Source: Gekko japonicus (Eukaryota). From it: a DNA stretch of 64,000 nt. The notes beneath the pieces are model-generated. The model searched no databases. It saw nothing but the letters and a program-made list of their open reading frames with translations, and was not told the DNA's origin. Below are positions 1-64,000 of this stretch, one piece after another (within the stretch, counting starts at the first letter, position 1; each line of letters begins with the position of its first letter). The stretch lies in contig NW_015162030.1 of assembly GCF_001447785.1 (NCBI RefSeq), forward strand, positions 127,895 through 191,894, in the 5' to 3' direction. The translations under genes and the position numbers were made by a program.

Positions 1-1603
1 CCCCCGACGCGCCGGGCCAGCCCCTGACCCCCTGGCGCGCGCGCGCTTTTGCAGGTCGACTGCCTCCGGCCCTGGGTGCTCCTCGAGTCCCAGTGAGAAG
101 AAGGGCAGACCATCACAATACGCCAGGCCACAGAAACGTCTCAGGTGACCCAAGGGGGGGGGTGGCTCTTGAGGAGGCTCCAACAGTTTTTAATAGTTAC
201 CCTTTGATTCAAGGTGTTCTGGTTTAATACAGTTCTAGCTCTTCTTGACCCCGAGGCTCCCTGTACGCTGGGGAGTCTTGTGAGTCTAAATTTTGACTCT
301 GTGCGCGACTGGCATTCAAGTGGCGAGCCAGCGATTTGGCGACTGCATAAATTAGTGTGCTCTGGAGCCCTCCTTCCTGAGCCGAGACTCAAATGTGTGA
401 GCTGGAGGCTAAAAAACTGTGAGCTAGCTCGCACTAACTCACCTTAGAGGGAACATGTACAAGGTTTTTCTTCTTGCTTCCAGCCTCTCTGGGCACATAG
501 TTTTGTAAAGTGGCTCAGGCAGGTGCCCTGCAGAGGCAGCCCAGACATTTTCTGAATGAATAAAGAACCTGCGCCAGGGAGCAGACAGGCCAAGCGCAAC
601 CTGTTGGGTTCTTCTGGATCTCCCTGTGGCTTCCAGTCCCATCTGCTGTGGCCACCCTCCCCCCAGCCATGGCTGTGCTCGGTCACTCTCTCTGGGCCAC
701 GTGAGTAGGCACCCGGTGGTGGTGCTGGGGCAGTAAAGGTGGGCATTGGGGCATCATCTACACGGTGGTGTTTTTCACAGGGCTGTTTCCTGGCCTCCAA
801 CCTCTACCAGCCTGTCCATGGAAGTGTCCATGGGAGCTGCCTTCTGTGGAATCAGACCCACAGTCCGCCCAGGTCAGTATCGTCTACGCAGCAGACCGGC
901 TGCAGCTCCCCAGGGGCTCAGCCCCTTCGCCTCACGGACTGCCTGGTCCTCCTCACTGGAGAGGCCAGAGACTGAACCCGGGACCCTGCTGCTGTGTGCC
1001 AGGCAGGTGCTCTGCCACTAAGCCACAGCAATCCTCAAGGGCTGGAGGAGGCCATCCACAGAGAGGAGACCAGAGCCCTGCCGTCAGCTTGCGAAGGGGG
1101 CCTGCGTTCCAATCAGTCTGGGGCTGATATCCCTCTGATGCGGCCACCGTGTTGAATATTCATAGGTCTCAAGATTATGAAAACGGGAAGTTTCAGTATG
1201 TCTAGAAACGGTTATGTATTTCATATTCTGGTTTTCCCTCTTTGGGCTTTGAAGCCTTGTTGTCTAAAGCAACAGGGAAGATTTTGTAAGTGACATTTTG
1301 CGTCATTTCCCCTTTGCAGCCAGTTCAGAAGCAGCAGCAGCATCTGGGAGGAGACTGCCGGGGGCTGGGGGGGGGAAATGGGGGGGAGACACACACAGAC
1401 AGACAGACACACACACACACAGAGGGCTTTCTCTGATTTTAAAACCAAACAGGAGATGAGCCAGGGCGACCGTGGTGGCTGCGGATGCGCCACGGCTTCT
1501 TGCCTTTTCTTTTTTAGAATTGTTTTCTGATGTGTTTTATTCTGCGCTGCCTTGGAGTTTCTCTCCAAGTAGAGATGCTGCATGTAAGTTTGCCAAAGAG
1601 AAG

Positions 1604-2062
1604 TGTTGGGTTTTGATAGTGAGATATTGAAAAACGGCATTTAGCAGAGATAAGATAGCCCAGCAGAGTCTGAGTAAAATAATTCAGACTCAGAGTCCGT
1701 GTGTGATTAAAATATAAAATTTTTACTAAATTCTAGCATGGGGAAGGGTAACTGGGATGAAAATAACAACACAGCTAAACGGCTACATCCTTACACTACA
1801 AAGACAAAACTAGAAGAGAGAGATTATGGCTACTCTTCTTCTTCTTCAGAACACCAAACAAAGACGGGAAGAGAAGCCATAAAATGGTAATACACCTTGG
1901 CACTTTAGTCCCAATCAAATCCCTAGATCAGGGAGAAATTTCCCGGGCTTCTTACATCTAAAGAACATTGGTTACATGAGAAACATGTGACTTCCTGTGA
2001 GTAACATAAACAAACATTTAACCCCAGATATACTGAGTGTTTTCAACTTGTAATACCCAACA
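1604..2062 (-). mobile_element. Solo LTR, copy 1
   Basis: TGTTGGG...CCCAACA termini, 5-bp TSD AGAAG, close reverse-complement match to 16118-16573. Orientation is inferred. Confidence 0.85.
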
Positions 2063-2168
2063 AGAAGTGTGGAAGGGCAATGCAGACGGCAGGCTGCCTT
2101 TAACATTCTGGCGTACGAGAAATGGTGCAAAACACAAGAGACCGCTGGCTGAAATCACTTATATATAA

Positions 2169-3098
2169 CTAGGAAAAAGGCCCGTTGTGGAAATAAATAC
2201 AGCAGCCTCTAGAAAGAGGCTCTGGGCGGGTGCCCCAGCCTTGGACACTCAGTGTCAATTTGCTGTGGCAACCTCAGCAGGGTATAATGACACTGAATCC
2301 ACCATTTTCTCCAGAGGAACTGATCTCTGCTACCTAAAGAACAGCTGTAATTTTGAGTGATCTCTAGCCCTCACCTGGAGATTGGCAATGATGGTTCCCC
2401 AGAAGGGAATGGTTGGTTTGGAGTCTGTGTCTTTGTACGTGTCCGAGGTCCCACGCCTCCTGAAACCTCACCCTCTCCAGGCTCCATCCCTCACATCTCC
2501 AGGAATTTCCCACCTGGAGTTGGCAACCCTATCTCCTTCCCAGCCAATCATCAACCTACCTTTATTTCCCCCTCACTCTTCAGCTTTTCACCCCCCACAT
2601 ACCTGCACCCTCTCCCGTGCTCTGAAGCCCTGACTGCTACGTCACATTGGCTGTCATACGGGGGCCACCTCAGCAGCATAGAAGGATACAGAGCCCACCA
2701 TTTTCTCCAGGGGAACTGATCTCTGCCATCTGGAAAGCAGTTGTGATTCTGAGTGATCTCCAGCCCTCACCTGGAGATTGGACACATTTTACCTCAGAAC
2801 AGCAAAACTGTTTAGAATGTTAGAGGCAAAAGCCAATCAAGTCGCATATGCAAACGACCTCTGTGTTCCAAGGCAGGGGCCAATGAGGCTGCATATGCAA
2901 ATAACCTCTGTATTCTGACTGGCTATGGGGGGGAGAGGAACAGCAAAATGTTTAGAATGTTGAAGGCAGGACTCAGGCAAAGCAGCCAGTGGATAGGGAG
3001 ACCCTCTGAATGACAGATCAGAGAGCAAACTGATTTTGGAGAGTGCGGAATGTTCTAGAGAAGTGCCACCACCATCCGGCTTTTATTTATAATGGAGA
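2169..3098 (-). mobile_element. Non-autonomous Helitron-like element carrying hAT-MITE fragments
   Basis: Minus strand starts A|TCTCCATTATAAATAAAAG and ends with an imperfect hairpin then CTAG|T; no TSD; TA-rich flanks. Confidence 0.6.
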
Positions 3099-3744
3099 TT
3101 ATATATAAAAGTAATATTTAATGCCGAGTTCGCTATCAGTGTAACTGGGTGAAGCCTAAGTGTTCTTACAAGGAACAACACTAACGCAGAAAAATAAAGT
3201 CACAGTAGTACAGAGAAGTCCCAAAAATTTCAATGTGTCTCACTCCTGTTGTATTATAATTTCACAGTCCGACTTGACATGCATTCATCATGGAGTGGGC
3301 TCATATAGTTCCAGGAGGATCCAAATAATCTTGAAGTCAATAGGCCATAAACACGAGAGCATCACCGGGGACACGCACCTGCCTCCCGGCCGCGGCCGTT
3401 CACCCCCACCAGAGGACTGGCAGAAATCAGCCACCGTGCCTTAGGGGCGGGGGGGGGGGCCCTCCAGGGAGCATAAATGGCTGGCCTGTCCAGTAGACAG
3501 ACCTAGTTGACGGCTGGGGGGGGTACCAAAAAGAGAGGGGGCCACATGCAGCAGCAGGGGGCAGGGCAGCGAGGGAGCTGAACCAGCATTCAGCTGAACA
3601 TGTCTAGTGTACCAACTCAGAAGTTAGCCCAACTATGCTCCATGGGATGTAAGCATGCTTCGGTTTGTGGCCTTTGGAATGAGCCAGTCGATGTTGCATT
3701 ATGTTTGGGGGGGGGGGTACCAATTCATGGATCGCACATGGGTG

Positions 3745-3945
3745 TAAACTCCAGTCACGTCACAGCTGACTTACGGTGACCCTATAGAGTTTCGAAGGGA
3801 AGAGACATTGAGGGGCGGTTTGCCGTAGCCTGGCTCCTGGGCACCACGATCTTGGCCTTCCTTGCTACATCTCCCATCCAAGGACTAACCGGGGCCGACC
3901 CTGCTTAGCTTCCAAGAGCTGACAAGGTTGGACTAGCCTGGGCAG
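3745..3945 (-). mobile_element. 5S rRNA-derived SINE (further fragments near 4545-4670 and 59940-59995)
   Basis: Minus strand has GGAAGCTAAGCAGGGTCGGCCCCGGTTAGTCCTTGGATGGGAGA, resembling 5S A/C boxes, followed by a non-5S tail; degenerate. Confidence 0.65.
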
Positions 3946-4049
3946 AAACACAATGGTGGTGGTGGGACGGCTATCCAAGTCGGGACTGACGATCAGTGGG
4001 GGAAAGCACCGTCAAGTCACAGCCAGCTTACGGCGACCCCACACGGGAT

Positions 4050-4545
4050 TAAGAACATAAGAGACGCCAATGTTGGATCAGGTCAAAGGTCCATCCAGTC
4101 CAACACTCTGTGTCACACAGTGGCCAGAAATACCAGTGCCATCAGGAGGTCCACCAGTGGGGCCGGGACATTAGAAGCCCTCCCCCCTGTTGACCCCCCC
4201 CCCCCAAGCCCCAAGATGACAGAGCATCACTTGCCCCACAGCCCCTATCTATACCTTGTGGCTAATGGCCACTGATGGACCTCTGCTCCATATGCTTCTC
4301 TAATTCCCTTTTGAAGCCGTCCATGCTTGTAGCTGCCACCACTTCCTGTGGCAGTGAATTCCATGTGTTAATCACTCTCTGGGTGAAGAAGGACTTCCTC
4401 TTATCCCTTCTAACCCGACCGCTCAGCAGTTTCATGGAGTGCCCACGAGTTCTTGTATTGTGAGAAAGGGAGAAAAGTACCTCTTTCTCTACCTGCTCTT
4501 TCCTATGCATAATCTTATAAACCTTGATCATGTCACCCCTCAGTC
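4050..4545 (-). mobile_element. CR1 LINE 3' fragment
   Basis: ORF 4262-4531 is the CR1 ORF2 C-terminus (VYKIM...RTRGH.MKL...FFTQRVIN.WNSLP.EVV), followed by 3'UTR with a TTCTTATGTTCTTA-type tail. Confidence 0.9.
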
Positions 4546-4851
4546 AAGGCAAGAGACATTCAGAGGCGGTTTGCTATGGCCTGACTCTGCGTAGCGACCC
4601 TGACTGACCAGGGCCAGCCCTGCTTAGCGCCCGAGATCTGATGAGGTCAGGCCAGCCTGGGCCATCCAGGTGAGCCCATAGTCATTGTGTGCCCTCCAGA
4701 CACAGCCAACTTACGGTGATCCCCCCCCCCCATAGAGCAGAGGCGTCAACCTCATTTTCTACCAGGGCCCAATCTGACATAAATGTGGCTTCGTTGGGCC
4801 AGGCCACGTATGCCATAAGATGGAATGACTAGGCCCCCCATGTGTGGAAGA

Positions 4852-5545
4852 TAGGGTTGCCATCCCCCCCCCCCCACACAGCAATGTTGCACAACGTGCC
4901 TATGACACCTGGGGGGGGTGACACTCTGGTTTTTGGGCAAAACTCTATGGCTTGAGGATGCTTTTACCATAGAGTTTTGCCCCAAAACCAGAGTGCTGCT
5001 CCCCCATGTGCCTACATCACTTCCGGGTGACATAGTGTGCAACCAGTGATGGCCCAAGGTTTTTTCGCCCACTAGGCGAGGATACATTCCGGTGGGGGGG
5101 GCTGGTGGGGGGCAGGATGGGGGTGGGTGCCAGAACCTCAGCGGGCAGGCCGAGGGGGCAAGCTGTGAATGCATGCGGGGGGCAGGATCACTCGAGGGGA
5201 GGGGCCTGTGCCAGGCTGCAAAAGGAGCTCCAAAGAGACCACGGGGCCGGGGCGGTAGAGGGCGAGCGGCACTTTCCCGTCCTCCGGGGCTGTTCCCAGC
5301 GCCTGTCCCCCCCCCGCCTCCTTCTCTTTCTGTCTGGGGGGCTGTAAAGAGGAGAGTCTCTTGCCCTGGAGGGAGCAAGAAGTCGGCAAGGGAGGCTTCC
5401 CGTGTGGGGGGAGGAGGGGACGAGGCCAGCCAGAATGGTGCCCTCATCGAGCCGACACCCTAGGCAACAGTCTAAAATTTAACAATAACGGGCTGGCCCT
5501 GTTTGCAACATGCCCCCCCCCCGCGCGCGCATCCCGCCAACCCTA
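4852..5545. mobile_element. hAT non-autonomous element with a nested second element (5044-5501)
   Basis: TAGGGTTG...CAACCCTA termini, perfect 8-bp TSD GTGGAAGA; inner element flanked by TGTGCAAC/TTTGCAAC. Confidence 0.8.
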
Positions 5546-6013
5546 GTGGAAGAAGCTGCTGAAGGAGGTCCCCCCATGGGCTAAAGTGCAGCTGCCGCAG
5601 CGGTGTGTGTGTGTGTGCGAATATGGCAGTGGCACTGGCTGCCAGCAGGCCCCAGCAGAGGATTGTCTGCGCCCCCCCCTGCCCCACCCCGCCCCCCATG
5701 TGCAAACGCCGATCCCCACAGCCATCCAAGGCAGCATCCCCGGGTCCGCAGGCTGAGCGGAGAGGCGTGCAACCTCGCCCTGGAACCCTGAGCTGTCGGG
5801 AATGCGGCTGCGGTGGCTCCCAACTTACCGGGGAGGCTACCACTGAAGCCAGGGGGTCCTGCTTGACGGCTGCGGACGAGGCTGGGCCGGCCACAATTGG
5901 AGTGGCTCCGCCCCTCCCCCTCCCCATAGCCTCCTGTTCCCTCCCTGGCCCCAGATAAGAGCCCTGGATGGGCTGGTTCTGCCCCACCAGCCTGATCTTT
6001 GACACCCCTGGGC

Positions 6014-6219
6014 CAATGTGCCCTCTAAGCTGTGGAGTCTTGTGAGTGAAAACTCTACTTTGTGAGCTAATGGTATTAAAGTGGTGAGTGAGCAATTTGG
6101 CTACTGCATAAATTAGTTCGCTCTGGAGCCATCTTTCCTGAGCTGAGACAAAACTGTGTGAGTCGGAGGCTAAAAAATGGTGAGCTAGCTCACACTCACT
6201 CAGCTTAGAGGGAACATTG
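6014..6219. mobile_element. ~205-bp hAT MITE (TIR CAGTGTTCCCTCTAAGCTG); other copies at ~256, 13382, 13506, 13794, 22218, 22443, 34379, 40379, 41676, 42668 and 63862
   Basis: Terminal inverted repeats and perfect 8-bp TSD CCCTGGGC. Confidence 0.88.
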
Positions 6220-6302
6220 CCCTGGGCTATAGGGTTTTCAAGGCAAGAGGTGGCTCTGCATTGTGACCCTGGACTTCATTGGGGGTCTCCCATGCAAGTA
6301 CT

Positions 6303-7220
6303 AGTTTGGTGTAGTGGTTAAGTGTGCGGACTCTAATCTGGAAGAAGCGGGTTTGATTCCCCACTCCTCCACTTGCACCTGCTGGGTGACCTTGGGCAAG
6401 CGGTAGTTCTCGTATAGCTGTTCTTGGAAAAGAGCAGTTTCTGTCAGAGCTCTCGCAGCCCCGCCTACCTCACAGGGTGTCTGCTGTGGGGAGGGGAAGG
6501 GAGTTTGTAAGCCGCTCTGAGACTCCTTCGGGTAGTGACGGGCGGGGTATAAATCCAATCTCTTCTTCTTGATTCCCCACTCCTCTGCTTGCACCTGGCT
6601 GGATGACCTTGGGCAAGCGGTAGTTCTCGTATAGCTGTTCTTGAAAAAGAGCAGTTTCTGTCAGAGCTCTCGCAGCCCCGCCTACCTCACAGGGTGTCTG
6701 CTGTGGGGAGGGGAAGGGAGTTTGTAAGCCGCTCTGAGACTCCTTCGGGTAGTGACGGGCGGGGTATAAATCCAATCTCTTCTTCTTGATTCCCCACTCC
6801 TCTGCTTGCACCTGGCTGGATGACCTTGGGCAAGCGGTAGTTCTCGTATAGCTGTTCTTGAAAAAGAGCAGTTTCTGTCAGAGCTCTCGCAGCCCCGCCT
6901 ACCTCACAGGGTGTCTGCTGTGGGGAGGGGAAGGGAGTTTGTAAGCCGCTCTGAGACTCCTTCGGGTAGTGACGGGCGGGGTATAAATCCAATCTCTTCT
7001 TCTTGATTCCCCACTCCTCTGCTTGCACCTGGCTGGATGACCTTGGGCAAGCGGTAGTTCTCGTATAGCTGTTCTTGAAAAAGAGCAGTTTCTGTCAGAG
7101 CTCTCGCAGCCCCGCCTACCTCACAGGGTGTCTGCTGTGGGGAGGGGAAGGGAGTTTGTAAGCCGCTCTGAGACTCCTTCGGGTAGTGACGGGCGGGGGA
7201 TAAATCCAATCTCCTCTTCT
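6303..7220 (+). repeat. Tandem array of Squam3-like tRNA-derived SINE: 1 full + 3 headless 217-bp units
   Basis: Units restart at TTGATTCCCC at 6569, 6786 and 7003; A box TGGTGTAGTGG only in the first copy. Confidence 0.9.
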
Positions 7221-7583
7221 GCCCCCCCCCCATGGGAATGGCTGGGGGCACCGATCAGGGAAGGGAGGGCTGAGATCCTGGGGGGGGGGGGGCTGGCCCA
7301 GTCCGGTGGCTGGTCTGGCTTTCTCTGGGCTGAGAGGCGTTCAGCACCAAGGAGGCCTCGGCGGGTCACCTCCGCTGACTTCCTCCTCCGCTTTGCAGGC
7401 ACTTGGGCCACCCAGCCCGGAGCTTCTGATAGGACGGAGCGGGGGGGGGGGAATGGGGCTGCCGCCTGCCCCACACGCCCAGGTGCAGCTGAGTCTGCAG
7501 GGTGCATGGGGTGGGGAGGGCACATCCCGGGGAGCAGCCTGGGCCTTTGTTGTCTCCGGGCTTGAGATCGCTGGGTCCATAGA

Positions 7584-7860
7584 TCCAGTTTGGTGTGGTG
7601 GTGAAGTGCGCGGACTCTAATCTGGGACAACCGGGTTTTATTCCCCACTCCTCCACCCGCAGCTGCTGGATGACCTTGGCCAGGCCATCGTTTTGCCAGA
7701 GCTGTTCTCGAAAGGGCAGTTCTGGAAAGAGCTCTCTTTCACAGGGTGTCTGTTGTGGGGAGGAGCTTGTAAGCCACTCTGAGACTCTGAGTGAAGGGCA
7801 GGGTATAAATCCTATCATCTCCTCCTCCTCCTCCTCCTCCTCCTCTTCTTCTTCTTCTTT
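7584..7860 (+). mobile_element. Squam3-like SINE (also ~14946, 15607, 33428, 35751, 48627, 49363, 57031, 59647 on +; ~18360, 38034, 55875, 58760 on -)
   Basis: Pol III A/B boxes (TGGTGTRGTGG, GGTTTGATTCC), shared body and (TCC/TCT)n tail. Confidence 0.85.
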
Positions 7861-9563
7861 CCCAGGACTCTACAAGGTGGGCACTGACTTTATTTCTACC
7901 CCACACCTTTCTCCCCAGTGGGGACCCAAAGCGGCTTCCGTCCCTCTCCCCTTCTTCATTTGACCCATACAATGACCCTATGAGGTAGGTGAGGCTGAGA
8001 CTGTGTGACTGACCAGAGGCCCCCTAAGCAAGAGCAGGGATTCGAACCCAGAGTCTCCCAGACCCTCGTCCGATGCTCCAGTCTCTATGCCACGCCGGCT
8101 CTCCCGGGGGCGGTGGCGGTGGAAGGGCAGGGCAGGGTGGGGCTCTCCTTGGATTCCCATTCCACCGTCTGGTGGGGGGGCAGCACCCCCACCCCTGCCT
8201 CGGGGCACAAGGCGGGACTGTCGCTGGCGGCATTTCCGAGAGCTGGGTTCAAGGTCCGCCTCAGCCTCAGCCGCAGACAAGCGCTTCGCTCGGCTTCCTT
8301 TGCCTGCATCCCACACAGCCGCAGGCAGGTCGCGGGGAGGAGTCCTCGATGGCTGCTGCCAGATCCGGCCATGCTCTTTGCGCAGCAGGCGGAAAGAGCC
8401 GCTCCACACCCTTTGGGCCTCGCGGGCTCCCTGTGGTGCTGGCCTGGCCCCACACAGGCCCCGCTTTTGTAACCTCCGGGACACTGGCCTGCCTTTCGGG
8501 GGAGGCCAGAGAGACTGCCCTGTGCGGAACACAGTGTCCCACGTCCACACGGAGCACCGGGTGGCATTCGCCCGCCAGCCCAGTTCTGCAACCATTGCGC
8601 AACTCCAGGCGGGGCTTTGAACGTTGCCAGCCCTCGATCCCCAGCGCCCACGGGCGAGAGCCCCACCCCAGGCCAGCCGGGCCTCCATCCAAGGGTGGCT
8701 CAGCACTCCCNNNNNNNNNNNNNNNNNNNNNNNNNNNNNNNNNNNNNNNNNNNNNNNNNNNNNNNNNNNNNNNNNNNNNNNNNNNNNNNNNNNNNNNNNN
8801 NNNNNNNNNNNNNNNNNNNNNNNNNNNNNNNNNNNNNNTGGGTGGAGGGGAGGGGGGGTGTCACTTCAGGTAGGGCCCCTTGGTTCTTTCTGCCCCCTTG
8901 GTTCTTTCTCTGGGGCAGAGAGTAAGGCTAGGCAGGGGGGCAGGCAGCTTGGGTTGGGGGGGGGGGGTTTAATGTATTCAGAAACTGGCAGCATGGACCA
9001 TAACGCTTTTGGCAGGCTGCTGTATCAAGACCGTGTGGGTCGGCTTTCATTGCTTAAGGCTGCAGCCCGCTTTTGTGGTAGAGATGGATACGTATGGATG
9101 GCCTTTGCCCGCTCCCTGGGCTTCCGAAGACCTTGGGGCTCCGTCGCCTGCCCCTCAGGGATGGGCCTAAACTCACTCTGGAAGGGACCCAGGGACTCCA
9201 GGAAGACGGGCCCATAAACCGCCATGAGTCTCAGAGAACCTCTGGATTCAGAGGCAGGACCTCTCTGGGTCCCAGAGCTGGGCAGCCTTGGCCTCGGCGC
9301 CCTCTCTCTCGGTCCTCCGGGGCAACTGGCTGGCCCCTAAGTGGAACAGGATGCTGGGCCAGATGGGCCACACCGGCCTGATCCAGCACGGCTCCTCTGA
9401 CAGCCTGATGTTCTTCAACCCCGTGGCCTGATTAGCTCAGCAGGTGGATCTGTCAGCTGCAGGATGTGAGCAACAACAAGGAAACGGAGGCTTGCCGAGA
9501 GGGAGCGGGAGGCACACAGGCGTGCACCTGATGAGGCAGCTGATGCCCTGCAGCCCCACCCTC

Positions 9564-10443
9564 ACCAGCCTACGCAGCAGACGGGTGCCAGGATGAGCAG
9601 GGAAGTCCTCCTGGCGTGCTGGTTCTCCTCAGCCCCAGGAGCCCACAAAAGCTACCGCGGGAAGTCTTTAAGGAAGGGCCGCGGTGGCTCGGAGGTTAAA
9701 GACGCTGAGCTGCAGACCGGAAGGTTGTTCGTTCGGCAGTTCGAGACCCGAGTGTGCCGCATGATGGAGTGAGCTCCCGTCTCTGGTCCCTGCTCCTGCC
9801 AACCTAGCAGTTTGAAAGCAAGAAATTGTGAGTAGATAAATAGGTACCGCTTTGGTGGGAAGGAAACAGAGTACACATGACCACGTAAAAAGGTCTTCAG
9901 ACAGTGCTGGCTCTTTGGCTTGGAAATGGAGATGAGTCTTGGAGCTCCTTAAAGGTAAAGGTTCCCTTGCTCGAAAGCCAGTTGAATCCGACTCTAGGGG
10001 CCGTGCTCATCTCCATTTCCAAGCCAAAGAGCCAGCACTGTCTGAAGACCTTTTTACGTGGTCATGTGTACTCTGTTTCCTTCCCACCAAAGCGGTACCT
10101 ATTTATCTACTCACAATTTCTTGCTTTCAAACTGCTAGGTTGGCAGGAGCAGGGACCAGAGACGGGAGCTCACTCCATCATGCGGCACACTCGGGTCTCG
10201 AACTGCCGAACGAACAACCTTCCGGTCTGCAGCTCAGCGTCTTTAACCTCCGAGCCACCGCGGCCCTTCCTTAAAGACTTCCCGCAGTAGCTTTTGTGGG
10301 CTCCTGGGGCTGAGGAGAACCAGCACGCCAGGAGGACTTCCCTGCTCATCCTGGCACCCGTCTGCTGCGTAGGCTGGTCCTAGAGTCTTATTCAACTGGC
10401 TTTCGAGCAAGGGAACCTTTACCTTTAAGGAGCTCCAAGACTC
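9564..10443. repeat. Inverted duplication of a Sauria SINE plus flank (373-bp arms)
   Basis: 9564-9936 is the reverse complement of 10006-10378; 9934-9998 is the reverse complement of 10379-10443. Confidence 0.9.
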
Positions 10444-11279
10444 CCGTTCCTTTTCCCTTGGGTGTACAGGACTCTGGAGGAGGCAGCAGTGGACGGCTTT
10501 GGCCAGCATGCCGGCCCCAACGCCTGCGTCCAGCCTTGCCAGAGATAAAGCACCAAGCGGCACGTCAGCTGCAAAGCACCAAATATTGTCACACGTCAAA
10601 AAAGCAAATGCTGTCAAATTTCAGTCCTCAAATATCACTGGGTAGCACAAGCAGATGCCAACTGTTTGGCAAAGACTTGAGCATTTTGAGAATGACTGGG
10701 AAATATCTGGCACACAAAACTTTGCAGAAAGCGATGCTGAGAAACAAATCGGGATCAAGAGTCTCTACAGTCCTAACAAGAGAAATCGACAGGCAACTCC
10801 TGTCAGGCTCCTCCTGGGCGTTAATATTTCGGTGCCTGTCTCCAGAGGCGGTCCGAGCCCATGGCACGAGGGCACCAAAAGGGTATTGGCGCTGGTGAGG
10901 CCAGGTCACCTGACTTCATTCATCCTCTCTCGGTGGAAACTGTTTCCCCCAGGCCCAGGTTTTACGAGGACTGAAATTCTGACCTCTCACTCACGGGATG
11001 GTAAAACATGGCAGGGAGGCCGGAAGGAATGTTTGGCTACGGGGTGGGGCAGGATGGTAAATTCCAGAAGCGAATATTTCAGCCCGGAAGATGCTGCCAG
11101 TCCCGCTTGGCCATGATGGAGCACCGGAGGGGGATCTGTCCCGGCAGGAGGGAAGCAGCCCTGCTCCCTGGCCGCCACCTTTGCCGTTGCTGGCCTTTCC
11201 CTGCATGGCCTCCAGAGCACACAGAGAGTGTGCCACTCTTTGTGCCAACTGGTCCATCCCAAAGTGCCACAATTAAAAT

Positions 11280-11740
11280 TGATTGATTGATTGATTTTAT
11301 TTTTTTATTTATACCCCGCCCTCCCAACGGCTCAGGGCAGCTTTGTTAGCTTACCTATGGCAAAGCCAGAGTAAAATACAATAAAACATATAATAAATTA
11401 CATATTTAAAACACAATAAAACCATCCTATCACATGGTGCTGAGCCTATATTTAATCTTCCAAGATGGACAACCACCTAAATTTGATGGCCAGCTCTCTC
11501 AGCAACGCGGTTTCCTGCTACGCTGTTCTACCAGGCTGGGCCAGTCCCCCTTTAACAGGGCTGCTGATGGCACACTACCTCGTTGGTAGGATAGTGGCGG
11601 TGGCGGCTCCTACTCAAACGCCTGGCGGAAGAGCTCTGTCTTGCAGGCCCTGCAGAACTGCATAAGGTCCCGCAGGGCCCGGATCTCATCTGGGAGCTCA
11701 TTCCACTAGGTAGGAGCTGCCACCGAAAATGCCACCCTTC
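11280..11740 (-). mobile_element. Degenerate LINE 3' end, probably L2
   Basis: Microsatellite tail followed by TATACCCCGCCCTC...GGCTCAGGGC and GGGAGCTCATTCCAC motifs that I recall from squamate L2 ends. Confidence 0.5.
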
Positions 11741-12289
11741 TATCCCACCCTCCCAGCCGAAACTGGCATGGGGAGAAATGCCTGCCGGAGCCAGCTCTGT
11801 CTAGTCCCGCGTCCTCTTCCCCGTAGTGGCTAGGAAGGGCCACAGCCCGTTCCCGCGTGGGCGATCTGCCCTGGGTCCGGTGCTGCTGGGTCTCCTGCTT
11901 CCCCTCAGCACTCCGGGGGCTTCCGTGCACCACCTGCATGTCCCTGGACCCTTCTGCACCCTTTCCCCACCCTGCTCGGCTCAGATGCTTCCGGAAAGAT
12001 CGCAGCCGAGTCCGCCCAGCCGGCAGGTGCTCAGGACAAGTCTGGGTTGGGCCCGTCCTGCCCCTGCCGCGTCCCTTGACCAGCCCCGACTGCAACCAGG
12101 CAGATTTGGGGAGGCTTTCTTCCAGTCAGCAGTGGGCCTTTTGATGCCATGGTGTGACTGCGTGCCTTTTATTTGTAATTATTTATTTACGTCGCTGATA
12201 GCCCACCTTTTCCACAGGGATCCAGGGCGGATTGCACAGAGTGAGCCCGTACCAGTTTTAAAAAACTCAGGAAAGACCCTGCTACATAG

Positions 12290-12640
12290 TGGGGTTAAGC
12301 TCAAGTGGTTAAGACGCTGAGCTGCAGACCAGAAAGTCGGTAGCTCGGCAGTTTGAGACCCAAGTGCCGCATGGCGGAGTGAGCTCTCCTCTCTGGTTCC
12401 AGCTCCTGCCAACCTAGCAGTTCGAAAGCAAGACATTACAAGTAGATAAACAGGTACTGCTTCGGTGGGAAGGTCACAGCGTTCCGTGCACCTTGGTGTC
12501 TAGTTATGCCGGCCACATGACCATGGAGACGTCTTCGGACAGCGCTGGCTCTTCAGCTTGGAAATGCAGATGAGCACCGCAACCCTAGAATCGGATTTGT
12601 CTGGCTTTTGAGGGAGGGGAACCTTTCCTTTTACCTTACA
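12290..12640 (+). mobile_element. Sauria SINE (Squam1)
   Basis: tRNA-like head, CCAGCTCCTGCCAACCTAGCAGTTCGAAAGCA core and ACCTTT-type tail. Confidence 0.85.
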
Positions 12641-25469: not shown

Positions 25470-26050
25470 ATAAGAACATAAGAGAAGCCGGTGTTAGATC
25501 AGATCATTGGCCCATCTAGTCCAACACTCTGTGTCACACAGTGGCCCAAAATACCAGGGGCCATCAGGAGGTCTAGCAGTGGGGCCAGGACTCCCGAAGC
25601 CCTCCCACTGTTGCCACCCCCCCAGGCACCAAGAATACAGAGCATCCCTTGCCCCAGACTGAGAGTTCCTATAAGAACATAAGAGAAGCCAGTGTTGGAT
25701 CAGGCCAATGGCCCATCCAGACCAGCACTCTGTGTCACACAGTGGCCAAAAATACCAGTTGCCCATCAGGAGGTCCACCAGTGGTGCCAGGACACCAGAA
25801 GCCCTCCCACTGTTGCCCCCCTCCCCAAGCCACTAGTGGACTTCTGCTCCATATGCTTATCTAATTCATAAGAACAGAAGAGAAGCCAATGTTGGATCAG
25901 GCCAATGGCCCATCCAGTCCAGCACTCTGTGTCATACGGTGGCCAAAAATACCAGGTGCCCATCAGGAGGTCCACCAGTGGGGCCAGAACTCCAGAAGCC
26001 CTCCCACTGTTACTCCCCCAAGCATGAAGAATATAGAGCCTCCCTTGCCC
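25470..26050 (-). repeat. Three head-to-tail CR1 3'-end units in the last FAM166B intron
   Basis: TAAGAACATAAGAGAAGCC restarts at ~25470, 25672 and 25869. Confidence 0.82.
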
Positions 26051-26090
26051 CACTCCTCTCACACCTTCTGGCTTCTGCTGCTGCTTCTAG

Positions 26091-26191
26091 GCTACAAGTT
26101 CCGCTTTGGCCGCACCTACGGCCACCTGACCTACGACGCCCTGGGCCGGAGCACACCGGAGGAGAAGCTGACGCCCGGCCACCTGCCATAG
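26091..26191 (+). CDS. FAM166B: FAM166B/CIMIP2B last coding exon
   Basis: TTCTAG| acceptor, GYKFRFGRTYGHLTYDALGRSTPEEKLTPGHLP-TAG. Confidence 0.92.
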
Positions 26192-27555
26192 AAGAAGGCT
26201 GCTTCCCCAGCCCCATCTCCAGATTCCCCCCCCCCCCCAGAAACTGGGCCCCTCTCTTTGTGCCGGGGGAAGCCCCCAAACTCTCCCCCCCCAGGCAGAC
26301 AGACAGACAGGATGGGGAAGATGCTGGCAGGCCGTCCGTCTGTCCGTCCGTCATGCCTTTGAGATTGGGGTCGGACCAGTTCTTTGTCAGCTCTGAGCAA
26401 CCCAAGAGCACCTGGGCTCTCGGAGGGAGGGGGCGTCTGGGGAGGGGGCTGAGCTGTTGGGAAAGGCCAGAAAAAGACCAGCCTTTCCCTTCATCAGCCA
26501 GCCACTCCCAGCGGCCCCGGAGAGCAGCTTCCGGTCAGAGGCTGGGATGCCCGGCCGCCCTCTGATTCAGTACCAGGCAGCTGTCTAAGAAAGCCGAGCC
26601 CCCCCCCCCCCTGCCAAGTAAGGCCCGGGAGAAGTCAGGGTCAGAGAAGGGAACTGGCGGCCAGCCCGGGCTCACAAGGGGGGGGTCAATGGGGGGGGGG
26701 GGATCCCCCTTTTGCCACATTTTGAGCCGTGGGAGCAAATGGGTTATTTCTGCTCCCCACAGCAAATCATGACAGGACCTGAGACGGAAAAGCAGCAGGC
26801 AGCTCCCGCCCCCCCTTCAGGCCTGCTGCACCTCCAGGACTGACCCCGCCTGGGTAGGAGAGGGGCTCATTTACCCCCATCTGGACAGAGGCTGCGGAGC
26901 GCCAGGGAGGGGCTCTTCCTTCCTTCCCCTGCAGCAGGGGGATACAGAGAGGGGCCAGGGGAGAGGCCACGCATCCCAAGAAGCTGCCGCCTGGCTGTCC
27001 TGAAGCTATCTGACAAGGGAGGGGGTCAGGGGTCTCCCCCCCCCCACAGCCATCCCCACAAAGACCTGGCTGAACGCCCCTGAGAGCAGCCCTCTTTGCA
27101 GTAGCATCAGCAGCAGCAGCACCCCTGGCCGGCGCTTCAAGGCGCCTTCAGCCACGCACAGCAGCAACTGCTGCTTTTTCTTGAAGCTCTCCAAATGCCC
27201 CCTGGTGGCATCTCAGGGCAAACGGCACCCAGGTGGGGCTAAGGGAAGGAAAACCGGACCGATGCAGGCAGGACCTCCAGGGACACATCCCTTCCTGTCC
27301 AGGCCTGTCCACCAGTGGCCCCCCTCCTGGACCTTCTCGGGGCATGCTACTCTCGAGCAGCCCCACCCCACGCCGAGTCTTCCTCCCCTCCGGCCTCAGC
27401 AAGGGTCTCTCCCGTCCTCTGCAACCGGCGTCACTTGCAGCCCTGCACATGCCCGCTTCGGACGGGTGGGGGTGGGGTGGGGTACTCCGTGGGCAGCCCA
27501 GGGTGGCGTCCCCAGTCACGACTTCGGAGAGCGGCTCGTCGTCAGCACCTTCTTT

Positions 27556-27561
27556 TTTAAT
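27556..27561 (-). terminator. ATTAAA poly(A) signal, probable RUSC2 3' end
   Basis: Plus-strand TTTAAT in an AT-rich island ~1.15 kb past the RUSC2 stop. Confidence 0.55.
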
Positions 27562-27575
27562 TAATGTGCATCATA

Positions 27576-27593
27576 AATAAAGAAATAAATAAA
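27576..27593 (+). terminator. Clustered AATAAA poly(A) signals, probable FAM166B 3' end
   Basis: AATAAA at 27576, 27584 and 27588; the first such hexamers I found after the stop at 26191. Confidence 0.65.
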
Positions 27594-28706
27594 GGCGAGA
27601 CACCCTGTTCTAACGCCAAAAGTACAAATTAAATAGTGGCGCCATCTCTGCAAGAGCCATATGGACACAGAGGAGCAAACCTTGCAAGGTCAGAGGCGCC
27701 CCGGGCAGGGACCGGCGGGGGGGGGAGGGGAGGCCCCTGCCCAGACGCTACGCACTGGCTGGCCTCGGCCATAATACTGTCGCGTTAGCTACACTGAGAC
27801 CGGGGGTGTGTGTGTCTGAGGGCTGCCCCCCCCCCTCCATACACAACTTGTCCCCTAAGTGGGCATGGAACACAGCACAGAAGTAAATGACTCCCACCCA
27901 CCCCCCGGAAGACCCTCCTTCAAAATCACGTGGCAGGCAGTTCCACCGGGCCGGTGGCCTCCAGGGCCCTCCCGCTGCTGTGCTTGTCCGTCACTTTTAA
28001 ACACCTTAAAAACCATAGCCATTTGCCCAGAAAGAGGGGGGGGGGGTTACTGGCCCACTCTGGCTGGAAGCACTGTCCCCTCCCCCATCCCCATACCGCC
28101 ACTCCCCCCTAAACCCCCAGTTCCCTCGATGGGGGGCAATTCCCACAAACCCGCTACTTCTACCACAGAACAGTTGTCGACTGCCACCAAACCACGACAC
28201 ACAGACACAGACACTGGCTGGACGACTCCCACGGGCCCCCGCCCTGCCCAGCTCCCACGGGCCCCCGCGGCACCGTCCTTGTGTTAGTATAAGTCAGCAC
28301 AGAGTTCTAGAGCAGAGCTTCCGGCGACCGGCAGCAGAGGCCCCCCACCCCGCCCCGCCCGCAGGCACCGATGGAAGAGGAGCAGTGCATGCTGGGGGCT
28401 GTGGCTGGACACAGGCCGCCCCGTCGAACCCCGGCTGTCTCGGTCCCTGCAGCCTCATGTTGACACGGGATGAAGGCCGGAGATGGAGCTGGTGGAGAGG
28501 AGAGAGGGGGCACCATGGGGTCCCAGACGGAGCGCGAGAGAGAGCATGCACGATGGTGCTGGGCAACACGGCCCCCCTGCCGGCCGCCCCCACGGAGCAG
28601 GGCACAGGAGAGGGAGAAGGCAAGTCTTGTCCACCACCGCTCCGCCGGGCGGCTGGCCGGAGCAGGCGGGGGGGGCTGTGCTTCCGGGGCCTCGCGCCCC
28701 GTCCCG

Positions 28707-28887
28707 TCAATAGTCCTCGTCTTCCATGTGCGTGACGTACATGATGGGCACCAGCCCGCTCTCTGCTCCTCGGCGGCACCGCAGCCAGTCGGCGTCCACC
28801 TTGCCCAACACGCGCAGGACGTCTCCCTTCTTGAAGCTCAGCTGCCCGGCCTCCGTGGCGATGTGGTGGCAAAGGGCCTTCACCTCG
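28707..28887 (-). CDS. RUSC2: RUSC2 last coding exon, SH3 domain and stop
   Basis: [63 protein letters not shown]; SH3 signature; CCCAG| acceptor. Confidence 0.96.
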
Positions 28888-29049
28888 CTGGGGAAGAAGA
28901 GCAGAGAGCCATGAGGGCCCCGTCAGGCAGAGGAGGCGGGCGCCCTGGCGAGGTATGGGGGAGCCACGCCCAGCCAAGGAGCTTGGTGGCAAACCCTGGC
29001 AGGCCTGCTGAAGGCGTTCGCTCGCTCCCTGACCTCACGGCCACTACTG

Positions 29050-30471
29050 GGACGCCCCTCAGATAGAGTCTCGGTGCAGCCGTTCTGGTGGCCGCAACTC
29101 AAAAGGGACACTGCAGGACAGCTGGGGAAAGGGCAGCAGAGGGCCACCAAGAGGCTTAAGCAGCGGGAGCCCCTTTCCTACGAGAAAAGGCTGAAGAGCC
29201 TTGGATGGCCCCGTCGTTTCCAGTTCAGAAAAGAGATGACCCGGGGGGGGGGGGGAGACGACGACGACAGGATGGAGGTTTATAAAATCATGCACGGGGG
29301 GGGGGGGGGTGTGTGTGGAGAGCTGACAAGGAGGACTTTCCCCTCCCTCTCCCCAAAGCCTAGAACTCGAGGGCATCCAGCGAAGTTGACGGGCAGTAGG
29401 TTCAGGACAGACAACAGGAAACATGACTTTACACAGAGCGTGACTGAGATGTGGAATTGGCTGCCAGAGGAGACAGTGATGGCCACCGGCACAGATGGCT
29501 TGAAAAGGGCTCGACAGATTCAAAGAGCAGAGAGCAATTGGGGGGGGGGACTTCAGAAGGGCCCTGCTGCTCGAGAGTAGTCTGCCCCCCATCAACTGCC
29601 ACTAGCCACGGTGTCTAAAGGGAGCCTCCACGTCCAGGGGCAGCAAGACTCTGAATCCCAGAGCTGGGAAGCAGCGTCAAGGGAAGGCCTCGGCTTATAC
29701 TGCCTGCCTGTTGGCCCTCCAGAGGAACTGGCCGGCCCCTCTTGTGAGTCAGGATATGCTGGACTAGATAGACTACTGCTCTGATACAGCAGGGCTCTTC
29801 TGGTGTCCTTCTCAGAGGGGAAGGCCTCAGCCTCTATGCCCTGCTGTTGGCCCTCCAGAGGGACTGGCTGGCCCCTGTGTGAGAGACAGGAGGCTGGACT
29901 AGATGGATCCTCACTGGTCTGACCCAGCAGGGCTCTCCTGAGGTTCTTATCAGGGATGAGGCCTCGGCCTCTCTGCCCTGTTGCTGGCCCTCCAGAGGAA
30001 CTGGCTGGCCCGTGTGAGAAGGGATGCTGGACTGGATGGACCCTCCCTGGTCTGACCCAGCAGGGCTCTTCTCAGGGGGAGGCCTCGGCCTCTCTGCCTT
30101 GTTGTTGGCCCTTCAGAGGAAATGGTTGGCCCCTGTGTGAGACGGGATGCTGGACTAGGTGGACCTCAGTGGTCTGATCCAGCAGGGCTCTTCTGGTGTT
30201 CCTTCTCAGAGGGGAAGGTCTCGGCCTCTCTGCCCTGTTGCTGGCCCTCCGGAGGAACTGGCTGGCCCCTGTGTGAGACGGGAGGCTGGACTAGAGGGAC
30301 CCTCCCTGATCTGGCCCAGCAGGGCTCTTCTGGTGTCCGTATCAGGCGAAGACCTCGGCCTCTCTGCCCTGTTGCTGGCCCTCCAGAGGGACTGGTTGGG
30401 CCCTGTGTGAGACAGGATATGCTGGACTGGATGGACCCTCCCTGGTCTGACCCAGCAAGGCTCTTCTGATG
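29050..30471 (+). mobile_element. CR1 3' fragment followed by six tandem ~135-bp 3'UTR units
   Basis: ORF 29074-29580 is CR1-like (QRATK...SYEKRLKSLG...VYKIM...RTRGH...WNWLP); repeat units start at 29684, 29821, 29958, 30079, 30215 and 30349. Confidence 0.85.
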
Positions 30472-30762
30472 TCCCCCCAGCCCTCCTCCCTTCCACTCCC
30501 AGGGCTCTGGACCCAGAGAAGTCCATGCCGAGCTCCCATCCCTCCCCAGGCCTTCCCTCCGGGCCACATGGCTGGACCTCGGAGCCACGCTGCTCCCTGC
30601 TGGGCATTCCACCTGTGGCTGACCCCTCCGACGAGGGTGTGCAGCGTCTGACGGCAAGCCCGGCTGAGATGCCAAGCGGCTGGCAACGGAGCCCAGGGGG
30701 CACTGTTTCCCCCGCACACACACACACACACACACGCTTGCCCCTGCCCTGACTCCACTCAC

Positions 30763-30945
30763 CAGGGTGTCTCCGGGGGCAGGTTCCTCTCCGGGGGCGG
30801 CTGCTGCTGCTTGGGGCAAGAAGAGGTGGAGTCTGCCGGGCCCCGTTCAGGCTCCGAGGCGGCCTCCTTCCACACGCCGGCCCCCACGGTCTGGGCCATC
30901 AGCTGGAACACGGAGCGGTCCAGGCTCAGCCAGCCAGATGGCATC
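30763..30945 (-). CDS. RUSC2: RUSC2 coding exon 10
   Basis: RMPSGWLSLDRSVFQLMAQTVG...PETP; CCCAG| acceptor, TG|GTGAGT donor; 183 nt, phase 2-2. Confidence 0.93.
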
Positions 30946-31392
30946 CTGGGAAGAAGGCTGCCGGTCAAGCAAGAGGTTTACCTCAGCGGCGTCCCTCAGA
31001 CCATCACGAGAGTCTCCCTGCCCAGAACCCCCCTCTAATGATTCCATGTTTGGGGGGGGGTGTCTGCAGGGCGATAGGGGGAGATGAGTGTGCTGTGGGA
31101 GGAGAGATGTTCGGAGAGGAGTCTGTGTGTGTGTTTTATGACAGAGAGTTCTGTGTGTGTGTCTTTGGAAAGTGAAGTGTGGAAGAGCTATGAAGAGAGT
31201 CGGTGTGACTCTAAACATATGGCAAAGAAACAAGTAGTGTCTAAACTGTGTGGTTAGACAAATGGTTTATCGTGTGTGCCCAAGACAAAGAGCTTAGCCA
31301 GTGTGGCTACCTATATGAGAGAGAGAAGCCCGTCAGCGTGGAATTCTGGTGTCTGAGAGACGGTGTGCGACACCTGGCCAGTTATATTTACA

Positions 31393-31820
31393 CAGGGGTC
31401 GTTTCATAGAAAAAGAGCTAGGGGAACTCATTAGCATAACTCATTAGCATATGCCATACCCCCTGACATCACCGGAAGTATGTCATGAGGCCACACCCCC
31501 TGAATGCGCTCGCCCGCTTCAGGAGAGGGGATCAAAGTGTAATACAAGCCTCCTCCGAGACTTGATCACACCAATCTCAACTCTCTCTTGGGTCTTGATG
31601 GCTGCCAGTCATTCCCCCTGCCTGGGGGAAGCCGCGTTGGACCAAAATACAGTCCAAACTGCTGTAAGGAACACCCGTCCACCCTGAGCACTTACAGGGT
31701 GCGTCAAATCGCCATTTTACCCCGACCGGAAGCAGGGGGCGGGGCTTCGTCGTGTGCCCCGCCCCCCGCACCTCACCCGGGGGAACGGCGATCCTCGCGA
31801 TCCCCCCGAAATGACCCCTG
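31393..31820. mobile_element. hAT non-autonomous element
   Basis: CAGGGGTC...GACCCCTG TIRs, perfect 8-bp TSD TATTTACA. Confidence 0.85.
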
Positions 31821-32162
31821 TATTTACAAGTTCCTTTCCCCAGAAACAGTTCAAGATAGCCAGAAACCTATTTTGTTCTTTATTCAATAAATTGATTTTT
31901 GTTTAAATGTATCCCAAAGATCAGTACAGTCCTTCCTCAGGGCCACATAGTCCTCTGAAGTGCCCAGACCCTGGGTCATACTACCAGCAGAGACAGATTG
32001 TGGAATTCTTAATTCCTGGTGGCAGCAGAAAACTACCACGTTTACATACACAGAGGGTGGTTTAAAGGGAAAACAGGGGCCCCCCACAAGCAAGCAGGCC
32101 ACACCCTCCCTTCCAGAGCAGGGCCGCCTTTGAGCCCCCTCCCCTCCCCTCCCCCTCCTCAC

Positions 32163-33126
32163 CTGCCGGTCTGCTTGGGCTCCTTGGTGGCCTTCCGGGA
32201 GCCGAAGAGGTGCCCCCACTTGGGCTGGCTGCTCTCGGGGCTGCAGGCGCTGCTCTGCTCCGGGACCCCGTGGCTCGGGGCTGGCCCGCGCTCCTTCTCC
32301 CTGGTGCCCTTCAGCTCTGTGAGCTCCGAGTCTGGCGGGCTGCCCATCCAGAAGGGGCGGCTCTTCTCCTTCACCTCTTCCTTGACCGAGGGCTCCGGCT
32401 TCTGGGCGGGCTCCGGGGCGGCCTTGGCGCGGGGCACCTCGTGGACGGGTCCCTCCTCTGTGATGGGGCAGGCCTCGGCCCCTTCCACCACCCCTTCCCT
32501 CGGGGGCGGCCCCTTCCTGGCCTCGGCCTGCTGCTTGAGTGCCGCCACCCCCGTGCCCACCTTCTTCTTCCGCTCGGAGCGGATGAAGCGAGCACCTTCT
32601 GCCGCCGACCCTTCGATGTAGACCTGGGAGCTCTGCATGAGCTGGTACCACCAGCTGGCCTGCTTGCCCTTCCTCAGCTCCGCGGCGGCGGCTGCGGCGG
32701 CCTCCGGGCCCTCTCTGCACTCCACCACCGCCTCCTCTTCCTCCTCCTTCCTGCCACCTCCGCTGGGGGCCCCCACACCCTTGGCTCGGCCCTCCTCCTC
32801 CTCCGCCTCCACGCGGTGCCGCCCCGGGTCCTCCTCGGCCCCCCAGCTCCGGTCGCTGCTACTGCTGCCGCTGCCGCCCCGGGTCCTCATCAGCTGGAGG
32901 GTGGAGTGGGCGGAGAGGACCAGGCCCTGCTGGGTGCGGAGGAGCTCCTTCTGCTGCCGCTGCTCCTTGCCCATCTGCAGGAGGCGGTGCTCGAAGAGGA
33001 GGTCCAGGCTGAAGGGCAGCAGGGAGAGCGGCTGGAGCAGCAGCAGCACCTCCTCAAAGAGGCCCTGGCACACGCCGTGCGCCAGCGACAGGAAGCCCAC
33101 CGGCTGGTAGTGCGCCTGGACGATGT
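32163..33126 (-). CDS. RUSC2: RUSC2 coding exon 9 (end of RUN domain and linker)
   Basis: [17 protein letters not shown]...[29 protein letters not shown]...[15 protein letters not shown]...[10 protein letters not shown]...[10 protein letters not shown]; CGCAG| acceptor, AG|GTGAGG donor; phase 1-2. Confidence 0.96.
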
Positions 33127-33794
33127 CTGCGGGGAGGACGGCACCCGCGTCAGCCCCTCTGCTCCCAGACTCCCCCCACCACCACCACCACCACAGAGGC
33201 ATCAAGAAACACCCCCACCCCTCACACACACACACACGCACGGCTGCCCCTCCCTGACCGCCACTTCCGTTCTCTGCTCTGCGGAACTCTGGACAAGCCC
33301 CGAATCGCTCCTCACTCCTTGTGCCCCTGCGGGCCCAGAGCAGGGCGGGCGGGGTCCAAGTCTAACCAGACTTCCAGGGCAGAAGCCCTCTTCTCGGGGC
33401 ATGGCCTGGAGGACCCCTTGTGGGTCAGAGAGCCAGTCTGGTGTCGTGGTTAAGTATGCGGACTCTAATCTGGGAGAACCGGGTTTGAGTCCCCACGCCT
33501 CCACCTGCACCTGCTGAGGTGACCTTGGGTCAGTCACAAGCTCTGGCACAGCTGTCCTTGAAAAAGAGCAGTTCCTGTCAAGAGTTCTCTCAGCCCCGCC
33601 CACCTCATAGGGTGTGTCTGTTGTGGGGAGGGGAAGGGGAAGGAGTTTGTAAGCCGCTCTGAGACTACAAGTGAAGGGCGGGGCATAAATCCAATCTCTT
33701 CTCTTCTTCTTCTTGTTGTTGGACTGGGAAATGGCTCCTCATTTCTAGACACACCCAGGGCCAGACTGCACGACTGGGGGCCTGGAGACCAAGC

Positions 33795-34195
33795 TCTATA
33801 AGGCTGAGGGACTTGGGAAGGTTCGGTCTGGAGAAGAGGAGGCTGAGGGGGGACAGGATGGCTCTCTTGAAGGATTTGAAGGGCTCTGTCACTTAAGAGG
33901 AGGGTAGGGAGCTGTTCCTGTTGGCAGCAGAGGAGAGGGCTCGCAAGACTGGGTTTAAATTCAGGGCGGGAAGGTACCGGATGGGTTATCAGGAAGAACT
34001 TTTTCTACAGTCAGAGTTGAGCAATGGTGGAATCAGCTGCCTCGGGAGGTGGGGGGCTCCCCCCCCCCCCCATTGGCCGTCTTGAAGCAGCGGCTGGACC
34101 AACACTGGTCAGGGATGCTCTAGGCCGAGGCTGCATTGAGCAGGGGGGGGGGGGGGGCGCTAGGTGGCCTGTGGTTCTATGATTCTATTCTATGC
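33795..34195 (+). mobile_element. CR1 LINE 3' fragment
   Basis: CTGGAGAAGAGGAGGCTGAGGGGGGACAGG...TGGAATCAGCTGCC...TTCTATGATTCTA tail. Confidence 0.85.
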
Positions 34196-36156
34196 ACGTT
34201 AGGATTCCTGAGGGGAGGCGTGTGGGTTCCCCAGCCAGTCACACACCACCCTGGGAGAAAACAACGTTCCCAGTAGGGTGACTTGCATGACGGAGTGATT
34301 CAAAATCAGGTTGGGGGGACCACCCTGTGGCCCACTGGGAATCATAACGCTCGGCCCTTACAGGAGAGGCTGCAACTGCAACGTTCCCTCTAAGCAGTGG
34401 AGTCTTGTGAGCAAAAATTATACGTTGTGAGCTACTGGCATTAAAATTGTGAGCGAGCGATTGCGCTGCAGCATCAGTTCTTTTGATCTGGAGCCCTCCT
34501 TCCTGAGCGAAGACAAAAATCTGTGAGCCGGAGGCTAAACAACTGTGAGCTGGCTCACGCTAACTCAGCTTAGAGGGAACCCTGGCTGCAAGGAATCCAA
34601 CTTTCTTCTCTGCTGCCGACAGGCTTCTTAGGGGCCGCCACAGAGAGGCCACGTCCCGACCCCCCGGGATGTAAGGGTCAGCTGCCCGAGGGCTCCTTCT
34701 CTCCCCAACACTGCCCCAACCACCAACTCCTGGTGCCCATTCCAACCGGGCAGGAGGCCCTGGAGTGCCAGCCCCACCTTGGGGTATAGAAAAAGAAAAG
34801 TAGGTTTTTATACCCCACTTTTCTCTGCCCTAAAACGGCTTACAATTGCCTTCCCTTCCTCTCCCCGCAACACACAGTTCTGAGAGAACTGTGACTGGCC
34901 CAAGGGTCGCCCAGCGGGCCTCATGGGATCAGAGTCCACGGCTCTTCACCACCACACCAGGCTGGCAAGGGACTGAGGACAAGCCACAAACTTTGGGGGG
35001 GGNNNNNNNNNNNNNNNNNNNNNCCCACCCCAGCCTCCCCCAACTCCTGCCACGCTTCAGCACTTTAGTTTGGGCACAGCTGCCGTGCACAAGGCACCAG
35101 CTGCCGTCTCGGGGGTGGGAAATACCTGGGAATTTTGCAGGTGGCCCCTGAGGAGGGCGGGGCTTGGCGAGGGGAGGGGACTTCAGTGGGGTACAATGCC
35201 ACGGAGTCTGCCTTCCAAAGCCACCCCGCTTTCTCCAGGCGAACTGACTTCTGTCACCTGGAGATCAATTCTAATTCTAGATCTCATGCAGCTTTGAGAA
35301 TGACAGGAGTCCTCCGTCCATGAATGTCAGCAGCACAGTGTGTCTTTTGTAGGACCGGCAAAAAAAGCATCCTTACAACTATTAAAAGGCTGTCCCCCTT
35401 TTTGGAAGACTTCATGCAAGGAGAAGCGGGTTCATAATTCTAGACACTCCCGTGGGGGCTTGACTTTTAAAGCACTGATGCAAAATGGTCTGGTAGTTAT
35501 CAGTCTGTATGTACTGAATGTTACTGCTTATTGAATGTAATGAATATTTATACCTGACCAGGATGAAATAATGACACACTATGCACTTTACTAAATGATG
35601 ACCCTAAACAGAACACATTAGTTTGTTAAAAGGTTTTTGCAGTGCATATTTATTTGTTACTAGGCTACCTGGAGATTGGCAACACCTGTCTCTGAAACGG
35701 TTGGCCACTCCACCTCCCAACAAAGGCAGTGGGCAGCTAACTGAGCTCTGGAGAGCCAGTCTGGTGTCGTGGTTAAGTGCGCGGACTCTAATCTGGGAGA
35801 ACCGGGTTTGATTCCCCACTCCTCCTCCACTTGCACCTGGCTGGGTGACCTTGGGCAAGCCGTAGTTTTGATAAGAGCTGGTCTTGAAAAAGAGCAGTTT
35901 CTGTCAAGAGCTCTCTCAGCCCCACCCGCCTCACAGGGGGTGTCTGTTGTGGGGAGGGGAAGGGAAAGGCGTTTGTGAGCCGCTCTGAGACTCCTTCAGG
36001 TAGTGAAGAGCGGGGTATAAATCTAATCTCTTCTTCTTCTTCTTCTGCATGTGTGTGTGTGTGTGTCTTCTGAGTCTTCCTGCTTCCAAACCTTGTCATA
36101 GCTGCAGACACATACCAACCCCGCCCCCCAATCCCCGCAGGGCCCGTCACTCTTAC

Positions 36157-36203
36157 CTTCGTGGTTGTACAGGTGGTTAAACCAGAACTCCAATGACCGG
36201 ATG
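36157..36203 (-). CDS. RUSC2: RUSC2 coding exon 8 (RUN domain)
   Basis: (N)IRSLEFWFNHLYNHE; CAACAG| acceptor, G|GTAAGA donor; 47 nt, phase 2-1. Confidence 0.94.
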
Positions 36204-36974
36204 CTGTTGCAAGAGAAAGCGGGAGAAGGCGGTGAAGCAGGGCGCTGAGTGCCAACCAAGCAGCCCACCTGCGCCCCCTTCCTCCTGCCCTCCCCCCAAG
36301 GAGACACAGCCCTCCTTTCCTCAGTTTTATCACCACAACAGCCCTGCGAGGCGGTCAGGCAGAGGGCAAGAGAGAGACTGGCTGGCCCAGGGCCACCAAG
36401 GTGGACTTGGGCCTGGAACCCGCGCCTCCCAGATTCTCACCTGACCAACGCCACCCACGCTCTCAGTGCTGAAGCAAATGCAGCCAGGAGAAACGGGTCT
36501 GAAACATGGCCCCCTCCCTCCCCCCCCGGCCTGCTGGGGCACCCCGCCTTCCACGCTTCCCGGCACCTCCCAGACGCCCAGCTCGGGACAGGCTGGGGTT
36601 TCCCTGGGGTAAAGTGTTCCAACGAGGGATCCGTGTGTGTGCAGCTCCAAGGAACACCCCTCCACCCCCAAGGCCATCTCAGGTTGGAAAACGGGGGCAA
36701 GGGAGTTGTGTGGAGCCCCTTGTGCCTGCGCAGTGGTCCCAATCCAGATCAGACCCTTGAAGCACTCAGGGAGCCAGAGGTGTTTCAGCTGGAAAGGCTG
36801 TTGCCGGGCGGGGAGCCTCCAGTGCAGAGAAGGAAGGGCCTGTTGATCTCTCTCCCTCACGGGCCACGGGCAGGCGGGGGTGGCGGGGGCGGGGGGGCTC
36901 CACTACATCTCCCCCCCCTTCCTTTTCTAGTCAAGGACAGTAGCCTCAAGCAAGCTGGGGAGGGCATGACAATA

Positions 36975-37024
36975 GTACTGGCTGACCTTGCCGTACAGGC
37001 CGTGGAGGACTTTGGTGGAGGGGC
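36975..37024 (-). CDS. RUSC2: RUSC2 coding exon 7 (RUN domain), 5' half only; 3' half and normal donor missing
   Basis: CCGCAG| acceptor then GPSTKVLHGLYGKVSQY, after which similarity stops and the frame runs YCHALPSLLEATVLD-stop (36927). Confidence 0.85.
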
Positions 37025-37585
37025 CTGCGGAGGGGGGGGGAGGAGGAGGGTCAGGTGCAGAGCAGGCAAAGAACAGTCCACACACACACCCCCGCAATAA
37101 GGGACCAGATTCCCCCCAGCCCTCCCCCGCCCCCAAACTGCCATCCTTCGGCAGGAAAGATCCCTGGGAGGGCTGAGCCACACGCAGGTCCGGCTGGCGT
37201 CTGAGGCCTCTCGCGAGGGTCTGGCCACCCAGGGGGCAAGAAGAAGAGCCCGGGGGAATCAGATCCCGCCCCCCCCCCCCGTTCACTTGCACCATCGAGC
37301 CCACCTCCTGGTCCGAATCCATCCTCATGCTGCTCCCGCCCACGGACAAGGCAGAGATGACCCACCAGGACCACCCCGCAGTCTCGCCTGGCTGCGACTT
37401 CATTTTAGAAAACGAAGCTCTGCTACTCCCTTGAGACCAGCCGCATTGGCAAGCCAGGCAAGGCTCCTGATGTGCGCACGGGCCTGGATACGCCCACCCC
37501 AAAAGGGAGAGTCCAGTCTTTAAAACAGAGGACCCCCCCTCCCCTGCCCAGAGCGCCACTCAGGGCCACCCGCGCGGCTCCGTAC

Positions 37586-37760
37586 CCAGCTGAGTGGAGG
37601 CCTCCACCACGCTCCACGGGATGTTCCGCCTCTGGCCGACGATCACGTCCAGCACGTAGGCCTTGAGCCCGTCGCCCAGGACGTCGCGGATGGCCGGGCA
37701 CAGGTACTTCAGGATGAGGTGCCCCACGTTGGGGCTCACCGAGCTGTTCCCCAGCTTGGC
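37586..37760 (-). CDS. RUSC2: RUSC2 coding exon 6 (RUN domain)
   Basis: [58 protein letters not shown]; TTCCAG| acceptor, G|GTACGG donor; phase 0-1. Confidence 0.95.
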
Positions 37761-39565
37761 CTGGAAAGGGGGCGGGGGTGGGGGAAGACCGCATCACAGC
37801 TGGCCGAGGCGTCCCGGGCTTGGGCTCTTGGCTGTGGTCAGGTGCAGCCCCCCCACCCGCCCAGCTGGCTGTGTCTCGGGGGAGGGGGCCACTGGGGAGC
37901 AGAGATTGCCAGGGCAGGCCCTCTTCCACTGCCTCCCCCATGTGCCTTCTCCCAAAATGCTTCCTGGGGAGAGGGGGGGCTGAGGCACAGCTGGGAGGCG
38001 CTACCCCCCATCCCACAGCATCGCAAATACTAAGAAGAAGAGATTGGATTCGTACCCCATGGCCCTTCACTACTCAAGGGAGTCTCAGAGCGGCTTACAC
38101 ACTCCTTTTCCCTTCCCCTCCCCACCACAGACACCCTGAGAGGTAGGTGGGGCTGAGAGAGCTCTGACACAAACAGCTCTTTTTTCAAGGACAGCTCTTG
38201 TCAGAACTACGGCTTGCCCAAGGTCATCCAGCCAGGTGCAAGTGGAGGAGGAGTGGGGCATCAAACCCGGTTCTCCCAGATGAGAGTCCGCGCACTTCAC
38301 CACTACAACAAACTTAACCACTACACCAAACGAAACTGAGAGCAGGCAGGAAGTGACGTCACTGAGACTGGCAGCAGGGGGTGGGACCTGGCTCCCAGTC
38401 TGTAGGGCATGGGGGCTGAAGGGGGCGGCACGAGGGGTGGCACCAACCAGAGAAGCACGGCGCAGGTGGGGGGGGGCACACACTTCCTGGCATGTGAGAG
38501 GCCCCTCCCCAGGGACTGACCCCTCCTCCAGTACTTTCACTTTGCTGGCTCACAAGCAACAGCCCTGCGAAGGAGGCCGCTCTTGTTTACCTTTCACAGG
38601 CAGCCCAAGACCAAACAGGTGGCCCGTGCCGGGGGGGGGAGGGGCTCGAACCTGCCTCTCAGCCCAGGGCGAACTGCAGGGCCCAGGGCCAAAGAGACAC
38701 TCGGCGCTGCCAGGCATCCGGGGGTGCTATAAATAAACAGGAGGGAAGGCCGGACTGGGGCTGCCGGCCAGACGGAACCACAGGGCTGCATCCTCGTGCC
38801 TGAGCCTTTCCAGGAATTGGGAACACACTGCCCCCCCCCTCGCCCACACAGCCAAGGACATTCCCTGCTGGCTGATGGAGGGGGGGGGGCGAGGGAAGGT
38901 AACCGTGGCCGGCATTCTGCGGCACTCCCTCCTGCCCTCCCCTGCCTCAGCCGATGGCCTGGGGCTCAAAAGGCCCCCTCCCGAAGGGCGAGGAAAGGGC
39001 TGCTGCTGCTGCTCTGGGGAGGTGGCCACCCTACCTCTGCCTCCCCCCACCCCCAGCCCAGGCAAGCAGCCAAGCCTCACCAAGGCCTGANNNNNNNNNN
39101 NNNNNNNNNNNNNNNNNNNNNNNNNNNNNNNNNNNNNNNNNNNNNNNNNNNNNNNNNNNNNNNNNNNNNNNNNNNNNNNNNNNNNNNNNNNNNNNNNNNN
39201 NNNNNNNNNNNNNNNNNNNNNNNNNNNNNNNNNNNNNNNNNNNNNNNNNNNNNNNNNNNNNNNNNNNNNNNNNNNNNNNNNNNNNNNNNNNNNNNNNNNN
39301 NNNNNNNNNNNNNNNNNNNNNNNNNNNNNNNNNNNNNNNNNNNNNNNNNNNNNNNNNNNNNNNNNNNNNNNNNNNNNNNNNNNNNNNNNNNNNNNNNNNN
39401 NNNNNNNNNNNNNNNNNNNNNNNNNNNNNNNNNNNNNNNNNNNNNNNNNNNNNNNNNNNNNNNNNNNNNNNNNNNNNNNNNNNNNNNNCGGGGGGGTTTT
39501 CTCTAGCACAACACCTGGGAGGGGCCACCACCCACCCATGTCTTCCCCACCCCCTCCCCACTCAC

Positions 39566-39642
39566 CTTCACCCCAGGGTCTCTGCTGGTCCCGAAATGGG
39601 CCACGATCAGGTCCACGGCTGTGTTGATCGCCTTGACCAGCC
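39566..39642 (-). CDS. RUSC2: RUSC2 coding exon 5 (start of RUN region)
   Basis: [26 protein letters not shown]; TTGCAG| acceptor, AAG|GTGAGT donor; phase 1-0. Confidence 0.95.
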
Positions 39643-40594
39643 CTGCAAGACAGGCGCCAGAGCAGAGCTGAAGGCGGCCCCGCCCCCCTCCCCAAGAGGC
39701 GGCGACGGGGGGGGGGCTGTCCTCCCACCCTGCCCCATAGGCAGCCGATGGCAGCCTGCCTGTCCTCAAAGGCACCCAGAGCCAGTCCCCGCTGCGGGTC
39801 CCTTCTGGGCACCTCTAGGAATCGCCAGGAACTCTGCAGTCAGGACTTCCGGTAAGCAGACAAGGCCTCCTCCTTCTTCTTAATTCTTCTTCTCCCCAGG
39901 ATGAGTGCCCCCCCCACCCATTCGGCCCCCGTTCCCCCCCATCAATCCGGAGGGCACCAGCAGGCAAGGCTCCCCTGCCCTAAGTGGGCCAATGGGACCC
40001 CCCCCTCGCAGCCCCGCCCTCAAACACAACCCTTGCTCCCCCCCCCACACACACACACCCGTGCTGCCCTCCTCCTCCTCCTCCCCGTCAACTGGGCCAC
40101 AGCTTGGCGGGCAGGGGGCACAGACCTCCACAGTGCCAGGAGGAAAGGTCTCAGGCGAGCAAGCCAGGAGCAACTGTTCCCGGAGATGCCCCAGTGGAAA
40201 GCCCCCCAACAACCCCCCCCCCCAGAGCCTTGAAGGAAGAGCAGCAGAGCGGCAGAGCGGGGGCCACCCGGGGTCTCCGCCTGCTTTGCAGGGCTCTCGA
40301 TGGGACGCTGACCCAGTCAGCGCCTCCGAGCCCCCACCCCACCCCGGCCCGCTGCCGACCCCACTGCTTGCTCTGCGGCTGCTCCCTCTAAGCTGTGGAG
40401 TCTTGTGAGCAAAAATCCTACTATGTGAGCGACTGGCATCACAATTGTGAGAGAGCGATTTGGCTCCTGCATCAATTAGTTTGCTCTGGAGCCGTCCTTC
40501 CCGCGCTAAGACAGAAATATGTGAGCCGGAGGCTAAAAAACTGTGAGCTAGCTCATACTGACTCAGCTTAGAGGGAGCACTGGGGAGAACTCAC

Positions 40595-40738
40595 CCTTCT
40601 TCTGCAGCAGGTCGATGGAGACGGACTCCGTGTTTCCATCCGGCGACAGGCAGAATTCCGCGGGGGGCTTTTCCGCCAGGGAGAAATAGTCCGGGAAGAA
40701 GTCGGAGTAGTTGAGCGGTGGGAGCTTCATGGACTGTC
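40595..40738 (-). CDS. RUSC2: RUSC2 coding exon 4
   Basis: [48 protein letters not shown] (my translation; not in the ORF track); CTGCAG| acceptor, G|GTGAGT donor; 144 nt. Confidence 0.94.
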
Positions 40739-42193
40739 CTGCAGGAGTCAGAGAGAGAAGGGGGGTGGCGTTGGGGTTGGCAGAACTGGCTCCCGAGGGG
40801 TGACACGTGCTTCAGCTTCGGGGCCAGATGGGGCTCCGCTGCACCCCTCCGCTTGGCCCTCCGTCCCAAGTGGGGAGAGACTCTAGCCACCCTGCCACGC
40901 TCAAGAGAGCGCGCCCGGCCTTCCTTAGCCAAGGGCTCCTTCCTACATCCCCACCCCCACCCCCAGGCAAAGTCCACGTGAGGCGGTTTTATCTCCAGCA
41001 GGCACAACCCGGGCACAAGAGGCACGGATGCCTCCTCCCACGAGCACACCCCGGTGGTGGCCGGACTTTGCCTCCAGAGGGAAAAGCCCCACTCAAGATG
41101 CGGGGGGGGGGAGGAAGAGGAGGGCCATTCAAGGTGGTGGTGGTGGTGGGGAGAAAACAGGGACAGGATTCAGCTGCGCAGAAGGACCTTGGACAGAAGG
41201 GGAAGGAGAGAGACCCCTCCCAGGAGGAAAGGACCGGGGGGGGGGCGCAGAGGCTCTGGAAGAAGATTCCCAAGACCCGTTCAGTTCAGCGGCAGAGCGG
41301 GCAGTCCCCGGGGGCACCATCTCAACCCAAGGGGCACCGTCCGGAGGACAGTGAGCCCCCCCCCCCCGGTCCATGGAAATCAGTGCCCAGACGGAGCCCC
41401 AACAGGGCAAAGAGACCGGGATGCTGGACTAGGCTCTGGGAGACCCAGGTTCGAATCCCACCCTGCCACGGGGGACCTTGGCCCAGCCCCTCCCTCTCAG
41501 GAGAAAGCGCCAGGCTTCTTGGGAGATAAACGTGAGACAAACATGTACCAGCGAGAACCAACTAAAGCCTGCAGTGGAAGCCGCCTTCAGCACCGACTAC
41601 TGTGGGACTTGCCAGAGGAGGGAGCTGTCTGCACGACCACAGGGGCCTGGGGCCATCAGCCCCTCCCACCACCAACAGTGTTCCCTCTAAACTGCGTTAG
41701 TGTGAGTTCACTCCGTTTTTTAGCCTCCGGCTCACCCATTTTTGTCTCCGCTCAGGAAGGAGGGGGCTCCAGAGAGCAAACTCATTGATACAGGAGCCAA
41801 ACGGCTCACTCACAGCCTTAATGCCAGGAGCTCACAAAGTGGAGTTTTTGCTCACAGGACCCTCCACGGCTTAGAGGGAGCTCTGCCCACCCCCACCAGG
41901 TTTGTCAGGCTGCTCTTCCCATCTCCCTCCCCAGCCCACAGCACCCCAAGCCACCGGCTTCAGCGGGACCTTGTTGCGGCCGACTCCCCTTGGACGGCAC
42001 CGCAGAGAGAGGAGACGCGACCGCTGAGCCGGGAACGAACGGGAGCCTCCCTTCCCTTCTGTCCTCCGACAAGGGGGCTCCCCACTCCAAGCGGAGTCAC
42101 CCCCTCCCCGGGAGAGGACCAAAGGGAGGGGGGCAGAGGCCGCGCCCCATGGGCTGGGCCCCCCAGAGAGTCCTGCCTACGGCTGGGGCGCAC

Positions 42194-42394
42194 CATTGAG
42201 CCGGCAGGTGTTGCGTCCCGCATTCAGGGCACCTGGGAACTCAAAGATGGGGTTCCTCCAGGGCAGCCGGCCCTCCTGCCGCCTCCAGTCCAGGCTGCCC
42301 GTCAGCCCTGCCAGCCCCGAGACGCCGTCCAGCCCCAGGGGGTTCCTTCGCCGATACTCCCGCCACTTGAGTGCTTGCGGAGAGAGGTGGTGGG
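42194..42394 (-). CDS. RUSC2: RUSC2 coding exon 3
   Basis: [21 protein letters not shown]...RNPIFEFPG...CRLNG; TAG| acceptor, G|GTGCGC donor; 201 nt, phase 1-1. Confidence 0.93.
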
Positions 42395-44163
42395 CTACGC
42401 GGCCCCCGAGGCAAGCGAGCCACAGGACAGGAGACAGAGAGAGAGAGAGGGCAGGAGGGAGGGAGAGAGAAAGAGAGAGGAGGGAGGGAGGAAGAAAAAC
42501 CAAGAGAGGAGACAGGCAAGAACCAAGACAACAATGTTAGTAGCAATCCCGCAAGCATTAGCTGGACATTGGCATGGGGGGGGGGGAAGGGGAGAATTCT
42601 AAAAATGTGGAAGAAACAATGCTGGCAGGCAGCCCTACAGGGCAGGCAGGCAGGCAGGGTGCAACTGCAGGGTTCCCTCTAAGGTGAGTGAGTGTGAGCG
42701 AGCTCACAGTTTTTTAGCCTCCGGCTCATACATTTTCATCTTAGCTCAGGAAGGAGGGCTCCAGAGCAAACTGATTTATGCAGGAGCCAAATCGCTCGCT
42801 CACAACTTTAATGCCAGGAGCTCACAAAGTAGAATGTTTGCTCCGGGGCCTTCCCCAAACTGCAGCCAAAGAGACCTGGGAAGAGCTCCCACCTGCAACG
42901 TTTGCAGGGCCAGAGGAGGCTCTGCAAGAGAGACATGCCACCCCCACCCCCACCCCCGCTCCAGTTGCCTTCGTGGGGCTCCTGCGCTTCTTTAGGGACA
43001 GACCACCCGAGAGCTGGGAGGGTGGTCCGTGCATACACCTGAGAACCAGAGGTTGGCTGCGAGGGGACCCCTTTCCAGGGGCCGGTGGCGTCCTCCCTCC
43101 CCGGCACACTCCCTGGGAGGGGGACTGAGAGCACTGGCACCTGCTGTGGGGCTGGGGGCTGCCTGAGGTGGGTGGGGGGCTCGGTCTAGTCGCACAGAAA
43201 GGTCACCGGCTATGATGTGGGACAAAGTCTGAAGGCCTCTGAAGCAGGGTGCCGGCACACGAAAGCTTCCACCCAGAATTAAACTGTGTTGGTCTTAAAG
43301 GTGCCACTGGACTTGCTCTAATGAAACCCAAGTCTCTGTTCAGGCTGCATTTGCTTTCCTGAAGTGTTCTGATTCAGCACTTTCTCTTTGCCTATTCCCT
43401 TTGATTTTTTTTAATTGATAAAAGTGTCTTTCAGATCAACAACAGATGTCCTGGAAGATTGAAATGTTCTCCCGCTCGTTTCTGAGTGTTGCGATTTCTA
43501 ATGTCAGGTTTGCGTTCAGTGGTTCCTGCAGGCAGGGAGTGACTCATTTGTCCCACGGAGAGACAGGAGAAAGGGCCAGATGACACGCGACGGCACGCAT
43601 GACCCTGGACCATGGGTGAGAGGAGGATCCCAAGGTGGTCTCATCAAGGGCTCTGCCTTCCCCCACCCCCCCCATCAAGTCACAACCGACTCATTCCGGC
43701 TGGTGAGGTTTTCGAGGGAAGAGACAGACAGACGGGGTGGTTTGCCCTTCCCTGCCTCTGCGAAGCGATCCCTGGTGGCCTCCGGGAGCTTTCGGGATCT
43801 GACGACGGGGTTCTCTCTCGTTTCTTCTTGGGGGTTCTTGTAGCTAGATGCCAAACGTGGGCATCCAGCTGAAAGACCCCCTCCAGAAGGACCAAGAGAG
43901 AACCCCCAACTTCAAATGGCTTCTCACCTCCGACAATGGGCCACCCGGCAAAGAGCCAAGCCCAGGAACCAAAACTTGCAACGGGACCAGAGACCGACTT
44001 TGTCCCTGCATATACTCAGGCAATACTGTCACCATGGATTCATTTTGCTTTTGGAACAGCCGTGGCCAATCCTGGCGCTTCTCCCCAAAACCTTCCAACT
44101 CCCCCTCCCCCCCATGGGGTGCCTGCCAAGTCCTTGGAAGTTCTGTGACAGGAGACCACCTAC

Positions 44164-44925
44164 CGTTCAGGGGGCGGGGCCCCATGGCGCCCAGGGACCC
44201 AGCGCTGACGGGATCACTGCAGCCAGCCTTCCACGGGGGGTTGGCGGGCCCCCCTGCCCCGGACAAGCTCAGCCCCTCGGTCGCCAAAGGAGGGAGGGAG
44301 CTGCCGTGGAGCTGGTACTCGTCCGGCGGCCCGCTCTGCTCTGGCAGCACCCTGGGGGCCAGCTGGGGGCTCTCCTTCTTGTGCACGGGGTTGGCACGGG
44401 TGCCGGCGTGGGGGGCCGGGGAAGGCCCGGTGGGCAGGAGGTTGGCAGAGACGGGGCAGGACCGGCTCCGGGGAGGGTGACTCTCAGGCGTCGCAGAGCA
44501 GGAGGAGGAGGAGGAAGAGTCCACGTTCTGGAAGAAAGGCACATTGCTTCGCACGGGGGAGTAGCTGCCCAGCGGGGACGGGCGAGTGGTCTCCGGGACG
44601 GGCTTCCTGGCGCAGCCGTCAGCGAGGGAGGCGGCCCCGTCCGCCGAGCGCTGACCCGGCCCCAGGGTCCCCACCCCCATGGGCTGGTCGGCGGAGGTGG
44701 CGGAGGCCGAGGACTGGGAGGTGGAGGAGAGCTGCTGGCCGGCCGAGCGGCCAGCGGCCGAGAGGCTGTAGAGCTGGGAGAGGCTGGAGGCGAGGTGGCT
44801 GTGCAGGGCCCGCCCCTTGGGCTGTCTGGGGAAGTGGTGCTGGAACACAAAGGGCTGGATGGGCAGCGTGGTCGGCCGCTGGTCCTTGCTGTAGCGCACC
44901 ACCGCCTTGCTCTCCGCCGTCCCGC
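44164..44925 (-). CDS. RUSC2: RUSC2 coding exon 2
   Basis: Acceptor TACAG|, GGTAESKAVVRYSKDQRPTTLPIQPFVFQHHFP...RPSPLGSYSP...GPRPLN, donor G|GTAGGT; 762 nt, phase 1-1. Confidence 0.95.
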
Positions 44926-45216
44926 CTGTAGGGGGAGACAGAGAGGAAGAGTGAGGGGAGGGGAGGGGAGGGCAACGGGCCAGGAACGCGGGCGGGGGGA
45001 GGCCCGCTCTGCCAGCCAGTGCTCCAAGCGGCACCCACCAAGGGGGGGGGGAGCAGGCTGGGAAACCGTGGCTCTCCCTCCCTCCCCACCACAGAACCCC
45101 ACCCACTGAGCTGGAGGGATACAGCCTATTAGATGCTTGGAGAACACGCAATATAAATAAAAGAGATTTTACATTCTACTCAAATAGACACGACTGTTGG
45201 TCACGTATAGGCATGG

Positions 45217-45563
45217 TAGGTTTCAAAATATTCCTAAGCACGAACGGAGATGTGACTCTATCTTGATTCAATTGGTCACATACTGTTAGACTGTTCGTTG
45301 CATGCATCTGCTAGGGAAAAATGGTTAAATACTTGGTTGCAGGGTAAACATCACCTTCCTAATAAAATAAAATGTCAAATTCTATTGAATGATACAACAG
45401 TAGAGATTACTGTGGCAGTGGCCAATTTTTTAGTTGATGTGATAAGAGTGAAAAACGTGGGAAACTCAATTTTATGTTTTTTTAATTATCTCAGACTTTT
45501 AGCTGATTGTGTTATTTACTGTCTCTGATTTTAATGTTGTATATACCATTAAAGGTCTATTGA
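45217..45563 (+). mobile_element. 5'-truncated LINE 3' end (RTE-X-like) inserted in the L1 endonuclease region
   Basis: GRFQNIPKHERRC...SIGHILLDC Cys/His motif (frameshifted); flanked by TATAGGCATGG / TATAGACATGG. Confidence 0.5.
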
Positions 45564-45806
45564 TATAGACATGGCGTGGGTGAACTTAACAATGTTGAGC
45601 GAACTACTAGAGGCAGAGATCCTACCTAAGACATTCGCAGATCATAATCCAATATTATTTTCCTTCAAAGAAATTAGGAAAAGAAATAGATGGATCCTAA
45701 CTAATAACCTACTCAGAGATAATAAATTTGTGGAAAAAACAAAAATAGAAATTCAAGATTTTATAAAAAGAAATATCCAGCCAGAGATGCCAATATACAC
45801 AGTTTG

Positions 45807-46133
45807 TAGGCTTGCCAAGTCCCCCCGGGGGGCGGGGAAACCCCCGCTCCAGAGGCCCGTTCCCCGCTGCCGGCGGATCAGGCCCCGGGGGAACCCCACC
45901 CCGACGTGCACGTCACCTGGAAGTGACACGACCATGCCGGGCACACTGGGGGCGGGGCCACAATCATCCGAGGGAAAACCCTATGGTTTTCCCTCAGATG
46001 GTCATGGCCCCGGCCCCTAGCGTGCCCGGTGTCGCCATGTCACTTCCGGGTGATGTGCATGTGGCATGCGCGCGCACTCCAGCCGCCAGCCGTGAATCCC
46101 CCGCTACGGCTCAAAAACCACTTGGCAACCCTA
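45807..46133. mobile_element. hAT MITE inserted in L1
   Basis: TAGGCTTGCCAAGT / ACTTGGCAACCCTA TIRs, perfect 8-bp TSD ACAGTTTG; removing it restores PIYTVWDAFKAY. Confidence 0.9.
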
Positions 46134-49100
46134 ACAGTTTGGGATGCATTTAAAGCATATATGAGAGGCTGGTTTATTAATCAGGATGTGTGGAAGAGAA
46201 AAGAAAGGAAAATATCTTATGAGCTATTAAGTAAGCAAATTAAAAAGCAAGAAGATAAATTGAAAAGAGGTATGAATAGAGAAGATATTCAAACTAAATT
46301 AAAATTATTAGTGCATAAAATGAATCTAATATTAACTCAAGAAATTGTAAAATATATGGAATATGCCAAACTTTACCACTTCGAAAATGCGAATAAATCC
46401 TCGAGATGGTTGTCATATCGGCTTAGAAAGGAAAGAGAAAAACGATCCATAATTCTACTTAAAGATGAAAAGGATGAAGAAAAATACAAATTACAAATTA
46501 CAGGATACGAAAAAAATTGTAGAATTTTTTTTTTAAATCTACATCAACAAAAGAATGAAGAAAATATTCAAATGAAAGAATACTAGGAAAAAATAATAAG
46601 CAAAAATTTAACGAGGATGAAAAATGTATTCTAAATGATCCAATTACTACGTGTGAAATAATAGAAGCAATTAAGAAGCAGAAGAACAAGAAATCACCAG
46701 GCCATGATCGTATACCAACAGAATTTTTAAAGACTTTTGAAGATCAGTTAATACTCCCAACTAAAGGATGTGATACAGAATATAGGGGAGTTAGGGAAGT
46801 TACCAGCATCATGGAATCAGGCAATAATAACATTAATACCTAAACCAAACTCAGAGAAAAATCAAGTAAAAAATTATAGACCCATATCGCTATTGAATGT
46901 AACAATAACCAAGTCCCTGGTGCCAATGTCACCTGCCACGCACTCACTCCCCCTGATGGTGACGGAAAAGCCACGCTCTGCCAGACCACCTCACGGGGTC
47001 CTCGTGAGGACTGTGCCGAGAGAGCCCATGCAAAGTGCACCCAAACCCCCCAAAAGCACTCTCTAAGGCTAGGCCGTGTTCTCATGGCTACTGCCGCTAG
47101 TGAGCGGGCTGGCCTGGACAAACGGGGGGGGGGGGGGGAGGCGCCGTCTGCAGGATGGGTGCCAGCCACAGAGAAAGGGGAGGGGCCCACATAAGCCCCC
47201 CTGCTGGGCTGCATACTGCAAATTCACTGGGAGCAAAATCAAGTGGGCGCAGCAGAGATGCCAAAAGAGGCACCAGATACACTAAGTGAGGGGGGACAAG
47301 ACACAGGCTGGGAGGGTGTGTGTGTGTCTTGTCTCCCCCATCTCTGACTGCCCCCCCTCCTCTCCAAGCATCTCCCTACAGCTGCTGGGGCAACAGAGAC
47401 AGCACCACCCCGCACTGACCCCACGGGACCACTAAAGAACTCCCACATGCCTGGGCAAGGCACTGAATCCGCCCCCTTGGCTGGGGTGTGTGCGTTTTCA
47501 CCCTAAAGTGCAGCCGGCACACGGAGACACCCTGCTGCCGCCCAGAGGGCCCCCCTCCCCCCAGCACTTAACCTGCCGTATCCTGGGGCGCTGCGTGCAA
47601 TTAGAGGCCCGGTTGCTCCTGCCATCCGGCCGCAGCAGGGATACAAGGGCCACCAGCTGAAACGCGAGAGGGGGGCTGGGGGGGGGGGAGAGAGGATCAC
47701 ATGCCACAGCAGCCAGGACACAAAACAAACCTCTCCCCTTTCAGCTCCTCACCAGGATGGGCCGCGTGGGCAGTGCCCTCTGCAGGTCGGCCTGTTTGTT
47801 GGGGCTCCCAAAAGGCCCAACAAATCCTGCCCTCCTTGCAGGGAAGGGATGCCAGCCAGGCAGCCATCAAATGCCTACCGAGGAAGGCGCTTCCGGGGCC
47901 TCTCAGACGGCAGAGGAGAGGAGAGACGCTTCCACAGAGAGCACCGCAGAGAAATAGCCCTCCCGCCCACAAGCAGCAGGGGTGCCACCCAAGGCTATCG
48001 GGCCCATCAGGGAGGGACCCTGGCCCGGGGGCAGAGCCTCTGCTTGGTGTGCAGAAGGTGCCCCGGTTCAATCCCCGGCATCTCCGATGCAAAGGACCCA
48101 GGAGCGGGAGACGTAAGAAAGCTCCGCCCGAGATCCTGGAGAGCCACGGCCAGTCGGAGGAGAAAAGACCGACCTCAGCAGGCTGGCACAGAACGAGGCA
48201 GCCTGGCACGGCCAAGACTGAGCAGTGCCAAGGGCCCTTCACGACCCGGGCCCTGGAATGGCAAAGGAGGGAGTCTCCGGGCAGGGAGGGGGATGGCGGC
48301 GCCACCCAGATTCATACACCCCTTGGCACGGATCCCTGGGCAGCCTCCGGCACCCAGAATCGGGCCTGCCCCCCCCGAGTCCAGCACCCTGATCCCAACT
48401 CTGGCCCATCAGGCACCCCTGATCAGGTACACATCTGGGCTCTGATCCAAAAGGCACCAACGCTGCATTCGTCCAACGGGGCTAAGCACCTTCTTTCCCC
48501 AAATCACCTCTCCCAACTCAAGCAAAAAGCTTGGGAAACAAGCGATGGACGAGGGAAAGGGAGCCTGAGCCGAAAAAGCCCCGCCCCGCCCTGCCCTGGC
48601 CAAGCAAGTGGCTAGAAGAGCCAGTGGAGAGCCAGTTTGGAGTAGTGGTTAAGTGCGCGGACTCTAATCTGGGAGAACCGGGTTTGATTCCCCACTCCTC
48701 CACTTGCACCTGCTGATGTGATCTTGGGTCAGTCACAAGCTCTGGCACAGCTGTCCTTGAAAAAGAGCAGTTTGTGTCAGAGCTCTCTCAGCCCCACCCA
48801 CCTCACAGGGTGTCTGTTGTGGGGAGGGGAAGGGAGAGGAGTTTGTAAGCCGCACTGAGACTCCAAGTGAAGGGCNNNNNNNNNNNNNNNNNNNNNNNNN
48901 NNNNNNNNNNNNNNNNNNNNNNNNNNNNNNNNNNNNNNNNNNNNNNNNNNNNNNNNNNNNNNNNNNNNNNNNNNNNNNNNNNNNNNNNNNNNNNNNNNNN
49001 NNNNNNNNNNNATAGGGTCACCAGCTCTGGGCTGGGAAATACCTGGACATTTTGGGAGTGGATCCTGGGGAGGGTGGGGTTTTGGGAAGGGGAGCGACCT

Positions 49101-50980
49101 CAGCAGGGTATAATGCCATACAGTCCACCCTCCAAAGCAGCCATTTTCTCTAGGGAACTGATCTCTATTGTCCGCGGATCAATTGTAATAGCAGGAGATC
49201 TCCAGGTACCACCTGGAGGTTGCCCCCGGGGACCGGGGCCGGCGAGCCAACAAGTCCGGTCCAACCAGCACAGCCACCATCTCGTTCTCTGGGCCAGAAG
49301 CAAGGACGCTCCCAGCCACCACCAGTGTTTTGCTTCCCTGCACTTTGAGCAAAGAAGCTTCATCCAGTTTGGTGCAGTGGTTAAGTGTGTGCGGACTCTA
49401 ATCTGGGAGAACCGGGTTCGATTCCCCACTCCTCCTCCACGTGCACCTGGCTGGATGACCTTGGGCAAGCCATGGTTCTGACAAGAGCTGTCCTTGAAAA
49501 AGAGCAGCTTCTGTCAGAGCTCTCTCAGCCCCACCGACCTCACAGGGTGTCTGTTGTTGTGGGGAGGGGGAGGGAAAGGAGTTTGTAAGCCGCTCTGAGA
49601 CTCCCTTGGATAGGGAAGGGCAGGGCATAAATCCAGTCTCCTCCTCCATCTCCTTCATTTCGAGTAGGAAGAATCGGAGCGGCAAGCAACCTCATTAGAA
49701 GACAGCCTCTGCCGGGGCCGGGGACGCCACCAGAGCTCGCCCCACTCAGACAGTCCTTCCACCCCGAGGATTCCGACACCCCTAGCCCCAGAGGACCCCG
49801 CTCTCACCCTGCGGCTCCCAAGCCTCGGGGCATCTCTCCGCCTGGGATGCTGCCGCAGGAGGGCTCCGCTGGCACACAGGCCTGGCTCCACAGCTCTCCT
49901 CAAAGACCGGCCCCTGGGCATGGAAGCTCTCCTTCCTGAGGGGTGGCTGGACCAACCCACCCCAGAAGCCGCCTCCACAGCCCCTTCCCCCTCAGCACCA
50001 CCACCACCACCAGATACCCCAGGTGTCCCCACCCATGTTGAGCCCTGTGGGGGCCCACAGAATTCTGACACAGCACGGTGGGCGTAGCTGCAAAATGGCA
50101 GCCACAAAACCGCTGCTGTGGGAAGCCAGCCGGCCCAGAGAGGGCAGCTGCAGCCTGCCCTCAGTCATGCAGTGAAGATCCTTGAGCTCCGGGGGCAGCT
50201 GCTGACAAAGCCGTGCTCTTGAAAACCTGCACTGCCAATCAAATCTCCACTGGCCAACCAGAAGCCTCGTTGGGCAAACGCTCCACTCGTCCCTGCCCAT
50301 TTCCCAGGAACACTCGGCAGGCAACAGGAGGAGGGCCACAGCGCCCGATGGCACCACCCTGGGGACCCCCCCCCCACTGGCTCCGTAGCTAGACCCTTTT
50401 TCTTTGGGGGAGACACGTGCCCCAACGTGACTGCGTCACTTCCGGAAGTAACGTGCCGGAAGTGCCATAGGCATGTTGGGGGGGGGGGGTTGGACCGACC
50501 CTGACGGAAAGCAGGACACACGAAGCTGCCTTATGCCGAACAAGACCCTTGGCTTGGCCCATCATACAGTCAGGGAAGATTGGGGGGGCAGGGCAAATAA
50601 GGGAGGGGGCATCGCCCCAAAGGCCCCACGGTGGCTACAGCCAGACCTGTAATGCCACTGGGGATATAGCCCCCAGGGAACAGGCGGACACTTTCCCATT
50701 TACCATACGGTCGCCAATCAACGGTCTCTCTCTCTCTTTGCAATCCGGTAAGCAAACTTTGGCCTTCTGGCCCAATCCCCAAACTGGGTGCTTGCTTCTC
50801 TAGCGCCTGTCTGGACGAGCCCCTCCCCTGACAGTGCCCTCGGGAGAAGTATCCCTTAGCAAGCTCCTCTCCAGCAACCCCTATTTTGAACAATCCTAGC
50901 TGTCTCCCCTCTTTGGAGGGACCCCCCCCCTCAACTGACTATAAGAGACGGGCCCACGTATCCCCCCGGAGGGGCCTTAC

Positions 50981-52871
50981 CATCTGCGCGGGCTCGTATG
51001 TCCTTCTGTCCCAGGCTGCTGCTGCTGCTGGCGGGACTGGCCCCTGTCTCCGCCACAGCTGAAGGAAACGGCTGCTCAAGGCCCTCCCGGCACCGCAAGT
51101 CCTTTCTGGAGGCGCCCCCTCCTTGCTCGGGGCTGCGGCTGAGGGGGTGGAGCAGGGGCAGGGGAGGGAGACTCTGGCTGTGTCGGCCCCGGTCCTCCAG
51201 GAAGACAGAGCTGCCTTTCTGGTATTCGGGGACAGGGGTGAACTCGAGGGAAGAGTCCCTGCTGGCCCGAAGCGGGGGAGAGGAGCCCGTCTTCTTCCGG
51301 CCCTTGGCCAGCTCGGCAAAGGAAGTGACCCGCTTGGGGGGGGAGCCCTGGGCGGCCAGGGCAGAGCTGTCGCTCAGCTTGACCGGGCAGCTCATCATGC
51401 GCTCCAGCGAGCCCAGCCGGCCGGTGGGGCTCCGGTCCAGGTTGCGGTCGTAGCTGCGGGAACGCTGCCTCCCGCCGGCGAGGGTGGGGGGGGAGACGTT
51501 GACGTAAACCTGCCCCTCGATGGCATTCCCCTCGGCTGCCTCCCCCCGCGAGCCTCCCCTGCTGGAGTCCTCGGTGTCGCTGCTCTCCTCCTCCGGCGGG
51601 GCCTGAGGCCTCTGGAACAGGTAGTACTCAGTGGGCTGGAGGGGGCTGGCCTTGGTGTGCTCCTCCGAGCAGCTGGTGATGGAGGAGCCGGCCGGGCTGG
51701 GGGAGGACTGGGAAGACAGGTCGCAGGTGACCAGCTTGTAGTAGTTCTGGGTGGCCACCACCAGCCGTGCTTGGCTCTGGAAGCAGGCGGTGAGGTCGGA
51801 GCCCTCCGAGGCGCAGGGCTCGCACGGGGGCAGGTAGGAATTGCAGTTGGCATCCAGGACGGGCGAGGACGGGTGGTGGCACCCGCAGGCCTTCCCGGAC
51901 CCCTCCAGGTGGTGCGTCTTGCAGGACACCTTCGGCTCCACGGGCGATGAGTGCAAGTCCAGATAAAAGGCCCCCGTGTCCGAGTGGCTGTCCGAGGAAG
52001 AGTCGCATGACAGGTTGGCAGAGTTCAGGTTGGAGTGGGCGTGGCCGTTCATCTTGCGGTAGAGGGCGCTGAAGTTCACCAGCACCCCGTCGGAGCTGTT
52101 GCAGGACGAGTCGCTGATGTCGCCCATCTGCTGGTCCGCCGGCTCAGAGTGGCTGGAGAGGCTGTGGCACCGGCAGCGCTGCAGCTCGGAACTGGAGCAG
52201 CTGCACGTCCGGCTGCGCCCCGCCTCCTGGCCGGGCAGCAGCTCGTCGGGGTCACTGGCCCAGTCCTGCTCGAAGGAGAAGCTGGAGGAGTCCCCCCCTC
52301 GCGGGCAGCCGTACTCGTCCAGCTCCATGCAGTCTGAGGCCAGGCGGCTCTTCTTCCGGGCGCCGTCGCCGGCCAGCTCGTCTTCTTGGCCCTCTGCGAC
52401 GTCCAAGCGGCTGCTGGCGCTCCAGGCCTTCACGACGGGCTTGGTGTCGTGCAGGCGGAAGGGCGGCAGGGCCAGCTCGTGCAGGTGGAAGGTGGCCTTG
52501 CCACCGTGGAGGTGGAATGACGTCTGTCCTGGGTCATCTTCGTAAAGGTCNNNNNNNNNNNNNNNNNNNNNNNNNNNNNNNNNNNNNNNNNNNNNNNNNN
52601 NNNGCTTCCCTTCTTTGTCCTCCGCCGTCTCCGCCGGGGCCAGGTCTGTGTCTGAAGCCTGGCGGAAGCTGCTGTAGACCAGGGAGTCGGTCTGTGAGAG
52701 GTCCCACTCGGGGAGGGAGGTGGTGCAGGCGACGCCCACCTCGGGCGGGCAGAAGGGGTTGGTCCGCTGGGTGGTGCTGCAGCACTGTCGGTCAGGGACC
52801 TGGCAGTGCACCAGGGGAATGTGGTGGACAATCAGGGTTTCACCAGTCAGCTTCGGGGGGCTATCCATCAT
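50981..52871 (-). CDS. RUSC2: RUSC2 (Iporin) first coding exon, large low-complexity N-terminal region; contains N-gap 52551-52603
   Basis: Translation (M)[30 protein letters not shown]...[34 protein letters not shown]...RARADG matches recalled human RUSC2. ATGs at 52871 and 52868; donor G|GTAAGG at 50981/50980 (phase 1); likely acceptor CCAG| at 52986 giving a 5'UTR part. Confidence 0.97.
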
Positions 52872-55800
52872 CGGCAAAGCTCTCCACGACCCCTGCTGCT
52901 GCTGCTGCTACACCCCAGCTACCCATGGAAGGACCGTGATGGGCAGGAGACACCCCGAAAGCATAGGCAGGAAGGCACTCGGAGACCTGGATGGAGACAA
53001 GAAGCAACAGAAGGCGTTACCAGCCTGGAAGGAAACAAAAATGTGTTCAAGCAAATGGTCCAGACTTGGCTGCCACTCCACCCAGAACTCTTGACAGCAC
53101 AATGGGGAAGGGGTGCAAGAGATTTGGCAGTCAAACAGCACCATGACAAATTCTTGCAATTTTCTGACTTTGTTTTTATACATGTGGCCGAAGAGCATTT
53201 ATAAACATACTTTGAGAAACCTCTATAACCGGGGTGTCAAGCATGCGGCCCATGGGCCAGATCCGGCCCTCACAGGGCTCATATCTGGTCTTCAAGCAAC
53301 TGGCTCTTTTCTGCTTCCTTCCTTCTCTCTCCTGCTTCCTTCTGCATCACAGCTTGCTTTGCCAGGCTCTCTCAATTGCAGAAGAGCTACAGAGCAAGGC
53401 CTCTTTTCCCTCCATTGGCTGAGGCTCCTCCCCCCCTTCTCCTCCCTTGAGGGGGAGGGAGGAAGAGAGTGAGAGCTTGCTTTGCCAGGCTCTCTCAATC
53501 GCACAGCAGAGCTACTGAGCCGTGCCTCTCTTTCCTCCATTAGCTGAGGCTCCTCCCCCTCCTCATTCCCTGGGGGGGGAGTGAAAGAGTGACAGCTCTC
53601 TTTGCCCAGTCCCCTCTCCCCACATGTGAGAGATACAAAAGATACAAAGCACCTTTAGGACCAACAAAGTTTTATTCAAGGTATGAGCTTTTTGCCTTTC
53701 TACAGAGAGAAAGTGTGTGTGTGTGTTTTGTTGAGCTTGTTATGCCAGGGCTCTCCTGGGTGCAACTGGGTTTTCCTCCTGTTTTTCACTGTACTCATCC
53801 CCTCATGATCCAGTCTTTCTCAGTAGGAGAGCAATGTGAACTATAGATGAGGAATAACAACAAGCCCAAGAGGTGAATTAGGCTGAGAGTGTGTGTCCAG
53901 ACCAAGTTCATCTTGTTTTATAGATTGGGGATTTTGAACTTAGCCTTCCCAGATAGTAGGCTGACACTGACCACCAAACTTTCCTATCTCTCTATTCTTG
54001 CACTGCCTCATAGGAGTTGTGGTTATTTCTCTGGGGAAGACTATAGTTTTGTAGACAAACACATAGCCCTCAGTCTGTGTCATGGTGCCTTCACATGTTC
54101 TTGACCAGCGCATGAAGTGACTCCTGTACAAAAGCTTGCAATGCCCAGCCATTTCATCCTTTCCCCCGGATCATTTGTACTCAAGCTTTTATGCTCTGCC
54201 CTTTTTAATGACAGCTTTTATTGGCATGTTTTATTGACTTTGTTCTTATTGTTTTTACTGCTCTTTGTCTCGTTTTTACTGTTGTTTGTCCTCATAGATT
54301 CAGATGGGTAGCCATGTTGGTCTGAAGCAACAGAGCAAAGTTTGAGTCCAGTAGCACCTTTAAGACCAAAAAACTGTAGGTATGAGCTTTCGTGTGCGTG
54401 CATCTTGTATCTGAAGAAGTGTGCATGCATAGGAAAACGTATACCCCAAATTGGTCTTTGTTGGTCTTAAAGTTGCCCCTAGACTCAAACTTTGTTCTGT
54501 TGCCCTCACAGAGTTCCCCTCTGAGGCAGAAGATGCCTGCAGTCTGTCCTGGAGAATAGATTTAAACACTGGGCTGAAAGGCAAAAGAGCTCTTCCTGTG
54601 GGACTCGGCACAGGGTCTTGCGTAAACTGCACTGCAAGTCACACAAGGCACCCATGCAGGCATCGTCTGCACGCCAGAGATCCACAGCCCTTGCAGATCT
54701 TGTGCCGAGACGGTAATCAAACCCAGGGAGGTGCTTTTCACAGGCTGCTGCACAGACCCCCAAACCAGTGCCAAACTGCCAGCCCCACATCTCTGGGTCC
54801 TGAGCTATGGGGGGGGGGATGACAAATCCAAAGGGACAAACTGAACACTCATGAAGCCACCTGATGCCGAATCAGTCCATGTAACACCAGAATTGCCCAC
54901 TCAGACGGATAGCAGCTCTCCAGGGCCTCAGAGAGAGAAATGCCTTTCGTCTGACCACCCAGCTTGGCCATTTCAACTTGAGATGCTGCCGGGAACTGTA
55001 CCAGGGACCTTCTGCAGGCAACACAGATGCTTTGCCACTGAGCTATGGCCCCTTGCTGATATCCAAGCCAGTGTCCCGCTGCACCCTCAAGCCAAGACGC
55101 GGCAGGAGCCGATGCTCCGGATGGGGTCCACCCCAGCACAACCCCAAGCTGGGCAGCTGCCACCACGGCCCATGGCTTCTGGCGGGCCCCATGGGATGCG
55201 GATCCCCTGGCTACGCCCCTTCTCTGACGCCTGCCTGCGAGCGCATTGTCACCTCTGCTCCCAGCTGCATGTGGTGCCGAGGAAGAGGAAGAAGAAGGAG
55301 AAGAAGGAGGAGAAGGAGGAGAAGGAGGAGGAGGAGGAGGAGGAGGNNNNNNNNNNNNNNNNNNNNNNNNNNNNNNNNNNNNNNNNNNNNNNNNNNNNNN
55401 NNNNNNNNNNNNNNNNNNNNNNNNNNNNNNNNNNNNNNNNNNNNNNNNNNNNNNNNNNNNNNNNNNNNNNNNNNNNNNNNNNNNNNNNNNNNNNNNNNNN
55501 NNNNNNNNNNNNNNNNNNNNNNNNNNNNNNNNNNNNNNNNNNNNNNNNNNNNNNNNNNNNNNNNNNNNNNNNNNNNNNNNNNNNNNNNNNNNNNNNNNNN
55601 NNNNNNNNNNNNNNNNNNNNNNNNNNNNNNNNNNNNNNNNNNNNNNNNNNNNNNNNNNNNNNNNNNNNNNNNNNNNNNNNNNNNNNNNNNNNNNNNNNNN
55701 NNNNNNNNNNNNNNNNNNNNNNNNNNNNNNNNNNNNNNNNNNNNNNNNNNNNNNNNNNNNNNNNNNNNNNNNNNNNNNNNNNNNNNNNNNNNNNNNNNNN

Positions 55801-56653
55801 NNNNNNNNNNNNNNNNNNNNNNNNNNNNNNNNNNNNNNNNNNNNNNNNNNNNNNNNNNNNNNNNNNNNNNNNNNAGAGATTGGATTTATACCCCGCCCTT
55901 CACTACCCAAAGGAGTCTCAGAGCGGCTTACAAACTCCTTCCCCTCCCCATAACACGCACCCCTGTGAGGGCGGGTGGGGCCGAGAGAGCTCTTGAGAGA
56001 ACTGCTCTTGAGAAAACAGCTCTGACAGAACCATGGCTTGCCCAAGGTGGAGGAGTGGGGAATCAAACTCGGTTCTCCCAGCTTAGAGTCTGCTCACTTA
56101 ACCACGACACCAAACTACTACACTACACACTTAACCACTACAGGAGCCCTGCTGGAGAGAGGCATGTGCGGGGGGTCCCCCACAAAGCACTGGTGTTCCC
56201 GGTGGCCACGGCAGAGACACTCCTCGCTACACCCACCGCCCACCACCATCAGGGAGCGAGTGGGCATAGGAAGGGTGCACAAGCAAGTGGGGGGTGGTGA
56301 GAGAAAGGGCCGGAGAGCGGGCATAGGGGGGCCCCGGGCACTGTCTCGCGTCTGGGCCGGAGCCCACTTTGTCAGGTGGTCTCAGAAAGGAGGGGGAGGG
56401 GGAGGGGGGAGGGCAACAGGCCATGCCCCCCCCCGTCACCCTTTTGGCCTCGACCCGCCCTGGACAAGCCCCCCCTTCCGGCCTTGTTTCCTCGCAGCCT
56501 CTCTCCTCCACCGAAGGCCGCATCCCTCCCTGTGATGCTAACTCACCCTGCCGCTCTCCTCCTCCTGGGGGGCCTGGGGAGGCCAGTCCTCTTTCCTGCC
56601 CAGCCCTGGAGTGACCAGAGAGTTGCTGCGGCTGCCAGAATGCCATCTCCCCT

Positions 56654-56684
<31 letters not shown>

Positions 56685-58489
56685 AGTGGCTGCCAGCAGC
56701 ACCCTGCGGTGCTGCGGGGGGGGGGGGGGGGGGGGGGAAGACCCTCCCGCCACCACCTTGCAAAAGCAGCCCCCCCCCCCGGCTCCACTCCCCAGATCCC
56801 TCCTCCCCAGGGGAAATTACCGAGCGGCGACTGTCCCCGTTCATGGGCGGAATCCTGGCAGAGTTCTACCCAGAACAAAGAGCCCTTGTGTGCCACCAGT
56901 GGCAGAGAGCCCTTGAGGCCCCGTTCCTGTCCAACTGCCGAGGCCAGACTCCACACACCACTTGGGGTGGGAGGGAAGATGGATTAGGGCCATGACACTG
57001 CTGGGGGGAGAGAGTTTCTTCCCTCTTCATTGCCAGTATGGTGTCGTGGCTTGGTGCGCAGACTCTAATCTGGGAGAACCGGGTTTGATTCCCCACTCCT
57101 CCACTTGCACCTGGCTGGATGGCCTTGGGTCAGTCACAAGCTCTGTCAGAGCTGTCCTTGAAAAAGAGCCGTTTCTGTCAAGAGCTCTCCCAGCCCCACC
57201 CACCTCACAGGGTGTCTGTTGTGGGGGAGAGGAAGGGAAAGGAGTTTGTCAGCCGCTCTGAGACTCCTTTGGGTAGTGAAGGGCGGGGCATAAATCCAAT
57301 CTCCTCCTCCTCCTCCTCCTCTTCTTCCTCTTCATGGACTGAAAATGCCCCCCTCCCCAGCCGCTTGCAGCCCCAATGAGGAAGAAGACAGATCCCCCCC
57401 AGCCGGTATGAGGCTTAAAGCAGTACCCGGGGTGGGGTGGGGGGTATTTTCACAGGTCTCAGTCTGCAACACAGAGATCTGGGGTCCCTATAGGGGAATT
57501 TCCTGGCTGCCCACGAGTGACCAGGATCCACCCAAAGGAGTGGCCACCCCCACCGCCTCGCCGACTCACAGCTGCATGCTCGCAGCCCCCATCTTGGGGA
57601 AGGGCCCGCTCGAGGAGGTTAGAGAGACACGCCCCCAACCCTGTCCTTCGACAAATCATGTTTTTAAAAAGAGAGAGTTGTTCAGGAGTGCCTTGGGAGA
57701 ACGGTAATAACAGGGCTACACTCCAGGGGTGGCCGAACTTGCTTAACGTCAGAGCCACATAGAAAAAAGTCAGATTTTGAGAGCCACATGCCATGAACAA
57801 CTATTACACGTTTTTAATTGGGAAATATGCAAATGTGCATTTCATGAACATTAAACGAGACTGCCGAAAATAATAACAAAAGCGGTAAAAGCGGGTATTG
57901 ATAATGGTATTTCTTTGTCCAATGGTATTTGTCTGCTAACGACATTTCGCTTCGCCAGCTGCCCTTCTGGGAGCTGCGCAACATGGGTGAAAGAGCCGCA
58001 TGTGGCCACCCCTCAGCTATACTACAACAAACTTAGAGTCCAACGGCACCTTTAAGACCAACCATTTTTTATTCAAGGTGTGAGCTTTCGTGTGCAAGGC
58101 ATCCAGGAGGTACTATCAGTTCACGGCACGTGTTCCTCTCCTGTCCTTCCATTGTTTTTGTTATGTACATGGACCGCCACCAGGGGTCCGCGGCACATGC
58201 AGGAGCTTGGCTCCTGGAACAAAGGAAACTTTGGATCCTGGTTTCCCCCAGCCCCAACCAATAGCCACTTGGCGGGACATTCAAACCCTCCAAAGGGAAT
58301 AGGGGGTGCTGGGTGGATATGTATATAGTTGGCCCTGTCGGGCCGTTACAGTTAGTCTTGTGTTAAGTACAATAAACGTGTGCAACCGCATGTCGTCGTC
58401 TGAGTCCTCCATGCGGCGAACCCAGTACTTTTCAGTTTTCTACTGGTGTGATACCATTTCCCTTCATTGTAGCCACACTCTGTATCAGT

Positions 58490-59372
58490 GAACATAGGAA
58501 CATAAGAGATGCCATTGTTGGATCAGGCCAAAGGCCCATCCAGTCCAACACTCTGTGTCACACAGTGGCCAGAAATACCAGGGGCCATCAGGAGGTCCAG
58601 CAGTGGGGCCAGGACACTAGAAGCCCTCCCACTGTTGCCCCCCCCCAGCCCCACCAAGAATACAGAGCATCACCTGCCCCAGCCTGAGAGTTCCTATAAG
58701 AACATAAGATAAACCAATGTTGGATCAGGCCAATGGCCCATCCAGTCCAAAACTCTGTCTTCCCCTCCCTACAACAGACACCCTGTAGGTGGGGCTGAGA
58801 GAGCTCTCTTGAGAACTGCCCTTGAGAGAACAGCTCTGAAAGAACTGACCCAAGGTCACACCAGCAGCTGCACGTGGAGGAGTGGGGAATCAAACTAAAG
58901 CCCTCCCACTGTTGCCCCCCCCAAGCACCAAGAAGACAGAGCATCACTTGCCCCAGACATAAGAACATCAGAGACGTCAATGTTGGATCAGGCCAATGGC
59001 CCATCCAGTCCAACACTCTGTGTCACACAGTGGCCAGAAATACCAGGGGCCATCAGGAGGTCCAGCAGTGGGGCCAGGACATTAGAAGCCCTCCCACTGT
59101 TGCCCCCCCCCAAGCACCAAGAAGACAGAGCATCACTTGCCCCAGATATAAGAACATCAGAGACGTCAATGTTGGATCAGGCCAATGGCCCATCCAGTCC
59201 AGCACTCTGTGTCACACAGTGGCCAGAAATACCAGGTTCCATGAGGAGGCCCAGCAGTGGGGCCAGGACACTAGGAGCCCCCCCACACACACTCTGTTGC
59301 CCCCTCCCCCCAAGCACCAAGAAGACAGAGCATCACTTGCCCCAGAGTCCCTATCTATACCTTGTGGCTAAT
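58490..59372 (-). repeat. Tandem CR1 3'-end units interrupted by a Squam3 fragment
   Basis: AAGAACAT...TGTTGGATCAGGCCAATGGCCC restarts at ~58490, 58697, 58960 and 59149. Confidence 0.8.
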
Positions 59373-60145
59373 AGCCTTCTCAGTCGTGGCACCAAAACTC
59401 TAGAACTCTCCTTCAGGGAGATTTGTCTCCTCACTTCTGTAGCCACCTTCTGCCTTTTTTCTTTCATTTGGTGTTCCCCCAATGATCTCTCCTTTTGCGT
59501 GTGTGCGCGCCCATGCCTGGAAGACATGGTGACCTCTGGCGACTCCTACTGGGGCACGGAGGACTTTCAGAGAAGTGACTTGATAGCCGGCCTCGGCCTC
59601 CCGGCCCTGGTATTCCTTGCAGGTCTCCCTTCCAAATACTTGCCAGAGAGAGCCAGTCTGGTGTCGTGGTTAAGTGCGCGGCCTCTAATCTGGGAGAACC
59701 GGGTTTGATTCCCCACTCCTCCTCCACTTGCACCTGGCTGGATGGCCTTGGGCAAGCCGTAGTTCTGACAAGAGCTGTCCTTGAAAAAGAGCAGTTTCTG
59801 TCAGAGCTCTCTCAGCCCCACCGACCTCGCAGGGGGTGTCTGTTGTGGGGAGGGGAAGGGGAAGGAGCTTGTAAGCCGCTCTGAGACTCCTTTGGGTAGT
59901 GAAGGGCCATGGGGTACGAATCCAACCTCTTCTTCTTCTTCTTAGCTTCCGAGATCAGACAAGATCGGGCTTGTCTGGGCTATCCAGGGCAGGGCAACGA
60001 TCTCTCTTTCTTAATCAATGTTTTTATGCTTTGTGGGTACTTGAACTGTCTTGTAGGCATTTTGTTTTTTGTAGGCATAAGTCTGTTTTTTAACTCTTCT
60101 TAAAGTTCAATATGTTGCCGAAGGCTTTCACGGCCGGAGTTCAGT

Positions 60146-60254
60146 AGCTGTTGCAGATTTTCCAGGTTGTACGGCCATGGTCTTGGCATTGTAGGACCTG
60201 ACGTCCTACAATGCCAAGACCACGGCCATACAACCCGGAAAATCTGCAACAGCT
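60146..60254. repeat. 52-bp-arm hairpin, Penelope-like
   Basis: 60146-60197 pairs with 60203-60254 with few mismatches; preceded by GCCGAAGGCTTTCACGGCCGG. Confidence 0.75.
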
Positions 60255-60528
60255 CATCTTAAAGTTGTTCGAATGATGTATGTGCTTCTATGTTTTTAAT
60301 TATAATGGCTTTATAATGTCATTTCATCTTGCATGTTTTAAATTTTTAGCTGCCTTAATGGCCCCTTTCAAGAGCAGAAAGGTGGGATATAAACTTTGTT
60401 ACTAAAATAAATGAATAAATGTCTGGAAATGGCGGTGGGCTGGATGAGGACCGCTAGATTTAGGCTCAGTCCAGTCAAGGGGGAGGTGTTGCTGGTTGCC
60501 AACACTGCCCGGGAGGGAGGGAGGAGTT

Positions 60529-61243
60529 GGCCTGCTTGAGGTGGGATTGCATTCCCCCTTAAGGAGCAGGTGTACAGTGTCGGGGTGCTAGTCCCTGCCT
60601 TCAGAGTGGCATCCTTGCTCTGATCTGCATCAGACTACTGCAATGTGTTTCACGTGGGGCTGCCCTTGAAGACTGCTTTGGGGTTCCCAGGGCAGCAGCG
60701 GGATTGCCACCCATCCTAAATTGCAGGGAGGACCAGAGGCCCACCGCCCACCCACTCATTCCTGGGCTCAGTTCCAGCTGCCGGTCGGGTTCTTGCCTTA
60801 AAAGCCCCAGGTGGTCCAGGGCTCAAGTGCTCAAAGGGCCCACTGTGGCCACGCAGGCCTGTCCGTGGGTCTCCAGACAAGGGGTCGGCCTGCTCGAGGT
60901 GGGATTGCATTCCCCCTTAAGGGGCAGGTGTACAGTGTCGGGGTGCTAGTCCCTGCCTTCAGAGAGGTATCCCTGCTCTGATCGTATCCGCATCAGACTA
61001 CTGCAATGTGTTTCACGTGGGGCTGCCCTTGAAGACTGCTTTGGGGTTCCCAGGGCAGCAGCGGGATTGCCACCCATCCTAAATTGCAGGGAGGACCAGA
61101 GGCCCACCGCCCACCCACTCATTCCTGGGCTCAGTTCCAGCTGCCGGTCGGGTTCTTGCCTTAAAAGCCCCAGGTGGTCCAGGGCTCAAGTGCTCAAAGG
61201 GCCCACTGTGGCCACGCAGGCCTGTCCGTGGGTCTCCAGACAA
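60529..61243 (+). repeat. Direct tandem duplication (~360 bp x2) of a decayed L2-like segment
   Basis: Units start at 60529 and 60887; contains DYCNVFHVGLPLKT, an L2 RT-like motif. Confidence 0.85.
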
Positions 61244-61606
61244 GGCCCTGCTTCCTGGACCCCCCACCGCCCTCGGAGGGGAGGCGGAGGGGGAGGAGCC
61301 TCTCGGGCTGAGGTGCTGCAGCTCCCCTGCCGCTGGAGTGTGCCGGGCTGCCTCACGCCAGGTTTAGTCCCGGACTGATTGTGCCTTCGACTTCCAAGAC
61401 GATTTATTCTTCTGCGTTCTTGACTTCTGCTGTTACTTCCAAGACCTCAAGTTTAAGGTTTGGCGGGACCCCAACGTTTTGGAAGCGGCGATTGTTCGGT
61501 ACTTTGCATTGCTGGTTCTCTGAGGTATTTTTATACCTTTGGCTATTTATTGCATTAATTTTTTTACTAAACCAAAATAGGACCCACGGTAAGTAGGAAA
61601 TACCAG

Positions 61607-62850
61607 AAATCAGCAAATACCGTGCTACAGACGATTATAAAATATCTCAAATAATGTTTATATACTTTTTTTTGTATTTTTACAATTTATTCATCATATA
61701 TTATTTAACATATAAGCCTTAATACATAGAAAGAATAACCTATATATCTAATACCAAACATGCCCCCTGCGTGTGGATACTCATTTCCGCACATCGGGGG
61801 CACCTGGGGGGGAGGGAGATGTTTGTGCACACTTGGGGCAGTCCCCAGGTGTGCACAAAAATCTAAAAACCCGGAAAAAATATCGGGGGAATACTTAAAN
61901 NNNNNNNNNNNNNNNNNNNNNNNNNNNNNNNNNNNNNNNNNNNNNNNNNNNNNNNNNNNNNNNNNNNNNNNNNNNNNNNNNNNNNNNNNNNNNNNNNNNN
62001 NNNNNNNNNNNNNNNNNNNNNNNNNNNAAAACATCTAAGTATCGTCTCTTAATACAAGGGAGTCGTTACCGGCTAAATATCAGGAGGAACTTCCTAACTG
62101 TAAGAGTGGTTGAGCAGTGGAACAGACTGCCTTGGGAGGTGGTGGATGCTCCTCCACTGGATGTTTTCAAGCGGAGGCTGGACGACCCTCTTTTGGGTAT
62201 ATTGTAGTTATGTAGGGCTCTTTTTCAGCTATGCTCCTGCAGAGTACAGGGGGTTGGACTAGATGACCTGCAAAGTCCCTTCCAACTCTAACATTCTATG
62301 AGTCTATGAGTATAATCACAAAAGATATTGCACAACCCCTTTATTAATTTCAGTCCTCCTTAATTATACCAAAGCTTTAAGAGGGAGGACTCCTTTAAGT
62401 CTATTTTCACTTTGGAAGAAGCTTTGAGCTCACTAACAGAGACTTTTTGCAGCATTCATTGAAAAATTTGGATGAATATTTTGGTATTTGGCAACCTTGT
62501 GCTTGGAAATATCTGTTGAACTCCCTGAGGAAGGCACTGAAACAGGAGGATAGCTGGACCTCTGTTGGAGGAAGACTGAGCACTTATTCAAAACAGACCT
62601 AAAGGAGTCCTCCCTCTTAAAGCTTTGGTATAATTAAGGAGGACTGAAATTAACAAAGGGGTTGTGCAATATCTTTTGTGATATATTAAGAGACGATACT
62701 TAGATGTTTTGATACGTGATTCTTTCTATGTATTAAGGCTTATATGATAAATAATATATGGTAAATAAATTGTAAAAATATAAAACAAAAAATATATTAA
62801 AATTATTTGAGATATTTTATAATCGTCTGTAGCACGGTATTTGCTGATTT
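61607..62850. repeat. Long AT-rich inverted repeat (~260-bp arms), left arm split by two insertions
   Basis: Right arm 62590-62850 matches 61607-61745 + 62028-62054 + 62313-62407 in reverse complement. Confidence 0.85.
62055..62310 (+). mobile_element. CR1 LINE 3' fragment
   Basis: TGGAACAGACTGCC...GGGGTTGGACTAGATGACC...CCCTTCCAAC...ATTCTATGAGTCTATGA. Confidence 0.88.
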
Positions 62851-64000
62851 TAAATTTTTTACTGTCAGCCTCCACGAGCGGTTTTAAAGGAAAACCGCAG
62901 GACAGATGCATGGGCATAGTTTAGACACGGGCACACGCTTATGCGTTGACTACTTATTGTTGATTTGTAACATTCCTGGCCTCTTTTATACTGTTCTTTA
63001 TAAAATCAGATGACGTTTTAGCCTCTGCTGCTGCCTAAATTTGTTCCATCTGTTTATGTTTTACCTTTGCTATTTTGCTGATCTGTTTTCATGACCTGTA
63101 GCATTTCAGCAGAGAGAACTCGCACACTTTCCAATGAGAAAACACCTCTCACCTGTCCACGCCCTGACTCTACACACCTCCAGACGTCTGCCCTGGGACC
63201 AGGGAGCCACTTACACACCTCGGCCCTTCACAGCCAATCCCTCACAACGTGGCACTGCCCCCAAGAACAGGGTCAGGGAATCTCTGAGCACAGCTGGACA
63301 GCCGGAGGGAGACCATGACCTGAAGGGCCTGTCCCATCCCCAGACGGGAGTCCAGGAGAGGTCTGTGGAGGGAGGGGGGACTCACCCACACCCCACGGGA
63401 TGGACACCCAAAGCTCCCTTAGAGTGAACCAGACCATGTGGGTCTATCAGCATCAGTCTTGTCTGCTCCGACGGGCAGCCGCTCTCCAGGGTGTCCCCTC
63501 AGGCCGAAGCCTTTCCCATCGCCCGCTGCCTGGTCCTTATACCTGGAGATGCTGCCGGGGATTCTGCAGGCCAAGCAGGGACAGCATAAGACACAAAGAA
63601 GCAGCTGCCTCCTACTGAACCAGACCGTGTGGGTCTCTCCGCCTCAGTCTTGTCTGCTCAGAGGGGCAGCCGCTCTCCAGGGTCCCCAGGCAGGGAAGGG
63701 GTCTTTCACGTCACCTCCTTCTGGATCCCTTTGAACTGGGGATTCTGGGGATGGAACCTGGGACCTTCCCCATGTCCGGCAGGTGCTCTGCCACTGAGCC
63801 ATGGCCCCTCCCCAAGTAGCAGAATTAGCTCACAGGCACAAAAGAGGGAAAGGGTGGGGAGCAGTGTTCTCTCTAAGCTGAGTCAGTGTGAGCCAGTTCA
63901 TAGTTTTTAGCCTCTAGCTCACACATTTTTGTCTTAGCTCAAGAAGGATGGGGCTCCAGAGCCAACTAATTGATGCCGTAGCCAGCTCACTCGCTCACCA

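What the first reader, a model, noticed from the sequence alone, without database searches (positions are those of the whole stretch)
36204..37024. RUSC2 RUN-domain exon breaks off mid-exon; its 3' half is missing with no gap marker
Seen: after a good acceptor the exon reads GPSTKVLHGLYGKVSQY, then switches at ~36974 to unrelated sequence (TAT TGTCATGCCC..., an LTR-like TG start) and reaches a stop at 36927. Recalled human RUSC2 continues PELTSHTMRFNAFILGLLN, which I could not find anywhere in the window. The other 10 exons are open and in phase. A weak donor CA|GTACTA at 36979 is in the required phase 2 and would give an in-frame loss of ~20 aa from the RUN core. The better-looking AAG|GTCAGC donor would frameshift and remove the rest of RUN and SH3. 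Inference: either a silent mis-join in the assembly (more likely, given other artefacts) or a real lesion or isoform in a conserved AP-4 vesicle/kinesin adaptor.
Basis: partly seen in the sequence, partly recalled or inferred. Interest (0 to 1): 0.7.

Follow-up and report, generated by a model that had tools for sequence, protein, structure and literature searches.

The report
Assembly slip in gecko RUSC2 exon
Half of one exon of the gecko RUSC2 gene is missing from this draft sequence, but DNA and RNA from public runs of matching animals carry the whole exon, so the break is likely an assembly error and the gene is ordinary.

Summary
RUSC2 coding exon 7 matches orthologs only from 37024 to 36975 (50 of 106 nt) and then runs to a stop at 36929-36927. 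The cause is very likely an assembly error. Six of 8 runs laid (5 studies) hold the missing exon half. A DNA contig has 115 letters where the window has 6 (36974-36969). Three transcript-like contigs join 36975 to the next exon with exactly 56 extra letters. Seventeen raw RNA reads continue past 36975 into the conserved RUN sequence. No listed joint or contig piece shows the window's junction or the cryptic donor at 36979. The DNA after the break is the gene's own intron, not an LTR. The lost piece was not found elsewhere in the assembly. The public predicted protein for this locus bridges the hole with an unsupported micro-exon, so its RUN domain is wrong. A private deletion allele in the assembled animal is not excluded (about 6%), because its reads could not be identified. 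Earlier scan notes suspected other assembly errors elsewhere in this genome, but none of the 8 shown concerns this locus. Verdict: not a real feature.

The parts
36975..37024 (-). Retained 5' part (50 nt) of RUSC2 coding exon 7 (RUN domain); true length 106 nt
   Evidence: tblastn of gecko orthologs; exon 6-to-7 splice in 16 raw reads of X21 and contig X3; 50+56 letters in contigs X3, X4, X15
36969..36974 (-). 6 foreign letters standing where 115 belong (by subtraction 56 exon + 59 intron, including the true donor); net loss 109 nt
   Evidence: DNA contig of X2: 'skips 6, 115 letters between' 36968 and 36975; arithmetic
36204..36968 (-). Remainder of native intron 7 (inferred true length 824 nt); holds the read-through stop 36929-36927 and a short repeat at about 36310-36400
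   Evidence: covered by contigs of X1 and X2; single-copy in G000 except the repeat
36470..36498 (-). 29-nt AG..GC 'micro-exon' that the public predicted protein P0001 uses, with a donor after 36939, to bridge the hole; no support as an exon
   Evidence: mapped; no joint uses it; zero depth at 36437-36502 in X15, X4, X23
36157..36203 (-). RUSC2 coding exon 8 (RUN domain), intact
37586..37760 (-). RUSC2 coding exon 6 (RUN domain start), intact
28707..52871 (-). Whole RUSC2 coding span, 11 exons; 1576 codons plus stop with exon 7 counted as 106 nt and the 53 N counted as letters
   Evidence: identity

Best explanation
The window lacks 115 bases of gecko RUSC2 (the last 56 of exon 7 and the first 59 of intron 7) and has 6 other letters in their place, likely because the assembler closed a small gap wrongly and left no N. 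The real gene has a normal 106-nt exon that is spliced to exons 6 and 8 (shown in RNA reads and contigs). It likely makes an ordinary RUSC2 adaptor with a full RUN domain. The exact mechanism is inferred, not shown: most likely a poorly covered GC-rich stretch (63-68% GC on the flanks, with C/G runs) joined by a gap-closing or de Bruijn step.
For:: X2's 1229-letter DNA contig runs from 36891 to 37265 with 0 other letters and 115 letters in place of 36969-36974. X1's contig stops fitting at 36968 with 15 letters left over. X3 joins 36975 to 36203 with 56 letters between. 11 raw reads of X21 run past 36975. X4 and X15 show the same 56-letter joint, and 6 raw reads of X23 run past 36975 with 30 consensus letters that I translated by hand as PELTSHTMRF; X23 has zero depth at 36932-36964. 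56 is exactly what phase and orthologs require. 118 of 120 listed homologs have the 36-residue segment, and 9 of the 19 missing positions are invariant in those 118. Short-read drafts often carry false exon loss in GC-rich genes (PMC9516821, passages).
Against: None of the runs can be shown to be the assembled animal. Only one DNA run (X2) bridges the site; X1 lacks 36985-37220 and X22 had 4 reads, none at the junction. Contigs drop rare alleles, and RNA could hide a stop-bearing allele through decay. Short foreign filler at a deletion is also typical of real repair. At 36856 the window differs from X1, X2 and X3, which fits either a weak consensus or a private haplotype. The 115 letters were not printed, so microhomology could not be checked. 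187 contig pieces and 10 loose ends were not shown.
Confidence: 0.93

Rival explanations
1. A real but rare deletion allele (115 out, 6 in) carried by the assembled animal, probably heterozygous, which removes the exon 7 donor and would give a null or RUN-defective RUSC2.
For: A deletion with short filler fits end-joining repair (general knowledge). There is no N at the site. The source animal's reads were not tested. A second private difference lies at 36856.
Against: The window form appears in no listed joint or piece of the 8 runs, and 6 hold the intact form. The segment is under strong constraint.
Confidence: 0.06
2. A fixed species-level loss or a regular isoform, using the phase-2 donor after 36979 (20 aa shorter) or the micro-exon at 36498-36470.
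For: The 36979 donor is in phase. The public model P0001 uses the micro-exon.
Against: No such joint in any of the 6 RNA or transcript-like lays' tables (X21, X3, X15, X4, X23) or the DNA ones; all show the full exon. The intact allele reads on as coding sequence through that site. P0001's RUN score falls to 45.8 bits against 73.2-77.1 in three other geckos.
Confidence: 0.007
3. An LTR or other mobile element inserted into the exon and displaced its 3' half.
For: A TG dinucleotide follows the break.
Against: The downstream DNA is single-copy and is native intron in X1 and X2. No displaced exon half exists in the window or genome search.
Confidence: 0.003

Closest known systems
False gene loss in draft vertebrate assemblies (Kim et al. 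2022, PMC9516821; passages read)
   Same: Coding sequence missing from a draft in a GC-rich gene, with the annotation inventing structure to compensate (their PCDH17 false introns; here a false micro-exon).
   Different: Here it is a half-exon plus donor replaced by 6 letters with no N. Their test used reads of the same individual or a long-read assembly, which I lacked.
RUSC2/iporin, AP-4 accessory protein (PMC8693955; search listing and passages)
   Same: Long N-terminal region, RUN domain, linker and SH3; 68-72% identity to five other gecko RUSC2 over exon 9.
   Different: Nothing real found. The paper places kinesin-1 (KLC2) binding in the linker between RUN and SH3, not in the RUN segment at issue.

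Membership tests
RUSC2 ortholog | Best hits are RUSC2/iporin | tested here: met
   P0001 100% identical; the next five hits are gecko RUSC2 at 68-72%
RUSC2 ortholog | RUN plus C-terminal SH3 domain | tested here: met
   PF02759 and SH3 in P0001 (RUN 45.8 bits, above the 22 cut-off)
RUSC2 ortholog | AP-4/ATG9A/kinesin-1 adaptor function | not testable with these tools
   Inferred from orthology (PMC8693955)
Assembly-caused false exon loss | Missing sequence present in DNA data of the species | tested here: met
   X2: 115 letters in place of 6
Assembly-caused false exon loss | Missing sequence present in transcripts | tested here: met
   X3, X4, X15 contigs (RNA status guessed or unrecorded); X21, X23 raw RNA reads
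Assembly-caused false exon loss | Assembled junction unsupported by reads of the same individual | not testable with these tools
   Source reads cannot be identified; X22 did not cover the junction
LTR element insertion | Multi-copy sequence after the break | tested here: not met
   single match apart from a short repeat about 570 nt away; native intron

The most novel reading that the evidence does not exclude
The assembled gecko carried a real, rare loss-of-function RUSC2 allele (115 bases swapped for 6, removing half a RUN exon and its donor) that was frozen into the reference and into the public protein record.
Probability: 0.06. Interest if true: 0.25.

Novelty: not a real feature. Interest (0 to 1): 0.06.

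Why it matters
It matters only for curation. The public predicted protein for this locus (P0001) has 22 wrong residues in place of 19 conserved ones in its RUN domain, which could be misread as lineage-specific divergence or gene decay. It also shows that this draft has losses of about 100 bases with no N, so other 'broken exon' calls in this genome need read checks.

Tried and rejected
LTR insertion: rejected. Missing half on another contig: a 52-aa ortholog stretch found 4 matches among 6 candidates in G000. Two are this locus's own flanking pieces, one is an intact 54%-identical paralog exon (L018; likely RUSC1, name recalled), and one is a weak match with a stop (L020). None holds the missing half, but only the best candidates are scored, so this negative is moderate. 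Inversion or local repeat as the source of the 6 letters: the hexamer occurs once and its reverse complement not at all in 36100-37600. Raw DNA run X22: 4 reads laid, none at the junction, uninformative. No listed holder was on record as RNA; raw RNA runs were added by species label. A paper search for 'Gekko japonicus' with 'RUSC2' found 0 papers (one search only). My first exon bounds for exons 1, 10 and 11 and for the AAG donor were off by a few bases and were corrected. No structure or complex prediction was run, since it would not bear on the question.

Full report
Identity. The minus strand carries an 11-exon RUSC2 from 52871 to 28707. Exon 9 is 100% identical to a predicted protein labelled iporin of Gekko japonicus (P0001) and 68-72% identical to five other gecko RUSC2 proteins; 120 of 754 hits were listed. 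Pfam finds RUN and SH3.

The observation. Exon 7 starts after AG at 37024 and matches orthologs to 36975, 50 nt. It then reads unrelated residues to a TAG at 36929-36927. The other ten exons have no internal stop, use AG/GT at all internal ends, and fall in phase if exon 7 is 106 nt; exon 1 holds 53 N. The donor after 36979 gives the needed phase 2 and the one after 36987 gives phase 0. Of 120 listed homologs, 118 have this segment at 36 residues, P0001 has 39 and one partial model lacks it. Nine of the 19 missing positions are invariant in the 118, most of which are birds and many of which are isoforms.

Not an insertion. A search of the own genome with 36230-36985 gave one full match, the locus itself, and 39 short matches, all centred on a repeat at about 36310-36400. 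36900-37120 matched only itself. A 52-residue ortholog stretch found the two flanking pieces, an intact paralog exon and a weak match with a stop, but not the missing half.

Reads and contigs. 24 runs were listed, all with one organism label, and 8 were laid. DNA-type run X2 has one 1229-letter contig matching 36891-36968 and 36975-37265 with no other letters and 115 letters between, in place of the window's 6. X1's contig fits 36891-36968 and leaves 15 letters over; X1 shows nothing over 36985-37220, where filtering may apply. Contigs of X3, X4 and X15 join 36975 to 36203 with 56 letters between. Raw RNA reads run past 36975 in 11 reads of X21 and 6 of X23. The 30 consensus letters of X23, translated by hand, give PELTSHTMRF, as in P0003. 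The exon 6-to-7 splice is seen in 16 reads of X21. X22, raw DNA, had 4 reads and none at the junction. So 6 of 8 runs, from 5 coded studies, hold the missing sequence, one is compatible and one is uninformative. No listed joint or piece shows the window's junction, the 36979 donor or the micro-exon; 187 pieces and 10 loose ends were not shown.

What it is. Shown: the window has 6 letters where another animal's DNA has 115, and transcripts carry the full exon. By subtraction, 56 nt of exon and 59 nt of intron are lost. Inferred: a wrongly closed small gap in a fragmented assembly (191,500 contigs) in sequence of 63-68% GC. This class of error is documented: 26-60% of genes in older assemblies had false losses, with missing exons among the commonest, and annotation invented introns to compensate (PMC9516821, passages; supplements not read).

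What stands against it. No run can be tied to the assembled animal, only X2 bridges the site in DNA, contigs drop rare alleles, and RNA may hide a stop-bearing allele. A short filler also fits real repair. The window differs from X1, X2 and X3 at 36856, which fits either reading. I leave about 6% for a private deletion allele.

Downstream damage. P0001 bridges the hole by reading to a donor after 36939 and through a 29-nt AG..GC micro-exon at 36498-36470. Three RNA or transcript-like runs have zero depth there, and its RUN score is 45.8 bits against 73.2-77.1 for three other geckos.

Known context. RUSC2 couples ATG9A vesicles to kinesin-1 through the linker between RUN and SH3 (PMC8693955, listing and passages). 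One search for the species with RUSC2 found no paper. Earlier scan notes on other pieces of this genome also suspected assembly errors; I did not test them and they did not change my reading.

Verdict. A real discrepancy in the sequence, very likely an assembly artefact (0.93) in an ordinary gene. Interest 0.06.

Noticed in passing
window 52329-52871 (-): The public model P0001 starts at the methionine at 52328 and omits about 180 N-terminal codons that the window encodes in frame and that other geckos have (75% identity to P0003 over 263 aligned positions). A 53-N run at 52551-52603 lies in this part, about 7 codons shorter than the ortholog; whether it is a gap or a mask cannot be told.
   Followed up: partly
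window 36856: The window has C where contigs of X1, X2 and X3 all have G at full depth: a second discrepancy about 110 nt from the break.
   Followed up: no
window 36320-37437, run X3: X3's intronic contigs differ from the window at about 3% of letters plus a 6-nt gap and a 28-letter stretch at 36813-36815, while its exon pieces are identical; it may be a divergent population or a related species under the same label.
   Followed up: no
L018:1504-1608 (G000:C1157:436222-436329, -): Intact paralogous RUN exon, 54% identical to P0003, with a donor at the same position; likely RUSC1 (name recalled).
   Followed up: partly
window 24532-25470 (+): Weak Pfam match to CMI2B-like (PF10629, 20.3 bits, under the 21.6 cut-off); likely an exon of CIMIP2B/FAM166B, which I recall as RUSC2's neighbour in mammals.
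   Followed up: partly
window about 6300-7250 (-): Translations at 7254-6907, 7094-6690 and 6660-6304 repeat the same SINE-like sequence nearly letter for letter, suggesting a tandem duplication or collapsed/duplicated assembly.
   Followed up: no
window about 9655-10290: The same 90-odd-residue translation appears on both strands (+ 9889-10287 and - 9948-9655), indicating a near-perfect inverted duplication; may be another assembly artefact.
   Followed up: no
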